NCBI GenBank assembly: GCA_050633245.1
Contig: JBOEGD010000011.1
Location: forward strand, 160,001 to 224,000
Length of the DNA stretch: 64,000 nucleotides
Direction: 5' to 3'
Source: Calditrichia bacterium
GTDB taxonomy: Bacteria; Calditrichota; Calditrichia; RBG-13-44-9; J075
The notes beneath the pieces are model-generated. The model saw nothing but the letters and a program-made list of their open reading frames with translations, had not been told where the DNA came from and searched no databases. A program made the position numbers and the translations under genes. This document shows, piece by piece, positions 1 to 64,000 of the stretch (the stretch's first letter is position 1; each line of letters starts with the position of its first letter).

Positions 1-54
1 CGTTAGCGCTAATATGCCGCGTCGGTGTTTATGCAGTAAATCAAAGAAATTCAA
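1..54 (-). CDS. 5' end of a gene running off the window edge (MNFFDLLHKHRRGILALT...), possibly a signal peptide
   Basis: TTG at 54-52 preceded by AGGA; frame is open to the edge; a sigma54-like promoter lies upstream. Confidence 0.35.
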   Translation of the reverse strand, partial: MNFFDLLHKHRRGILALT

Positions 55-125
55 GAGATTCCTGGCCGTTCGTTTATCCGTTAGTACTCAGTGCCGCCGG
101 GTCTGCGGTAATTGGTCAGAATTTA

Positions 126-141
126 AGCAAATTTTCTGCCA
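126..141 (-). promoter_or_regulatory. Putative sigma54 (-24/-12) promoter
   Basis: Minus strand reads TGGCAGAAAATTTGCT, matching TGGCAC-N5-TTGCW with exact GG/GC spacing. Confidence 0.5.
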
Positions 142-200
142 GAACGGGTATAAACTTAGAATTTATGGAATTTAAAGCTGGAAGGAAAGTTGTTAGTGCG

Positions 201-234
201 CAAAATCCCTATTTCTCAGACAGAAAAATAGGGA
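201..234 (-). terminator. Probable intrinsic terminator of the PorV-like gene
   Basis: TCCCTATTT...AAATAGGGA stem (206-234) followed by a T-run on the minus strand. Confidence 0.55.
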
Positions 235-250
235 CTGTAAATATGGCTAT

Positions 251-1240
251 TTATTCTTTGAAATTGATCAGGATTCCAATGCGGTGCGCATTACCCAATT
301 CCTGATCATAACGGGTAAAAGAATAATCGATTCCAACATGGGGAATAGCGATGCCAACTCCCAGGTTCACCCGCTGAAGGTCGTCATAGCCTCCGCGAAT
401 AAATAATTTTTCCTGATAGACAAACTCACCGCCGACAGCGCCGCCGAGTAAACCACCACCAAGACTGTTTTCGGTAAGGTTCGTGGTGCTTTCACTTTGA
501 ACAACCACATCGAACAGTGGAACGAAGTAGCTGTTAAGACCCGCTACCTGCACACGATAGGAGGTACCTATTCTGAGGGTTGGGCTAACCAGCTCTTTTT
601 CGCCGGTGTCCCAGGTAATAAGAGTCGTTGTTGCATTGCGAAGCATTGCAGAAACGCGCCACTTATGGTTGACAGCCATAAAAAGTCCGGCATCGAGCCC
701 AACGCCATTCGCACTGTTGTTGTCCGTTAGATTGCGGCGAATCATTTTTAGGTTAACGCCCCAGGACCAGCGAGAGCCGACGCGCTGCCCAAGTGACAGT
801 AGCGCAACATAATCCGAGCTGTTGAAGTTTTCAATTGCGCTTTCATCTATTCCAAGTAGACCACCATTGTCATCGAGGATGGCGGCGGCGCGTGAGTCTT
901 TTATGTTGTCTACTCCAAGGCGAATAAGACTTAAACCAACCACGCCATTAGCGGAAAACGGGCGGGCTACACCGAGATAATCATAATTAATGGACGATAG
1001 AAATTGCTGCGTGTGTGTGAAACCCACCTGTAGACCATCAATCTGAACCAGTCCGGCCGGATTGTAAAAGGAGGCGTAGACATCGTCGGACATGGCGGTA
1101 AATGCGCCGCCAAGAGCCTGTGCGCGGGCAGAAACATCAATTGCCATAAACTCGCCGGCATATTTGCGAATTCCCTGTGCCTGCAGGCTGCTGCAGAGCA
1201 TAACGAGAAGAAGCGCCGGGATCAAAATATATCTATTCAT
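251..1240 (-). CDS. porV: PorV/PorQ (UPF0164) family outer-membrane beta-barrel protein, T9SS-associated
   Basis: Signal peptide; 'EFMAIDVSARAQALGGAF...DDVYASFYNPAGL' N-terminal signature; C-terminal 'IDYSF...LGNAHRIG' barrel strands. Confidence 0.75.
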   Translation of the reverse strand: MNRYILIPALLLVMLCSSLQAQGIRKYAGEFMAIDVSARAQALGGAFTAMSDDVYASFYNPAGLVQIDGLQVGFTHTQQFLSSINYDYLGVARPFSANGVVGLSLIRLGVDNIKDSRAAAILDDNGGLLGIDESAIENFNSSDYVALLSLGQRVGSRWSWGVNLKMIRRNLTDNNSANGVGLDAGLFMAVNHKWRVSAMLRNATTTLITWDTGEKELVSPTLRIGTSYRVQVAGLNSYFVPLFDVVVQSESTTNLTENSLGGGLLGGAVGGEFVYQEKLFIRGGYDDLQRVNLGVGIAIPHVGIDYSFTRYDQELGNAHRIGILINFKE

Positions 1241-1470
1241 GTAAAGCGTCCTTTATTCTTGTTAAAACTGAAACGCTGTCATCGTTCAAAAGTTCTTTTT
1301 AATATAGTAAAGAAGGTTTTGCAAAAAAAATGGATAAATTGATCATCTGTTCCATTATATTCACCTAATCAAAAACTGTAGGACAAACTACAAACCAGAA
1401 ACCCGAAAAATGTCAGCCAGATAACAGTTTTGCTTTATTCGTTTCTGTATCGCTGCAACGAGCACCCCCA

Positions 1471-4404
1471 ATGGCCGAATTGCTTAGTCCTGAAATCCTC
1501 TATGAACTGGAATTAACGACCTTTGTCGCATTGGACGTTGAAACCACGGGCCTTGATTCTGCGATTGAATCAATCATCGAATTTGGAGCAGTTCGCTACG
1601 TAAATGGCGAAGCGCGTGATGAAATTAGTCTGAAAATTCATCCCGGAAAGCAAATCTCTGAAAAAATTACCCGAATTACCGGTATTACCAACGACGATGT
1701 TAAGGATGCCCCTAAATTCAGTGACGTATACGAGCAAATAGTTGAATTTATTGGTGATGATCCCGTTGTTGGGCACAATATTCCTTTTGACATGGGCTTT
1801 TTAGAAAACAGCGCTCGTCGTATTAAGCACGACTATGCCGACTGGTCTGGAAAAGAAAAGCCGTATCGGTATTTCACGCAACGTCAGCTGGATACTGTTA
1901 CGTTGGCACGTCTCTATTTACCTTTCCTGCCTTCATTCACGCTATCTTCTCTTGCGGCGCATTTTAATCTGGACAATGGTGGCGCACACCGAGCGCTGCC
2001 CGATGCGCAGATGACAGCCGGCTTATTCCTCGAACTGCTACCTCTTGCCTTGCAAAGCACACTGCCAGACCTTCAGAAAATTCTTTTGATCCTGGAACCA
2101 ACGGATGAACCAATTAAGCGCTTCTTCGAAAAGCTGGCAATTTTTGTGTCCTCTGGAAAATACACGGTCGTTAAGGGCATTGATAAGCAGAATTTTGAAA
2201 TCAATGCCAATCACTACAACATTATCGGGGCCGGGCTCAATCCACTGCCGACTTCGGATGACCATGAAGCGCTTGATGAGAAAGAAGTGGGAGAGTTCTT
2301 CGCCGAGGGTGGAGAACTGTCTCGTGAGTTTGGTGTGTTTGAGGTACGAGAAGAGCAGGTGCGAATGGCACAGGCTATTGCAAATGCGTTCAATGGCAGC
2401 ACCTTCTTAACGGTGGAGGCCGGAACCGGAACCGGCAAGTCAATGGCCTATCTTATTCCCGCGCTCCGCTGGGCAATTCGTAATGCCGGTCAACACGGTC
2501 GCGTGGTGATAAGCACAAATACCAAAAACCTGCAGGAACAGCTCTTTTTTAAAGACCTGCCAATTTTACATAGTATCCTCGGCGATACCTTTAAGGCGGT
2601 TTTGTTGAAAGGAAAGGGAAATTACCTGTGTCTCGATAAGTGGACAACCGCGATGAGCGATATGAAGTATCGGCTGACCACAAAAGAACGGCTTCGCCTG
2701 CTTCCGTTGTTTTATTGGGTGCAGCAAACCGAGACAGGCGATATTTCAGAAAACAATGCGTTTCGCGCTGAGCGAAATATGAATTTGTGGACTAAAATGA
2801 TTGCTGAAAACAATTATTGTCCCGGCAAAAGCTGTAAGTTCTACGATAAGTGTTTTTTGATGAAAGCGCGAAATCACGCACGCGATGCGCATCTGGTTTT
2901 GGTGAATCATTCACTTTTATTCTCCGATCTTGCCACGAACAATGCCGTCTTAGGAGAATATGTAAATGTCATATTTGACGAAGCACATAATTTAGAGAAA
3001 ACGGCCACGGAATATCTCGGGTATGATACAACACTGTGGCAGTTTCGCGACTTTCTAAATAAGCTCTATCAAAAAGATCGTTCAGAAACCGGGGTGTTGA
3101 TTCAGTTAAAACGACGCATTATGGCCGGTAAAATGAAGCAATTTCAGCGCGAAGCTCTACTGCGAATGGTTGATGGGCTATTGGATATCGTACCAGATTC
3201 GCGGCGAGTGGCACAGCAGTTTTTTCGCAAGATGACGCGCCTCCTCAATGAGCATCTCGGACTTGATAAGGCGCAACCTGGTTCAAGGCATCGTTACACG
3301 CCTGAGCAAATGCTCTTCGAGCCGTTGGAGGTGATTTACTCGGAGTTCTTTGAAAAAATTACTACGATAAAAAAGAACCTCGCTGAGCTTCTGGAGTATT
3401 TTACCGATGTTCCGGAAGACTCATTTGAATATCAGCGCCAGTTGTTTCAGGAAATTTCTTCCAAGCACATGCAGGCCGATCTATTGTTGCGGAATCTTCA
3501 GATTCTGATACGCCAAAAAGAGGACGGTTTCGTTTATTGGTTTGAATTACCGACTCGGCAGGACAGCGACGATACACGTCTGTACGCAGCTCCGCTTGAT
3601 GTAGGCGAGTTGCTCGAGGAAAGACTCTTCAATTCACTGCGCACCGCTGTCTTTACATCAGCTACTTTGGCTGTTGGCCAAACGTTTAATTATTTCCAGC
3701 GTAGAATTGGTCTCGATCGCGTAAATCCGTCCCGGGTAAATTCCCTTATGCTCAGCTCTCCATTTGATTATGCCGAGCAAGTTTTATTGGCTGTGCCTGC
3801 ATTTTTACCCGATCCTGCCTCTCCGGATTATAAAGTAAAACTTGCTTCACTAATGGCGGAGGTTGCGAAAGAAAAACGTGGTGTTCTCGGATTGTTCACC
3901 AGCTATGTGTTGTTGCGGCAAATCTATGAATCTGTGCGGGATCCGCTGCAGGCCCAGGCAATTCCACTCCTTGGACAGGGTATGGATGGCAGTAGACACG
4001 CCCTCATTAATCGCTTCAAAAAAGGTGGGTCAGTACTACTTGGTACCGATAGCTTTTGGGAGGGAATAGATGTTCCGGGTGACGCACTGCAAAATGTTTT
4101 TATCACCAAGTTACCTTTCGATGTGCCCAGTGACCCGGTTATTCAAGCTCGATCCGAATTGATTAAGGAGCGTGGTGGAAACGCGTTTATGGAGTTCTCT
4201 GTGCCTGAAGCGGTGATTCGTTTTCGGCAGGGGTTTGGTCGTCTCATTCGTCGTCGTTCAGACTTTGGCGCAGTGATAATAACCGATACCAGGGTTCATT
4301 CCAAGAGATATGGCAAAGTCTTTCTGAGATCACTACCGGTAAATGCCCGCGTTTATCACGAAAAAGCTGAATTTCTGACCGCATTACACAGCTGGTTTAA
4401 ATAA
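1471..4404 (+). CDS. dinG: DnaQ-like 3'-5' exonuclease fused to DinG family helicase
   Basis: DEDDh motifs (LDVETTG, GHNIPFD, HRALPDA); Walker A 'EAGTGTGKS'; DEAH; 'FWEGIDVPG'; 'QGFGRLIR'; Fe-S-type Cys residues. Confidence 0.93.
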   Translation: MAELLSPEILYELELTTFVALDVETTGLDSAIESIIEFGAVRYVNGEARDEISLKIHPGKQISEKITRITGITNDDVKDAPKFSDVYEQIVEFIGDDPVVGHNIPFDMGFLENSARRIKHDYADWSGKEKPYRYFTQRQLDTVTLARLYLPFLPSFTLSSLAAHFNLDNGGAHRALPDAQMTAGLFLELLPLALQSTLPDLQKILLILEPTDEPIKRFFEKLAIFVSSGKYTVVKGIDKQNFEINANHYNIIGAGLNPLPTSDDHEALDEKEVGEFFAEGGELSREFGVFEVREEQVRMAQAIANAFNGSTFLTVEAGTGTGKSMAYLIPALRWAIRNAGQHGRVVISTNTKNLQEQLFFKDLPILHSILGDTFKAVLLKGKGNYLCLDKWTTAMSDMKYRLTTKERLRLLPLFYWVQQTETGDISENNAFRAERNMNLWTKMIAENNYCPGKSCKFYDKCFLMKARNHARDAHLVLVNHSLLFSDLATNNAVLGEYVNVIFDEAHNLEKTATEYLGYDTTLWQFRDFLNKLYQKDRSETGVLIQLKRRIMAGKMKQFQREALLRMVDGLLDIVPDSRRVAQQFFRKMTRLLNEHLGLDKAQPGSRHRYTPEQMLFEPLEVIYSEFFEKITTIKKNLAELLEYFTDVPEDSFEYQRQLFQEISSKHMQADLLLRNLQILIRQKEDGFVYWFELPTRQDSDDTRLYAAPLDVGELLEERLFNSLRTAVFTSATLAVGQTFNYFQRRIGLDRVNPSRVNSLMLSSPFDYAEQVLLAVPAFLPDPASPDYKVKLASLMAEVAKEKRGVLGLFTSYVLLRQIYESVRDPLQAQAIPLLGQGMDGSRHALINRFKKGGSVLLGTDSFWEGIDVPGDALQNVFITKLPFDVPSDPVIQARSELIKERGGNAFMEFSVPEAVIRFRQGFGRLIRRRSDFGAVIITDTRVHSKRYGKVFLRSLPVNARVYHEKAEFLTALHSWFK

Positions 4405-4600
4405 TGCTACACAGATATAATTGACATTCCTCAACCGCAATCCCAAAACATATCCGTTAATTCCCTGCAATATGTATGAAATTGATGCTATTTCTAGTTG
4501 TCTGAATTACCGCAATATGGGCTTTGAGTGAAACAACATTTGCTTGCATTCAAGTCTCTAAAAAGTTATTATTGTTGGTATTAGGACAGGGAAAAAAGAA

Positions 4601-5749
4601 GTGGCAATTTTAAATACATATCGAAAAACGCAGGAAAAGCTAGGCATTATCGGTGAATCTGAGGCAATTCGCGAGCTCATCGAACTGATAATATCTATTG
4701 CGCCAACGAATATTACGGTTTTGATATCCGGTGAAAGTGGTGTCGGTAAAGAGGTTTTTGCCAAAGCCATTCATGAGCTCAGTAGCCGTAACAAAGCCAA
4801 TATGGTTTCGGTAAACTGTGGAGCAATTCCTGAAGGTTTGCTGGAAAGTGAGTTGTTTGGTCATGAACGTGGCGCTTTTACCGGAGCGATTTCGAGTAAA
4901 AAGGGCTATTTTGAGCTGGCAGACAAAGGCACGATTCTGCTGGATGAAATCGGTGAAATGCCGCTACAAACGCAAGTGAAGTTACTGCGCGTTCTGGAAA
5001 CCGGCGAATTTATGCGGGTGGGCAGCGGAGAGCTACAAAAGGTTGATGTTCGGGTTCTTGCTGCTACAAATCGCGATTTAAGCAGGATGGTCGAGCAGAA
5101 GCAGTTTCGAAAAGATCTTTATTATCGATTAAAGGCTGTGGGAATGCAGATTCCTGCTTTGCGGGATCGTTTGGAAGATGTGCCGCTGCTGATGGAACAA
5201 TTTTTAATCGATCTGAAGGAAAAAGAGCATGTTGAGATCGGTGGCTTCACAGAAGATGCGCTACAGGTTCTCAGCAAATACACCTGGCCCGGTAATGTCC
5301 GGGAACTGCGAAATTTTGTTGAAACGACGGTGGTTTTAGCTCGGGGAGCAAAAGTAGACGGTCAGATGGTTCGCGAACATCTGCATTATGATGAGCCGGT
5401 TACGATTTCTAAAGCGCTCCCGGTTCCTTTAAATAAGAGTGTTGAAGAAGCAGAGCGGGAACTTATCTATAAGGCGTTGGTTTCTTTAGGGCTGGAAGTA
5501 AAAGAAATGCGTCTTGCGTTCAATCAGCTTACCGATAGATTGAATACGCTTGGCGGTGATGAAGAATTGACATATGCCCCGGTCTCACAAAACGGCGATG
5601 ACATACGACCGTTAGATGACATGGAGCGTGATATGATAGAGAGGGCTCTCGACAAATATCGCGGCAATCGCCGCAAGGTCGCAAGGGCATTAAACATCAG
5701 CGAACGAACGTTATATCGAAAAATAAAAGAATATGACCTCGCTCAGTAA
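4601..5749 (+). CDS. Sigma54-dependent Fis-family transcriptional activator (AAA+ plus HTH, no receiver domain)
   Basis: GESGVGKE, ESELFGHERGAFTGA, LLDEIGE, WPGNVREL, C-terminal Fis HTH. Confidence 0.93.
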   Translation: MAILNTYRKTQEKLGIIGESEAIRELIELIISIAPTNITVLISGESGVGKEVFAKAIHELSSRNKANMVSVNCGAIPEGLLESELFGHERGAFTGAISSKKGYFELADKGTILLDEIGEMPLQTQVKLLRVLETGEFMRVGSGELQKVDVRVLAATNRDLSRMVEQKQFRKDLYYRLKAVGMQIPALRDRLEDVPLLMEQFLIDLKEKEHVEIGGFTEDALQVLSKYTWPGNVRELRNFVETTVVLARGAKVDGQMVREHLHYDEPVTISKALPVPLNKSVEEAERELIYKALVSLGLEVKEMRLAFNQLTDRLNTLGGDEELTYAPVSQNGDDIRPLDDMERDMIERALDKYRGNRRKVARALNISERTLYRKIKEYDLAQ

Positions 5750-6245
5750 GACACTGCAGATTACATGTATAATCTGTCTGCTCGCCCTAACCGGATGCGT
5801 GAAATACTCATTCCGTGGGGCTCTGCCGTCGTCAATAAAGACGATTGCGATCCCGTTTTTTGAGGATCGTGCGCGAGTGAAATGGGTAGGACTGCAGGAG
5901 AAGATTTCTGAGCAAGTATCAACTGCCTTCCTTGAAGATAATACCCTTTCAGTAATAACAGATGAAGAAAGTAGCGATCTGCTACTTACTGGTACAATTG
6001 TAGATGTGCGAACCCAGGCGGTTTCCATCAGCCAGGATGAGGATGTTGAACAGGAGCAGGTTGTTGTTGTTTTAAAAATAGAATGTTTAAACCAATCTCT
6101 GGGGAAACCGCTCTGGACGGGGCAAATCCGAGACTTTGCTGAAGTAGACGGCTCCGCCGGAACAGCAGAGATTGAGCAGGCCATTGACATCGCAGTCGAA
6201 AAACTCGTGTCCGAAATTGTGGACAGAACGATTGCAGCGTGGTAG
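5733..6245 (+). CDS. lptE: LPS assembly lipoprotein LptE
   Basis: Lipobox LTGC followed by 'YSFRGA...IKTIAIPFF', C-terminal W; follows the sigma54 activator as in FCB genomes. Confidence 0.8.
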   Translation: MTSLSKTLQITCIICLLALTGCVKYSFRGALPSSIKTIAIPFFEDRARVKWVGLQEKISEQVSTAFLEDNTLSVITDEESSDLLLTGTIVDVRTQAVSISQDEDVEQEQVVVVLKIECLNQSLGKPLWTGQIRDFAEVDGSAGTAEIEQAIDIAVEKLVSEIVDRTIAAW

Positions 6246-6272
6246 ACTTATCACAGGAAGGAATCATATTTT

Positions 6273-7850
6273 ATGGCATCAAAAATTGAACTTGCCGACC
6301 TTGAACGTTTGAATGATGAGAATTCCAACTCGATTGTATTTGCGGCTCTTGCTGCGAAGTATATTGAAATGGGACTCGTTGATAAAGCACTGTCTATCGC
6401 CAGCCGTGGTGTCGATAAGTATCCAGATTATGCCTATGGCCAATATGTTCTTGCACTTTGTCATTACAATTTAAATGACTACGCGAAGGCGAAAAGCCGC
6501 CTTGAGGTGTCTTTGGCGCTTGATGACAAGAATCCGCGCGGCTGGAAGCTTGCAAGTGATGTAAATGAGCAGATGAATTTGCCGCTGCTCGCTGATGAGT
6601 GCCGAATGCATTATTTCCTACACGATTCATTCAACACCGATGCCGTAGAATTATTCCAGAAACATGATGCAATAAGTTTTACCGACTTCGAAGCCGATCC
6701 CTCCATTAGCGTTACAAATGAAACCGGCCCTTACATGAATGCCGAGCCTGAGCCGGAAATGGTAGAGGTAGAGGAAATAACTGATTCCACTATCGATCTT
6801 GGCTTCACTGAAGATACCGAACCCGAAGCGGATCTCGATCAATTTTTTGATGATGTTCCTGCCGAAGAGGAAATCAATATTTCTCAGAAAGTTGAAGAAG
6901 TCTTTAAGGAAACTCTTGGAGACATGTCCATCGAAACAACGCTGGATGATTTCAGGGAACCACAGGATGTCGAAGATGTCTCTATTATTGATGCTTCGAT
7001 TATCGATGAAGATGATGACAGTACCCGTGAGGCAGACAGCGGTGAAGTCGAGCAAGATCTTCTGGACATGGAAGACCAAAGTCGCGCTATTGATGTAAAC
7101 AAATTGTTCTCTGAATTTGAGGTTGGCGAAACGCCTGATGAAGCCCTTTCGATGAGCGAAACGACTGATTTGGAAGACGTGAGTGCACCTGCTGTTTCAA
7201 CTGAAGATGAAACCTATGATCAGGTAGACGATGACTTTTTGGACTTTAGCTCTGTTGTAGAAGAAATTATTTCCGAGCGAGATGATGAAACACGCGGCGG
7301 CATTGCAAATGCCAGCGATCTTGAGGCATTCGAATCGGATGATGACAGTATTACTTTCGAGGCTCTTGAGGTAGGCGACGACAGTATTACTTTCGAAGCG
7401 CTTGAAATTGCAGAAGAAGCCTCGGAAATAAACGCAATTCCGGCGCCTCAGGAAGAGGAAGAAGATGTGTCTTTCGAAAGCCTGGACCTGACTGATGACA
7501 GTATCGCTTTCGATCTGCAGGATGTAACGGACGAAAATATCACGCTCGAAGATTTTAATATCGAAGAGGAAGATAGCGTTACTCTGGATGAAGATGATGT
7601 GCAAGATGATAATACCTATGAGGCTTTATCGCCGGATGGTGCCACATCCGAACCTCAGGATAACACTACGCGTTTTGGTCGACCACCCATTCTTTCCCCA
7701 ACGTTGGGAGAAATATATATCGCCCAAGGACGTTTTGAAGAAGCTATTGAGGTTTTTCAGCAGCTACTCGAAAAAGACCCGGGTAACCAACGGTTTCAGA
7801 AGAAGATTAATGATATTCAAGCTATGCTCGACAAACAGCGCAGTAATTAA
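6273..7850 (+). CDS. TPR protein with long acidic linker and C-terminal TPR
   Basis: N-terminal TPRs, D/E-rich central region, 'SPTLGEIYIAQGRFEEAIEVFQQL' terminal TPR. Confidence 0.8.
   Translation: MASKIELADLERLNDENSNSIVFAALAAKYIEMGLVDKALSIASRGVDKYPDYAYGQYVLALCHYNLNDYAKAKSRLEVSLALDDKNPRGWKLASDVNEQMNLPLLADECRMHYFLHDSFNTDAVELFQKHDAISFTDFEADPSISVTNETGPYMNAEPEPEMVEVEEITDSTIDLGFTEDTEPEADLDQFFDDVPAEEEINISQKVEEVFKETLGDMSIETTLDDFREPQDVEDVSIIDASIIDEDDDSTREADSGEVEQDLLDMEDQSRAIDVNKLFSEFEVGETPDEALSMSETTDLEDVSAPAVSTEDETYDQVDDDFLDFSSVVEEIISERDDETRGGIANASDLEAFESDDDSITFEALEVGDDSITFEALEIAEEASEINAIPAPQEEEEDVSFESLDLTDDSIAFDLQDVTDENITLEDFNIEEEDSVTLDEDDVQDDNTYEALSPDGATSEPQDNTTRFGRPPILSPTLGEIYIAQGRFEEAIEVFQQLLEKDPGNQRFQKKINDIQAMLDKQRSN
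7341..7406 (+). repeat. 36-bp-period intragenic direct repeat (DDSITFEALE x2)
   Basis: GATGACAGTATTACTTTCGAGGCTCTTGAG at 7341 and GACGACAGTATTACTTTCGAAGCGCTTGAA at 7377. Confidence 0.8.
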
Positions 7851-9518
7851 TTAGCTTCGTTGTAAGGGCAAGGCATGAATCTTACCTTTTGCACAGCGAG
7901 GGCAAATGCTCTTGCTGAATTCCGCATCACTGTTCTCATTTATATATCGCTCTATTCGCTGCCAGTATCCGGTATCTGTTCGAACGTCTTTGCAGGTAGA
8001 ACAGATCGGCAGAAATCCACTTAACCGCTTAATCTTCGACATTGCTTCATGCAGCTCTGATGATTGCCGTATCATATGGCGATTTACTACTTTCAACTCC
8101 TTATTTGCCGCCTCGAGTTCTTTAAAGGCCCTTTTTAGCTCGTTATGTGCTTTCTTGCGAATGCGATAGCGACTCAGAAGTAGTCCCGCAATTATCCCAC
8201 AGGTAATAACGATTCCCAGAAGTGCGTATGTCCAGGTCTGCTGCCGCGTGAGAATCGCTTGCTTTAGCTCGGCATCTTTTTGCAGAAGCGCGACTTCTTT
8301 TTCCTTCTGGAAAATCGAGTTAAATGTTGCAATTCTGTTGCTTACTTTACGCTGCATAACGCTGTCTTCGGCGATTTTTACCTGACGTTGATAAACCAGC
8401 GCGCCCTGATAATCCCGTCGTTCTTCACATAGCAGCGCCAGCGTTTCCAGGCTGGCAATAACCAGTTCGGTATTACCCGCTTCACGAGATTTCCATAAGG
8501 CATCTTTTCCAAGCCGCATTGCTATTACATTCTGACGCAATTTGCCATTCGCCACTGCGGTATTTAACTGGATCCGAATACCCAACTCTTTGTTGTTTAG
8601 CTGACTTGAATTCTCCATGGCTGATGCAAAATAATCCATTGCCAGTCCATAGCGGTTTTTTAGGAGATAGTTTTTGCCGATATGATTTGCAGATTCGGCA
8701 ACTCCCTCCATATCATCCAGTGCCTCGCGTGTTTTATAGGCCTTGAAATGAAATTCAAGCGCTTTCGAATATTCCTGCATAGACTGGTATAGACTGCCAA
8801 TGTTATTGAGAAAGCGTCCGGTTCTTACTGAATCGCCCAATTTCTTCGTAATGTTAAGTGCACTGGTTAAGTGCGTCAGAGCTCGTGAGTTATCGTTTAT
8901 CTGCTGATAAATTAAACCAATCTCTGCATATACATCTGCTTCAGCGAGCAGGTCGGAGCGCTTCTTCTGACATTCCAGCGCTTTGTAAAAGTAATCGAGA
9001 GACTCTTGATAGCTGCCAAGTTTGCGGTAAATAATGCCTAAGTTCAGGTTGTTTTCACAGTCCAAACTATCCCCGCTTATTCGTTCTGACTGGAGGCCGG
9101 CAGCGAGCGCATGATCGAGATTGCCCATTTTACGTTGGATAATGCTGATTTGTAGAAAGGTCGCTGCAAGCGTTGTATGATTTGCAGCTTGCTCTGCCAA
9201 GAGTTTTCCTCGCTCCGCAAAGACCAGCGCATCAAAATGTTTGCCAAGCCTTAGATAGGCTTTGCTAATTCCGATGACCACCTCGATCTCTGTTTCATTT
9301 TCTGGAAATTGAGATAGAAGGACCAGTGCTTCACGCCCATAAGCAATGGCATTGTGAGGGATACGGGTTTGGTAGTCCTCGACAAGTTCTGCCAATAACG
9401 GAACTTTTTGTTCGCCGCTTAAGCCGGCAAGAGTTTTTTCTTTACTGTTTACATGCGATTGAGCATGTACGGGCGGCGCTATTAGAAATAGCGACACCAA
9501 AAGAGCGTATAGACGCAT
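7851..9518 (-). CDS. Extracytoplasmic TPR sensor-like membrane protein with C-terminal Cys4 domain
   Basis: Signal peptide, multiple TPRs, one TM, coiled coil, then 'LPICSTCKDVR...W...Y...FSKSICPRC'. Confidence 0.8.
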   Translation of the reverse strand: MRLYALLVSLFLIAPPVHAQSHVNSKEKTLAGLSGEQKVPLLAELVEDYQTRIPHNAIAYGREALVLLSQFPENETEIEVVIGISKAYLRLGKHFDALVFAERGKLLAEQAANHTTLAATFLQISIIQRKMGNLDHALAAGLQSERISGDSLDCENNLNLGIIYRKLGSYQESLDYFYKALECQKKRSDLLAEADVYAEIGLIYQQINDNSRALTHLTSALNITKKLGDSVRTGRFLNNIGSLYQSMQEYSKALEFHFKAYKTREALDDMEGVAESANHIGKNYLLKNRYGLAMDYFASAMENSSQLNNKELGIRIQLNTAVANGKLRQNVIAMRLGKDALWKSREAGNTELVIASLETLALLCEERRDYQGALVYQRQVKIAEDSVMQRKVSNRIATFNSIFQKEKEVALLQKDAELKQAILTRQQTWTYALLGIVITCGIIAGLLLSRYRIRKKAHNELKRAFKELEAANKELKVVNRHMIRQSSELHEAMSKIKRLSGFLPICSTCKDVRTDTGYWQRIERYINENSDAEFSKSICPRCAKGKIHALPLQRS

Positions 9519-9628
9519 AGCTGCCTCTGTGATGTGATATTGTTTGTGATCGGAGAATGCGGTTAAAAAAATTTTGCAGATAAGTTAGTATCGGCGGGTT
9601 AAAGGCTCGGCATTAGCAGGAAAATTGA

Positions 9629-10969
9629 CTATTTTTTCAAAAAATTGCATGAATTAGCAGCATTCTTGCCACTAATAATAGCACCTTCTATTGTTGCAGG
9701 TAAGCCGGTAGCTGTCCAGTCTCCGGCGAGGAAAACATTGGCGATGCCGGTTTCGGTTTCAGGTCTGCTGAGTTGTGCTGAGCAGGTAGGAAGAAATGTA
9801 GCCTTCTTTTCACGTATGACCTTCCAGCCGAGAAAGTCTTTTGGCGAAAGATCGGGCGTGGCATATTTAATAGATTCTTCCAGTGCGAGTTGCTGGATTT
9901 CTTCGTTCGATTGACTACAAAGCTCATCGGCTCCGCTAATGACAAAAGCATAGCCAAAACCTTCACCGGAAAATGCTTGTTCCGGAAGCTCGAAAAGCCA
10001 CTGCAAGGGTGAGTGGGGGAGAGATACCGGAAATATTCCCGACAGTTTATAGCGAAGCCGAACATAAACTGTAACTATGGGTGAATAACGCCAATCAACT
10101 GCTTTAAAGGAACAGCTTCCGGTCAACAGGCGCTCTGTTACGTGTCTTGGCGTCGCCAGAATAGCTGCTGAGGCATGCAGTCGTTCACCAGATCGCAGTT
10201 CCAGCGCAACGAACTGATTCGCTTCTATAACAGCTTTTCTGACTGTTGAGGATAGTGAAACCCGAACCGATAGTCGCTGAAACGATTTTTGGAACCCATC
10301 ACTGAATATTTGATCGAGTCTGCCAAGCGGAATACCAAGGCCGCTTAGGCTGGTTGAAGCAAGAAATGCCTGGTTAAGCACCCGAGACATTAATAAGGCA
10401 CAGCACTGATCTATGGTGCCGTTGAGCGTTGCCAGACACAGCGGTTGCCAAAATATTTCGTTTAGCTTTTTTGAACCCTTCCCGCTGCATTCAAGCCACT
10501 CACGTACCGTCATATTTTCTAAATCACTTTCGCTAAATCGCTTTGACGAGATACCCCATCTTAAAAGCTGTATTCTGTCTTGCCATGAGATGGGCATTTT
10601 GACTAAAAGCGGCATTAGCAGATGAAGTGGAGCGGGAAGCTTCCAGGCATTAAAAACAAGCTGTTCTTTGGCTTTATTATTAAACTGGTAAGCAAGCTGG
10701 AGTTTGTGTTGTTTTAAAACGAGATGGTCAGTGCCGAGGTATTTGAGGATTTTATACGTTTCATGATAGCCATTGGACAGCACATGTTGACCATTGTCTA
10801 TCCAAAAATTGACGTCTTCAGCGTATGTCGAACGCACCCGTCCACCAAGATGTGGTGTTGCTTCAACAAGATGAACCGAAAATCCGGCTTGTGCTGCATA
10901 CCATGCTGCTGTGCAGCCGGCAAGTCCACCGCCAACAATCAGAATATCCGATTCAGCTATCTTAGGCAT
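9629..10969 (-). CDS. hpnE: Hydroxysqualene dehydroxylase HpnE
   Basis: FAD motif GGGLAG, 'IDNGQHVL', 'REKKATF', 'LAGDWTATGLPATIEGA'; operon with hpnC/hpnD. Confidence 0.88.
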   Translation of the reverse strand: MPKIAESDILIVGGGLAGCTAAWYAAQAGFSVHLVEATPHLGGRVRSTYAEDVNFWIDNGQHVLSNGYHETYKILKYLGTDHLVLKQHKLQLAYQFNNKAKEQLVFNAWKLPAPLHLLMPLLVKMPISWQDRIQLLRWGISSKRFSESDLENMTVREWLECSGKGSKKLNEIFWQPLCLATLNGTIDQCCALLMSRVLNQAFLASTSLSGLGIPLGRLDQIFSDGFQKSFQRLSVRVSLSSTVRKAVIEANQFVALELRSGERLHASAAILATPRHVTERLLTGSCSFKAVDWRYSPIVTVYVRLRYKLSGIFPVSLPHSPLQWLFELPEQAFSGEGFGYAFVISGADELCSQSNEEIQQLALEESIKYATPDLSPKDFLGWKVIREKKATFLPTCSAQLSRPETETGIANVFLAGDWTATGLPATIEGAIISGKNAANSCNFLKK

Positions 10970-11825
10970 TTTGAGCGGCAGGAGCTGATAATAGTTTTAT
11001 CCGCGAAACGGTCTTCATTGTAAGCCAGATTTTCGTGGGTTTAGAGACTTTTATAATATTGTCGAGAACGCGATATTGGCTATCATCTATTTTGGTTAGC
11101 AGGTGAAAATAAATATTCTTCATGATTTCTGAAACCAACATATTCCGCTGTTCGCTTTCCGGTAAGCAATTGTTGGCAAGGTCATAATACTGGTGAGCAC
11201 GTTCGCTTTGAAACTTCATCAGATCTTCAAAGTTCTGGCTATAGCGGTTCTCAAATAAATCGCTGCGATCGACGTTGAAGTTTTTTAGCTCTTCTTCCGG
11301 AATGTAAATTCGACCCAATTTTGCATCTGTGCCAACATCACGCATTATGTTTGTAAGCTGCAAAGCGATGCCGAGATTCTCGGCGTATTGCTTAATAACG
11401 GGATCGCGATAGCCAAAAATCTGTATGCACATAAGACCGACCACAGAGGCGACACGATAGCAGTATAGCTTCAGGTCGTCAAACGAGCGATAGTCCAGAT
11501 CGTTCAGATCCATTCGAACACCGGCTATGAGTTCCAAAAAGTACTCGAATGGAATTTTGAATCGCTCTGAGACTATTCGAACGGAATCAAAGTAATTACC
11601 GGCTCGACTGGTGAAGCAGTGTTTAAGGTCTTTTTCCCAGCTGTTTAGTTGGTTCCAGCGTTTCTCTGTGGGCTCATTTGTATCCGCAATGTCGTCGGTT
11701 TGTCGACAAAAGGCATATAGCGTATAAATTGCCTGACGCTTGTCTTTAGGAAGAAGAAAAAATGAGTAAAGAAAGCTGCTTTTGCTTTCCATCGTAATTT
11801 GCTGGTCAGTTTGTGTGTTCATCAT
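10962..11825 (-). CDS. hpnD: Presqualene diphosphate synthase HpnD (squalene/phytoene synthase family)
   Basis: 'SSFLYSF..LP', 'YAFCRQTDDIAD', 'YCYRVASVVG', 'LQLTNIMRDVGTD'. Confidence 0.88.
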   Translation of the reverse strand: MMNTQTDQQITMESKSSFLYSFFLLPKDKRQAIYTLYAFCRQTDDIADTNEPTEKRWNQLNSWEKDLKHCFTSRAGNYFDSVRIVSERFKIPFEYFLELIAGVRMDLNDLDYRSFDDLKLYCYRVASVVGLMCIQIFGYRDPVIKQYAENLGIALQLTNIMRDVGTDAKLGRIYIPEEELKNFNVDRSDLFENRYSQNFEDLMKFQSERAHQYYDLANNCLPESEQRNMLVSEIMKNIYFHLLTKIDDSQYRVLDNIIKVSKPTKIWLTMKTVSRIKLLSAPAAQNA

Positions 11826-12681
11826 ACCAGTGCCTGTTGAGAGTTAATTGCCCTGCGATCTTAAGCCAATCCCATTTGGATAGTGTCGGTCTGACCGAAA
11901 CCATATCGTAACTATTTTTTTTAATTTTGTCAAGGATAGATATCCCACCTGCGACCGTAAACATAAGTTCGAGCTTTAAGCGACCGCCTATGTTTTTCAG
12001 TAATGGGATGCCTTTACGAAACTCCCGTCTGGTATTATTCACTAATTCCATTGCCAGCTTTCGAGAGTCATTTGAGTTTTTTCCGTCAATAATATCTTGT
12101 TCGGATACGCCAAAGTGTCTAAGCAGATCCTGCGGTATATAAATGCGTTCTTTGTTTATGTCTACTGAAACGTCTTGCCAAAAGTTGGCTAGCTGAAGAG
12201 CGGTGCAAATATGATCGGAGTAGCGAAACAGCTCGTTAGAGGTATACCCGTGCAATCGCAAAATAAGGCGTCCGACCGGATTTGCAGAGCGGGAGCAGTA
12301 GTCGAATAGGTTCTCGATAGTTGTATAGCGGGTTTGCTCCAAATCCTGTAGAAATGCGCTAATTAAATTGTCAAACAGCTCAAGGGGAAGCGAAAACGTG
12401 TGGATCGTTTCTTTGAGCGCAATAAATACCGGATGATCAGGTTTACCGTTGACTGCCTGGTGTAGCATCTTTTGCCATTCCAGAAGACCTTCTTTGTCCG
12501 CATCCTCGTCTGCAAGGTCATCGGCATGTCGGGCGAACGCATAAATTGGGTAGACATGGCGGCGCACTTTCGCAGGAAGCAGAACTGAAGCCACCGGGAA
12601 GTTCTCGTAATGGCTTTCAGTAATCGCCTTGCAAGTAGCGTATGCCTCATCAATCGAAAAATCTTTTGCCAAACCCTTCAT
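11806..12681 (-). CDS. hpnC: Hydroxysqualene synthase HpnC
   Basis: 'HYENFPVAS', 'YAFARHADDLADE', 'YCSRSANPVGR', 'LQLANFWQD'. Confidence 0.92.
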   Translation of the reverse strand: MKGLAKDFSIDEAYATCKAITESHYENFPVASVLLPAKVRRHVYPIYAFARHADDLADEDADKEGLLEWQKMLHQAVNGKPDHPVFIALKETIHTFSLPLELFDNLISAFLQDLEQTRYTTIENLFDYCSRSANPVGRLILRLHGYTSNELFRYSDHICTALQLANFWQDVSVDINKERIYIPQDLLRHFGVSEQDIIDGKNSNDSRKLAMELVNNTRREFRKGIPLLKNIGGRLKLELMFTVAGGISILDKIKKNSYDMVSVRPTLSKWDWLKIAGQLTLNRHWYDEHTN

Positions 12682-12840
12682 CCGACATCCGTCTGTTTAT
12701 GCTGCGAATCTAAGGGATATAGACCTCTCAGACAACCTTCAATATTGTAATTCGGGATTTATCGTTTTTTCTCCGCTAATGTCTTCAGGTGAATGCTCCG
12801 AAAATTATTGTCATAAAGCGTTCAATCAAGGAGGATTGAG

Positions 12841-14859
12841 GTGGAGAGGGAGTTCGAAACGCAGGAACAGTCATTCCGCATATCATTTTTCAAACCAATG
12901 TATAGTTTGTTTGCCGGAGCATTTCTGATTTCGGCAGGACTGGCCTGGCTCATGTGCCTTCAGCAGGGCAAAGAGTTTGCGCTGCGTGAAAGTATTCGGC
13001 AGGAAGTACTGACCGGGCGAATCGCTCTTTTGGCTCTGAAGTCTGCTCAAACTTTGGATAAGGTTGAACGCAGTGAAGTTCAAAGCGAATTGCTGGCTGC
13101 ATGCGAGCGACTGACACTTGTGCACCAATCGTTTCTGATGGGGAATGACGCGGAAAATGTCCCTTCGGTAGCCGAAGCGGGTCTTGATGCAATCTATTTT
13201 GAGGCGCCGATTCAGCTTGATGAACGTTTGCGGAAATACATCGATGCGGCACAAGTAGTTGCCTCACTGGCTACAGTAAAAGAAATAAAGCGCAGCAAGT
13301 CGCTTGAATTTTTGTCGCGAGACTCGGCAGGATATCTGATAAACTCACTGCGTCGTGCCTCACTTGGCTATGAACAGTTTTACAGTCAACGTGGCGAATG
13401 GCTGCGTTATGCGGTTTTTTCGCTCTTTGGCATATTCTCTTTATTGTTATTTTTTGTTTATCGATACCAGCTACGCTCAATCCGAGGCCGAACGCATTAC
13501 CATCTTTATCGTTCAGCAGATATCTTACGCGATACCATGGGAATGCGGGATCAGATAAATTCAGAGAATCTGGCTTTTAGTAAAAAATGCGAGAATCTGC
13601 AGGCTGCGTTGGATTCTGCACGGGAAGGCCTGTTGATTATTGATCACCAAACCAGACGTCTGGAATTCAACAGGAGCTTTGTTGAGCTTTGGGAGATTCC
13701 AGACAATATTCTTGCAGTAGACAGCTATGATGGATTGCATGAGCATTTAAACCTGCGAATTGAAGATGCCGCTGCGTTTAATCTTAAATTTGTCTCTAGG
13801 GAAAAATTACCCAAGAAAGGATTGAATATTGCCGTTTCGCTAGTCGATGGAACAATTGTTCAGCTGATTACAGAGGATCGGGATTTTCCTACGGGCAAAA
13901 AGCGCGTTTGCATCTATCGGGTTTTTGAACCATCGGCTGGCATCGATCGCGTTCTTAAGGAGAAAATTACCGTTCTGCAAAGCATTGTTACTTCAGTCTC
14001 TGAAGGTGTTTTGGTCACCAATGCAAAAGGCCGCATAATGCAAATGAATACGATGGCAGAGCATCTATTACAACAGGAGATAATCTCCGGCTTACCCGGT
14101 AAATGGATAAAGCAATTTGGTTTTACGAAATACGGAACCTCTGAACCTGTCGAAGAGGAGGAGTTTCCATTGAGCCGAGCCCTGTCCGGCGTTTCAGTTA
14201 CCAGAAGTGATCTGAGTTTGCACCAGTCTAAAACCGAAGCGATCATCGATTTACGACTTGTTTCGAAGCCTCTGCTAGATGCTACAGGAAATGTTTTTGG
14301 TGCCATTCTTCTCATGCGGCCACTATCCGGAGAGGCGGATGATCTTAGTGTGCTGATACATAATGAGGAAGAACTTTCAAACGAAATGCGAATTACCAAT
14401 GGCGTTCTTACCGGAGCCCTCGATCATGACTTTAACGGCAAAATTCGTCGCTGCGATAAAAATGGTTGCGTCCTGTTAGGCTACAGCCCGGGCGAACTTG
14501 AACGCCTCACGGTTAAGAACATCTTTGCCAAACAAGCTGTTGAACAGGTTGGTCGGGAATACAAGGAATTGTCATCAAATTACCCGGTTCGCTTTCGCGC
14601 AAAAATGCTGACGCGGCAATTTAGAGAGTTTTATGCGGATCTTACCGCATCGATTGTTGGAGAGGGAGATAACCGGTTTGTGCGGGTTCAGTTTTATCGA
14701 GCTGTATTGCCTATCGAAGCACCTGCTGCTGCCGATTCGAGTGATGTGTCTGAAGAGTCTGAAAAACCGTCTGATTCAGATCCTCTGCCAGCGGAATTTA
14801 TCTCGGGAAATTCTGCCGAAGAAAAAGGTCCCGGAGAGTTGACATTTAGCGATTTGTAA
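12841..14859 (+). CDS. Membrane sensor-like protein: NarX/PilJ-like periplasmic domain plus several PAS domains, no output domain
   Basis: GGAGG RBS; two TM helices flanking a helical domain; PAS-like segments ('ALDSAREGLLII', 'VSEGVLVTNAKGRIMQMN', 'LLGYSPGEL'). Confidence 0.7.
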   Translation: MEREFETQEQSFRISFFKPMYSLFAGAFLISAGLAWLMCLQQGKEFALRESIRQEVLTGRIALLALKSAQTLDKVERSEVQSELLAACERLTLVHQSFLMGNDAENVPSVAEAGLDAIYFEAPIQLDERLRKYIDAAQVVASLATVKEIKRSKSLEFLSRDSAGYLINSLRRASLGYEQFYSQRGEWLRYAVFSLFGIFSLLLFFVYRYQLRSIRGRTHYHLYRSADILRDTMGMRDQINSENLAFSKKCENLQAALDSAREGLLIIDHQTRRLEFNRSFVELWEIPDNILAVDSYDGLHEHLNLRIEDAAAFNLKFVSREKLPKKGLNIAVSLVDGTIVQLITEDRDFPTGKKRVCIYRVFEPSAGIDRVLKEKITVLQSIVTSVSEGVLVTNAKGRIMQMNTMAEHLLQQEIISGLPGKWIKQFGFTKYGTSEPVEEEEFPLSRALSGVSVTRSDLSLHQSKTEAIIDLRLVSKPLLDATGNVFGAILLMRPLSGEADDLSVLIHNEEELSNEMRITNGVLTGALDHDFNGKIRRCDKNGCVLLGYSPGELERLTVKNIFAKQAVEQVGREYKELSSNYPVRFRAKMLTRQFREFYADLTASIVGEGDNRFVRVQFYRAVLPIEAPAAADSSDVSEESEKPSDSDPLPAEFISGNSAEEKGPGELTFSDL

Positions 14860-14994
14860 TACTCTGACTGTTCATCAGCTTCTCGCGACACGGCAGAAAA
14901 TTCATTTTATAAAGAATATTCTCATGCGCGCAAGACTTATGACGATGGTTAAAACATCGGAAAGTCTTCAAGTTACATTCTAAAATGTTCGGGG

Positions 14995-15858
14995 GTGGGA
15001 ATGATTTGGCGAATTTTGGAACGCACGTTAAAACCGTTAATGATAGCTGCCATATTATTTCTGTTAGTGATCGTTTTCTTCTACCAGGTTCAAAATATTA
15101 AACAGACCAAGACTGAGTATGCAGAAGCACAGGTTGTTTCAGTACAGCTTCGCCATTCTATCAGGCAAATTGGCAGACAGGCAGAGTTCCTTGAAGTTGC
15201 TCGTGAGCCAGCCGTTATCAAAAGCAAGCTGGTGACCATGCAAGGCTTCATTGAAACTGCTAAAATAAAGCATGAAAGTCTGCTCCGCGGGAATCCAACA
15301 CTGCAACACAATGCGCCAATGCCTGCGGATATCGCGGGTGTCTATGGTAGCGAACAAATAAATACGCACGCAAGGGTTCGCAATTATCTGGATGCCGCTT
15401 CGGAGTTGGTTCGCCATGTTAAAGCTGGAACCAGACCTCCTGCGATGTTAATGGCATCCCTTTACACCAGCCGAATTGATAAGAGCCTCACGAGGACAAT
15501 AAAGAAGTTTGCAAGCGAACGTGAAGTGCGTTATTCCGGAGGCGTTATTGCATTGCTTTGCGCGGTTGCCGGGTTGGCATTTTGTTTCAGCCTTGTGGTT
15601 CTCTATGTTAAACCACCGAGCCCGGACAAACAGGCAGAAACCTTCATACGTGCGTCGAGCAAGGTTGGAAGCGTGGCAAGTATATTGACCGATATGTCGT
15701 CTCTTCAGGAGATCAGGATTGCCCGGGATACCATTTATTATGAGCCGGAAACAGATAGCAAGATTGCATATCCCGCTTTGCCGCTGGAGGATCCGGTGAC
15801 TGAGCCAAAAGCTGTGCCCGAAGCGAAGCAGAAAGCCCGGGAAATTGAGTTTATCTAA
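14995..15858 (+). CDS. Membrane protein, paralog of the preceding periplasmic sensor domain
   Basis: Two TMs; 'HESLLRGN...Y...RVRNYLDAA' matches 'HQSFLMGN...Y...RLRKYIDAA' upstream. Confidence 0.65.
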   Translation: MGMIWRILERTLKPLMIAAILFLLVIVFFYQVQNIKQTKTEYAEAQVVSVQLRHSIRQIGRQAEFLEVAREPAVIKSKLVTMQGFIETAKIKHESLLRGNPTLQHNAPMPADIAGVYGSEQINTHARVRNYLDAASELVRHVKAGTRPPAMLMASLYTSRIDKSLTRTIKKFASEREVRYSGGVIALLCAVAGLAFCFSLVVLYVKPPSPDKQAETFIRASSKVGSVASILTDMSSLQEIRIARDTIYYEPETDSKIAYPALPLEDPVTEPKAVPEAKQKAREIEFI

Positions 15859-15880
15859 GAGGCTCAATATCTTACTATAG

Positions 15881-15916
15881 AAAAGGGAGCGGTCTGGCAG
15901 ATCGTTCCCTTTTTTT
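15881..15916 (+). terminator. Intrinsic terminator
   Basis: AAGGGAGCGGTCT-GGC-AGATCGTTCCCTT hairpin followed by a T-tract. Confidence 0.7.
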
Positions 15917-15977
15917 ATGATATAAAGATTTAGTCCGTTTGCCAATGGGGCGTAAAGTTCGTTATTATGATCATACG

Positions 15978-17066
15978 ATGAACGTACTTCATTTATCAAC
16001 AGCAAAGACCTGGCGCGGTGGTGAGCAGCAACTTGCATATTTGCTTGTTGAACTCCGCAAGATGGATGTTCAACAACAAGTTGTCTGCGTGATGAACTCT
16101 CCGATGTTTCATTTCTGTAAAGCGGAAGGTTTCGATGCCGTTGCGACAAGTAAAAAGAGCAGTCTCGATTTGCGCTATAGCTGGAGCATCGCATCTGCGG
16201 CAAGAAAATTCAGCCCCGAAATTGTCCACTCTCATGATTCTCATGCACATTCATTTGCGCTTTATTCAAAGCTATTCCGTCGATTTCAAATTAATCTGAT
16301 TGCCAGCAGACGCGTCGACTTTCCAGTAGGCCAGTCTATTAGTGCAAAGTGGAAGTATCGCAATCCCGAGGTGAAGAAGATCCTCTGCGTAAGTGATGCC
16401 ATTCGTGATATAATGTTGCGTTCGGTTGATAGCGAGCGATTGGCAACCGTTTACAGTGGAATCGACGCTGAACGCTTTCGGTTTTCTGCGGACGGAAGAC
16501 TGCGAAAGCTGGCAAACCTTTCTCAGAACATAAAGCTGATTGGAAATGTTGCGGCACTGGCTCCACACAAAGATTATCCAACGTTCCTTAACACCGCCAA
16601 ACAGGTCTTGTCCGAGCGAAATGACGTACATTTTTTCCTGATAGGGGAGGGAGGCCTACGTTCTGAACTGGAAGGGCTGTGTCGCGAATTGCAGATCGAA
16701 AAACACGTAACTTTTTGTGGTTTTCGGGATGATATTGAATACCTGTTGCCGGAACTGGACGTTTTCTTGATTTCTTCTGAAACTGAGGGATTGGGGACCT
16801 CAATCTTAGATGCATTTGCTGCTGGTGTTGCGGTTGTTGCCACTGCGGCAGGGGGTATTCCCGAACTGGTGTTGCCTGAAAAGACTGGTCTCCTCTGTCC
16901 CGTTAAAGATGAAGCATGTTTATCTAAGGCTGTTCATCGCATGCTTGATGAAGTAAATCTTGCCAAGAGATTAACTACAGGCGCTAAGCAGCATGTTCAA
17001 AAGTTTTATAAAGGTGAGACCGCTAAACGAACGTTGGAGATCTACAGGAATATTTTAGAGCGTTGA
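15978..17066 (+). CDS. Glycosyltransferase family 4 (GT-B)
   Basis: 'WRGGEQQ', 'SETEGLGTSILDA' (E-x7-E-like motif), 'GGIPELV'; ATG 15978 preferred to TTG 15939. Confidence 0.88.
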   Translation: MNVLHLSTAKTWRGGEQQLAYLLVELRKMDVQQQVVCVMNSPMFHFCKAEGFDAVATSKKSSLDLRYSWSIASAARKFSPEIVHSHDSHAHSFALYSKLFRRFQINLIASRRVDFPVGQSISAKWKYRNPEVKKILCVSDAIRDIMLRSVDSERLATVYSGIDAERFRFSADGRLRKLANLSQNIKLIGNVAALAPHKDYPTFLNTAKQVLSERNDVHFFLIGEGGLRSELEGLCRELQIEKHVTFCGFRDDIEYLLPELDVFLISSETEGLGTSILDAFAAGVAVVATAAGGIPELVLPEKTGLLCPVKDEACLSKAVHRMLDEVNLAKRLTTGAKQHVQKFYKGETAKRTLEIYRNILER

Positions 17067-17080
17067 CCTAAATGCCTTCC

Positions 17081-17839
17081 TCATTTCGGTGCCTTCGCAT
17101 TCTGCATTTCCCACAACTTTAAATATTTCAGGAAGACATAGAAGCTACCGGAAAGAGCGATTGTTAAACCTACAGTGCCGTCGAGAAACCCCTTCTTGAT
17201 AAGAAAGGATTTGATGAACTTGAAAAACGGATTTAGCAATAGCTTGGAAAGCGTTGCTCGCTTGCCTTTTTTTTGCAGTTCTTCAGCAGATATGGTTGTA
17301 AAGTTGTTTATGGTTTGAATATGCGCACTGACGTTCTCATAGGAATAGTGGTAAAGATCTCCGCTGAGAAATTCTGTAGCTGAGTTTATTTCAATGCGGT
17401 CGTGTGGATTGGTGCCGCCCCAGCTGGCTTTACGCCTGTCGAATAATCTCACTTTATAATCAGGATACCAGCCGCTGTGATTAATCCATTTTCCCAGGTA
17501 GTAGACTTTGCGAGCCAGGTGATAGCCACCGCATGGGAAGCCGGACTTCTGGGCTGATAGAATCGATTCTCGCAGCTCTGGAGACACTTCTTCATCGGCA
17601 TCGAGAGAGAATATCCAGTTGTTTGATGCTGTTTCCCGGGCAAAGTTCTTTTGCTGTATGTGTCCGGGCCAATCGCGCTGAATAACTTTGTCAGTATATT
17701 CACGTGCAATTTGCACAGTGTTGTCTTTACTGTGTGAGTCGATTACAATGATTTCATCGGCCCATTTTACACTTTCCAGACAGCGTCGGATATTTTTTTC
17801 TTCGTTAAATGTTATCACCGTTGCAGAAATTTTTTCCAC
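17081..17839 (-). CDS. Glycosyltransferase family 2 (WaaE/KdtX-like LPS beta-glucosyltransferase)
   Basis: 'ITFNEEKNI', 'SLDADE', 'GWYPDYKVRLF', 'GFLDG'. Confidence 0.88.
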   Translation of the reverse strand: MEKISATVITFNEEKNIRRCLESVKWADEIIVIDSHSKDNTVQIAREYTDKVIQRDWPGHIQQKNFARETASNNWIFSLDADEEVSPELRESILSAQKSGFPCGGYHLARKVYYLGKWINHSGWYPDYKVRLFDRRKASWGGTNPHDRIEINSATEFLSGDLYHYSYENVSAHIQTINNFTTISAEELQKKGKRATLSKLLLNPFFKFIKSFLIKKGFLDGTVGLTIALSGSFYVFLKYLKLWEMQNAKAPK

Positions 17840-18985
17840 TCAGGCCTCCATTTGTTTCTGTTTTAGCAAGTGGCGATAAATGTGCAGCGTCTCACGAGCG
17901 AATGTTTCATAGCTAAATTTTTGCTCTGCATGCACGCGTGCATTCTTCCCAAGTTGTTTGCATAGCGATCTGTCCTTTGCAAAGTCTATCAGCCTGGCTG
18001 CAAGCGCTTTCGCACTAGCCGCCGGGAAAGTGGCGCCATTTTCTCCGTCAATAATCATTTCCGGTAAAATATTAATTCTGCTGCTGATAACCGGTTTGCC
18101 CATTGCCATGTATTCGGCGGCAATTCGACAAATGACCTCAGATCCTGTTGAGCAGATCACGCCAACGTCAAGTGTTTGTATAATATCGCGCACGTCATTT
18201 GCTTTACCTAAAAATCGCAGGCTCTTATCTATCTCAAGTTCTCGTGCTCTTTCGATCAATTCATCCATGCTGATCTCAAAATCTTCGCCGCTAATTATAA
18301 ATATGCTCTCCGGGCATTCCTTATGCGCGAGCGCAGCAGCTTCCAGAAAAGTTACGTGATCTTTTACCGGTGAAAGACGAGCAATGAGTCCGAAAACGCA
18401 TGACTCCTCGGGAATCTGAAGCGCCTCTCGCATGTCCGATTGATATTCCGAAAAAAAATGATCTGTATCTACAGCACTATAGACAACGCTGCTTTTCTGA
18501 GCAAGGTGCGGCCAGATTTTCAGATAGCGATTGCGAATAGCATGACAGCTAAAAATGATGTAGTCTATAGCGGAGATGTGCAGGTGCCGGTTGATGGCAT
18601 TGTTCTTCGGTGCGCGAACGTCGCTAACGCTACGAATGAGAATTGGCTTGTCGCGAAGCTGTTTCCTTGCAAGATAACCAAACAGGACATCTTGCGGTCG
18701 ATGAGCAGAAATGATTTGAATTGATCGCTGCTTGATTGCGCTTTTGAGTCTTGTGATGCTCTTGCTAAGCGTGATAGGATTGTTGGACTCAAAGTCCAGC
18801 GTATCCAGAGTGTCAAGATGCCAGGCGGCAGCTTTTTCCAGTGGCGGACTTCCGGCGCGCCCGGCAACTAATGCAGAGTGTCCGGCTTCGTGAAGGACTT
18901 TGGCTAATGAAACGGCATAATAAGCATTCGCATTCCACCAGCGCACAGAAATCATCTGTGCAGAAGATGTAGGCAAGAGATCCAT
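17840..18985 (-). CDS. Glycosyltransferase family 4
   Basis: 'IARLSPVKDH', 'SEVICRIAAEYMAMGKPVI'. Confidence 0.85.
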   Translation of the reverse strand: MDLLPTSSAQMISVRWWNANAYYAVSLAKVLHEAGHSALVAGRAGSPPLEKAAAWHLDTLDTLDFESNNPITLSKSITRLKSAIKQRSIQIISAHRPQDVLFGYLARKQLRDKPILIRSVSDVRAPKNNAINRHLHISAIDYIIFSCHAIRNRYLKIWPHLAQKSSVVYSAVDTDHFFSEYQSDMREALQIPEESCVFGLIARLSPVKDHVTFLEAAALAHKECPESIFIISGEDFEISMDELIERARELEIDKSLRFLGKANDVRDIIQTLDVGVICSTGSEVICRIAAEYMAMGKPVISSRINILPEMIIDGENGATFPAASAKALAARLIDFAKDRSLCKQLGKNARVHAEQKFSYETFARETLHIYRHLLKQKQMEA

Positions 18986-19038
18986 TGGTGCAGAATATAG
19001 GCTGGTGTAGTGAAAGAGTCAACTTCCGGCAAAGATAC

Positions 19039-19653
19039 TCAGCCGCTGTTTGCGTTTAGTGCAGGGTGATTCAGTGCAGATAAATGTGAGTTATCATTAA
19101 GAATGCTGGCCTTCCAGCTGCCGGATTTGTAGTGAAAAAGATTGATACCCGCCCGCGTGGTGCGATAAACCTCTTTGTCTTCCGGATGAAGCCCCAGGAC
19201 ATGCCTTACAAACCAGGCTATTGCCGCGCCATGCGAAACGACCAAAGCGCTTTCGCCGATATGGCGCTCTGCAATTTCATGCATTGCCTCAGCCATGCGT
19301 CCTACCACTTCTTCACGAGTTTCGCTTTGCGAGTGCCAAGACAAAACGGGATGTCCTTCCGGGTCATCAGTATCACCCCAGCGTCCTTCGCGCAATCTGT
19401 TATCTGTAGAAATATCAAGGCCTTTACTGCTTGCAACCGGTGCGGCGGTGTCTATTGCCCTCCTCAAATCGCTGCTATAAACAGCCTGAAGAGGCTGAGT
19501 AGATAACCGCTGGGCGAGCAGCGCAGCCATATCATGTCCGATGTCGCTTAATGGCGTATCAATATGACCTTGGCGTTTTCCTTTGATGTTCCACCAGGTT
19601 AGTGCATGCGGCGTAATTATTATATTGGCTTCGCTCAACTTAATTCTCTCCAA
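19039..19653 (-). CDS. Histidine phosphatase (phosphoglycerate mutase-like) family protein
   Basis: 'H.LT.WN...QG..DTPL', 'YSSDLRRA', 'RLRE', 'VVSHG'; the RHG motif appears as PHA. Confidence 0.8.
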   Translation of the reverse strand: MERIKLSEANIIITPHALTWWNIKGKRQGHIDTPLSDIGHDMAALLAQRLSTQPLQAVYSSDLRRAIDTAAPVASSKGLDISTDNRLREGRWGDTDDPEGHPVLSWHSQSETREEVVGRMAEAMHEIAERHIGESALVVSHGAAIAWFVRHVLGLHPEDKEVYRTTRAGINLFHYKSGSWKASILNDNSHLSALNHPALNANSG

Positions 19654-20323
19654 GTAGCTGTTTTAGAACCGGCGCAAGATACGTCCATACATTCTCTGCC
19701 ACCAGCTTATGCCCCTCGGCTGTAGGGTGAATTTGGTCGGGTAGGTTTAATTCTGGAACTCCACCAACGCCTTCTAAAAGAAATGGAATTAACGTCACGC
19801 TATTTGCTTTTGCGATGCCCGGATAAATTTTGCGAAACTTTGCAGCATAGTCATCACCCATATTGGGGGGGACTTCCATACCTGCTAAAACAATTGTCAT
19901 ATCAGGATGTTTTTTGCGCGCCTTGTCGATTATTCCCTGCAGGTTCTTTTCTGTCAGATCTACGGGAATACCGCGAAGACCGTCATTGCCACCGAGTTCA
20001 ATAACCAGAACATCGACTTTCTGTTTTAGCAGCCAGTTAATTCGACGTAGTCCGCCAGAGGTCGTCTCGCCACTTAATCCGGCGTTAACCACTTTGAAAG
20101 CCCAGTCCAATGAGTCAATTTTAGCCTCGATCCGTGCGGGGAATGCTTCCTGCGGATCTAAACCATACCCGGCGCTCAAACTATTACCTAAAAATAAAAT
20201 TGTGCGAAGTTCTGTATCATCATCGCTGTTTGAATCATCTGAATAAATGAATTGCAGCGGTGCAATTATTCCAGTGGCAATGAGCAATATCAAAAGTGAA
20301 AACGTCTTGAAATTAGTTATCAT
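19640..20323 (-). CDS. tesA: SGNH arylesterase / acyl-CoA thioesterase I (TesA-like)
   Basis: GNSLSAGYG, NAGLSGETT, ELGGNDGLRG, DQIHP; divergent from the ybbA/ybbP-like pair. Confidence 0.88.
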   Translation of the reverse strand: MITNFKTFSLLILLIATGIIAPLQFIYSDDSNSDDDTELRTILFLGNSLSAGYGLDPQEAFPARIEAKIDSLDWAFKVVNAGLSGETTSGGLRRINWLLKQKVDVLVIELGGNDGLRGIPVDLTEKNLQGIIDKARKKHPDMTIVLAGMEVPPNMGDDYAAKFRKIYPGIAKANSVTLIPFLLEGVGGVPELNLPDQIHPTAEGHKLVAENVWTYLAPVLKQLLGEN

Positions 20324-20419
20324 AATTATACCTTTCCAATCGAAACATCGTCGGCTTCATCTCGTTAGATGGTTGACAATGTAATAAGGTTCCAAACAAA
20401 AATTGAAAAGATTATTCAA

Positions 20420-21127
20420 ATGATAGAAAAACCAATCTTAGAAGTTGTGGATTTAACCCGAAGTTTTACCTCGGGCTCCCGTCATTTAACCGTTTTAAAA
20501 GGCGTAAACTTTTCTATTGAAGCGGGAACGACAAATGCAATAATTGGTCAATCCGGCAGCGGTAAAACAACCCTGCTTGGCCTTTGTGCAGGACTGGATA
20601 GACCGTCTTCAGGCACTGTTGCAATTAACGGGCAGCGGCTGGATCCGCTAAGCGAAGACGAACGTGCTGCCGTGCGAAATAAAGAAGTCGGTTTTGTTTT
20701 TCAGAATTTTCAGCTTATCCCAACGCTAACAGCACTGGAAAATATTATGGTGCCGCTTGAGTTGCGTGGCGAACACAATATTCAACCTCGCGCTGAAGAA
20801 TTGTTGAATCGTGTGGGATTGGCCAAGCGTTTTGACCACTATCCCATACAGCTTTCCGGTGGTGAGCAGCAACGTGTTGCGTTTGCTCGAGCCTTTATAA
20901 ATGACCCGACTATCTTGTTTGCCGATGAACCAACGGGAAACCTGGATGCGGAGACCAGTGATAATATTGAAAATCTGCTGTTCGATTTGAATCGGGAAAA
21001 AGGGACAACCCTGGTTCTGGTAACTCATGATCCCGGTCTTGCTGAACGAACCGGACGTGTGATCCGGCTACACGGTGGAGAAGTTCTCTCTGATGTGAAA
21101 AATGAATCCATTACGACAACGGTTTAA
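20420..21127 (+). CDS. ybbA: ABC transporter ATP-binding protein (YbbA/LolD-like)
   Basis: GQSGSGKTT, LSGGEQQR, FADEPTGNLD. Confidence 0.88.
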   Translation: MIEKPILEVVDLTRSFTSGSRHLTVLKGVNFSIEAGTTNAIIGQSGSGKTTLLGLCAGLDRPSSGTVAINGQRLDPLSEDERAAVRNKEVGFVFQNFQLIPTLTALENIMVPLELRGEHNIQPRAEELLNRVGLAKRFDHYPIQLSGGEQQRVAFARAFINDPTILFADEPTGNLDAETSDNIENLLFDLNREKGTTLVLVTHDPGLAERTGRVIRLHGGEVLSDVKNESITTTV

Positions 21128-21132
21128 AACAT

Positions 21133-23697
21133 ATGAATAACCAAGATAAAGTAACTAAAAGGCCTCTGTTTTTTGATGGCTGGTTGTGGAAAATGGCGTG
21201 GCGCGATAGCAGACAAAATCGTAGTCGTCTCTTTCTCTTTATGTCTGCAATTATCATCGGTGTCGCAGCACTTGTGGCTATCAGTTCGTTCGGCGATAAC
21301 CTGAAACAAGCGGTTCAAGATCAGGCAAAGTCTATCCTCGGTGCCGATTTATTGATGCGCTCACGGCAAGCCTTTACCGAACCCGGGAAAGCTATGCTGG
21401 ACTCTATCGGTGGGCAACAGAGCTATGAAACGGCTTTTGCATCAATGGCCTTTTTTCCGAAAAACCAAAATAGCAGACTTGTACAAATTCGCGGATTGGG
21501 TGATGGATTTCCGTTCTATGGCGAGATTGAAACCACACCTGCGACTGCAGCCTCTGCTTTTAGGGATGGTCGTGGAGCGCTTGTTGATCAATCTTTGCTG
21601 CTACAGTACGATCTTCAGGTTGGAGACTCTGTAAGAATTGGCGCAAGTCTTTTCGCTATCGTCGGTAGATTGGATAAAGTGCCGGGACAGAATGAGGCGG
21701 CAGCTGCTATTGCTCCAAGAGTATACATTCCACTGAATGAGGTCGAAAAGACCAATCTGATTCGTTTTGGCAGCCGCGTTTTTTATAACGTCTATTTCAA
21801 GTTTGATAATAATTATGATGTTTCCGGCATGTTGGATGCCGTTGACGAAAAGCTGCATGAAGAAAACATAACCGCCGTTACGGCAGATCAGAGAAGTCGC
21901 TCGCTCGGCAATGTAATGAATAATCTTTATGGCTTTCTGAACCTGGTTGCATTTACGGCATTGCTTTTGGGTGGAATTGGTGTTGCCAGTTCAGTGCATG
22001 TCTATATTAGGCAGAAGTTGGCATCGGTTGCTGTCTTGCGCTGTGTTGGCGCTAGTATAGCGCAAACCTTCTCGATCTATTTGATTCAAACCGGCGTTAT
22101 GGGATTGATTGGTGCGATTCTTGGCGCGGCACTGGGCGTTGCAATTCAGCTCTTTCTACCCCAGCTTTTTAGTGATTTCCTGGTAGTCGATCTTGAGTTT
22201 ACCGTTTCCTGGCCAGCTATTTTGAAAGGCTTGGTTGTTGGATTCGGCATGACGCTGTTGTTTGCCTTGCTTCCGTTGCTTGCGGTGCGCAACGTTTCAC
22301 CCTTAATGGCGCTTCGAGCATCATTTGAGGAAAAGTCTGCGGTGCGAGATATTCCTCGTTTGCTGACACTGGCCGTATTGGGGTTTAGCACCTGGTTATT
22401 TGCCGTTTATCAAACCGGAAGCGGCTTGCGCGGAACGTTTTTTACCGTCGGTGTTTTTGCTGCATTTCTAATACTTGCAGGAGTCGCTAAACTATTGATT
22501 TGGGCGGTGCGCCGCTTTTTCCCTGGTGGATTTCGCTATGAGCTGCGTCAGAGCCTGGCAAATCTTTATCGCCCAAATAACCAAACACTAATTCTTGTTA
22601 CTGCAATTGGATTAGGCGCTTTTCAAATTACAACGCTCTATCTAACGCAGAACTCCCTGCTCAATCAGGTGACTACCGTTGACGCTGAGGGACAACCCAA
22701 TATGATTCTCTTCGACATCCAGGTCGATCAACAAGAAGCGATTGAGGAGATCGTGCGGCAAAATGATCTTCCCGTGATGCAGAGTGTTCCGATTGTAACA
22801 ATGCGTCTGGCCAGTGTTAAAGGACAAAGCGTGCAGGATATTCGGGGAGACAGTACGAGTACGGTTCCGAACTGGGCATTGGTTCGGGAATACCGGTCCA
22901 CATATCGCGATTCGCTAAATGATACTGAAGAGATTATCGCCGGATCCTGGCAGGGACGAATCGATCCCGTTGCCGGCCCGATTCCGGTATCTCTGGATGA
23001 AGGAATTGCTGAAAACCTTGGTGTAACACTTGGTGATAGCCTGGGTATCAATGTGCAGGGCGTAGTAATGGATGTTGTTGTTGGAAGCCTGCGCAAGGTA
23101 AATTGGCAGCGGGTTCAACCAAATTTCCTGATTCTCTTTCCGAGTGGTATTCTGGAAGACGCACCACAGATCTATGTTGTTGTCACAAGAACCCCGACGG
23201 CGGAAGCATCAGCTAAACTCCAGCGTGAGGTGATTTCCGGGTATCCGAACGTCTCTGCTGTCGATACAACTTTGATTGTGCACACTGTTCGTTCAATCCT
23301 CGATCGTATTTCGTTCATTATTCGCTTCATGGCACTTTTTAGCATCTTAACCGGGCTTATTGTGTTGATGGCAGCCGTAATTACAACTCGTTTCCAAAGA
23401 GCGCGTGAAAGTGTGCTGCTGCGAACGCTCGGTGCAAGAACCTCGCAAATTCGATCGATCATAGGCATGGAATATATCTTTCTGGGATGTCTTTCTGCCC
23501 TCACCGGTATTCTGCTGGCGATGATCTCCACCTGGATACTTTCTTACTATGTCTTTGATGTGGTGTTTGTCCCGGACTTTACCGGTATGCTGCTGATCGG
23601 TGCCGGAATTGCACTTCTTACCGGTGGCCTAGGCATTGCGAACTCCAGAGGAATAGCTACCCGTTCCCCACTTGAAATTTTACGCGCAGAGGGCTAA
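21133..23697 (+). CDS. ybbP: ABC transporter permease, FtsX-like (YbbP family)
   Basis: Duplicated FtsX/MacB architecture; 'MAWRDSR', 'FPFYGEI', 'LFDIQ', 'LRKVNW..VQPNF'. Confidence 0.85.
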   Translation: MNNQDKVTKRPLFFDGWLWKMAWRDSRQNRSRLFLFMSAIIIGVAALVAISSFGDNLKQAVQDQAKSILGADLLMRSRQAFTEPGKAMLDSIGGQQSYETAFASMAFFPKNQNSRLVQIRGLGDGFPFYGEIETTPATAASAFRDGRGALVDQSLLLQYDLQVGDSVRIGASLFAIVGRLDKVPGQNEAAAAIAPRVYIPLNEVEKTNLIRFGSRVFYNVYFKFDNNYDVSGMLDAVDEKLHEENITAVTADQRSRSLGNVMNNLYGFLNLVAFTALLLGGIGVASSVHVYIRQKLASVAVLRCVGASIAQTFSIYLIQTGVMGLIGAILGAALGVAIQLFLPQLFSDFLVVDLEFTVSWPAILKGLVVGFGMTLLFALLPLLAVRNVSPLMALRASFEEKSAVRDIPRLLTLAVLGFSTWLFAVYQTGSGLRGTFFTVGVFAAFLILAGVAKLLIWAVRRFFPGGFRYELRQSLANLYRPNNQTLILVTAIGLGAFQITTLYLTQNSLLNQVTTVDAEGQPNMILFDIQVDQQEAIEEIVRQNDLPVMQSVPIVTMRLASVKGQSVQDIRGDSTSTVPNWALVREYRSTYRDSLNDTEEIIAGSWQGRIDPVAGPIPVSLDEGIAENLGVTLGDSLGINVQGVVMDVVVGSLRKVNWQRVQPNFLILFPSGILEDAPQIYVVVTRTPTAEASAKLQREVISGYPNVSAVDTTLIVHTVRSILDRISFIIRFMALFSILTGLIVLMAAVITTRFQRARESVLLRTLGARTSQIRSIIGMEYIFLGCLSALTGILLAMISTWILSYYVFDVVFVPDFTGMLLIGAGIALLTGGLGIANSRGIATRSPLEILRAEG

Positions 23698-23766
23698 CTG
23701 CGAAGAATGTGACTTTGCCTTCTTTCTTGTGTCTAAGTTAGTAATCATAAACAAGAAGGGAGGCAT

Positions 23767-24327
23767 ATGTTGTTTTTACAACAACTGGCAAGTGTGGTGG
23801 CAATTATTGGTCTGCTGGCAGGGTTTCGTGTCTTTTCCCCTGAGAGAGGCCCGGTACCAGAAACATATTTAGCAGATCAGATAATCTTTGCTTTGGATGA
23901 AGGCGCTGCGCTGATAAAAGAAGCGAAGCGAGAGGATGCAGATATTTTAGCACCGCACCACTTCAACAATGCAATGGTGGCCTATAATGAAGCGCGCATT
24001 TTACATTCGAGAAGATTAAGTTCTCCCGCGATAATGCAAAAAGCTACCGCAACAGTTGCTAAATTTAACATGGCAATCAGATATGCGCGTATGAATAAGA
24101 AGTCAATGGAAAAAGCGATAAAGCTCAGGCGAACGGCAGGCATGCTTCCTGCGGATGATGGGCTTGTTGAGCTTTGGCATGAGGCTGAGCTGCATTTTCA
24201 GGAAGCTGCGTCGGAATATGAAAATGATCGCCCTGCCAGTGGGAAAAGAGCCACAGCAAATGCCGTGAATATCTATAAAGAACTGCTTAAACGAGCTGCC
24301 GATCTAAACGAATTACCGAAGGCATAA
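23767..24327 (+). CDS. Hypothetical helical secreted/membrane-anchored protein (DUF4398-like)
   Basis: GGAGG RBS, N-terminal hydrophobic segment, 'EAKREDADILAP..F..A..AY.EA' motif. Confidence 0.55.
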   Translation: MLFLQQLASVVAIIGLLAGFRVFSPERGPVPETYLADQIIFALDEGAALIKEAKREDADILAPHHFNNAMVAYNEARILHSRRLSSPAIMQKATATVAKFNMAIRYARMNKKSMEKAIKLRRTAGMLPADDGLVELWHEAELHFQEAASEYENDRPASGKRATANAVNIYKELLKRAADLNELPKA

Positions 24328-24414
24328 CTATAAGTCGGTTGCCCCGGGCCTCACGGTTGAATCCTCCCCTCAATTGTATTACTTTATAACTGCACCTAAT
24401 GCGGGATACTATCT

Positions 24415-25308
24415 TTGCTTCCACTTAATCGATCGTTTGCTTTTTTTGTTAATCCTGTCTCCAGAGACGGCTACACGTTTCGTCAATTTCAAATCGCCAT
24501 CAAGAAAATTCCTGTTTTACTCGAGGCGTCTAAAATTTATCAGACCTCAACAGTAGACAATATGCTTGTTGAGCTCTCGTCGCTTCCAATCTCGACTGTC
24601 GCTGTCGCCGTTGGTGGAGATGGCACGGTTAACATGCTTGCGCAGGTGATTTTAAAAGAAGGCAAAGGCCGTGTAATGGGGGTTGTGCCTTTCGGAACGG
24701 GCAATGCTGTAGCGCATCAACTTGGTGCAAGTAGCAGAAAAAGGGCATTTGAAATTTTGATAAGTGGACAGCCGCTTGCGCTAGATGTTATGAAGACAAA
24801 TCATCCCGATGCTCCGTTGGCGCTCATTTCGTTTAGTTGTGGCTTTGAGGCAACTCTGCTTTATCATTATGCAAGAGGGAGAAAGACAAATCGTCGTATT
24901 GCAGGAGCGAATGCCTTTCTCAGGACGCTCGGTAAGGCCAACCGGCATGTCGTTTTGAAACTGGATGATGAATCTGTATTGAACGAAGATAACTTTTTCT
25001 ACAATGCCGGGTTGTATGTTATAAAGAAATATGCTTATGGCATCAACATGAATATTGAAGCGCAATTAGATGATGGTTTAGCAGAATTTCTTGTTCACAA
25101 GACCGCGCTTAGTTATTGGCGGGATCTTCTCGGAGCCGGCGCTTTCGGCAAGCCGGGAAAGCGCGAGCCAATTCAACGCTGGAAAAATGCCATTTTTCAT
25201 GCACCTGACGGTTTGCAGTGTGATGGAGAATCGATTTCTGGTGGTACTGTTGAGCTGGAGGTGCTGCCAGAGGCATTAACTTTTCTTGAGGAGAAAGATG
25301 ATGAATAG
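24415..25308 (+). CDS. Diacylglycerol/lipid kinase family protein
   Basis: 'VNPVS', 'VGGDGT', 'PFGTGN', 'LDDG', 'QCDGE'. Confidence 0.82.
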
Positions 25309-26062
25309 AGCCGGATGGGATTTAACAGGAAAACGCGCCGTCGTAACCGGTGGCTCAAGTGGAATAGGCAAAGCGATTGCGCTTGAATTGTTGTCATTTG
25401 GAGCGCATGTATTAATTGTTGCCCGAGGGCAGGAAAAGTTGAGCGCAGCACGCGAAGAGTTACTCCAAATGTCTGAACACGTGGAGGTCCTTTCGGCTGA
25501 TCTTGCTACGGAAGAAGGGCGACAAAAAGTCGTTGGTGCCAGCGAAAAGGGCTGCGACATTCTTATCAATAATGTTGGCACAAATATTCGAAAAGGCCTG
25601 GAAGACTATACCGATGAAGAAATTGACTCAATTTTTAGCATAAATCTTTTTTCCACGATAGACCTGTGTCGAAAGTTTTATTCGCTCTTAAAAAATTCCG
25701 AGGCTGCAAGCATCGTAAATATAGGTTCGGTCGCCGGACACACCCACATCCGAACGGGATCTCCCTATGGCATGACAAAGGCTGCACTCGAGCAGCTTAC
25801 CAGAAATCTTTCTGCGGAATGGGCAGCAGATGGAATTCGCATTAATCTGGTTGCCCCGTGGTATATCAATACGCCGCTGGTACAGCCTGTTCTAGCAAAA
25901 GAGGATTATCTGCGGGATGTCTTGAGGCGAACCCCGATGAATCGTATTGGTAAGCCGGAAGAAGTAGGTGGAGTTGCCGCATTCTTATGTCTGCCAATCG
26001 CAGGATATATTACCGGACAGACGATCTCGGTAGATGGCGGGTTTAGCGTTTATGGTTTTTGA
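25298..26062 (+). CDS. Short-chain dehydrogenase/reductase, tropinone-reductase-like
   Basis: [30 protein letters not shown], 'VAPWYI.TPL'. Confidence 0.9.
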
Positions 26063-26065
26063 CAG

Positions 26066-26100
26066 GAAAAAGAAAAGCCGCCGAACAGATGCTCGGCGGC
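26066..26100 (-). terminator. Intrinsic terminator between convergent SDR and abgT
   Basis: GCCGCCGA-N8-TCGGCGGC stem (26077-26100) with a T-rich tail on the minus strand. Confidence 0.7.
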
Positions 26101-26108
26101 CAAAGTAT

Positions 26109-27662
26109 TTACGGATAAACGTAGGAAGCGTCGAATCCTAATGGAATACCGAGCACTAACCAGTATATCAATAAGAAGATCGTCCAAATAATCAGGAAGA
26201 CGATTGAGTAAGGAAGCATGATTGAAACCAGCGTACCGATTCCGGTGTTCTTCACGTAACGCTGACAATAAACTACAACCAGCGGGAAATACGGCATCAA
26301 TGGCGTGATTATGTTTGTCGAGGAATCTCCAACACGATAGGCTGCCTGGGTCAGATCCGGTGAAATTCCAAGCTCCATTAGCATCGGAACAAAAATAGGG
26401 CTGAGCATTGCCCATTTTGCGGAAGCTGAACCAACGAACAGATTGACAAATCCTGTCAGGAATACAATCCCAACAATTGTAACGCTACTTGGCAGTGCGA
26501 GTGCCTTTAAGGCCGTAGCTCCTTTGATTGCCAGTAGAGCACCAATGTTTGAACTTGCAAACGCATTGATAAACAGGGCACAGAAAAAAGCCATTACGAT
26601 GTAGTAACTCATATCCGTCATAGCTTTTGTCATCGAGTCTATCATGTCTTTGGACTTTTTAAACGTGCCTGCCACAAATCCATAGATCGCTCCGGGAATA
26701 AAAAAGAGCAGAAAAATAAGCGGTACGATAGACTGCATTAGCGGGGCGCGAAAGTTTTCCCATTGTCCCTGATACCGCATCGGTGAATCTTCCGGAAGAG
26801 TTACCAGGACCAGAACTACGATTCCAGCTAACATTGCCGTTGTGGCTGCCCAAAAAGCCTTCATGTCCCGGGCATCCATGCTTTCTAAGTCAGTAGGTTC
26901 TTCCACGTCTGAGTCAACAGGGTTGGATGAGAGACGCGGTTCGATGACCTTATCGGTCAGGAACCACCCTAATGCGATAATAAGAATGCTTGATATGGCC
27001 GTGAAGAAATAGTTGTTGAGGGGATTGAGAATCATCTCCGGATTCATGATTTGTGCCGCCGACTGTGTAAATCCCTGAAGTAGAGGATCAATTCCGGACG
27101 GGACAAAGTTTGCGCTGAATCCCCCGGAAACCCCGGCAAATGCTGCGGCTATTCCAGCAAGGGGGTGCCTGCCCGCAGCATAAAAGATAACGCCGCCAAG
27201 TGGTATTACTAAGACGTATCCGGCATCCGTTGCGGTGTGACTGACAATACCGACCAAAATAAGAACCGGTGTAAGAAGTGCAGCCGGAGTAAATTTTAGC
27301 AACAGCTTAATTCCCGTGTTGATATATCCGGAGTGCTCTGCAACGCCAACACCAAGCATCGCTACCAAGACCACACCAAGTGGTGCAAAACCGGTAAACG
27401 TTTTTACCATATTGGACAGGAACTCGGCTAGCTTCGATCCGGTAAGCAGGTTTACGATCTCAATGGGAGAGCCCGATCGTGGATCAATATCAGAAAACGT
27501 AAGGCCGGATAGCATTGCTGAAAGCGCCCAGACGACCAGAAGAAGGATGAGGAATAACAAGGCTGGATCGGGTAGCTTGTTCCCCACAAACTCAATGGTG
27601 TTTAGAAAGCGATCGACAAGGCTCGATTGACCGCCTTTTTTCGCATTATTGCTTTGGGACAT
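26109..27662 (-). CDS. abgT: AbgT family transporter (p-aminobenzoyl-glutamate transporter-like)
   Basis: 'GNKLPDP', 'GRHPLAGIAAAFAGVSGGFSAN', 'SASAKWA', 'YRVGDSSTNIITPLMPYF'. Confidence 0.92.
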   Translation of the reverse strand: MSQSNNAKKGGQSSLVDRFLNTIEFVGNKLPDPALLFLILLLVVWALSAMLSGLTFSDIDPRSGSPIEIVNLLTGSKLAEFLSNMVKTFTGFAPLGVVLVAMLGVGVAEHSGYINTGIKLLLKFTPAALLTPVLILVGIVSHTATDAGYVLVIPLGGVIFYAAGRHPLAGIAAAFAGVSGGFSANFVPSGIDPLLQGFTQSAAQIMNPEMILNPLNNYFFTAISSILIIALGWFLTDKVIEPRLSSNPVDSDVEEPTDLESMDARDMKAFWAATTAMLAGIVVLVLVTLPEDSPMRYQGQWENFRAPLMQSIVPLIFLLFFIPGAIYGFVAGTFKKSKDMIDSMTKAMTDMSYYIVMAFFCALFINAFASSNIGALLAIKGATALKALALPSSVTIVGIVFLTGFVNLFVGSASAKWAMLSPIFVPMLMELGISPDLTQAAYRVGDSSTNIITPLMPYFPLVVVYCQRYVKNTGIGTLVSIMLPYSIVFLIIWTIFLLIYWLVLGIPLGFDASYVYP

Positions 27663-27861
27663 GGAAAAACTCCATTTTTATTGTATTCAAGTTTCGGTTA
27701 GACCTTCGATGATACGCATTTTCAGTCTAAAAAAGAATAGAGCATGGAATTTTTCTGTTCAATAATTAGTGAAAGGAGCCTTTTCTTCGGTGGGGATGTC
27801 ACTTTCCACACGAGTGTGGATCAAAATACGCAGAAGCGTAGGTTGTTATTTGCCAAAAGGT

Positions 27862-28173
27862 CTATTGGGCATTCAAAACCGGATCGAGAAAGTGTCGTTC
27901 GTAGCTCAAAAAACATCGTGTTTTTTTGGCATAGGCTACGGCCTTCATACAGTCCGCATCAACTGCTGCGTCATTGCGATACGTTTCGTATTCCGCGAGT
28001 GAATTAAAAGTGAACAGTGCGACAGCCAAATCGGATTCGCTTTCCTTGGGTAGAAAATAGCCGTGGTGCACGCCGCCAAATTTTTCAACCAGCGGAATCC
28101 ACATTTCTGCATAGCGACGAAATTCATCGAGCTTGTACATATCGATCTTGTAGCGAAGAAAACAGGTGATCAT
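27862..28173 (-). CDS. NIPSNAP family protein
   Basis: 'MITCFLRY.ID..KL..F..YA..W..LV.KFGG.HHGYFLP.E'. Confidence 0.85.
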   Translation of the reverse strand: MITCFLRYKIDMYKLDEFRRYAEMWIPLVEKFGGVHHGYFLPKESESDLAVALFTFNSLAEYETYRNDAAVDADCMKAVAYAKKTRCFLSYERHFLDPVLNAQ

Positions 28174-28266
28174 ATTTTATGTTCCTGAATTTGAAATTTA
28201 TTCCCCAAGATATGGCTTTCTAATGAGCTTAGCATGAACATATTTCCAAAGGTGGTTTGGTGAAGT

Positions 28267-29490
28267 TTACTCTGGAATCTTGACGTTCTTCTTGAGAAGC
28301 TTATTTAGTTTTTTTGCTGAGGGAATTTCACGAAAGGTGAAACCGTTTTGTTGAAAATAAGATGATTCCTCAAGCTGTGGTGCAAGCTGCTTGTCTTTTG
28401 CCAGCTTGGTTGCCACGCCGATCAGTAAATTGAATTCACCGGCTTGTTCCAAGTTGTGCAGACGATCTATCAGCTGAGTTGAATGCCAGGCGTGAAAAAG
28501 TTCAAGGGCATAAAACTCTCCGCTACTATGAATAAACTCGTAGTCCGGGAAGCAGTAACGGTCACCTGGAAGTGGAAAAAAATCTTCGGCCGCGCGAATT
28601 TTCCAGTCCGACTTGATCGTATCAAATGCAGTTTGGAGCAAGCCTATTTCTTTAGGGATATAGTCCAGAAATCGACTTACATAGGGTTTCAATCCACTGG
28701 TGTGATCAATACTCAACCTGGAACTTTTGCGTCGTCCGATTTGAATGTGGGCTTCCAGCTTCCAGGCGGGTTGGGCAAGTACGGCAGGGAAAAACATTGC
28801 CAGACTTAACCCGTATTTCTTGGTCTGATAAAACAGGTTAAGCGGCCCATCGATGTGAATTTTATATCCACTGTCCGTTTTGCTAATGGATGCAAGCAGC
28901 TGCTGAAAACGTAAATACTTGAACAGCTGTCGCAGCGATCCGGTGCGCGATTGCGGCAACGTGATTTCCAGCTTGGACGAGTGAATTAACAGTCCCTGAA
29001 CCTGGGCGCAATTGTAGCGCTGCAATAATTTATCGGGGGTGATAGACTTAATTCTTTTAACGGTTTGCTGCGAAGGCAGGTCTCCGTACAGCTGTTGTCG
29101 AATAATTGTAATTGGAAGGTTAAGCTGTGTGCTGAGATGTGTAGTGTAGCTTTCCAGATTTAGATCGCTGTGCGAGCTTAGTAACTGTGACCCCGCCCTC
29201 AAGATCTCCTCCCGAAATTGGGGTAGTTCTGTGCCGGCTTCGCTGTCGAACTCAAGGCGATCCATGAGCAGTTTTTCAAACCCTCGAGCCACTAAATTTC
29301 CAACAGTTGAGTTCTCGCGAATGGCGGCGCTACGCTGCAAAACAGCCTCTCGGCTCGAGCCTGTTGAGGTTTTGAAGAGCTCGACTAACTGACCAGCGAG
29401 TTTGAGTAAGTTTGGATTCTCGGGGTTTACGAAGGTCGGAGAGATATTGCCCTTGCTGTTTTTATAGCGAATCAGGTCCTTTGTAAGCAC
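28267..29490 (-). CDS. DUF790 family (Bax1-like) nuclease
   Basis: Likely GTG start 'MLTKDLI'; 'LYGDL', 'LLQRYNCAQVQGLL', 'IDGPL.LF.QTKKYG', 'PDYEF...LELF' nuclease motif; overlaps the helicase stop. Confidence 0.82.
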   Translation of the reverse strand: MLTKDLIRYKNSKGNISPTFVNPENPNLLKLAGQLVELFKTSTGSSREAVLQRSAAIRENSTVGNLVARGFEKLLMDRLEFDSEAGTELPQFREEILRAGSQLLSSHSDLNLESYTTHLSTQLNLPITIIRQQLYGDLPSQQTVKRIKSITPDKLLQRYNCAQVQGLLIHSSKLEITLPQSRTGSLRQLFKYLRFQQLLASISKTDSGYKIHIDGPLNLFYQTKKYGLSLAMFFPAVLAQPAWKLEAHIQIGRRKSSRLSIDHTSGLKPYVSRFLDYIPKEIGLLQTAFDTIKSDWKIRAAEDFFPLPGDRYCFPDYEFIHSSGEFYALELFHAWHSTQLIDRLHNLEQAGEFNLLIGVATKLAKDKQLAPQLEESSYFQQNGFTFREIPSAKKLNKLLKKNVKIPE

Positions 29491-30847
29491 GGTGCTGCCT
29501 TCTGCGTTTGTTGACGAATTGCTCACCGGTTTTGTGTGAGATTAATTCGTAAAGCATTGCTTGTTTTTCGGGACGAGCTCTAAGAATCCTGCCAAGACGC
29601 TGCACATGTTCTCTTACGCTTCCGCTGCCCGATACGATAATGGCCACATTGGCTTCCGGTACATCTACGCCTTCGTTTAAAACCTTTGATGTAACTAAAA
29701 CGGAATAGCTGCCATCGCGAAAGTTGCTCAAAAATGCTTCTCGTTCTTTCACCTTGGTGTAATGCGTTAATACTGGCAAGATAAACTTCTTGCCGATGCG
29801 ATAGGCCATTTCATTGTCCTGCGTAAAGACGATGATTCGTTCTTTGCGATGCTTTACAAGAAGCTCCCATACGACATCGAGCTTAGCACTTGCGGCCTGG
29901 CTCAACTTTTTTTGAGTGAGATAGGCCTTGTATGCTCGACGTCCCTCCTTGCTGCGGCTGGATTTCCATAGAAATAGATTCCAGCCATTTGGTCCTGCCA
30001 TACTGATTTTTTCACGTTTGAGGAAGTCGATATAGGTTTGTCGCTCGCGGTCATATTCTTCACGCTCGTCCGGATTCATTTCAATCTGGATTGTTTCGAC
30101 CTCGTAAGGTGCCAACGTTCCGCCTGTCATTTCCCGAATGTCTGCCTGATAGCAAAGGTCACCTACCAGTTGATAGAGCAGTTCCTCTTTCCCGTCCGCA
30201 CGCTCTGGTGTTGCCGTCAATCCCAGACGAAAAGGTGCAATATTACTAAGAGCCGTGTATTGGAACTGTGCTCCGGGCAGATGATGGCATTCATCAAAAA
30301 TCACGAATCCGAAACGGTTTCCCTTACTTTGAACATGAAGTAATGCAGAGTCGTATGTCGCTACTGTGATATCATGAGTTTCATTATAGCCGCCACCCCA
30401 AAGACCAATGTCCCGTTTGAAATAGTGCGTTAATACCTCATGCCATTGCTGCATTAAATCGATCGTTGGAACGTGAACCAGCGTCGGTCTTCCAACCCGG
30501 GCCATCAGCATAACGGCAAGAATAGTCTTCCCTGCGCCGGTTGGTAGTGCAATCACGCCGAGCATATCATTATCCATCCAGGCCTGCAGCGCAATTTTCT
30601 GATGTTTGCGCGGTTCAATTTTGTTTTGAAGAGGCAAGTCGATAGTAGAATACCCCCGGGCCTGATCATCAACATCGGCTCCGAAATGATTGAGGCCCAG
30701 AATAATCTGGCGATATTCATGTGCCGGTGCTCTAAACTGACGCGTTCGGTTATCCCATTGGATGTTGTGCTTGCCTGAAAGCTCCTTTGGCGGATCGTTA
30801 AGAATCAACGTTCCTTTATCAAAAAAAAGAGTAGTTTTTTTGGTCAT
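29462..30847 (-). CDS. XPB/Rad25-like SF2 helicase
   Basis: LPTGAGKT, DECHH, GLTATPERADG, VLNEGVDVPEA, QRLGRILR. Confidence 0.9.
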   Translation of the reverse strand: MTKKTTLFFDKGTLILNDPPKELSGKHNIQWDNRTRQFRAPAHEYRQIILGLNHFGADVDDQARGYSTIDLPLQNKIEPRKHQKIALQAWMDNDMLGVIALPTGAGKTILAVMLMARVGRPTLVHVPTIDLMQQWHEVLTHYFKRDIGLWGGGYNETHDITVATYDSALLHVQSKGNRFGFVIFDECHHLPGAQFQYTALSNIAPFRLGLTATPERADGKEELLYQLVGDLCYQADIREMTGGTLAPYEVETIQIEMNPDEREEYDRERQTYIDFLKREKISMAGPNGWNLFLWKSSRSKEGRRAYKAYLTQKKLSQAASAKLDVVWELLVKHRKERIIVFTQDNEMAYRIGKKFILPVLTHYTKVKEREAFLSNFRDGSYSVLVTSKVLNEGVDVPEANVAIIVSGSGSVREHVQRLGRILRARPEKQAMLYELISHKTGEQFVNKRRRQHRAYKGPDSL

Positions 30848-31018
30848 GAGCGTGGCCGATTTGGTGATAAAAAAAATCAGACTGGAGCATTCTCATAATG
30901 GAGCAGTCTTTGTGAGCTGGACGGGTACTATCTATTCCTTATATCTCAGCAAATTTTGAAATATTTTTTAAAAAGGTTACTACAATCTAGGTGGGAAGAG
31001 GCTGAAGCGCAAGTGAAT

Positions 31019-32197
31019 CTAATAGGAAAAGCCAAGCCGTTTCAGGCGGTTCTGTTTTAATGCATTGCCCAAAAAGCCAAACTGAAAGCGTAAAGTGATA
31101 ACGTTGCCGGAAAGATCGCTGCCGCCGGTATTGTTGTAGTCTACGATGTGATAGCGAAGCTGAAAATTTATATAAAGCGATTGAAATGGTGGGACGTAAT
31201 AACGATACCCAATGCCGCCGTTTATGTTGAAAGCAAAAATAGATTTCCCGCCTTCACCATTGACATTGCGCTTTATGGTGTCGAAGCCATCCAGGCCAAT
31301 GCCGCTTAATATTTCAACCTCGTTGCGGCCGCGACGATACAACTCGCGGCTGAGTTCAAGTCCCATAAAGGCGCCGATGAAGTGATTGCTTTCGACAATC
31401 TCGCCGGCATCGGTTTGAACCAAGTAGCTGGATGGGGTTTCCCGAAACTTACTGATTGCTGTTAAATTGAACATAAATTGTCGGTATTTTGCTCCAACGG
31501 TAAATCCAGCCATCGGGTGAGAGCCGACAATCTTTAGATTGCCGCCCGGATTCCAGCGACCCACTGAGAGTCCAATATGGAAATCAATTTGATCGCGAAC
31601 TGCTGAGACCGCGCGATCATAATATTCGCGAACTGCTGAGTGTTCATATTCCTCGTCTAGAATATGTTTTGTGACATCCTGAACTCTGTTTGCATAAATC
31701 TTGCAAAGTAATTTCGCACTGCCGCTAAGCTTTAGGCTGTCTAAAGCATGCTGTGCCATCGTTTGGGTATAGTGATTGAAGCCTTCGTATAAATAGTGTA
31801 TTTCTCTTGGTACGCCATCTATTGGGTAGTGAACAGAATACCAGGGTGCCTCTGATAGCTCATCGGATAGACGCATTTTGTTCTCATATTCTGTCAGAAA
31901 CCAGATGATGCGTTCGTCGAAAACGTCCTCAGTAAACCTCCCTTCCTGTAGTGAATGAAGAATTATAAAGCGCTGTAGGGGCTCAATCATCCCAGCTTCA
32001 AACAAGCCGCCCAGCCAGTAACGCAGAGTTAGCCTGACCGAATCTTGCTCGGCGCGATCATTGTACAGCATGGCAAGCCTTGAGGCAGAGTAAGAGATTT
32101 CTTCCCACAGAACATCTTGTGCTTTCGCAGTGGTGCCCAAATTAAACAGGGCGAAGAAGCAAAGAATAGCGCTAAGACAGAACGCTGTGCCAGTCAT
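31019..32197 (-). CDS. Hypothetical protein with signal peptide and C-terminal outer-membrane beta-barrel
   Basis: ATG 32197 'MTGTAFCLSAILCFFALF...AKA' signal; amphipathic strands ('GFTVGAKY', 'NINGGIGYRYY', 'NFQLRYH'). Confidence 0.6.
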   Translation of the reverse strand: MTGTAFCLSAILCFFALFNLGTTAKAQDVLWEEISYSASRLAMLYNDRAEQDSVRLTLRYWLGGLFEAGMIEPLQRFIILHSLQEGRFTEDVFDERIIWFLTEYENKMRLSDELSEAPWYSVHYPIDGVPREIHYLYEGFNHYTQTMAQHALDSLKLSGSAKLLCKIYANRVQDVTKHILDEEYEHSAVREYYDRAVSAVRDQIDFHIGLSVGRWNPGGNLKIVGSHPMAGFTVGAKYRQFMFNLTAISKFRETPSSYLVQTDAGEIVESNHFIGAFMGLELSRELYRRGRNEVEILSGIGLDGFDTIKRNVNGEGGKSIFAFNINGGIGYRYYVPPFQSLYINFQLRYHIVDYNNTGGSDLSGNVITLRFQFGFLGNALKQNRLKRLGFSY

Positions 32198-33815
32198 TCG
32201 GCTGCTCGAGAAAGCGCGGCTTGATGGTTCCGCTAATGGCTGTTTTGGCTCGGAAGGCATAGTAGAGTTTGTCGGCGCCTTTAGGCAGCGCTTGCGCTTG
32301 AAAGGCAGCGAGTTGGTAAAGCGATCGGCAGTTCTGATAGTGGTAGTTTTCACAAAGGCCCTTTTCGATATCAAGTGCTAACTTCGCAAAATTATGTTCA
32401 ACGTCTGTGGTATAAAACAAGCAGTAGCTGCTAGGTTTTTTTTGCGTGTTTGCCGCGACAAAGTAGAATGAGCTCTGAATGGACTGGTTTCGAAACGCCA
32501 CTTCAACTACGTCACGCAGGTGCTGTTCACTGATTTTTTCGCCATATAGATCTGAAATGCCATCCTTTTTCCCGAGAAATTTTAAGCAGGGTGCCTGATG
32601 AAAATACCCGGTGCACAAAACTCTGTCGTTTAGGCGGTAGCGATATAACCCGCCAGACGTTGTAATTATCACACTATATTCACCGTTTTCTCTTAGTTCA
32701 GTCGCGGTATGAACTGTGCCATTTGCAAGGTTCTCGAACTCGTAAAAATGTGATGTTGCCGTCAAAACATGTTGCGGTGTTTCATCTTTAGTACTCTGTA
32801 TTGGAATAGTTACAATACCCTCTGTTGCCAGTAACCCCTTTGGTTGAACCGCGACACCGGGAAATGCTTTTTTAAGTTCTGGAATTGAATTCTTTGCCCA
32901 CGCATCAGCCCAACAGCTTATAAGTGCAAGGTTGGGCCAGATTGCACGCCAGTCCCGCGAGGTGACCGCCTGCTGAATTAAGGTGGCTCTTTCCTTTTTT
33001 CCCTTGAAGATGCCTTTTATTTGCTTTAGCTGAACCGATGGCAAAGGTGAGGGGGGCGTTATACTTCCTGAAGCTAAATCTTGGAATAGTGCATCCTGCC
33101 ACAGGATTGCTTTGTCCATAAGAACCAGCAGGGAGGTTGGATTCCAGAGAGAAATAAGTCTTAAATTCTCTTCGCTGAACAGAAAAAGCAAAGATAGATA
33201 TGCATGATTTTCCATGTCTGTTACAGTGGAAAGTACTGGGGGAATCACCATTAATTGTCTTACAAGCTTTCTCTCAACAAAAGACAGGTAATCTGAATCT
33301 GACGCGAACTCAATGGGAATGACGCTCTGTTCAGGTTTGGTAATTGGTGTGGGCGGTGAGACGAACCAGTATGCCCGTCCTGCCATTAATTCCGGATAGG
33401 TAGACATCAAATTGTATATCCATGCTCCAATAGCTTGCTGAAATTCGTTTCTCAGTGTGGGTGTTGAGGGGATGTATTTGCACGCGCTGGCCGTACCGCT
33501 TGTAGGTTCAAATCTTGTAATAGCTGACGCGGTCAGCACATTTTCTTCCCCGGTCATTATGCGCTGAATCTGCTGAGAATAGTCCTGGTAATCTGTAACT
33601 GGCACCTGCTCTTGAAACTCAGCGACCGTGCGAATTCTGGAAAAGTTGTGCTCACTACCAAAACGGGTGTTTTGATTTACATTAAGGATGTTTTCCAGGA
33701 TAGCAGTTTGAGCAGTCCGAACATTTTTGCATGCGTACAAAAAGTTTTTCCAGCTTTTTCGGGAGCTGAATTTCCAAATGGAATTGGCGAGGTAGGGGAT
33801 AGATGGTGAAATCAT
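32172..33815 (-). CDS. GH3 (auxin-responsive) family acyl-adenylate-forming amido ligase
   Basis: 'F...VPVTDY.DY', 'FEPTSGT...KYIP', 'GLLATEG', 'FYEF', 'TT.GGLYRYRL.D', 'DLYGEK'. Confidence 0.88.
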   Translation of the reverse strand: MISPSIPYLANSIWKFSSRKSWKNFLYACKNVRTAQTAILENILNVNQNTRFGSEHNFSRIRTVAEFQEQVPVTDYQDYSQQIQRIMTGEENVLTASAITRFEPTSGTASACKYIPSTPTLRNEFQQAIGAWIYNLMSTYPELMAGRAYWFVSPPTPITKPEQSVIPIEFASDSDYLSFVERKLVRQLMVIPPVLSTVTDMENHAYLSLLFLFSEENLRLISLWNPTSLLVLMDKAILWQDALFQDLASGSITPPSPLPSVQLKQIKGIFKGKKERATLIQQAVTSRDWRAIWPNLALISCWADAWAKNSIPELKKAFPGVAVQPKGLLATEGIVTIPIQSTKDETPQHVLTATSHFYEFENLANGTVHTATELRENGEYSVIITTSGGLYRYRLNDRVLCTGYFHQAPCLKFLGKKDGISDLYGEKISEQHLRDVVEVAFRNQSIQSSFYFVAANTQKKPSSYCLFYTTDVEHNFAKLALDIEKGLCENYHYQNCRSLYQLAAFQAQALPKGADKLYYAFRAKTAISGTIKPRFLEQPNDWHSVLS

Positions 33816-33850
33816 AATAATAAACGTCACCTGCCGGAAGGCAGGTGACG
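33816..33850 (-). terminator. Strong hairpin/terminator after the TonB receptor, immediately upstream of the GH3 start
   Basis: Perfect 11-bp stem CGTCACCTGCC/GGCAGGTGACG (33825-33850) followed on the minus strand by TTTATTATT then ATG. Confidence 0.7.
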
Positions 33851-33864
33851 AGATAATTAATGCT

Positions 33865-36468
33865 TTAGAAGCTGAGGTTTAAGGCGCCAAGAATAACGCG
33901 ACCATTAAAACCAAACTGATTTACTTCCCAGGGGTAGCGGAAGCGTCCACCAAGATCGGTTACGACATCGCCGCCGGTCTCAATTTCGTCCGGATAAGTT
34001 CCGGCAATATTGTTAACAAGCAGGCTAAGTGAAATCTGATTGCTGAACGCATAGCTTGCGTTCAAATCGAATATCGGCTTACCAGCAAAGGTCTGATCCA
34101 GAGTTGGGTCGCTGGCGTGCTGCCAGGTTACTTCACCGAAATAGGTTCCGGAGACGCCAACTGTCAGAGGAACAGCCGCAAGATCGTAACTAACACCCAG
34201 GATTACTTTTTGGTTTGGACGAGCGGAAAGAATACGACTTTGCTCTTTGCGATCGAAGATGTCCGCGCCATCGGCTGCCAGAACGGAAGGTGTATTAATT
34301 TGTCCCTCAATTGAGTGATCGTAAAAAGATGCTGCAGCATTGAAGCGCAGGCCATCTTTTGAATAGTTTCCAACCAAATCAAGACCACGAGTGCGACTAT
34401 TAACAGCGTTGATAAAGAATTTCAGGCTGGTAATAGAGTTCGCATCCAGAATTGCGCCAACTGTTGTCGTGGGATCGCTATTGGCAATCGAGCTAGAGAA
34501 AATAATCCGATCATCAACGTCAATCTGAAAAACATCTGCAGAAATATTCACGTTCTGTGATGGGCGAGCTGCAAAACCAAAGGTAAAGTTGATTGATTCT
34601 TCTTCTTTAAGTTCAGCTACGCCAAGTTCACGGAGAATCGGGCTCGTATTGTCAAATGTTCCCTGGTTACTTACGGTTCCACCGGATACAAGCGTTTGAA
34701 TATTACTTAGATTAATTTGATGCAGAGATGGCGCTCGGAAACCAGTTGAAAATGAGCCGCGAACGCTGAAAGAGTTCAGTGGGCTCTTATAGCGAGCTGC
34801 AGCTTTAAACGTTGTGCTGGTACCAAAATCACTATAGTTCTCGAAGCGTACAGCGCCACCAACATAGAAGTCTGGTGTAACGTCAGCGCCAAGATCCAGA
34901 TAGGCACCAAAGTTGGTGCGAGTGGCATCTACTTCATTCTGTGGCTGAAGTCCTGGAAAAGATTGTGCTCCGCCACCAGTGTAGGATGCTTCTTCGCCCG
35001 CGTTGGCAACGAATTTTTCCTGTCGGAACTCACCACCGACACTGGCAAAAATCTGCTCGCTCAGCTGACGGGAGGCATCAACATTGACGATGTTATTGGC
35101 AAATTCATAACCACCAGCATCGAACTCTGTTGGGCTATCTGCACCCAGAGCCGGATTTAACGTATTGCCAATGTTGTAGTCAACCGAATTCATCCCAAAG
35201 GAATAGCTTAGGTCATAATTCCACCCGGATCTGTTGCCACGATAACCGGCAGAGCCTGAGACATCAAGGACATCGGTGTCGAAGGTCGGCTGGAAGCCTT
35301 GATATTCTGTGCCTGCTTCATGTAGTAGATTATTTGGATCCGGAATCCAGTAGGGTGTGCGATATAGTGCGTAGCTCTCACCTTTGCGTAAAACAACGCC
35401 ACCAAATCCATAAATTTCATCAGTTTCATTTACTTTATAAGCACTGTTCAGGTATCCACTGCCCTTTGTCAGGTTTGGCAGACCAACAGTCATACCAAGA
35501 TCAGGGTTAGCCATAATGAAGGGGTCGGTTCCATCAACACCAAACAGCTGATCATCGCCCGGCTCACCGGCACGGTTTGTTTCTTCCTGATCGGAAAAGC
35601 TTGCTGTGAAGTTGATAAAGCCTTTGTTATCAAAATTTTTGCCCGTATTCAAGTGTGCACCATACTGAAAACCATCGCCTTCTTCTGTGATTCCGGAAAA
35701 AGCGTTTATCGTGGTTTTTTCAGTTTCATCAGCCAGAATAACGTTAATAACACCGGCAATAGCGTCTGAACCGTATTGAGCAGAAGCACCGTCACGCAGA
35801 ACTTCAATGCGTTTTATAGAACCAACCGGAATACTACCCATGTCTACGCCGACGTCACCTTTACCAGGCGTGTCATTGATGTAAACGAGTGAGCTTGCAT
35901 TTTTACGCTTACCGTTAATAAGCACCAACGTACGGCTCGGCCCAAGACCACGCAGGTCAGCCGGATCAAAATGCGCCGTTGCATCAGAAATGGTTTGCTG
36001 GGTAGAATTGAAAGAGGGCACGCTATAATGCATCATTTTGTCAAATGATACCTGTGCGGTTGCTTCCAGTTCACGAATGTCGATGTTGTCAATCGGAACA
36101 GGAGAGGTGATGGATGTGCGTGGGCGGAAACGAGATCCTACAGTAGTAACCGACTCACCTGCAATCGCATCTTCTGCCAGAGTAACATAGACATAACTGT
36201 CATTGGTTGCTGTTACGGATTGTGTTGCGTATCCGACATAAGAAAAAACCAGCGTTGCCGGCAGGCTTGCCACCTTAAAGCTAAATGCTCCATCGCTGTC
36301 TGTTGTCGTTCCGTTCTGCGTACCGGACTCAACAACATTTACACCAGCTAGCAGGCTGCCGTCGGCGCCTTTTACCTGGCCGGTAAGAACGACATCTTGT
36401 GCCACCAAAAAGCCGGTTGCTAAAAGAAGCGTAAATACCGCGGTTAATAAATTGTGACGTTGTTTCAT
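33865..36468 (-). CDS. TonB-dependent receptor with N-terminal carboxypeptidase-regulatory-like domain
   Basis: GGAG RBS + ATG 36468; signal peptide; 'GTTTDSDGAFS', 'FSYVGY'; plug 'LRGLGPSRTLVLINGKR', 'IEVLRDGASAQYGSDAIAGVIN'; C-terminal F. Confidence 0.93.
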   Translation of the reverse strand: MKQRHNLLTAVFTLLLATGFLVAQDVVLTGQVKGADGSLLAGVNVVESGTQNGTTTDSDGAFSFKVASLPATLVFSYVGYATQSVTATNDSYVYVTLAEDAIAGESVTTVGSRFRPRTSITSPVPIDNIDIRELEATAQVSFDKMMHYSVPSFNSTQQTISDATAHFDPADLRGLGPSRTLVLINGKRKNASSLVYINDTPGKGDVGVDMGSIPVGSIKRIEVLRDGASAQYGSDAIAGVINVILADETEKTTINAFSGITEEGDGFQYGAHLNTGKNFDNKGFINFTASFSDQEETNRAGEPGDDQLFGVDGTDPFIMANPDLGMTVGLPNLTKGSGYLNSAYKVNETDEIYGFGGVVLRKGESYALYRTPYWIPDPNNLLHEAGTEYQGFQPTFDTDVLDVSGSAGYRGNRSGWNYDLSYSFGMNSVDYNIGNTLNPALGADSPTEFDAGGYEFANNIVNVDASRQLSEQIFASVGGEFRQEKFVANAGEEASYTGGGAQSFPGLQPQNEVDATRTNFGAYLDLGADVTPDFYVGGAVRFENYSDFGTSTTFKAAARYKSPLNSFSVRGSFSTGFRAPSLHQINLSNIQTLVSGGTVSNQGTFDNTSPILRELGVAELKEEESINFTFGFAARPSQNVNISADVFQIDVDDRIIFSSSIANSDPTTTVGAILDANSITSLKFFINAVNSRTRGLDLVGNYSKDGLRFNAAASFYDHSIEGQINTPSVLAADGADIFDRKEQSRILSARPNQKVILGVSYDLAAVPLTVGVSGTYFGEVTWQHASDPTLDQTFAGKPIFDLNASYAFSNQISLSLLVNNIAGTYPDEIETGGDVVTDLGGRFRYPWEVNQFGFNGRVILGALNLSF

Positions 36469-36532
36469 AGAATTTCTCCATGATAAAGGACGTGTAGGAT
36501 GAATTAGGGTGTTTTGTTTATCTTTTTTTTTG

Positions 36533-36561
36533 AATATATCGGTTTGGAATAACTTACGCAA
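36533..36561 (-). promoter_or_regulatory. Sigma70-like promoter of the TonB receptor
   Basis: TTGCGT-17 nt-TATATT on the minus strand. Confidence 0.55.
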
Positions 36562-36687
36562 GAGTGTGTTTTCACATATTTTAGGAAAAAGTAAATGACG
36601 AATCATCGATCGAAATGTCCAAAACTTAACACATTTCAGCGAGACGTCAAAAAAGCTGCCTAACAGCATTTTAATATTAACGGGATT

Positions 36688-37422
36688 CTATTCCGCAAGT
36701 TGCAGTGGGGGAGTGTCATCGACATGTTTTTTTAGCTGACGTTTAATAAAAGGCGTAATATTTTCTTCACCAAGTGGGGCAATGCAAACGAGTTCACTGC
36801 CTGTATCTACGTGCGGATTTCTTTCATAAAAATAGTCTACGTGTGGATTGGTACGGCCGCGTAAATCAAACTCTGCTTTTAAAGCCTGTGAAGAGGTCGT
36901 GCCATTAATGAGTCCTGATTGAGGGTCATAGCGATCCGGATAGCGCTTGTGCCCCAGGCTATTAATAAGGTCTGCTTCCCACTTGGGCGTAGGTTTTTCG
37001 TGCCGGGGATAAAACTCATGAAAAAATATTGGAAGAAATCGATATGTTCGAACGCCTTTTGAAATTAACATCCAGTATAATTTCTCCCCCGGGTTGGCTT
37101 TTTTTAATGAAAGCATCAGGTTGCCCCAGGCGATCGGAAGCGCGAAGCTTCCCCAGTAGGTTGAATCGATTACGGTGTCACCGGAAAAAAGAATGAGCAA
37201 TTTCTCGTCGCGAAGGCGATGCTCAAACAGCAATTGCGTCGAGAATCCACAAATTTCATTCTCTTCGTTTCTCAGTAAAATAACCCAATCTTTTTCTGAT
37301 AGATCGGCAGTGAAATTGTGTTCATCGACATTTCGATAATGTCGCTGCATTAACGTCAGCATCTGATGTTGTTCCTGCCTGGTAATTTCGCTGACCGAAA
37401 TGGTTTTTCCTGTAAGTGCCAT
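36688..37422 (-). CDS. Hypothetical protein, probable GNAT-like fold
   Basis: 'ICGFST', 'FSGDTVID..YWG', 'YWMLISKG.RTYRFL'; 1 nt from the upstream gene's stop; fold call is inference. Confidence 0.6.
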   Translation of the reverse strand: MALTGKTISVSEITRQEQHQMLTLMQRHYRNVDEHNFTADLSEKDWVILLRNEENEICGFSTQLLFEHRLRDEKLLILFSGDTVIDSTYWGSFALPIAWGNLMLSLKKANPGEKLYWMLISKGVRTYRFLPIFFHEFYPRHEKPTPKWEADLINSLGHKRYPDRYDPQSGLINGTTSSQALKAEFDLRGRTNPHVDYFYERNPHVDTGSELVCIAPLGEENITPFIKRQLKKHVDDTPPLQLAE

Positions 37423-37423
37423 G

Positions 37424-38524
37424 TTACAATGCTCCTAATTCCAGATATGGCGTACGCCCATCCGGAGTTGGGTGAACTGAGTTGTCCCAATAAACATAAT
37501 ACAATCGGCTCAGATATGGAATATGCGGTAGCCCTCTTGCAGCAGATAACAATGCGTCTGTCTCGTGTAATCCCAATAAAACAGAATGTAAATTCTTGTT
37601 TGCTGAAAGAACGGTTTTTAAAAGCTGTATAAAGATATCCTGCTGGTCGTTTAGAATACAGCATAGTGCACAACTTCCATAGTCGAGTTCGCCTTTCGCC
37701 GGCAGGATGGGTTTCCCATAGATCTTGTGCAATAAATTGTAGAGCGGTTTTGCGATGTGAACACTCCGGCTATATGTTTCGATGACAGTTTGCCGAAAGG
37801 ATTTCTGGTTCCATAAAGCCAGCGTACCGAGAATGCGATTAGCCGACTCTGCGATGTAGATATCATGATGTGTTAAGCCGCGGAGAATTCCGGTTGCAGA
37901 TCGAAGGTGAGTTTCCGTGTAGTGAGGGAATAGTTGGCGCTTGCGTCCATTCGTATTTAGAAAGTCTATAATTGCGGGAATGTCTTCCTCTGTTGCTCTT
38001 CGGATACTTGTATGTGTCTTTGGTTCAGAAGCTCTTGCTCGATAGGCTAAAGTAATATACTGCCCGCCGTCGACATATCTTGGTAATCCCGCTTTACCCG
38101 ATGTTAATAGTCGCTTTGCGAGAATATTGTCCTCCACAATCGTGGTGAAATAGTAACGTACCTTTTCAGCATTATGGATTTGCCGTAGATGTTTGTAGCC
38201 TCTGGCAACCGCTAAGCCATTTCGATAGCTCTCTTCGAGGCGTAATCCACTTAAGTAGCCAACTGCGGTTATTTTATCATTTAAATAGCAGTTTTTAACA
38301 GACCGGGTTCCAAAGCCAACAATTTTTTTCGTTTGCTTATCCTTTGCCGTTACAACGTGCGTGCGTTCGCCTTCGACCTGAATTGCCTCAAAAAAGGATG
38401 GCTCACGACGAAAAGAAAGTGAGATTCGTCCCGGCATTGAATTTTCGCGCAGGAGCCGTCTCAGGTCTGCATCATCACTCTGTTTTGCTGAAGCAATGTC
38501 AACGTAGCGCAGTTTATGAGGCAT
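37424..38524 (-). CDS. Tandem GNAT-like acyltransferase
   Basis: 'GYLSGLRL...YRNG' acyl-CoA-binding-type motif; second GNAT start 'IRRATEEDIPAII.FL'. Confidence 0.65.
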   Translation of the reverse strand: MPHKLRYVDIASAKQSDDADLRRLLRENSMPGRISLSFRREPSFFEAIQVEGERTHVVTAKDKQTKKIVGFGTRSVKNCYLNDKITAVGYLSGLRLEESYRNGLAVARGYKHLRQIHNAEKVRYYFTTIVEDNILAKRLLTSGKAGLPRYVDGGQYITLAYRARASEPKTHTSIRRATEEDIPAIIDFLNTNGRKRQLFPHYTETHLRSATGILRGLTHHDIYIAESANRILGTLALWNQKSFRQTVIETYSRSVHIAKPLYNLLHKIYGKPILPAKGELDYGSCALCCILNDQQDIFIQLLKTVLSANKNLHSVLLGLHETDALLSAARGLPHIPYLSRLYYVYWDNSVHPTPDGRTPYLELGAL

Positions 38525-39890
38525 GTGCAATTTTTGTGTCAGCAACCTTCAGCAATTCCCCCTTGAAGCGCAGGTCTCCAAGTGGATAGTCTTCACGTTG
38601 CGTAGCCTCCTTGCGCAAGAGTAAATTGATAAACCAATAGGCATGTAGCATAAACAGTCCTCCGGCGTTCGTGCTGTCGAACATGCGATTGACGATAGAC
38701 GGTATGCTGTAAAATGCCTTCCGCGCATTCACGCATTCGCTCTTGATGACATCGGGTGGAATAGCTGTTTTAAACGGTACTTGCCCGTATTGATACCGTT
38801 CATCCATCCACCACTTATCGTAAAGTAACTTTCCTTCTGCTTCGAGCTTCTTGTATAATGGTGTTCCCGGAAAAGGGGTGAGATGATTAAAGGCCGCCAT
38901 ATATATTTTGTGTTTAACACAGAAATCGACGGTTTCCTTAAAAGAATCCATTGTGTCTTCTTCATAGCCAAAGATAAAGGTGGCGTAGAGACGAATGCCA
39001 TATTCCTTGAACTTTGCCAGTGCCGGTTCAAATCCACCCCGCGCAGAGTTGAACTTTTTGTTCATATTTTCAAGATTCTTTTTATTGAGCGACTCGAATC
39101 CGACCAATACCCCCTGGCATCCGCTTTCCTGCATAATCTGAAGAAGTTCTTCATCATAAGACATGGTAATGGATGCCTGGCTTACCCACTTTATGTTGAG
39201 TGGAATCAGCGCGCGATAAAACTCCTTTGCTTCTTTAGGGTAGGATGCAATGTTGTCATCTACAAAGAAGAACAACTTCTTGTCTTGCTTCATTTCCCTT
39301 AACTCGCTAATTATTTCTTCCGTTGTGCGCCGGGTTTGGGTGGCATCGAAGTAACTCGTTACGGCGCAGAACTCACATTTAAAAGTACAGCCCCTTGCCG
39401 CCTCGATGAGGCCCAATTTTAGATAACTCTTGCCTTTGAAAATGCTGCGGTCGGGGCGAATGCGGCTAATGTCGGAGCGTCCTTCAATGCGATAACTACG
39501 CTGCATACAGCCATTTTCAAAATCCTGCAATAGCTGCGGAAAGCTCTGTTCAGCCTCACCGATTACTATTGCCTCGGCATATTCCTGAACTTCCTCGGGA
39601 ATAAGAGTTGTGTGAAATCCGCCCATTACGACGGGAATCCCGCGTCGTCGGTATTCTGTTGCAATCTGGTAGGCGCGCTTGGCAGTATAGGTTTCGACAC
39701 TGATTGCCACTAAATCGGTCGGCTCCTCGTAAGGAATCTCTTCCAGCCTGTCGTCCCAAAAGGCAATGTCCCAATGAGAAGGTCGCAGCGCAGCCAAATA
39801 CGCCGGGGCAAGAGGCTCCATCTGCCAACTTTTAATGTAGGACTTTCCGGGAATTCGTCCGACGCAGGGATGAATAATGGTTAGCTTCAA
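38514..39890 (-). CDS. B12-binding domain radical SAM protein (paralog 4)
   Basis: 'EPL..AYLAAL.P', 'VVMGGFH', CxxxCxxC 'RGCTFKCEFC', 'FFVDDN', 'TPFPGTPLY'; GGAGG RBS + TTG overlapping the upstream TGA. Confidence 0.93.
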   Translation of the reverse strand: MKLTIIHPCVGRIPGKSYIKSWQMEPLAPAYLAALRPSHWDIAFWDDRLEEIPYEEPTDLVAISVETYTAKRAYQIATEYRRRGIPVVMGGFHTTLIPEEVQEYAEAIVIGEAEQSFPQLLQDFENGCMQRSYRIEGRSDISRIRPDRSIFKGKSYLKLGLIEAARGCTFKCEFCAVTSYFDATQTRRTTEEIISELREMKQDKKLFFFVDDNIASYPKEAKEFYRALIPLNIKWVSQASITMSYDEELLQIMQESGCQGVLVGFESLNKKNLENMNKKFNSARGGFEPALAKFKEYGIRLYATFIFGYEEDTMDSFKETVDFCVKHKIYMAAFNHLTPFPGTPLYKKLEAEGKLLYDKWWMDERYQYGQVPFKTAIPPDVIKSECVNARKAFYSIPSIVNRMFDSTNAGGLFMLHAYWFINLLLRKEATQREDYPLGDLRFKGELLKVADTKIAHAS

Positions 39891-41224
39891 AGTGCACCTC
39901 CGAGACAATTGTAAAATGTCGATAAATTTTGAGCATAATAGCGATAGCCGATATTGGCAGCTACGATAACCGGCAATAGTTTTAAGCGATGTTGAAGGCG
40001 ACGTGTATTACGTATGGCCATATTTTTATAACCATAGACATCGCGCCAGATTTTTTCATGGCCGTTTAGCAACTCTGTCGCAGACATTTGTGCTGGTTCA
40101 AAAACAACATGTTGTCCATCGTACAAGCTCCAGTCACGTGAAATAATGCGCTGCTGGGTCTCTAATTGCTTGAATAAGGGTGTTCCGGGAAATGGTGTGA
40201 GTAGAGAGAAGCGTGGCAGATCGATTCCGGTAGACATAACAAAATCCCGAACCTCAGAAAAGCTTTCAAGTGAATCAGAGTCATTGCCAAAAACAAATGT
40301 CCCATTGATGGCAATGCCTAAACGGTGCAGGGTCTCAACAACTGCTGCGTAGGTGTGTGGTCGATTAAAACGCTTGTTCGAGTCTGCCAGCGAACCGGTT
40401 GAAAGACTTTCAAAGCCGATTAGTAATCCTCGACAGCCAGAGCGAGCAAGGAGGTTGAGCAATTCTTCATCTTCAACAATGAGTGTTGTGGCAAGTCCAA
40501 ACCATTTAATTCGCAATGGGATCAACGCAGTAAACAGCTGCTTTGCATAGCGCCGATCGGCAATTATGTTGAGATCGTAGAAAACCAGATGCTTCGCACC
40601 AAGCTGCCGAATATCTTCCACTACATGCTGCACGGGCTTCAAGAATGGCTTTCTGCCCCAAGCTGACGGCACCACGCAGAAGTCGCACTTGTGTACGCAC
40701 CCGCGCGTGGCTTCAAATGTGTTCATAGACTTAAAAGCGCGCTTGTCTAACATGTCTCGTTTGGCAAAGGGGATGGATGGCATATTGTTAAAGGAAAAGT
40801 CTGGGGACATATCGTAGCGTGGTTTTAACTGCCCGGATTTATAGTCGTGTAGAAGTAATGGCCAGGACTCTTCGGCATAGCCGGTAACAATACTGTCTGC
40901 ATGTAGCTGCGCTTCCTCGGGTAGCAAGGTGACATGTGGCCCGCCGAGCACAACGGTTTTACCCTCGTTTTGAAATTGCTTTGCAAGCTCATAAGCACGT
41001 GGAGCCGTTCCGGTAATGACCGTCATACCAACCAGATCAGCATCAATGCGTTCTGGAAGATCCTCAATGCCCTCGTCATAGAGGATAATCTCAGCATTGA
41101 GTTTCTCTGGAACCAACGATGCCAAAGTTGTCAGTGTCAACGGGGCAACTCTGAGCGACTTGCGAAAAATGCCGGTCCGATGACGATAGAGCGGTCCCTT
41201 TGGGGATATGAGTGCTATTTTCAT
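39887..41224 (-). CDS. B12-binding domain radical SAM protein (paralog 3)
   Basis: 'APLTLTTLASL.P', 'VVLGGPH', 'RGCVHKCDFC', 'GFES', 'TPFPGTPLF'. Confidence 0.93.
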   Translation of the reverse strand: MKIALISPKGPLYRHRTGIFRKSLRVAPLTLTTLASLVPEKLNAEIILYDEGIEDLPERIDADLVGMTVITGTAPRAYELAKQFQNEGKTVVLGGPHVTLLPEEAQLHADSIVTGYAEESWPLLLHDYKSGQLKPRYDMSPDFSFNNMPSIPFAKRDMLDKRAFKSMNTFEATRGCVHKCDFCVVPSAWGRKPFLKPVQHVVEDIRQLGAKHLVFYDLNIIADRRYAKQLFTALIPLRIKWFGLATTLIVEDEELLNLLARSGCRGLLIGFESLSTGSLADSNKRFNRPHTYAAVVETLHRLGIAINGTFVFGNDSDSLESFSEVRDFVMSTGIDLPRFSLLTPFPGTPLFKQLETQQRIISRDWSLYDGQHVVFEPAQMSATELLNGHEKIWRDVYGYKNMAIRNTRRLQHRLKLLPVIVAANIGYRYYAQNLSTFYNCLGGAL

Positions 41225-41243
41225 TGCAAAACCTGCGGTTTTG

Positions 41244-41351
41244 AGTTCAAAGTTCAAGGTTCAAAGTTCAGAGTTAGACTAAAAAACTTGTGTCGAACAG
41301 AAGCTTATCAAGCTATCCAATGAATAAACGTTGAACTCTGAACGCTGAGCT
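41244..41351. repeat. Inverted arrays of 7-bp tandem repeats (AGTTCAA-like ... TTGAACT-like)
   Basis: AGTTCAA AGTTCAA GGTTCAA AGTTCAG at 41244-41271; TTGAACT CTGAACG CTGAGCT at 41331-41351. Confidence 0.7.
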
Positions 41352-41357
41352 TTGTTT

Positions 41358-42689
41358 TTAGTGTAGCCCGAAACGCATTCCCTGTTTTTTAAATGTCTCT
41401 TTGCGATAGAGCGGTGTATATCGCAGGTAGACAGCCATCTTATATAAAGAACTCATATTCGTACTGAAATCGAATGCTCGCCGGATGATTGCCCCTACCC
41501 GATTGTAATCTGATCGCAGTTGAAAGCAAGCTTCCGTTAATTCAGCAGGGGTCATGTTCTTTGGTTTGAACGTTGCGTGATTGAAGCGATATTCGGGATG
41601 CAGCCACCACTTATTATTATACAAGAGCCGTCCTTCTTTCTTCATGCGTTCGTAAAGTGGCGTTCCCGGATATTGAACAAGTATGTTAAAAGCGGCAAAG
41701 GTAAACTTGTTCTCCTGTGCAAACTGACCGGTTGCCATAATGGATTCCAGCGTATCATGATCATGCCCAAGAGTAAAGGCAGCCCAGGTTTGCAGCTTAT
41801 GCTTACGCAGAACTTCAAGCTGTGCCGAATACGTGTCAAATTGCTTGGTAAGGTTCGGGCCCTTTTTCATCCACTGCAGGCTGCCGGGATCGAGAGACTC
41901 AAAACCAATCACATTGCCAACACACCCGCTGGCGGCCATCAGCTCCATCAACTCGGGATCACGCGTCATATCTATACTGGCTTGAGAAACCCAGTGAACC
42001 TTTAGAGGGATCAACGCTCGGAACAACTCTTTGGCTGCTGCCTGGTCGGATACAATGTTGTCATCAACAAAAAAGATCAGTTTGCGCTCCGATTCCTGAA
42101 TTTCGCGAACCAATTCCGGGATATTGCGGGTATAGTGCTTGCGGCTAAAAAAAGAACTGACTGCACAAAAGGTACAGGCAAAGCGACAGCCGCGGGTAAA
42201 CTGCATCAGCTTGATAGGAAGATAACCCTTGCCCTTAAAAATATCTCTGCGCGTCATAACGCCTGGCTGCGGGACACCCACATTCGCTTTATAGACTGGC
42301 TTCAGTTTGCCTTTCTCGGCGTCGGCTATCATTTCTGCCCACCGAAACTCGGCATCGCCAATATAGATAGAGTCTGCATGTGCCTGAACTTCTTCAGGTA
42401 TCAGCGTCGGCTGCATTCCGCCCATAATCACCTGAACACCGCGCTTGCGGTATTCCGCGCCTATCTCATACGCTCGGCGTGCGGTATAGGTCTCTACGGT
42501 AATAGCAACAAGGTCGGTTTTCTCATCATAGGGAATCTCTTCACAGCGATCATCGTACATCACAACTTCAACATCCGGCGGGGTTAACGCGGCAAGAACG
42601 CCAAGCTGAAGCGGCTCCATACGACCTTCATCAACGTAGAGGCTGTGTTCCATGCGTCCAATATTGGGCTTTATAAGCGTCAATTTCAT
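41358..42689 (-). CDS. B12-binding domain radical SAM protein (paralog 2)
   Basis: 'MEPLQLGVLAALTP', 'VIMGGMQ', 'RGCRFACTFC', 'FFVDDN', 'YPGTPLY'. Confidence 0.93.
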   Translation of the reverse strand: MKLTLIKPNIGRMEHSLYVDEGRMEPLQLGVLAALTPPDVEVVMYDDRCEEIPYDEKTDLVAITVETYTARRAYEIGAEYRKRGVQVIMGGMQPTLIPEEVQAHADSIYIGDAEFRWAEMIADAEKGKLKPVYKANVGVPQPGVMTRRDIFKGKGYLPIKLMQFTRGCRFACTFCAVSSFFSRKHYTRNIPELVREIQESERKLIFFVDDNIVSDQAAAKELFRALIPLKVHWVSQASIDMTRDPELMELMAASGCVGNVIGFESLDPGSLQWMKKGPNLTKQFDTYSAQLEVLRKHKLQTWAAFTLGHDHDTLESIMATGQFAQENKFTFAAFNILVQYPGTPLYERMKKEGRLLYNNKWWLHPEYRFNHATFKPKNMTPAELTEACFQLRSDYNRVGAIIRRAFDFSTNMSSLYKMAVYLRYTPLYRKETFKKQGMRFGLH

Positions 42690-42701
42690 ATCAACCTCTT
42701 G

Positions 42702-44018
42702 TTATGCCGGTGAACAGCCACCCAGCGTGCGGCCTTGTTTATCTAAAATCTCCCAGCGTGCAACCACATTCGATGCCAGGAAGATGCCCAGGCGATAAGG
42801 ATTAAACCAGTTGTCCCGATAACTGAATGCGCGACGAAAAATACTGTTGTAGTAATTGAATTCCTTGCGAGCCATAAAGCAGCCATCGGTTAACTGTTTG
42901 GCGGTCATGTTCTTCGGCTGAAAGGTTGCATCGCCATAACGATAGCTCTCGGCAAGCCACCACTTGTCATATAGCAATCGACCCTCTTTCTCAAGGCGAT
43001 CATAAAGCCCGGCTCCCGGGGTTGGCATAAGAGGATTAAAGTTAGCCAGAAAGAAGTTATGTCTAAGGGCAAAGTCTAACGTGGTGCGAAAACTATCTGG
43101 AGTATCATGGTCATAGCCAAATACAAAGGTGCCGTAGAGCATAATGCCAAGGCTCTTTAGCTTCTTAATAGCTACTTCATAGTCGCCATACTTCACGTTC
43201 CACTTTTTCTTCATTTGCGCAAGATTGTCTTCATTAAGCGATTCGAAACCTATAAGGGCAGATATGCAGCCGCTGCGTCGCATAAGACGCAGTACGTCTT
43301 CATGGCGGGTAATATCTATGCTTACCTGACAAGACCAGGTGATCTTAAGTGGAATGAGTGCCTCGAAGAGAGCGCGAGCTTTATCTAAATCGACAAATAA
43401 ATTGTCATCAACCAGGAAGACGTGGTGCGGGCTTAGTGCCTTTATTTCGGCAATGACCTCTGGAATGTCGCGCTGACGGAGATCTTTGCCGTAAAAGGCA
43501 TGGATCGAGCAAAAGTCGCAGGCGAAGCGACAGCCGCGTCCATATTGAACCGGTGTGGCAGGGCGATAGCGTTTTCCCCTAAATATGCTGCGATCATAGT
43601 TCAGCTGCTTCAATCCGGGGTGAACATCTTGCCTGTATATCTTTTGAAGTGAGTTTGTTCGGGTGTCCTCAACGACCATTTCCCAGAGACCTTCGGCATC
43701 GCCAATTACTACGGCGTCTGCATGCTCCAGCGCCTCATCGGGCAGAAAGGTTGCATGATATCCACCCATGACGACTGGCACGCCGCGTTTGCGAAACTCA
43801 TCTGCTATTTGATAAGAACGCCGGGCCGTGAAGGTCTCAACAGTCATTGCGACGAGGTCGGTTGCTTCATTGAAAGGAATAGCTTCCAGGCGCTCATCAT
43901 AAAAGAGGGTTTCTACATCGTCGGGTGTCAGTCCTTTGAGGATGGAAAACACAAGAGGCTGTAGCGCATCCGAAGAGCGCATGTCGTATAGATTCGGGCG
44001 GATAAAAGTGATTCGCAA
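42702..44018 (-). CDS. B12-binding domain radical SAM protein (paralog 1)
   Basis: GGAG RBS + TTG 44018; 'LQPL...LKGLTP', 'VVMGGYH', 'RGCRFACDFC', 'LVDDN'. Confidence 0.93.
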   Translation of the reverse strand: MRITFIRPNLYDMRSSDALQPLVFSILKGLTPDDVETLFYDERLEAIPFNEATDLVAMTVETFTARRSYQIADEFRKRGVPVVMGGYHATFLPDEALEHADAVVIGDAEGLWEMVVEDTRTNSLQKIYRQDVHPGLKQLNYDRSIFRGKRYRPATPVQYGRGCRFACDFCSIHAFYGKDLRQRDIPEVIAEIKALSPHHVFLVDDNLFVDLDKARALFEALIPLKITWSCQVSIDITRHEDVLRLMRRSGCISALIGFESLNEDNLAQMKKKWNVKYGDYEVAIKKLKSLGIMLYGTFVFGYDHDTPDSFRTTLDFALRHNFFLANFNPLMPTPGAGLYDRLEKEGRLLYDKWWLAESYRYGDATFQPKNMTAKQLTDGCFMARKEFNYYNSIFRRAFSYRDNWFNPYRLGIFLASNVVARWEILDKQGRTLGGCSPA

Positions 44019-44095
44019 GGTTAATTCTCCAAGTGCGGAATCGTCAGTTATGCAGCTAAAATTGCCGATTGAAAAGTGCAATGAGCGTTATACTC

Positions 44096-44124
44096 ATGTT
44101 ATCGTTTTCAGCTGATATAGGCAA
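44096..44124 (-). promoter_or_regulatory. Sigma70-like promoter of the radical SAM operon
   Basis: TTGCCT-17 nt-TAACAT on the minus strand; adjacent ATGAG-N7-CTCAT inverted repeat (44081-44097). Confidence 0.45.
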
Positions 44125-44301
44125 TAGTCATTTCATGTGTTTTGCTGATGTTGTCAAAATGCTGAAATTTCGCTGTAGCGTCATGGGTCACGATGTATAC
44201 GTGAAATTATTCATACTATTTGCACAATATTGATCCTGGTTCTATGTTGTGATAATTAATGACATAAGAGGTCGTGACCTGGTGGTCGTGACGCATAATA
44301 A

Positions 44302-47300
44302 ATGATTTTCAGACGATCCTTTAAAATTTCTCTTTTTCTATTCCTCGCTCTTACGGCAAGCTCTGCATCTGCCGAAGAATTGCTGGTGCAATTTAAGAAG
44401 CCTGATCTGATTATTTCGTCAAAGGGTGTCTCTGCCAATTCACTGACTATTCAGGGGGTATTAAATACCTCGCCTCCCCAAGCAGCAAGGCTTCTCTTTC
44501 CGAATAGACAGCACACGCTTCCAAAACCATTGCGAAACATCTACGTTTTGACCTATGCTGCTGGAAAGTCCGGCGTTGCCCATTCTGCTTTGCAAAAGAT
44601 TGATGATGTGGTTTACGTGAAACCTAAGGTTACGCTGAGCATTCGTGGCAAGCAATCCGATCCGCTTTTAGCTGAACAGTGGTATCGGCAGACGTTAAAT
44701 ATTGACGAGGCATGGAATACAACTCGTGGAGATGCGTCAATTGTTGTCGGTATCATTGATACTGGCGTAGATTATCGCCATGAAGACCTTCAGGGGGCAC
44801 TTTGGATAAATAACGCGGAAGATTTGAACGGCAATGGCACACTTGATGCCTCGGATGAAAACGGGATTGATGATGATGGCAATGGCTATGTCGATGACGT
44901 TGTCGGCTGGGATTTTACCGATGCTCCGGCATTTCCAGATCAAGGCGACTATCTCGATCCTGATAATGACCCCGATGACGAGTTCCTTAGTGGACACGGT
45001 ACGCCTGCTGCCGGGCTCATTGCTGCCCAACAAAACGATGTGGGAATCGCCGGAATTGCACCAGGTTTGAGGGTAATGGCATTGCGAGCCGGAACTGCTT
45101 CCGGCTTTTTAGAAGAAGATGATGTTGCTGAGGCCATCCTGTATGCAATTGACAACGGCTGCCGAATTGTTAACATGAGCTTTGGAGACGTGGCTTTTTC
45201 GTATTTGTTGCGCGATGTGATTCGGTATGGCTCAGAAAAAGGACTTATCTTTGTCGCAGCTGCCGGAAATAGTGGTAGCAGCATTCCGAACTATCCAGCC
45301 GCCTATGCAGAAACGATTTCCGTTGGTGCAACGACGATCGAGAATCAACGAGCTTCTTTTTCCAGCTTTGGCAATACGCTGAACCTGGTTATGCCAGGGC
45401 AAGATGTTTTCGCTACGCAGATTGAAAACGGATATGGCAGCTTTAACGGAACGTCCTTTTCTGCTCCGTTAGCCTGCGGCGTGCTCGGACTCATTCTTTC
45501 AGCAAATCCGAACATGACGTCGGAGCAAGCAATTGGTGCCTTATACGGAAGCGTTCAAGATTTAGGGCTTCGCGGATGGGATGAGCGATACGGACATGGT
45601 TTGCCGGACGCAGCACGCGCTGTTACAGCGGGCAAGAATGGTTACGTGGCCATAACGAACCCCGCTGGTGGAGATGGCACTGCTGCTGATTTTGTACCTG
45701 TCATTGGTAGCGCATACTCGCCGTGGATCGATGAGGTTGTCCTGTCATACAGCGTTGGGGAAACGCAGCAGCGTTGGCAGGAAATTGAGCGAATTGATGG
45801 TCGCCAGGTTGTCGATGATACGCTGACTGTCTGGGATACCAGCAGTTTAGACGATGGTCGCTATACATTGGAACTGAGACTGAAGCAGCTTGCACTTGAG
45901 GATGTGGTTGTTCGCCAGAGCATTGAAATTGATCGTTCTCCGGCTGTCATTGATTCGTTCTTTACCACGAAGCTATATGATAAGTCTAAATCTGCGATCC
46001 TGATGCGTTTTCAAACCGATGACGTTACGTTGGCCCGCGCCAGTTTCTTTGATGAAAATGGCGCGCTACTCCTCAACAAAACGTCTACATATCGCAGTCG
46101 TGCACACAGCTTTTTGATTGGCGAGCAAGAACTTCCAACTACATCAAATGTAGTGATCGAATTACAAAATACTTCCGGATTAAATAGCCAGTTTGGCGAC
46201 AATGGGAATACGATCTCTCTTTCAATCCCAAAAGCCGCAAACCCTGAATACCTGCTGGATTTTGTCGGGCTGCTTCCCGTTAACGGATATTTTATGCCAC
46301 ATCCGGTCGACATGAACAATAATGGTGCCGCAGAAATAGTTGTCTCGGAGTTAATTGACGAACGTTTCGGATCGGTTGCGGTTTTGGAAACGGATGGCAG
46401 TAATATAACCCGCCTGTTTGAGACCGCTGAGACAGGTATTCCGCGAGCTGCCGGTGTCTTGCGGAGTAATGGTGGATTCGACTTGGCCCTTGGTCTGGGT
46501 AGCCGCTCAATGATATTGGGAAATGCTTTAACCGATAGTATTCCGAAGGAAGTGGTTTGGCAAGACAGCAGTGATTTTTGGATCAGTCGCATCATCAATA
46601 CAGATGATGACGCGGAAAATGAAGTTCTGGCGCTGCGATTTGGCACCTGGCGGATTTTTGAGGTCGATAATGCCTATCAGCTTTCCGAAAAACAAAAGCT
46701 CTCAACGGTAGGGGAGGGCAGCAATGTATTCGGTGTGCCCAACGCATTGTTTGCTGACTTTAATGGAGATGGAAAAGAATCCATCGTTGTAAGTGATGTT
46801 TCCGGACAATTGATTGTTTACGACCGGGCTGGATCTGAATATCTGCCTGAGTGGACGGCGCAACTTAACGGTCAGGGAGGCGAAAGTCTTTTGGCTGCTG
46901 CGGATGTCGATGGAGATGGCGTTCCGGAAATTGCTGCTGCTGTTAGAAATCAACCAAAAGTATTACTCGAATCAAATGTAAACGATAAGTTCTGGTCCCT
47001 TTCGGTATGGGGTTTTAACGATAGTGGCGAGCTGGTTCAGCTGGCTGAAGATAATATTCTTGGCATCACTGCGCAAAGTGGTATTCACAATGGTTTAAGC
47101 GCGGCAGACCTGGATAATGATGGTTTAGATGAAATTGTATTCCTGCCATTTCCCAACGGTTATGCTTTTGGCTATGAAGCAAATGAATTAAAACTTCGCT
47201 GGTATCAGGAGGGCGTGAATAGCAATGCGGCTCCCTGGGCAGATTTTACCGGTGATGGCCAAAAAGACTTATTGCTCAACACCGAAAACGGCATAGAGCT

Positions 47301-48441
47301 TTGGTCTTCTATTGAAGTCGGCGAACGGCCTGCCAAGCCTTTGGGCCTCAAGGTGTTACCGCTTAATGAGACAGAAATTCAACTATCCTGGCTTGCGGCG
47401 AGAGATGCGGCCTATTACCGGATCTATTCACGGACCGATGATCAATTTATTCTTGCAGATTCTACATCAGCAACCAGCTTTTTGGTTGCGGACTTACAGA
47501 CAGATAGCAGCTTCGCTTATGCAATTACGGCTGTAAATCAGCTTCTGCCACAGGTCGAGAGCCTTTTTAGCCGCACGGTTTTTGCTGTTCCTAACCGTCC
47601 TCCGACAGTCGATAGCCTGGTTGCGAAAAATGATAAACAGCTTCATATCTATTTTAGTGAAGCATTATCTGTTGCCAGTTTTCAAACTAATCGCTACCGC
47701 TTAAACTCTCGAACACCGCTTAGCGTAGCTCGCGGAGAAAATCGCAGTCAGGCTGTTCTTAGTTTTGGAGAATCGTTCGAAGCAAATAACGAGTTGTTAA
47801 TCCTCGCTCTGGAAGATGAACTTGGAACGCGTACGGCAGACTCATTAATTGTTAATTTTCCGTTTTCTGAGGTAATTCCTGACCTATATTTAACTTCTGT
47901 CGAATTGATCAGTAAAACCCGGTTGCGAGTTGTCTATAATTTGCCACTGGAAAATGCAAGTGGCGGCGAGCCTGCGAACTATCAGCTCGAGCCCAATGTC
48001 GAGGTGCTTTCGGCTTCGGTTAATGACAATGTTGCTCTCTTAACGCTTGCAATTCCGAACAGACTTAGCGTAGGCGAACCTCATGTACTTACCATTACTG
48101 ACGTTCGAGGTTTTGATGGCAACACATTGAGTAGCAATGGAAACAGTTTGCAAATTGTTAACAAGGTGCAGGATTTGGAAAAAATGGTGGTCTTTCCAAA
48201 TCCATGGCGCGGGGACAGGCATGATATGTTGCGATTTGCAAACGTGCCTGCAGGAACAGAATTGTTTATCTTTACGGCTACAGGAACAAATGTACGTGCA
48301 TTAAAAAATGATAACCCTTTCGGCTCGGTAGAATGGGATTTGAAAAATGATGCTGGTGATAAAGTCGGTAGCGGCGTATATATCTATGTAGCTCGCTTTG
48401 AGGGAATGGAAAAGACCGGCAAGTTGATGGTAGTAAATTGA
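44302..48441 (+). CDS. Secreted S8 subtilase with FG-GAP/VCBS repeats, FN3 and Ig-like domains, T9SS-type C-terminal domain
   Basis: Triad IIDTG / HGT / GTSFSAP; 'NGIDDDGNGYVDD' insert; DxDxDG repeats; 'VVFPNPW...SGVYIY' tail. Confidence 0.88.
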   Translation: MIFRRSFKISLFLFLALTASSASAEELLVQFKKPDLIISSKGVSANSLTIQGVLNTSPPQAARLLFPNRQHTLPKPLRNIYVLTYAAGKSGVAHSALQKIDDVVYVKPKVTLSIRGKQSDPLLAEQWYRQTLNIDEAWNTTRGDASIVVGIIDTGVDYRHEDLQGALWINNAEDLNGNGTLDASDENGIDDDGNGYVDDVVGWDFTDAPAFPDQGDYLDPDNDPDDEFLSGHGTPAAGLIAAQQNDVGIAGIAPGLRVMALRAGTASGFLEEDDVAEAILYAIDNGCRIVNMSFGDVAFSYLLRDVIRYGSEKGLIFVAAAGNSGSSIPNYPAAYAETISVGATTIENQRASFSSFGNTLNLVMPGQDVFATQIENGYGSFNGTSFSAPLACGVLGLILSANPNMTSEQAIGALYGSVQDLGLRGWDERYGHGLPDAARAVTAGKNGYVAITNPAGGDGTAADFVPVIGSAYSPWIDEVVLSYSVGETQQRWQEIERIDGRQVVDDTLTVWDTSSLDDGRYTLELRLKQLALEDVVVRQSIEIDRSPAVIDSFFTTKLYDKSKSAILMRFQTDDVTLARASFFDENGALLLNKTSTYRSRAHSFLIGEQELPTTSNVVIELQNTSGLNSQFGDNGNTISLSIPKAANPEYLLDFVGLLPVNGYFMPHPVDMNNNGAAEIVVSELIDERFGSVAVLETDGSNITRLFETAETGIPRAAGVLRSNGGFDLALGLGSRSMILGNALTDSIPKEVVWQDSSDFWISRIINTDDDAENEVLALRFGTWRIFEVDNAYQLSEKQKLSTVGEGSNVFGVPNALFADFNGDGKESIVVSDVSGQLIVYDRAGSEYLPEWTAQLNGQGGESLLAAADVDGDGVPEIAAAVRNQPKVLLESNVNDKFWSLSVWGFNDSGELVQLAEDNILGITAQSGIHNGLSAADLDNDGLDEIVFLPFPNGYAFGYEANELKLRWYQEGVNSNAAPWADFTGDGQKDLLLNTENGIELWSSIEVGERPAKPLGLKVLPLNETEIQLSWLAARDAAYYRIYSRTDDQFILADSTSATSFLVADLQTDSSFAYAITAVNQLLPQVESLFSRTVFAVPNRPPTVDSLVAKNDKQLHIYFSEALSVASFQTNRYRLNSRTPLSVARGENRSQAVLSFGESFEANNELLILALEDELGTRTADSLIVNFPFSEVIPDLYLTSVELISKTRLRVVYNLPLENASGGEPANYQLEPNVEVLSASVNDNVALLTLAIPNRLSVGEPHVLTITDVRGFDGNTLSSNGNSLQIVNKVQDLEKMVVFPNPWRGDRHDMLRFANVPAGTELFIFTATGTNVRALKNDNPFGSVEWDLKNDAGDKVGSGVYIYVARFEGMEKTGKLMVVN

Positions 48442-48457
48442 AACGGAATGGAGCAGC

Positions 48458-49660
48458 ATGGCAGGACGAAAACGAAAGCAAACAGAACATGAAGTTCTTC
48501 TTATTGGGTTAACCGGTGGTATGGGCTGTGGACAATCTACAGTAGCAAAGCACTTTGAGTCTAAAGGCTGTTTAGTTTTAAGTGCAGATAAAATTGCACA
48601 TAAAATACTTGACCGTAATAATGATGTAAAGCAAGAGCTGGGTAAAATATTCGGCAGACGAATATTCTTTCGCAATCGCAGAATCAATCGACGTGTTTTG
48701 GGCGAATTGGCTTTTAAAAGCAAAGAAAAAACACATAAGCTCAACAAAATTGTGCATCCGCGTCTGGTTGAAGAGGTGATCAATCGAGTTGCCAGTGCCC
48801 GTGAATCCCGCAAGTATAAAGTTGTTTGTCTCGATGCAGCTCTTATTTACGAAACGCAGATGGAAAAGATGTTTGACTATGTTGTTGTCGTGGCATCGCG
48901 AATGAAGCTGCGAATAACGCGAATCCAGGAAAGAGATAAGCTGGATGAAATATTGATCAAAGATCGCATGGAAAATCAAATTCCAATAGAAGAGAAGTCT
49001 AAGTGGGGCGATTTTGTTATCCACAACAATGGCACGCTCGAACAGCTTGAGGAAAAATCCGTAAAACTCTATAAGCAGATTTTAGCCAAGCCGGATATAT
49101 TGAAAATCCGGGCCAAGCGAGATGCTGTAAAACCGCGTCGCAGACCACAAACAAAGCTAGTTGAAAAGGAAGCACAAGAGATCGAGGTGGTTGATCAAGC
49201 GTCTGAAAACACAGTTAAACCAGCGAGCGAACCAACTAAGCGAAAGCCCCGTGCACCGCGTAAGCCACGTAAGCAGGTAGCCAAGCCGGAGAACGAAGCC
49301 GCAACTTCTCCCGAAGAAACTATTGAAGCCTCTGCACCAATAGAAGAAACCGGCACTGACACAAAGCCTGTAGAAGAAAAAGCTTCTAAGCCCGCCGGAA
49401 GAAAGCCTCGGGCGAAATCCACAAGAAAGCCAAAACCAAAAGCAGAGGTCGCTGAAGCGGAAAATAAAGAGACGTTGGAACCAGCTGCTATGCCGACGGC
49501 TGAAGTGAAGTCTAAACCTGAGCCTGAAGTAAAGCCCGAAGTAAAAGTGGAGAACGAGGTAAAAGCAGAAACAGAAGCTCCACCTAAACCAAGAGTTCGA
49601 AGTGGACGTCGGCCTCGTCGTATTGGTCCAAAACGAACTAAGCCGCCAACCGAAGGATAA
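48458..49660 (+). CDS. coaE: Dephospho-CoA kinase with long K/E/P-rich C-terminal extension
   Basis: 'IGLTGGMGCGQSTV', 'ADKIAH', 'LNKIVHP', 'DAALIYE', 'DFVIHNNG'. Confidence 0.88.
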   Translation: MAGRKRKQTEHEVLLIGLTGGMGCGQSTVAKHFESKGCLVLSADKIAHKILDRNNDVKQELGKIFGRRIFFRNRRINRRVLGELAFKSKEKTHKLNKIVHPRLVEEVINRVASARESRKYKVVCLDAALIYETQMEKMFDYVVVVASRMKLRITRIQERDKLDEILIKDRMENQIPIEEKSKWGDFVIHNNGTLEQLEEKSVKLYKQILAKPDILKIRAKRDAVKPRRRPQTKLVEKEAQEIEVVDQASENTVKPASEPTKRKPRAPRKPRKQVAKPENEAATSPEETIEASAPIEETGTDTKPVEEKASKPAGRKPRAKSTRKPKPKAEVAEAENKETLEPAAMPTAEVKSKPEPEVKPEVKVENEVKAETEAPPKPRVRSGRRPRRIGPKRTKPPTEG

Positions 49661-49670
49661 ACGACCGCAA

Positions 49671-51113
49671 ATGTTTGCGATTGTTGATGTTGAAACTACT
49701 GGACTGCGCCCGCGCAGAGATCGGATTATTGAAATCGCCATCATTATTACGGATGGTGATATCATAATCGACTCGTTTAGCACACTGGTCAATCCACAGC
49801 GAGCGCTGCCGGCCGAGATTGCTTCCTTAACCGGCATCAAGGCACAACGGCTGCTTGACGCACCTCAGTTCTTTCAGATAGCCAAAAGGATCGTCGAAAT
49901 GACGACAGAATGTGTGCTGGTTGCGCACAATGCTCGTTTCGACTATTCCTTCCTGAAATATGAGTTTAAGCGACTTGGTTTTCATTTCCAGCGCAAGCAA
50001 ATTTGCACCATGCGCCTCAGTCGCAAGCTGGTTGCCGATCTTCCCAATTATCGGCTCAAGCACATTTGCAAACACCTGAATATCTCCCTCAACGATGCAC
50101 ATCGGGCCGAACGTGATGCTCAAGCCACCTTCGAGCTTTTTCAGCAGCTCAACGCAATTCGCGATGATTATGATGCACCACATGTCGCAGATTGGAAGGA
50201 AACGCGCTTGCCGCCTGGCATTGAGCGTAGACAGGTCGAAGCGCTCCCGGAAGACACCGGGGTTTATTTCTTTCGCGAAGGCGAAAAGTTGCTTTATGTT
50301 GGCAAAAGCATATCAATTCGCAAGCGCGTTATGTCTCATTTCTCGAACGACTTGAAATCGTCTCGCGCATTGGAAATGAAAAATCGCATTCGTGAGATAA
50401 CGTGGCAGGTAACCGGAAGTGAAATAGTGGCTCTCCTTCTGGAATCAGACCTCATTAAAACATTAAAGCCCCGCTATAACCGCAGTCAGCGTCGAACGAA
50501 ATATCGCTATGGTCTTTTTCACGATACTGATGACGCAGGGTATCGCGTTTTTACAATAGAATTGCTTTCAAAAAATAATGATGTGCCGCTAATTTCGTTT
50601 AACAGTAAGCCTCAGGGAGAAGCTTTTGTCACGCGCATGGCAGATCGCTTTGAACTATGTCAAAAACATTGTTCGCTTCAAAAAACGAACGGCGCCTGCT
50701 TTTATTATCACTTAAAAACGTGCAAGGGGGCCTGTATCGGTGAAGAAGCGCCCTCCGATTACAATAGGCGCTTTTTGGAGGCGTACCATCAACTGGACTA
50801 TCCGCTGGCAACGTTCTTTGTTGTTGAGCCGGGAAGAAAGCGTGATGAGCGAACACTTATTCTTGTTGAAAACGGCAGCTATCGTGGATTTGGATTTTGT
50901 CCCAGGCGTGCGCTAAAGCGCGAACCGGAACGATTAAAACGTTATATTGAGCCGCGAGAAGATAACCAGGATGTACGCAGGCTTTTACTTGGTTATTTAA
51001 GGCGCACGAAGCGTGTCGAAGTGCTTCCGTTCGGGCAGGCGTTGGCCGGACTCGAAAATTCGACAAGTGGTTTGAATACACCGAAAAATTTTATAAACTT
51101 AGCATCGCTTTAA
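49671..51113 (+). CDS. DEDDh exonuclease (DnaQ-like) fused to GIY-YIG UvrC/Cho-like nuclease
   Basis: 'VDVETTG', 'AHNARFDY', 'HRAERDA'; 'LPEDTGVY...LYVGKS..IRKRV.SHF'; Cys cluster 'C...C.GAC'. Confidence 0.9.
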   Translation: MFAIVDVETTGLRPRRDRIIEIAIIITDGDIIIDSFSTLVNPQRALPAEIASLTGIKAQRLLDAPQFFQIAKRIVEMTTECVLVAHNARFDYSFLKYEFKRLGFHFQRKQICTMRLSRKLVADLPNYRLKHICKHLNISLNDAHRAERDAQATFELFQQLNAIRDDYDAPHVADWKETRLPPGIERRQVEALPEDTGVYFFREGEKLLYVGKSISIRKRVMSHFSNDLKSSRALEMKNRIREITWQVTGSEIVALLLESDLIKTLKPRYNRSQRRTKYRYGLFHDTDDAGYRVFTIELLSKNNDVPLISFNSKPQGEAFVTRMADRFELCQKHCSLQKTNGACFYYHLKTCKGACIGEEAPSDYNRRFLEAYHQLDYPLATFFVVEPGRKRDERTLILVENGSYRGFGFCPRRALKREPERLKRYIEPREDNQDVRRLLLGYLRRTKRVEVLPFGQALAGLENSTSGLNTPKNFINLASL

Positions 51114-51146
51114 GTAGCATGAATTTTACCACGATGAAAGCAGTCG

Positions 51147-52382
51147 ATGATCAATAGAGAATACGAGAAGACTTCCTTACCAAATGGCCTGACGGTAGTG
51201 TCGGAACATGTTCCCGGGGTACGCTCCGTTTCCGTCGGCGTATGGATTAAGACCGGCACCCGGTATGAATCTGAGCAAAACAACGGTGTTGCACATTTTC
51301 TGGAACATATGATGTTTAAGGGAACCGGAAGAAAAACCCCACGCCAGATTGTTCGTAGTATCGAGACTCTTGGTGGCAATCTGAACGCGTTTACAACAAA
51401 AGAGCAAACCTGCTATCTGGTGGACGTCTTAGATGAACACCTCGGTCGCGCGCTGGACGTATTGGGTGATATTCTGAATCGCAGTGGGTTTGAAGAACCG
51501 GAAGTTGAAAAAGAACGCGGTGTAATTCTCGATGAAATCCTTATGGTAGAAGATACCCCGGATGAGATGATCATGGATATGTTTAGTGAGCGTATGTTTC
51601 CCGGGCATGGGCTTGGCTTGCCGATTCTTGGCACACCACACTCTTTAAAAAACCTGAACAAACAGACGCTCCTCAATTTTTATCAGCAGCACTATCGCAA
51701 TGGCAATGTTTTAATTGCGGCAGCTGGGAATGTGAAGCATCATCAGCTTGTAAAAATGTGTGAACGCTATTTTAAATTTGTGCCGGGTGAGACAAGTCCC
51801 GCCCCCTTCCAAAAGGCGGCGATTACTTCCGGTCGATTCGAATTTAAAAAACCGATTAGCCAGGCCCATGTTTGCCTTGGTGTTCCAAGCTTTGAATACA
51901 ATCATCCCAAGCGCTTTGAAGCATTGTTGTTGAATACCATCCTCGGTGGTGGAATGGGCTCACGTCTTTTTCAGAATATTCGTGAGAAGTATGGCATCGC
52001 CTATGGGATTTATTCCTTTCTTGACTTTTACTATGATTATGGTTCATTTGGGATATACCTCGGTACAGATATGAAGAACCTGAATCGCTCGCTGAAACTC
52101 CTTGAAAGGGAGTTCGATAAGCTGCGTCGACGTCCGGTTCCCATGAAGGAGCTTGAGGAGGCTAAGTCACAGCTTCGAGGCAGTCTTGTATTGGCTCTGG
52201 AGAGCGCCTCAGGACGAATGAATCGACTTGCTACGATCGAGATGTATACCGGTATTTACCGAAGTATCGATGCCATAATAGAAGAAATTAATTCAGTAAG
52301 CCGCGAAGCGCTTTACGATACCACGCTGGAGCTGCTAAATCCGGAAAAGTTTCTAACCTTGCTTTTTGTACCCAAAAATTAA
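51147..52382 (+). CDS. M16B family zinc metallopeptidase
   Basis: Inverted Zn motif HFLEH, 'NAFTTKE', 'GGGMGSRLFQNIREKYG.AY'. Confidence 0.92.
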   Translation: MINREYEKTSLPNGLTVVSEHVPGVRSVSVGVWIKTGTRYESEQNNGVAHFLEHMMFKGTGRKTPRQIVRSIETLGGNLNAFTTKEQTCYLVDVLDEHLGRALDVLGDILNRSGFEEPEVEKERGVILDEILMVEDTPDEMIMDMFSERMFPGHGLGLPILGTPHSLKNLNKQTLLNFYQQHYRNGNVLIAAAGNVKHHQLVKMCERYFKFVPGETSPAPFQKAAITSGRFEFKKPISQAHVCLGVPSFEYNHPKRFEALLLNTILGGGMGSRLFQNIREKYGIAYGIYSFLDFYYDYGSFGIYLGTDMKNLNRSLKLLEREFDKLRRRPVPMKELEEAKSQLRGSLVLALESASGRMNRLATIEMYTGIYRSIDAIIEEINSVSREALYDTTLELLNPEKFLTLLFVPKN

Positions 52383-52445
52383 ACACATCGTTAGTGCAGA
52401 GAATAGTGCTGTCGATATTACAAATGGACGTTGCAGGAGCTACAA

Positions 52446-53558
52446 ATGATTTTTGGTGTACCAATAGAAATACAAAATCACGAAAGCCGGGTGGGCGCAA
52501 CGCCGGAATTGGTGCAGTTTTTGAAAACCCTGGAACACCAGGTTTTTGTCGAAACCAATGCCGGTTTGGCCAGCGGATTTGATGATGACGACTATGTTGA
52601 AGCCGGTGCGACAATTGTCCCTTCCCCCGAAAAGCTCTATGCTCAAGCCGATTTTTTACTTAAAGTGCAGCCACCGATGCCGGTTGAATACGATTTGATT
52701 CGTCCGGAACATACCGTTTTTGCTTACTATCATCTGCTTGGAAACCTGGACATGGCGCGTGCACTCATGGGAAAAGGGTGTAGCTGTTATGCGTATGATC
52801 AGGTAAAGCGAAGTGATGGCTCACGTCCATTTAATGATCTGGCTGGTCGAATTGAAGGGCAATTAGCTGTGCAGCAGGCAGGTGTGCTTCTACAGTCTAA
52901 CAATGAAGGCAAGGGTGTTCTTTTGGCTTCGCTGGCCGGAGCCTCTCCGGCAGAGATCGCAATTGTTGGTGAAACGGCTGCTGCACATAGTGCGGCAATC
53001 TATGCTTCGAATCTTGGATGCCACGTGTCTATTTTGGTTGCAGACGAAGAACGCGTCGAAGCTGTGCGATCCATACTCCCGGATACAATTGATATTTTTG
53101 CTCGCAACGAAGATTCCTTTGCGCAGGTATTACCATCCGCTGATGTTGTTATAAGCGCAGCTAACGAATCGGGGCCCGCAGAAATTGTTGTCGACAAAGC
53201 ATGTGAGACGCTGCTATCCAGCGGTACTGTCATTCTTGACCTTGATATTGCCAGCGGCGGCAGTGTTGAAAGTAGCACGCCGACAACTCATGAAAATCCA
53301 ACTTTTCTTATCGATAAAGTGATTCACTACTGCGTTCCCAATCTTGCAGGCGTTGTTGCAGCTACCGGATCAGTCGCTCTTTCTACAACCCTGCTTGGCC
53401 ATTTTCGACTTTTTCCAGAGCGCGATTTTGAGATTGCCCTAAAGGAAGATGATATCTTCTTTAGCGGACTTGCAACATTCGAGGGACGCGTCGCAGAGGC
53501 CCGGCTTGCCAGTGAACTGTCGATAACCTACTTCGATCTGCGGATTGCCGATGATTGA
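52446..53558 (+). CDS. Alanine dehydrogenase-like protein (AlaDH/PNT family), divergent
   Basis: 'GVP.EI...E.RV', 'ETNAG..SGF.D..Y..AGA', 'HYCVPNL'; Rossmann and catalytic motifs altered. Confidence 0.75.
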   Translation: MIFGVPIEIQNHESRVGATPELVQFLKTLEHQVFVETNAGLASGFDDDDYVEAGATIVPSPEKLYAQADFLLKVQPPMPVEYDLIRPEHTVFAYYHLLGNLDMARALMGKGCSCYAYDQVKRSDGSRPFNDLAGRIEGQLAVQQAGVLLQSNNEGKGVLLASLAGASPAEIAIVGETAAAHSAAIYASNLGCHVSILVADEERVEAVRSILPDTIDIFARNEDSFAQVLPSADVVISAANESGPAEIVVDKACETLLSSGTVILDLDIASGGSVESSTPTTHENPTFLIDKVIHYCVPNLAGVVAATGSVALSTTLLGHFRLFPERDFEIALKEDDIFFSGLATFEGRVAEARLASELSITYFDLRIADD

Positions 53559-54369
53559 TGAGGCCGTTGCGAAACCAGATAAAGTAGCTGCCATTCCCAT
53601 CCTGATGTATCACAAAATTGATTCACAAAATGAAGTCGGTATCAACGCCGTATCCCCGTCCTTATTTAAAACGCACATTCAATGGTTGAGAGACAATCAC
53701 TACGCGACAGTTACATTCAACGATCTTGCCGACAACCTGGAGCTGCCGAAAAAACCCATCATACTGACCTTTGATGATGCCTACCAATCTGTTTTTACTC
53801 ATGCCTTTCCGATAATGCAGGAGCTGGAAATGCGTGGTGTTGTTTATGCCCTTAGTGGATTTCTGGGTAAGGAAAACACCTGGGACGTCAATCTCGGCGG
53901 AATTACGTTTAAGCACATGACCGCCGAAGAGTTATGCCTGTTAAATGCGGCAGGTTGGGAAGTCGGTGGGCATTCGGTAACGCATCGCGGATTAACGCTG
54001 TTGCCTGCAAATGAAGTAAAGCGCGAGCTGCTGCAGGATAAGCAGGAGCTTGAAGACGTTCTGGGATGTGAGCTTGTTAGCTTTGCCTATCCGTTTGGCC
54101 TGCACAATAATACGGTTTGTCAACTGGTTCGTGAGGTCGGCTACCAATACGGCTGTCGCAGTTTGCGTGGCGGTTTGCATTCATTAGACAAGTTGCGCCT
54201 TCCGCGAATTCCCATCTACCAGTTTGATGGTCCGACCAGTCTACAGCGTAAGCTGGAAATGCGTCACACATCGTTCGAGTATTTAAAGCTGCTGTTTTTG
54301 AGCGCACCGGCTGTTTTAACTCCATTTTATCAAAAATTATTCAAACGCCATTTATTTCTTGATATGTAG
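53551..54369 (+). CDS. Polysaccharide deacetylase (NodB/CE4 family)
   Basis: 'PILMYH', 'LTFDDAY', 'GGHSVTH', 'FAYPFG'. Confidence 0.88.
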   Translation: MIDEAVAKPDKVAAIPILMYHKIDSQNEVGINAVSPSLFKTHIQWLRDNHYATVTFNDLADNLELPKKPIILTFDDAYQSVFTHAFPIMQELEMRGVVYALSGFLGKENTWDVNLGGITFKHMTAEELCLLNAAGWEVGGHSVTHRGLTLLPANEVKRELLQDKQELEDVLGCELVSFAYPFGLHNNTVCQLVREVGYQYGCRSLRGGLHSLDKLRLPRIPIYQFDGPTSLQRKLEMRHTSFEYLKLLFLSAPAVLTPFYQKLFKRHLFLDM

Positions 54370-54414
54370 GAATTTCCTGCTTTTATTGCATAAGTGTAAT
54401 GCAAATACGTAGTT

Positions 54415-54795
54415 ATGCAAATTACCGTCCCACAACACTATCCGAGGCCAGGTATGAGCATCAGGAAACCGCAAAAAAAACTTTATTATTCGCTGCGCCA
54501 GGTAAGCGATATGACCTCTCTTGAATCCAGCGAAGTAAAACGTATGGAAAAAGAGTTTCCAGTCTTGAAACCGATTCGAAATCGTTCGGGAAATCGCTAT
54601 TACTCAGACAAGGAACTCAATCTGCTTTTTCAGATAAAAGATCTTTACTTGATTAAAAAACTACCCATTACCGAGGTAGAGAAGCAGTTGAACGGCTCGC
54701 ATCTCGAATTCGAGATGAACGAAACCATACGTTTAAAGCGAACGCTGGCAGAAGTGCGTCTTGAGCTAAAAGAAATTATGGAGATCTTTGGCTGA
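54415..54795 (+). CDS. MerR family HTH transcriptional regulator
   Basis: 'KLYYSL..VS...E.EFP.LKP.RN.SGNRYY'; sits just upstream of tRNA-Pro(GGG), a widely conserved arrangement. Confidence 0.8.
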   Translation: MQITVPQHYPRPGMSIRKPQKKLYYSLRQVSDMTSLESSEVKRMEKEFPVLKPIRNRSGNRYYSDKELNLLFQIKDLYLIKKLPITEVEKQLNGSHLEFEMNETIRLKRTLAEVRLELKEIMEIFG

Positions 54796-54909
54796 GTTTT
54801 CTGCTTTGGCGTAATGCACTGACCGATTGATGCTATTTTCGCAGTATTACTATCTTTCTCTCAATTTACTTGATTTTACAAAATCCTTAGCGTATTTTTT
54901 TCGCTCCTT

Positions 54910-54984
54910 CGGGGCGTGGCGCAGCCTGGATAGCGCGCTACATTGGGGTTGTAGAGGTCGCTGGTTCAAATCCAGTCGCTCCGA
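54910..54984 (+). tRNA. tRNA-Pro (GGG)
   Basis: Acceptor CGGGGCG/CGCTCCG-A; anticodon arm CTACA-TTGGGGT-TGTAG; T-loop GGTTCAAATCC; no encoded CCA. Confidence 0.96.
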
Positions 54985-54989
54985 CAATC

Positions 54990-55027
54990 AGGCGTCTGTA
55001 TCCCATTTGGATGCAGGCGCCTTTTTT
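54990..55027 (+). terminator. Intrinsic terminator after tRNA-Pro(GGG)
   Basis: AGGCGTCTGTATCC-CATTT-GGATGCAGGCGCCT stem followed by a T-tract. Confidence 0.8.
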
Positions 55028-55082
55028 GTTGTGCCCGATTTTGTATTTTATGTTCTGTTGCAATTGATGGGGTGTCTGGTCG

Positions 55083-55104
55083 CGTGGGTCAAGACCCACG
55101 TTAC
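55083..55104 (-). repeat. REP-like palindrome
   Basis: Minus strand GTAA-CGTGGGTC-TT-GACCCACG: GTA-led tetranucleotide plus 8-bp perfect palindrome. Confidence 0.45.
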
Positions 55105-55182
55105 TGTTTGTGTTTTGTGTTTTGTGTTCTGTCTTTTATCCGTCTTTACCCAATGCATCCATGCTAATTACCCGGTGTTCCC

Positions 55183-55884
55183 ATGTTTGGTATACTCATC
55201 CCAGTTTACAATGCCGATCAGCTCCTGCCCGAGCTTCTAAATGGTATTGCCGAAGCGCAAGCAGACTGCCGGAATACCTTCTGTGTGCAAATTGTCGATG
55301 ATGGCAGTGAACCAGAATTAATGTCACATGTGCATCCGGATCTGGAAGTTGTCCAGATACGACATGATGGGAATCGCGGCAAGGGAGCCGCACTAAAAAG
55401 CGGCATCAGAGAATTGCTAAATGACAAAAAAATTGAAGCAGTGATTACGCTGGATGCAGATTTGCAGCACCCGCCGGAGTATATACCGGCATTTATTGAT
55501 ATATTTGAAAGCCGACAGGTGGATTTAGTCATCGGTCGCCGCCGCCGCGACCCGAAGATTATGCCGCCACATCGTATGGCCTCGAACTATTTGACCTCGC
55601 GTATAGTGTCCTGGATAGGCGGCCAAAGGGTAGAGGATAGTCAATGTGGCTTTCGACTCTACTCGCGCAGGCTGTTGGAAACGGTTCATCCCAAAGAAGA
55701 TCGCTTTCATCTGGAGAGTGAATTTGTGGTACGCACTGCCTGGAAAAAATACTCGATTGGTGCAGTTGATATTCCAACAATTTATAATGGCGCGCCGTCT
55801 GCCATCAGGCATGTGGCAGATACGCTTAACTTTGTCGGCTTAATGGGGCGCTTGTTGAAGGAGAAAATTCGTGGATATGTATAA
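55183..55884 (+). CDS. Glycosyltransferase family 2 (DPM-synthase-like)
   Basis: 'IPVYN', 'VDDGS', 'NRGKGAAL', 'TLDADLQH', 'DSQCGFRLY'. Confidence 0.9.
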   Translation: MFGILIPVYNADQLLPELLNGIAEAQADCRNTFCVQIVDDGSEPELMSHVHPDLEVVQIRHDGNRGKGAALKSGIRELLNDKKIEAVITLDADLQHPPEYIPAFIDIFESRQVDLVIGRRRRDPKIMPPHRMASNYLTSRIVSWIGGQRVEDSQCGFRLYSRRLLETVHPKEDRFHLESEFVVRTAWKKYSIGAVDIPTIYNGAPSAIRHVADTLNFVGLMGRLLKEKIRGYV

Positions 55885-56515
55885 CCGTCACCGCGAAGAC
55901 ATGGTGCAGCGCTTTGTGATTGGTGCGGGCATCACGGACGAGCGTATTGCCACGGCCATGCGCAAGATCCCGCGTCATCTGTTTGTCGACACGGCCCTTC
56001 GTCATCAAGCCTACATGGACAAGTCCCTGCCAATCGGATTCGGGCAAACGATCTCTCATCCTACTACAGTTGCGTACATGACGCAGATTCTTGATTTAAA
56101 AGGGGATGAGCGCATTCTGGAGATCGGAACCGGTAGCGGTTATCAGGCGGCGGTACTGGCAGAGATTGGCGTTAAGGTTTACTCAATTGAGCGTATCGGC
56201 GACTTAAGTCGCCGCGTGCAGACACTCTTCGATAAGCTGGGATATTATACGGTTGGATTGCGCATCGGTGATGGCACGGTTGGTTGGACCGCTCACGCAC
56301 CTTATGACCGCATTATTGTAACCGCTGGTTCGCCGGAACCACCGAATAATTTGCTAAAGCAGCTTTCCGAAAAAGGACGCATGGTTGTGCCGGTTGGAGG
56401 AAAGACCGGGCAAAAGCTGATGATTATCACACGCAATGCGGACAAATATGATATAATTGAGCACGATTTTCGAGATTTTGTTCCACTGATTGGCAAACGA
56501 GGATGGGATTTATGA
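55877..56515 (+). CDS. pcm: Protein-L-isoaspartate O-methyltransferase
   Basis: 'PRHLFV', 'LPIGFGQTISHP', 'LEIGTGSGYQAAVL', 'APYDRIIVTA', 'FVPLIG'. Confidence 0.95.
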   Translation: MYNRHREDMVQRFVIGAGITDERIATAMRKIPRHLFVDTALRHQAYMDKSLPIGFGQTISHPTTVAYMTQILDLKGDERILEIGTGSGYQAAVLAEIGVKVYSIERIGDLSRRVQTLFDKLGYYTVGLRIGDGTVGWTAHAPYDRIIVTAGSPEPPNNLLKQLSEKGRMVVPVGGKTGQKLMIITRNADKYDIIEHDFRDFVPLIGKRGWDL

Positions 56516-57363
56516 GTTCTGTGATGGTAATGGTGAAGGAACAGCTATTTGCGCTGCTGGCAAAAGGCGGCGTAATTGGCGTAGCGAATATTATCCCCGG
56601 AGTTTCCGGTGGTACCATGGCGGTTGTTCTGGGAATTTACGAGCGACTTATTGAAGCGGTCAGTAATATCGCGACTGATAAAGAACGCCGAATAGAATAT
56701 TTGATTTTTCTTGCAAAGATTGGCGTCGGTGCTGTGGTGGCGGTTGGTGCTTTGTCGCACCTGATGGATTATTTGCTGAGTTATCACGAGCAGCTTACCT
56801 ATCTCTTCTTTGTTGGGTTGATCGCCGGATCGGTTCCCTCCGTTTATCGAGCGCATAAAGAAATGTCGCCATCTTTTGCAGCTGTTTTATCCTTTCTTGC
56901 CGGTGCTGCGCTCATTCTTTCCTTTGCGCTGCTTTTCCCGGAGGTGGAAAAAAGCAAGGACATCAACTTTGAGCTGGATATGTCTTCTGCTGCATTGGGC
57001 ATGCTGTTTATCTCGGGTATTCTTGCTGGCGGCTCGATGATTGTTCCCGGCATTAGCGGTTCATTTATTTTAGTGCTGCTTGGGCAATATCGCGTGGTGA
57101 TTAAGGCAGTAAAAGAATTAAATATTGTGCTGGTCGGAATAATCGGACTTGGCGCGATTGCCGGTATTGTTGGCTTCGCCAAGTTGATAAACATTTGCCT
57201 GAAGAGCTACCCCAAGGAAACTATTTACTTCATTCTGGGCCTGGTGATCGCATCGCTGTATCCAATTTTTCCCGGTCTGCCTGCAGGTGCTTCGGGCGCC
57301 GCTATTGGCATCGGAATGATTCTCGCGGGCGCGGCATTGGCGTTGGTAGCGGACCGGTCGTGA
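56512..57363 (+). CDS. DUF368 family membrane protein (undecaprenyl-phosphate translocase-like)
   Basis: 'G.ANIIPGVSGGTMA..LGIYERLI' and 'MIVPGISGSFIL.LLG.Y'; ATGA overlap with pcm. Confidence 0.9.
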   Translation: MSSVMVMVKEQLFALLAKGGVIGVANIIPGVSGGTMAVVLGIYERLIEAVSNIATDKERRIEYLIFLAKIGVGAVVAVGALSHLMDYLLSYHEQLTYLFFVGLIAGSVPSVYRAHKEMSPSFAAVLSFLAGAALILSFALLFPEVEKSKDINFELDMSSAALGMLFISGILAGGSMIVPGISGSFILVLLGQYRVVIKAVKELNIVLVGIIGLGAIAGIVGFAKLINICLKSYPKETIYFILGLVIASLYPIFPGLPAGASGAAIGIGMILAGAALALVADRS

Positions 57364-57364
57364 C

Positions 57365-57428
57365 GGGGAGAGCGGGAGAAGGGGAGAGCGGGTGAATAGG
57401 CGCTCCCTGAGCGTAGTCGAAGGGGAGC
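57365..57428. repeat. Octamer tandem repeat followed by a REP-like hairpin
   Basis: GGGGAGAG CGGGAGAA GGGGAGAG CGGGTGAA, then GCTCCCTGAGCGTAGTCGAAGGGGAGC. Confidence 0.5.
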
Positions 57429-57584
57429 CGGGCTACTCGGTACTGATTTGGATATTGGGCTCGCTAACTGGAAAAAATGTATTGTTGTGTTATTCCGATA
57501 AGTGAGTGAAACGAACGCCCCATAAGCGAAGCGCCCTATTTCTATCTGTGTTCTGTGCTCTGTGTTCTTTTTTCATCTTTCCTA

Positions 57585-57613
57585 TTGCCATCGAATTAAT
57601 TGCTGTTTATATT
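57585..57613 (+). promoter_or_regulatory. Sigma70-like promoter of tRNA-Pro(CGG)
   Basis: TTGCCA-17 nt-TATATT just upstream of the tRNA. Confidence 0.6.
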
Positions 57614-57630
57614 TTGTCCCGTTCAAATAT

Positions 57631-57704
57631 CGGGGTGTGGCGCAGCCTGGTAGCGCGCACCGTTCGGGACGGTGAGGCCGGAGGTTCAAATCCTCTCACC
57701 CCGA
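57631..57704 (+). tRNA. tRNA-Pro (CGG)
   Basis: Acceptor CGGGGTG/CACCCCG-A; anticodon arm CACCG-TTCGGGA-CGGTG; T-arm GGAGG-TTCAAAT-CCTCT. Confidence 0.96.
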
Positions 57705-57708
57705 CTTT

Positions 57709-57743
57709 AAGGCTCGAAAACGATTCGTTTTCGAGCCTTTTTT
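57709..57743 (+). terminator. Intrinsic terminator after tRNA-Pro(CGG)
   Basis: AAGGCTCGAAAACG-ATT-CGTTTTCGAGCCTT followed by TTTT. Confidence 0.85.
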
Positions 57744-57786
57744 GTTATTAGAAAAGACTATCGTGGACGATCCCTGATCACTATTA

Positions 57787-57815
57787 TTGCAAATGGAGAT
57801 TTTCCTGCCTATATT
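57787..57815 (+). promoter_or_regulatory. Sigma70-like promoter of the DUF433-DUF5615 operon
   Basis: TTGCAA-17 nt-TATATT; GGAGG RBS before ATG 57842. Confidence 0.6.
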
Positions 57816-57841
57816 TTTATTGAACAGACCTGGAGGTAAGA

Positions 57842-58072
57842 ATGACACTTGAAGAGAGAATCACTGTTGATCCACAGATATGCAACGGTAAACCCACTAT
57901 TCGTGGCAAGCGAATTACTGTTCAAACTATATTAGAGTACTTAAGCTCTGGTGACACCGCTGAAGAAATTCTTGAGCAATACCCATCGCTGGAAGCAGAA
58001 GATATCTTTGCCTGTCTTCGATTTGCCAGTAATTTGATGGGGCGTGGGTACGTAATTAAGCAAACAGCCTGA
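57842..58072 (+). CDS. DUF433 family antitoxin
   Basis: 'RITVDPQICNGKPTIRGKRITV..ILE.L..G....EIL..YP.L..EDI.ACL.FA'. Confidence 0.92.
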   Translation: MTLEERITVDPQICNGKPTIRGKRITVQTILEYLSSGDTAEEILEQYPSLEAEDIFACLRFASNLMGRGYVIKQTA

Positions 58073-58075
58073 TGT

Positions 58076-58432
58076 ATGGCAAAATTTTTGATTGACGCGA
58101 ATCTACCATATCAATTTTCACTCTGGCAAGATTCCGAGTTTCTTCATGTTTACGAGTTGGGAGATGATCTGCCTGATTCTGAAATTTGGACTTTTGCCTT
58201 AAAAAATACCCCCACAATTGTTTCTAAAGATGCAGATTTCACCGACCGTGCTGCCGCCTCGAGAAAGTCTCCAAGAATTATTCACCTCCGTGTCGGTAAT
58301 TTACGACTGAAGGAGCTGTATGATTTCCTCGTTGAAAATTGGTCAGATATCCGATCGCTAAGCGAAGACTTTGAAATAGTGCAGGTATTTACAGATCGCC
58401 TGGAAGGAATCGACATCAGTCGCGATGGCTAA
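58076..58432 (+). CDS. DUF5615 family PIN-like toxin (VapC45-like)
   Basis: 'KFLIDANLP', 'D.EIW..A', 'IVSKDADF', 'II.LRVGN'. Confidence 0.88.
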   Translation: MAKFLIDANLPYQFSLWQDSEFLHVYELGDDLPDSEIWTFALKNTPTIVSKDADFTDRAAASRKSPRIIHLRVGNLRLKELYDFLVENWSDIRSLSEDFEIVQVFTDRLEGIDISRDG

Positions 58433-58453
58433 GTTTATTGAATCTTGTCATGC

Positions 58454-58518
58454 CCGGAGTTTCAAATCCTCTCACTCCGACTTTAAGGCTCGAAAGCGAT
58501 TCGTTTTCGAGCCTTTTT
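58454..58518 (+). repeat. att-like copy of tRNA-Pro T-arm/3' end plus terminator
   Basis: Matches 57678-57742 with 3 substitutions. Confidence 0.9.
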
Positions 58519-58871
58519 GTTGTCACAGCATATTGTGGGATTAGAGAGCAAGTTTTGATAGTAAAAGTATAAAATGATTCATTTTTAATTATCAATCAGC
58601 AAGTGAGCGAAAGAAAATCGGCTTGAAAGGAATTTTCGCTATGTGACGATGTTATTCATAGATATTAAGCGCCGACGGCAAGTATAGCGATGGTGTTGTC
58701 GTCACGTCTACGCCACCTGTATTCATTTCAAAGATGGATATATGATTGCGACGTATCGCTTGAGAGGACGAGTATTCAACTGCTGCCTGTATAAAAATAG
58801 TAAGTTAATATACCAGTGGGCCACTACTAAAAATCACGTAAAACATTAAATGGAAGAAGCTGTGTAGAATT

Positions 58872-59246
58872 TTAGTCTTCTCTAATTACTGGATTATCAA
58901 GGTCCGCATCATTGATTTTCGTTTCTGGAGTTAATTTTGTCATAAAGTCTGGTTTTAGAACGATCTTCCAAACACCTAGAAGAAGACCGATTACGTCAGC
59001 GAGTAGAGTAGCACCAGCTGAAATGACTACAGATTCAGGAAAGAACTCTTTGTTGAACAAGATATATGTGCATAACAGCAAGACTGCGAACAACAAAAAA
59101 ACAGAAGAATACCCCATAATCAGTCGTAAAATGAACCATCGGGAATCCTGAAGAATTCTTAAGCTAAATATTTCCTGTTCTTGTCTTAATTGCTCCATTG
59201 CTCTTTCAAGTTTAATGGAGAGTTCTGTAATGTTTTCTTGACGCAT
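58872..59246 (-). CDS. Small protein with N-terminal coiled coil and two TM helices
   Basis: 'LERAMEQLRQEQE' followed by two hydrophobic segments; 7 nt downstream of the TIR gene. Confidence 0.7.
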   Translation of the reverse strand: MRQENITELSIKLERAMEQLRQEQEIFSLRILQDSRWFILRLIMGYSSVFLLFAVLLLCTYILFNKEFFPESVVISAGATLLADVIGLLLGVWKIVLKPDFMTKLTPETKINDADLDNPVIRED

Positions 59247-59253
59247 AAATAGT

Positions 59254-60015
59254 CTACGATTTATATTTGTTAGAATTTTTATTGCGCAAGATATCTTTTC
59301 TTGTCTTGTAAGAAATCAGGTAATAAGTGAATCCTCCTAGCGCGAGCATAAAAAGTGTATACAGCCCTTGTGATTTTATGTTTTTATCAAAAACATTGTC
59401 CGCAAGGACAAAATATGCTATTCCTAGTACAATAGCGGCGAATGCAGTCAGTATGAAGAATATATAAAACATAGAAAGATATGCTCGCGAAAGTTCAGTA
59501 GATTCTTTTCTCTCTGCACTCAAGTTCTTTCTTCCCTCCAGTATCATTTCTCTTTTAGTCTCAAGATATTTGACAGTATTGTTATCGCCATGTATAAATA
59601 TGGATTGATCGAATTGCTGAAGTGTTTCGAGAATTTTGGAAGATGTAAGCTTAACTTCTACTGGATCTGAGGGGTTTTTCAAGTTAATAGAGTGTAAATC
59701 TTGTAAAAAAAATGGTAGACGATTCACCTCACCAAGAAGAATCGGAATAATAAATTTTTCAGATTCCTCTTGCGACTTTGCTAGTGCGAGCGACAGCTCT
59801 TTCTGAAATGTGCCAGTTCTTTCTGTGCTTGCACTAATAAAAAAGAGGACAGCAAAACTTTCAGATATAGCCTCATTTAAAGCAGTGATCCAATGTTGGC
59901 CGGGTAGAAGGTCTGTTTTGTCAAACCAAACTTTAATTCCGGCTTGCTTGAGGTTCGCCACAATAGACTTAACAATTTTTGAATCTTCTTTTGAAGCACT
60001 TGCAAAAACTTGCAT
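59254..60015 (-). CDS. TIR domain protein with two C-terminal TM helices
   Basis: 'VFAS.S.ED', 'GIKVWFD..DL.PG..W', 'AISES..VLFFIS', 'QKEL' (TIR catalytic Glu position), 'IIPILL'. Confidence 0.85.
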   Translation of the reverse strand: MQVFASASKEDSKIVKSIVANLKQAGIKVWFDKTDLLPGQHWITALNEAISESFAVLFFISASTERTGTFQKELSLALAKSQEESEKFIIPILLGEVNRLPFFLQDLHSINLKNPSDPVEVKLTSSKILETLQQFDQSIFIHGDNNTVKYLETKREMILEGRKNLSAERKESTELSRAYLSMFYIFFILTAFAAIVLGIAYFVLADNVFDKNIKSQGLYTLFMLALGGFTYYLISYKTRKDILRNKNSNKYKS

Positions 60016-60138
60016 TTCTTACCACTGTCTTTTTGTAAAATTATTCTTAGAAACTATATCAATATACAGCAATTTCATAGTTTGTCAAATTTCAAAAGCC
60101 TTTAAGCTCTCCAAACTCCCATCTACATTTTCGACTGA

Positions 60139-60609
60139 AGCTCTATCCGTGCAAGGATATCTATCATAGTTCTTAAAAACGAAGTAATATACTCTCCTGA
60201 TCTTCAATTTGCTTGGCCTTTACCTTCTTTACAAAAAGAAGGAGAGTTTGTTGAGGACTGTGCTTTTGAACCTAGGGATGGTTATGAAGTCTTATACCAA
60301 GACGAAAGATAGCACAGGATAAAGCAGATAGTAGTTAAAACTAGCATTCTGGAAAAATCTTTAAGGTCAGAGCTTCAAAAAGAAAGATTGCAAGATGCTG
60401 AAATCTTTTATAGAGCTGGGAACCGTATTTTTGTTACGACCAACGAATCGGATAATAAAATAGTATTCATTGTCAGTGGGGGTGGTGATTCGCAATTTGG
60501 GGCAGTTTTGATAAGAGGCTTTGATAATAAAGGCGTCAGAATTGTTATAGAAAAGTTACTTCCAAGTCCAATTAGGCTCAAAACAGAAGCAATGCAAGTA
60601 GCCAATTAA
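60139..60609 (+). pseudogene. Probable gene remnant with an internal stop
   Basis: The frame of ORF 60388-60609 extends upstream to 60139, interrupted only by TAG at 60310-60312; no clear start. Confidence 0.35.
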
Positions 60610-60758
60610 TTGTTAAAATTAACGAAATAGGCTAGACATTATTATCGTGTTCCCTCATAGTTCTCTTGCAAAACCGGAGAAACGCGGAGAATGGCAGAGA
60701 TTCAAATGACATGTCTATATTAAACATAGACATGTTAATGAAATGGGAATCTGGTTCT

Positions 60759-60841
60759 GTTCGGGACGGTGAGGCCGGAGGTTCAAATCCTCTCACCCCG
60801 ACTTTAAGGCTCGAGAACGATTCGTTTTCGAGCCTTTTTTG
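60759..60841 (+). repeat. attR-like copy of tRNA-Pro 3' half (from the anticodon loop) plus terminator
   Basis: Identical to 57662-57744 except for one base in the terminator stem. Confidence 0.93.
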
Positions 60842-60856
60842 CGATTTAAGCTTTTG

Positions 60857-62575
60857 CTACTTCATCAAAAGTGCCCTACCAATTTTTATCTTCGAACCAG
60901 CCTGCAATCGAAAAAAGTATACGCCGCTACTCAAGTCTCCAGCATGCCAGTTGTAGACGTGGCGACCGGCAGATAGGTTTTTATTAACGAGTTCTGCAAC
61001 TTCTTCGCCAAGCGGATTGTAAATCTTCAACGATGTAAATGCGTCGCCTGGCAAATAGAATTCAATGTGGGTCGATGGATTGAAGGGATTCGGGTAGTTT
61101 TGTAGGAGCGTAAATTCCTCAAATGTTTTTATACCGTAATTCGAGGAGGCGCGAGAGCTACCATCTTTATACAGAACGTTCGACACAGGAATGGCACCTG
61201 CTGGGATTGTCTGTCGTCGATTTACCTTTGCTGCCCATTTCCTGGCATCATTATCATTCGATACGTTGTTATCCGCCAGCAGATTTGACACATAGGTCAA
61301 TACATCTCCGGCCGTGCGTCCATCTGCTGTTACAATAGTATACTGTCCCACCTTGTTAGACATCAGGTTTAGTACCAGAGCAGCGACCTGTCGGCGAGCA
61401 CGCTTGGTCTTGCTGAAATTGCGCCAAACCCGAACCAGTTTCCACCAGTCTACTAAGCTGCTTTCGCCTGAAAAATGAGTAAAGTGTGGATCATAATGCT
61501 CATGAGATTCAGCGATGTAGAGCAACAAATCTGCTTCGCTAACCTGAGTGTAAACTCCATTGCAGAATAAATGCCGAAAGAGCTGTCGAGACCAATACAC
61601 CGGCGGTTTCGAATTGTTTGCCGTTACCGTTTGTTCAAAAATGAAATCTACCGTGTCTGCATCACCGGCATCCAATGTATCCAGCTGTGGGTTGTCAACC
61701 GCAGAATATCCCAGTGGCTCGATAGCATTTAATAAATAGATGCCTGCCGGCACATCGAGAAAGGCATATTCCCCGTTAACGTTAGTCGCTAGTGTATCGA
61801 CACCACCAACAGGCGCACCGCTGGTATCAAGCAAGGCAACGTGAATTCCTGCTAGTCCGAGACCATTGGCGAATACCGTACCTGTGATATCTCCGGATGT
61901 TTCTACCTCGTCTCCAGCGATACTGACATTGTCCAGGAAGATGGCAGGTGCTTCATTTGTTCCAAATCCAACGCTGCCACTTGTCAACTCATCATCTATC
62001 GTTGTAAGTAAAAAATCCGTACCACTTCCCGGCACATTTCTGAAAGTGAGTTCATTCCCGATAACCGAAAACTCATAGCGCCCGGGTAACAAATTTATTC
62101 CCACCGAAGAAATTAAGCTGCCCTTGGATTCACTTGATATTCCAACAAAGGTTCCAGTACTGCGATTGTCTCTGAACACGACTGCGCGATAGTGGTTTGT
62201 TGGACTTTTGTAGCGCGCGAATACGCTGAGGTGATTGTTGTCGCGGATGAGTGGGCCCCCATCAAAGTCGAACTGTACCGTCACGTCGGTCAGCTCGGGT
62301 CCGGTATGCATTGCGCGGCTTATCCGGGAGAGCTCACAGTTGGCTGGTGATGCCTGTGGTGGGCGCTGGCTGCTGATGTGCAAACGTCCAGTATCAATAA
62401 CGATGGAATCGATACCGCAGGTATCCAGAAGCCAGGCTCCTCCTACATCGCCACGTTCGAAATCGTCGAAGAAACTATAGGATTGCGCATATAGTGAGGT
62501 CGAAACAAAAAACAGGGAGAAAAAAAGGAAATAAAAACTACGTCTGGTATAAAAAGATAACGTTTGGAGAGCCAT
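60857..62575 (-). CDS. Secreted multidomain protein (lectin-like + SdrD/Cna-B-like + T9SS-type C-terminal domain)
   Basis: AAGGAG RBS + ATG 62575; signal peptide; 'FDDFE'; 'ITGTVF...GL.G..V.L...TNVNGEY.F..VPAG.Y'; 'LLQNYPNPFNPST...SSGVYF.RL'. Confidence 0.8.
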   Translation of the reverse strand: MALQTLSFYTRRSFYFLFFSLFFVSTSLYAQSYSFFDDFERGDVGGAWLLDTCGIDSIVIDTGRLHISSQRPPQASPANCELSRISRAMHTGPELTDVTVQFDFDGGPLIRDNNHLSVFARYKSPTNHYRAVVFRDNRSTGTFVGISSESKGSLISSVGINLLPGRYEFSVIGNELTFRNVPGSGTDFLLTTIDDELTSGSVGFGTNEAPAIFLDNVSIAGDEVETSGDITGTVFANGLGLAGIHVALLDTSGAPVGGVDTLATNVNGEYAFLDVPAGIYLLNAIEPLGYSAVDNPQLDTLDAGDADTVDFIFEQTVTANNSKPPVYWSRQLFRHLFCNGVYTQVSEADLLLYIAESHEHYDPHFTHFSGESSLVDWWKLVRVWRNFSKTKRARRQVAALVLNLMSNKVGQYTIVTADGRTAGDVLTYVSNLLADNNVSNDNDARKWAAKVNRRQTIPAGAIPVSNVLYKDGSSRASSNYGIKTFEEFTLLQNYPNPFNPSTHIEFYLPGDAFTSLKIYNPLGEEVAELVNKNLSAGRHVYNWHAGDLSSGVYFFRLQAGSKIKIGRALLMK

Positions 62576-62908
62576 GGTAACTCCTTTCATGGACGGTGGA
62601 AGTTTACATGAGATGTATACAAACTTTCGCGTCATATGGGGAGTTGTGTGGATAGCTGAACAGGACGTTGGATTGAGATGGTTGATGGACATAGAAATGT
62701 CGGAGTGTCCTATAGTCAAATAATGTACTCTCGGGTTATTTTACAAGCTTAATTATTTTCCGTGCTGTAAGCTTAAACTCTCGCAAGCTGGCAATGATCT
62801 CTAAGCGCGAACCGGGTACGAGTAACGCAATATTAACCCTCTTTCATTTCGCAGCATTCCGTCATAAGTTTTAGCTGTGAACCAGTTAAAAAAATCCGGA
62901 GGTCTACG

Positions 62909-63886
62909 ATGCGAACTACTATTCTAGTGATCGTCTGTTTTGTTTGTTTTGGACTGAGCCTTTCTGCTCAGGAAATTCAGTCTACCGAAAAACTTCCCGA
63001 GGTTGTCATTAGCGGAACTGGTGAGACAACGATGCTGCTAATTGGTTGTATGTCGTGCCGGTGGAATGCCTGGGAGGAGTTTATGGCCCGAAATGAAGAC
63101 CGGTATACCATGTATGCGGTTACGGTTCCCGGCTATGGAGGGACTTCGGCGCCTGATCTGCCTGTAAACACTAAGGGCACACCATGGCGCGATCATTTGC
63201 TTGCCGGGCTCTCTGAGCTGCTGGACAAACATGAGTTAACAGACGTGGTGGTTATGGGACACTCCTGGGGAACGATGGTCGCGGTACAGCTGGCAGATTT
63301 GCGGCAGGATATCATCAGTAAAGTAGTTTCTGTCGATGGAACGATAGAAAGTAGCAGCTGGGTACCGGACAACAAAGTAGAGCAAATTGAGCAGGCCAAC
63401 TCGGTTATTGAGAACTACGGAGAGAAGCTGCAAAATGCTGAAGAGTGGAGTAAATTTAACGGTGCAGCCGTTGGAAATACCTTTGGCAAGACAGATAGCG
63501 TGTCGACAGAACGCATGAACACCCGAATAAAGCTGATAAGCAGCTTTATGGCGACTAACCGGCAGGCGATGCTGCAATACTGGCGGGAAAACCTGCTTGT
63601 CGATCTGTCTGCCAGTTTAATCAGGCTTAAGATCCCGGTGCTTGATATTCAATCCTTTACGGGGGAAGATCAGCTCGCGCAAAAAAAGCAACATTTGGAA
63701 ACGTTACGTCTGGCAAATGCTCCTGACAACGTTCAATCCGTATTTATGTTTGACACCAAACACTTTATTATGTATCATCGCCCGTTGGTTTTGGACAAGT
63801 TCGTTGCTGATTTTATTAAAGATAAACCAATCGCTGACTATGTTGAACCCGGTAGTTTTTTAGAAGAAGATCTGTTGGCGAACTAA
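62909..63886 (+). CDS. Secreted alpha/beta hydrolase
   Basis: GGAGG RBS, signal peptide, 'PGYGG', nucleophile GHSWG, 'TKHFIMY' His. Confidence 0.85.
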   Translation: MRTTILVIVCFVCFGLSLSAQEIQSTEKLPEVVISGTGETTMLLIGCMSCRWNAWEEFMARNEDRYTMYAVTVPGYGGTSAPDLPVNTKGTPWRDHLLAGLSELLDKHELTDVVVMGHSWGTMVAVQLADLRQDIISKVVSVDGTIESSSWVPDNKVEQIEQANSVIENYGEKLQNAEEWSKFNGAAVGNTFGKTDSVSTERMNTRIKLISSFMATNRQAMLQYWRENLLVDLSASLIRLKIPVLDIQSFTGEDQLAQKKQHLETLRLANAPDNVQSVFMFDTKHFIMYHRPLVLDKFVADFIKDKPIADYVEPGSFLEEDLLAN

Positions 63887-64000
63887 GAGTTTCTTGGTCC
63901 GCTTGTTAGACTTTTGTTATCAAAATGTGATACTTTTGTAAAGACAAATCAGCTTTTGTCGTTACATTGTGGGTCAACCTAAACCCATTACTATTTCAGG

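Follow-up and report, generated by a model that had tools for sequence, protein, structure and literature searches.

A widespread bacterial cassette of class-B radical SAM, GNAT-fold and GH3 genes that may build an amide-linked, lipid-like small molecule

Five to seven of nine co-directional genes in the window (the whole 64,000-nt stretch of DNA that was analysed) belong to an enzyme cassette that is present in hundreds of bacterial species and whose conserved core has the order rSAM-rSAM-G373-G244-GH3. On balance, we favour the reading that the cassette, which in the window comprises rSAM1 to rSAM4, G373, G244 and GH3, builds a decorated, amide-linked, lipid-like small molecule, that it is self-contained and horizontally mobile, and that the window carries its four-radical-SAM form. 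Full-text literature searching retrieved no description of, or publication on, this gene set, in agreement with the initial annotation, which had not recognised it as a characterised pathway. New here are three fusions of G244 to GH3, the fixed C-terminus of G373, a version in Acinetobacter that is free of radical SAM genes and a version on a Citrobacter plasmid.

ORF calling in the window showed that all nine genes are present, intact and located on the minus strand at 31019-44081, as had been annotated; the end coordinate originally assigned to the cluster, 44124, belongs to a 22-aa ORF in a different frame. The minus-strand genes encode four class-B radical SAM proteins, rSAM1 (42702..44081), rSAM2 (41358..42689), rSAM3 (39887..41257) and rSAM4 (38514..39908), a tandem-GNAT acyltransferase-fold protein of an unnamed family, G373 (37424..38545), a single-GNAT-fold protein of another unnamed family, G244 (36688..37422), a TonB-dependent receptor (33865..36669), a GH3-family ATP-dependent acyl acid amido synthetase (32172..33830) and BB451, a secreted or outer-membrane protein with a barrel-like C-terminal half (31019..32374). 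When gene spacing was measured on the longest ORFs, the overlaps and the single-nucleotide gap reported earlier were reproduced: rSAM3 and rSAM4 overlap by 22 nt, rSAM4 and G373 overlap by 32 nt (11 nt with the ATG start used in database copy P0124), and G373 and G244 are 1 nt apart. The receptor begins 18 nt past G244, and the GH3 stop codon is overlapped by the BB451 ORF. The most likely start of rSAM1 is a TTG near 44018, and ATG codons at 38524, 33815 and 32197 are the likely starts of G373, GH3 and BB451, respectively. A subtilase gene is divergently transcribed from the cluster.

Relatives of G244 were found in the genomes of 321 species. Co-occurrence was evaluated at 48 loci with at least 6 kb of upstream and 3 kb of downstream flank; G373 was found at 47 of these, GH3 at 47, at least one B12-radical SAM gene at 44, and all three at 43, with the cassette loci falling under about 15 phylum labels. 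Since the core set occurs together in 43/48 adequately flanked loci of other genomes, the grouping is not due to chance, and the association of the GH3, G244, G373 and B12-radical SAM families on which the initial annotation was built indeed extends widely. The order of genes is also conserved. GH3 is located immediately downstream of G244 in 51 out of 57 loci where both were called (median gap of -38 nt), and G373 lies immediately upstream of G244 in 50 out of 53.

The number of radical SAM genes varies: two is usual, and four, as in the window, are found in 8/48 loci. The rSAM3/rSAM4 pair would be general, with the rSAM1/rSAM2 pair providing optional extra steps. At four fully flanked loci, GH3 is accompanied by one or both GNAT genes with no radical SAM gene within reach, and Acinetobacter records likewise keep G244, GH3 and G373 without radical SAM genes; because such loci retain GH3 and the GNATs, the radical SAM enzymes seem to act in tailoring. 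In two Acinetobacter baumannii records the genes for an HlyD-type adaptor, an MFS pump, G244, GH3, an OEP outer-membrane factor and G373 stand together, so that the core sits within a tripartite efflux operon. A four-radical-SAM cassette is carried by a Citrobacter plasmid, where a PAP2 phosphatase is encoded by the last gene of the operon. At the closest relative locus, L002, the cassette stands alone among unrelated genes.

The four radical SAM proteins (443-464 aa, pairwise identity 33-43%) all score above the cut-off for PF04055 (57.4, 46.8, 56.0 and 70.8 bits for rSAM1 to rSAM4). The CxxxCxxC motif is present in 4/4 of them (CRFACDFC at residue 184 of rSAM1, CRFACTFC in rSAM2) and in 122/122 cassette radical SAM sequences. 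The B12-binding domain PF02310 exceeds its 32.1-bit cut-off in rSAM1 (34.1 bits), rSAM3 (41.7 bits) and rSAM4 (36.9 bits) and falls below it in rSAM2 only (25.3 bits); with this qualification, the description of the four as paralogous proteins with CxxxCxxC and a predicted B12-binding domain is upheld. Clade analysis with cassette homologues assigned the paralogs to four cross-phylum orthogroups: the accessory orthogroups 1 (rSAM1; 12 cross-phylum rows, support 99) and 2 (rSAM2; 12 rows, support 99), and the core orthogroups 3 (rSAM3; 47 rows, support 98) and 4 (rSAM4; 49 rows, support 94). The row closest to both rSAM3 and rSAM4 was L002, with 70% and 84% identity, respectively. None of the four reached a characterised NCBIfam equivalog, whether HpnR, HpnJ, BchE, PhpK, ApyD, TIGR04072, the Mmp10 type or others (best scores of 99.5, 76.7, 75.8 and 105.8 bits against cut-offs of 251-750), and their best partial matches, BchE, HpnJ and PhpK, were all far below cut-off. 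The enzymes stand in orthogroups of their own, below the cut-offs of the characterised equivalogs; neither this placement nor the co-occurrence data refutes the initial annotation. Class-B radical SAM enzymes also perform cyclisation, ring contraction and P-methylation. Given these other reactions and the low BchE, HpnJ and PhpK scores, methylation by the window enzymes is a guess; the multiple C-methylation or cyclisation, and the metallophore role, proposed at the outset are likewise conjectural.

The GH3 assignment was confirmed, as the N-terminal, middle and C-terminal GH3 domains are all above their 23.6-bit cut-offs (PF03321, 170.1 bits; PF23571, 60.2 bits; PF23572, 26.7 bits), and residues 30-482 align full-length to plant GH3 chains. 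The nucleotide-binding motifs of GH3 enzymes take the form of a Ser/Thr-rich P-loop and YRxGD. In the window protein, which is the sole GH3 in its genome, TSGT is found at residue 110 and YRLND at residue 398. Among 60 cassette GH3 proteins, [ST][ST]G[ST] is present in 56 and the second motif matches its strict pattern in 6, i.e., the latter is variable within the family. The window GH3 is not an OlsH equivalog (NF052613), as its score of 52.2 bits is far short of the 620-bit cut-off and the match spans just residues 10-166.

Neither G373 nor G244 from the window had a Pfam or NCBIfam match at E <= 0.01, and no PDB relative was found for either by sequence in profile searches. Structure models (pLDDT 93 for G373 and 92 for G244) predict GNAT folds for both proteins, which are putative acyltransferases; their earlier labelling as GNAT-like is supported by these models. 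Among the 486 relatives of G373, some carry PF00583 or PF13527 in precomputed tables. With the G373 model as a query, Foldseek placed N-myristoyltransferases (NMTs) on top (TM 0.60-0.65, E near 1e-13), and VIA retrieved tandem GNATs at Z 17-22, with NMT among the three best (22.0, 21.8 and 21.7). The C-terminus of G373 is kept to the last residue in 28/28 sequences of alignment A2; in the family, Leu is the last residue in 58 out of 59 proteins, and 51 out of 59 end in E[LIV][GA]x[LMIV]. NMT itself uses its C-terminal carboxylate as catalytic base.

For G244, 628 relatives were found, and its profile matched 2291 representatives at E <= 1e-3 among 1.84 billion. VIA returned 144 chains with Z >= 8 for the G244 model, the best being NatD (Z 12.6, rmsd 2.9, 154 residues aligned), and Naa50 scored Z 11.9. 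Three natural G244-GH3 fusions of 726-788 aa were present among the best 150 profile matches; each joins an N-terminal G244 to a full-length GH3 with 29-34% identity to that of the window. These fusions are predicted metagenomic proteins, and some may be frameshift or gene-calling artefacts, since the G244 and GH3 genes often overlap. We regard G244 as functionally tied to GH3.

From the observed genes, folds, co-occurrence, gene order, orthogroups and fusions, we infer the following course of synthesis. The GH3 substrate, a free carboxylic acid and most probably either a fatty acid or an N-acyl amino acid, would be adenylated by the enzyme and coupled to an amine or amino acid. G244 would partner GH3 directly, either making the GH3 substrate or acylating the GH3 product. 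The NMT-like tandem GNAT G373 would contribute another acyl group, drawn from a thioester donor, possibly with its invariant C-terminal carboxylate as the base. Finally, the class-B radical SAM enzymes would modify unactivated carbons of the scaffold, through methylation or some other radical chemistry.

The acyl-amide product suggested initially fits the chemistry of OlsH, which, according to the available part of its description, is the only characterised bacterial GH3 and joins a free fatty acid to ornithine in an ATP-using reaction (PMC12493201). A lipid product is hinted at by this chemistry, by operon partners of the kind that tailors membrane lipids (FA_desaturase, Rieske, FA_hydroxylase and small membrane proteins) and by the PAP2 phosphatase of the Citrobacter operon. 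FA_desaturase recurs in 24 loci and Rieske in 15, along with small proteins with 3-4 transmembrane segments, and 69 further partner ORFs include 2 more FA_desaturase, 2 FA_hydroxylase, 1 OEP and 1 Glycos_transf_4 protein. Against a lipid-like product, the window cluster has no lipid-specific gene, and the core proteins have no predicted transmembrane segment; searches with tblastn found none of the accessory desaturase, Rieske, SnoaL, amidohydrolase and small membrane proteins of other loci in the window genome. Small hormones, not lipids, are the substrates of plant GH3 enzymes, and the acid used by the cassette could therefore be something other than a lipid. Against the roles proposed for the two GNATs stand the ties of their structural matches among many families and the lack of a PDB sequence relative.

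Alternatively, the product could be exported as a small amphiphile or soluble metabolite, for example a signal, surfactant or metallophore, and not reside in the membrane as a lipid; in the window, the receptor and BB451 would carry it across the outer membrane. We regard this alternative as unlikely. The chemistry would be shared with the lipid-like product, and the fate and role of the product would differ. The Acinetobacter baumannii efflux operons, the OEP protein among the 69 partner ORFs and the lack of transmembrane segments in the core proteins are consistent with export, as are the position of the window receptor directly past G244 and of an outer-membrane-like protein with a signal peptide at the GH3 stop. 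The receptor has Plug and barrel domains above cut-offs (PF00593, PF07715, with PF13715, an N-terminal CarboxypepD_reg domain), in line with its original annotation as TonB-dependent. It reaches no NCBIfam equivalog and is not of the SusC/RagA type (TIGR04056 at 106.6 bits against 368.25, N-terminal part only; no adjacent SusD-like gene). Its one paralog in the same genome (35% identical) lies beside genes for gamma-glutamyl transpeptidase and peptidases, which hints at a peptide-like cargo and speaks against a lipid-like product. The annotation of BB451 as a beta-barrel was partly borne out: a single hydrophobic, signal-peptide-like segment is present at about residues 59-90 of the longest ORF, and Atlas look-alikes of the C-terminal half, taken as a lead only, are named outer-membrane beta-barrel; no Pfam match was found.

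What speaks against export is that transport genes are not conserved with the cassette. Homologues of the receptor and BB451 were found by tblastn (E <= 1e-5) in 0/80 related loci, both genes are missing from L002, and efflux genes occur in few loci. The nine genes therefore do not form a single unit, contrary to what had been proposed, and the receptor and BB451, the latter present in 5/86 genomes of the phylum (one of them that of the window), are local, lineage-specific additions whose functional link to the cassette is possible. As can be seen from the gene order, the receptor interrupts the G244-GH3 pair that is adjacent in most loci. Between the receptor stop codon and the GH3 start, a hairpin on the minus strand (33825..33850; 11-bp stem with 8 G-C pairs, then a T-rich tail) matches the pattern of a terminator, as would be expected if an inserted gene carried its own end. 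The recurrence of lipid-type oxygenases and desaturases as partners also argues against this alternative.

We consider it improbable that the cassette modifies a peptide or protein, either in RiPP maturation or in N-terminal or side-chain lipidation with radical C-methylation. Several observations would fit such a function: protein N-myristoyltransferases are the nearest Foldseek matches of G373, VIA gives protein N-terminal acetyltransferases as the best single matches to G244, proteusin-type pathways use class-B radical SAM enzymes for peptide methylation, the window enzymes have weak partial NCBIfam matches to ApyD, an enzyme of RiPP biosynthesis (55.7-89.6 bits, cut-off 750), and the subtilase gene is divergent from the cluster. 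However, a blastp-short comparison of 1780 ORFs of 18-95 aa from 81 regions, which could miss very short or divergent peptides, yielded only pairs of matches from two loci each. It follows that no conserved precursor peptide was found, and since domain scans revealed no NRPS, PKS or ACP accompanying the cassette either, the absence of all four noted initially holds. In addition, no leader-peptide family, RiPP recognition element, peptidase or ABC exporter was found among recurrent partners, the subtilase has a counterpart in 1/80 related loci, and GH3 enzymes act on free acids.

Decoration of a cell-envelope polymer or cofactor by amidation of uronic or other carboxylates, N-acylation of amino sugars and C-methylation of sugars is very improbable. 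In its favour, glucosamine N-acetyltransferases (Z 21.7 and 20.1) are tied with NMT in the VIA list of G373, aminoglycoside pathways employ class-B radical SAM enzymes for the C-methylation of sugars, the PDB sequence matches of rSAM4 are limited to the aminoglycoside enzyme AprD4 (E 4e-9) and one unnamed radical SAM protein, and one partner ORF in 69 encodes a Glycos_transf_4 protein. Against it, the genes that recur with the cassette include none for a glycosyltransferase, a sugar-nucleotide enzyme or polymer export, and in the closest relative locus the cassette is alone amid unrelated genes.

Returning to an amide-linked, lipid-like product, a more far-reaching version can be put forward tentatively. 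The cassette might make amide lipids or lipo-amino acids of an undiscovered but widespread class. GH3 and its partner GNAT, sometimes fused, would make the head group, NMT-like G373 would use its C-terminal carboxylate to add a second acyl chain, and pairs of radical SAM enzymes would install C-methyl branches or rings on unactivated carbons. In soils and sediments where Planctomycetota, Verrucomicrobiota and Acidobacteriota dominate, such compounds could then be an unrecognised origin of branched or cyclised lipid signatures. With 321 species and about 15 phylum labels, the cassette is among the more widespread gene cassettes lacking an assigned product, and two of its five core enzymes are from large families with no Pfam or NCBIfam model. 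The function of a bacterial GH3 was first assigned in 2025, in ornithine lipid synthesis; the cassette represents a second, different context. The identity of the product would assign functions to thousands of hypothetical proteins, add to class-B radical SAM chemistry, test for an NMT-like catalytic design in bacteria and could explain orphan lipids. Versions from cultured hosts, including that on the Citrobacter plasmid, make the question directly testable.

Among known systems, OlsH/OlsI is the GH3-dependent ornithine-lipid pathway of Singulisphaera acidiphila (PMC12493201). According to the available parts of that paper and of a review (PMC12971839), its operon resembles the cassette in that a bacterial GH3 is central, NRPS, PKS and ACP are lacking and tailoring genes are co-operonic. 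In contrast to OlsH/OlsI, no OlsI-type alpha/beta-hydrolase O-acyltransferase was found among the nine genes or in scanned flanks, the window cluster has no OlsG methyltransferase, and GH3 is accompanied by members of two unnamed GNAT-fold families and by B12-radical SAM enzymes, two to four in number; the terms "radical SAM" and "radical" are absent from the available parts of both OlsH papers (PMC12493201, PMC12971839).

Like NMT, G373 is predicted to be a single-chain tandem-GNAT pseudo-dimer, aligned over residues 3-366 of 366 (Z 21.8, rmsd 4.0, 306 residues aligned). However, identity is only 9-14%, no Pfam NMT domain is present, and bacterial tandem GNATs with different functions, MAB_4324 (Z 22.0) and a glucosamine N-acetyltransferase (Z 21.7), are tied with NMT as matches; unlike eukaryotic NMT, G373 is bacterial and operonic with GH3. 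FeeM, LasI and TofI are enzymes of GNAT-derived fold that make amides from acyl-ACP. G244 matches these N-acyl amino acid and AHL synthases in VIA (LasI, Z 11.3; TofI, 10.4; FeeM, 9.9), in a tie with dozens of ordinary acetyltransferases (Z 10-12.6), but has no sequence similarity to any PDB chain, profile searches included, and has invariant motifs of its own, GFSTQ, FSGDT and KGxxTYRxLPxFF.

The radical SAM proteins share the N-terminal B12-binding domain and the CxxxCxxC core with HpnR, HpnJ, BchE, PhpK and the TIGR04072 lipid-biosynthesis protein, and align partially, over the core, to models such as these. Compared with the characterised class-B enzymes, the best score of a window protein is 105.8 bits against 600 for PhpK, and, unlike those enzymes, the orthogroups of the window radical SAM proteins travel with GH3 and the GNATs.

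All nine minus-strand open reading frames of the cluster (31019–44081) were found intact, with the overlaps and the 1-nt spacing described in the initial annotation. Four of them encode paralogous B12-type (class B) radical SAM proteins, rSAM1–rSAM4, of 443–464 aa and 33–43% mutual identity, each with a CxxxCxxC motif. The radical SAM core domain PF04055 was detected in all four (47–71 bits); the N-terminal B12-binding domain PF02310 scored over the cut-off in three and under it in rSAM2. The GH3 protein contains all three GH3 domains, and plant GH3 enzymes align along its length. In the TonB-dependent receptor (33865–36669), Plug, barrel and CarboxypepD_reg domains were identified. The protein BB451 (31019–32374) carries a signal-peptide-like segment and matched no family; outer-membrane-barrel look-alikes of its C-terminal half are a lead only.

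The remaining two proteins, G373 and G244, had been called GNAT-like. Neither has a Pfam or NCBIfam match, and profile searches with both families against PDB sequences returned nothing significant; the GNAT assignment is borne out by predicted structures. AlphaFold models were built from alignments of relatives (pLDDT 93 for G373 and 92 for G244). The G373 model is a tandem GNAT whose top Foldseek matches are all N-myristoyltransferases (NMTs; TM 0.60–0.65), and a structure search independent of Foldseek gave a tie between MAB_4324 (Z 22.0), NMT (21.8) and a glucosamine N-acetyltransferase (21.7). The G244 model consists of one GNAT domain that carries an insertion; it matched NatD (Z 12.6), the AHL synthase LasI (11.3) and FeeM (9.9), with many acetyltransferases tied. 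A predicted G373–G244 complex, computed without control runs, scored 0.00 and speaks neither for nor against binding.

The co-occurrence of GH3, GNAT and B12-radical SAM genes was examined in other genomes. With a G244 profile, relatives were detected in 321 species genomes; the 80 best loci were fetched and scored for partner genes by tblastn with the window proteins. Of these 80, 71 contain G373, 69 contain GH3 and 64 contain one or more B12-radical SAM genes. Among the 48 adequately flanked loci, the counts were 47 for G373, 47 for GH3 and 44 for at least one B12-radical SAM gene, and 43 loci had all three beside G244. Gene order is conserved as well: GH3 lies directly downstream of G244 in 51 of 57 loci in which both were called, and G373 directly upstream of G244 in 50 of 53. 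The complete series rSAM3-rSAM4-G373-G244-GH3, in exactly this order, was recovered at 24 of the 80 loci, a count based on crude ORF calls, many of them spoiled in high-GC genomes. In the closest relative locus, L002 (identity to the window 84% for rSAM4, 70% for rSAM3 and 51% for G244), these five genes stand by themselves amid unrelated genes (NACHT/FGE-sulfatase and others).

The receptor and BB451, which had been included in the proposed pathway, have no match in the 80 related loci. Since they are absent there and the five genes stand alone in L002, the conserved unit comprises five genes, and the window holds a seven-gene form of it plus two local additions. Within the phylum, 5 of 86 genomes encode BB451, the source genome of the window among them. 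The receptor gene starts 18 nt past G244 and splits the G244-GH3 pair, which is adjacent elsewhere; a strong terminator-like hairpin (33850–33825) lies between the receptor stop codon and the GH3 start. The genome encodes one receptor paralog (35% identity), located beside a gamma-glutamyl transpeptidase and peptidases. BtuB models gave the receptor 72 and 62 bits (cut-offs 836 and 600). The window lacks a cobalamin riboswitch, the genome's sole one being elsewhere, so that neither B12-linked regulation of the cluster nor a BtuB role of the receptor is supported. The cargo of the receptor may be the cassette product, a precursor or an unrelated compound.

As counted from record titles, G244 loci are most often labeled Planctomycetota (50 titles). 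Other labels are Verrucomicrobiota, Kiritimatiellae, Lentisphaerota, Acidobacteria, Calditrichia, Bacteroidota, Chloroflexota, Bacillota, Pseudomonadota, Fibrobacterota, Spirochaetia, Sericytochromatia, Saganbacteria and Moraniibacteriota, and two bins are labeled DPANN archaea. The nearest G244 relatives are proteins of 67–93% identity; a metagenome scan with G244 retrieved four loci only (42–49% identity), no close relative among them. Of 15 other genomes of the same family, one has a close G244 homologue and two have distant matches only. Such patchy presence among close kin fits a mobile accessory cassette. Four Planctomycetota loci (L011, L012, L038 and L092) represent a second, different context of the G244 family: they lack GH3, G373 and radical SAM genes, and their G244 relatives adjoin a conserved protein of 451–457 aa (cluster c15) with no Pfam match.

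The flanks of the window cluster are unrelated to the cassette. Directly downstream (28267–30847, minus strand), a gene for an XPB/ERCC3-type helicase with an XPB damage-recognition domain overlaps that of a DUF790 protein; the pair looks like XPB-Bax1, a helicase-nuclease pair of archaea. On the other side, a gene divergent from rSAM1 (44302–48441, plus strand) encodes an S8 subtilase of 1379 aa that bears FG-GAP and fibronectin-III repeats. The related locus L005 encodes a far shorter S8 protein after GH3, probably by coincidence. Farther along, a single plus-strand ORF (49602–51113) combines DEDDh (RNase T/Pol III epsilon-like) exonuclease and GIY-YIG nuclease domains. The stretch 58001–60000, with a G+C content of 0.38 versus about 0.46 elsewhere, lies just downstream of tRNA genes (54910–54984 and 57631–57704) and may be an island or insertion site.

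The number of radical SAM genes varies among the 48 adequately flanked loci: two in 28 loci, four in 8, three in 6, one in 2 and none in 4. A FastTree phylogeny of 118 homologues and the four window proteins, a quick method giving local supports only, resolved four orthogroups, those of rSAM3 (47 rows, support 98), rSAM4 (49 rows, support 94), rSAM2 (12 rows, support 99) and rSAM1 (12 rows, support 99, plus two strays). rSAM1, rSAM2 and rSAM4 cluster together and rSAM3 is separate. Each orthogroup mixes phyla, which argues that the four window genes are not a recent local amplification. The radical SAM genes instead make up a general and an optional pair, both conserved. No characterized equivalog is reached by any of the four; the best partial matches (BchE, HpnJ, PhpK, ApyD and the TIGR04072 lipid protein) scored far under their cut-offs. 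The genome has a fifth B12-radical SAM paralog (G000:C24:188853-190097; locus L088, 7872–9245), 34% identical to rSAM3, which adjoins an ankyrin-repeat protein and an AraC-type regulator and has no GH3 or GNAT partner.

When the G244 profile was run exhaustively with HMMER, 2291 representative proteins were retrieved at E ≤ 1e-3, 876 of them at E ≤ 1e-30. Three of the best 150 matches are proteins of 726–788 aa in which G244 is followed by a complete GH3, 29–34% identical to the window GH3 over its full length. An earlier word-index search had returned no fused G244, a blank that reflects its sensitivity limit. Because G244 and GH3 genes commonly overlap, the fusions could be frameshift artefacts; if they are real, G244 and GH3 would act on one molecule in consecutive steps. 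G373 relatives share a fixed chain end (28 of 28 sequences in alignment A2), and of 59 G373 ORFs taken from the loci, Leu is the last residue in 58 and the pattern E[LIV][GA]x[LMIV] closes the chain in 51. In N-myristoyltransferase, the catalytic base is the C-terminal carboxylate. The fixed C-terminus thus suggests a likeness of G373 to NMT beyond a common fold.

Several carriers are cultured bacteria. An IncF plasmid of Citrobacter portucalensis (NZ_CP134684) carries G244-GH3-rSAM3-rSAM4-G373-rSAM1-rSAM2-PAP2, all four radical SAM proteins being 50–61% identical to those of the window. In Burkholderia arboris, G244 and GH3 occur with a desaturase and a Rieske protein, and the G244 relatives in Azospirillum are distant. 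Two chromosome-size Acinetobacter baumannii records contain a radical SAM-free form inside an efflux operon, in the order HlyD adaptor, MFS pump, G244, GH3, OEP and G373; in NZ_CP064203 (locus L096, 6159–13838), the three cassette genes are thus interleaved with a tripartite efflux pump. Of all the observations, this arrangement speaks most strongly for an exported product, and hence for the rival reading in which the cassette makes an exported small molecule rather than a membrane lipid.

Some neighbors of the cassette hint at a lipid-like product. Recurrent same-strand partners in other lineages are FA_desaturase-family proteins (24 loci), a SnoaL-like protein (20), a non-B12 radical SAM protein (18), an unnamed 338-aa protein (16), a Rieske oxygenase (15), a hexapeptide-like protein (10), an Amidohydrolase_2 protein (9) and two families of small proteins with 3–4 TM segments (8 and 5 loci). 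Sixty-nine further operonic neighbors include three SAM methyltransferases, two FA_desaturase and two FA_hydroxylase proteins. In agreement with the initial annotation, no NRPS, PKS or carrier protein was found in the cluster and the flanking genes scanned, and comparison across loci revealed no conserved small ORF with the cassette. Together with the chemistry of OlsH, the sole characterized bacterial GH3, which uses ATP to convert free fatty acids into N-acyl ornithine (PMC12493201; PMC12971839), the lipid-type partners and the lack of NRPS, PKS and carrier genes favor a tailored, amide-linked, lipid-like product of the cassette. Against this, tblastn detected none of the accessory partner families in the window's own genome, and no transmembrane segments were predicted in the core proteins of the window cluster. 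Stieleriacine-type N-acyl tyrosine biosynthesis was dropped, "radical SAM" not occurring in the accessible text of PMC12479983.

Of the pathway originally proposed, the core is real, widespread and uncharacterized, the outer-membrane genes are local additions rather than members, and the chemistry is putative. The gene combination is absent from the full-text literature searched, which omits most subscription journals. New here are the G244-GH3 fusions, the fixed G373 C-terminus, the division of the radical SAM proteins into four orthogroups, and the inserted receptor gene together with the hairpin. The OlsH authors point to a wide distribution of GH3 homologues among bacteria and suggest that these may produce other N-acyl amino acids (PMC12493201). 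Whereas radical SAM partners are not mentioned in the accessible text of the OlsH papers (PMC12493201; PMC12971839), the cassette has them.
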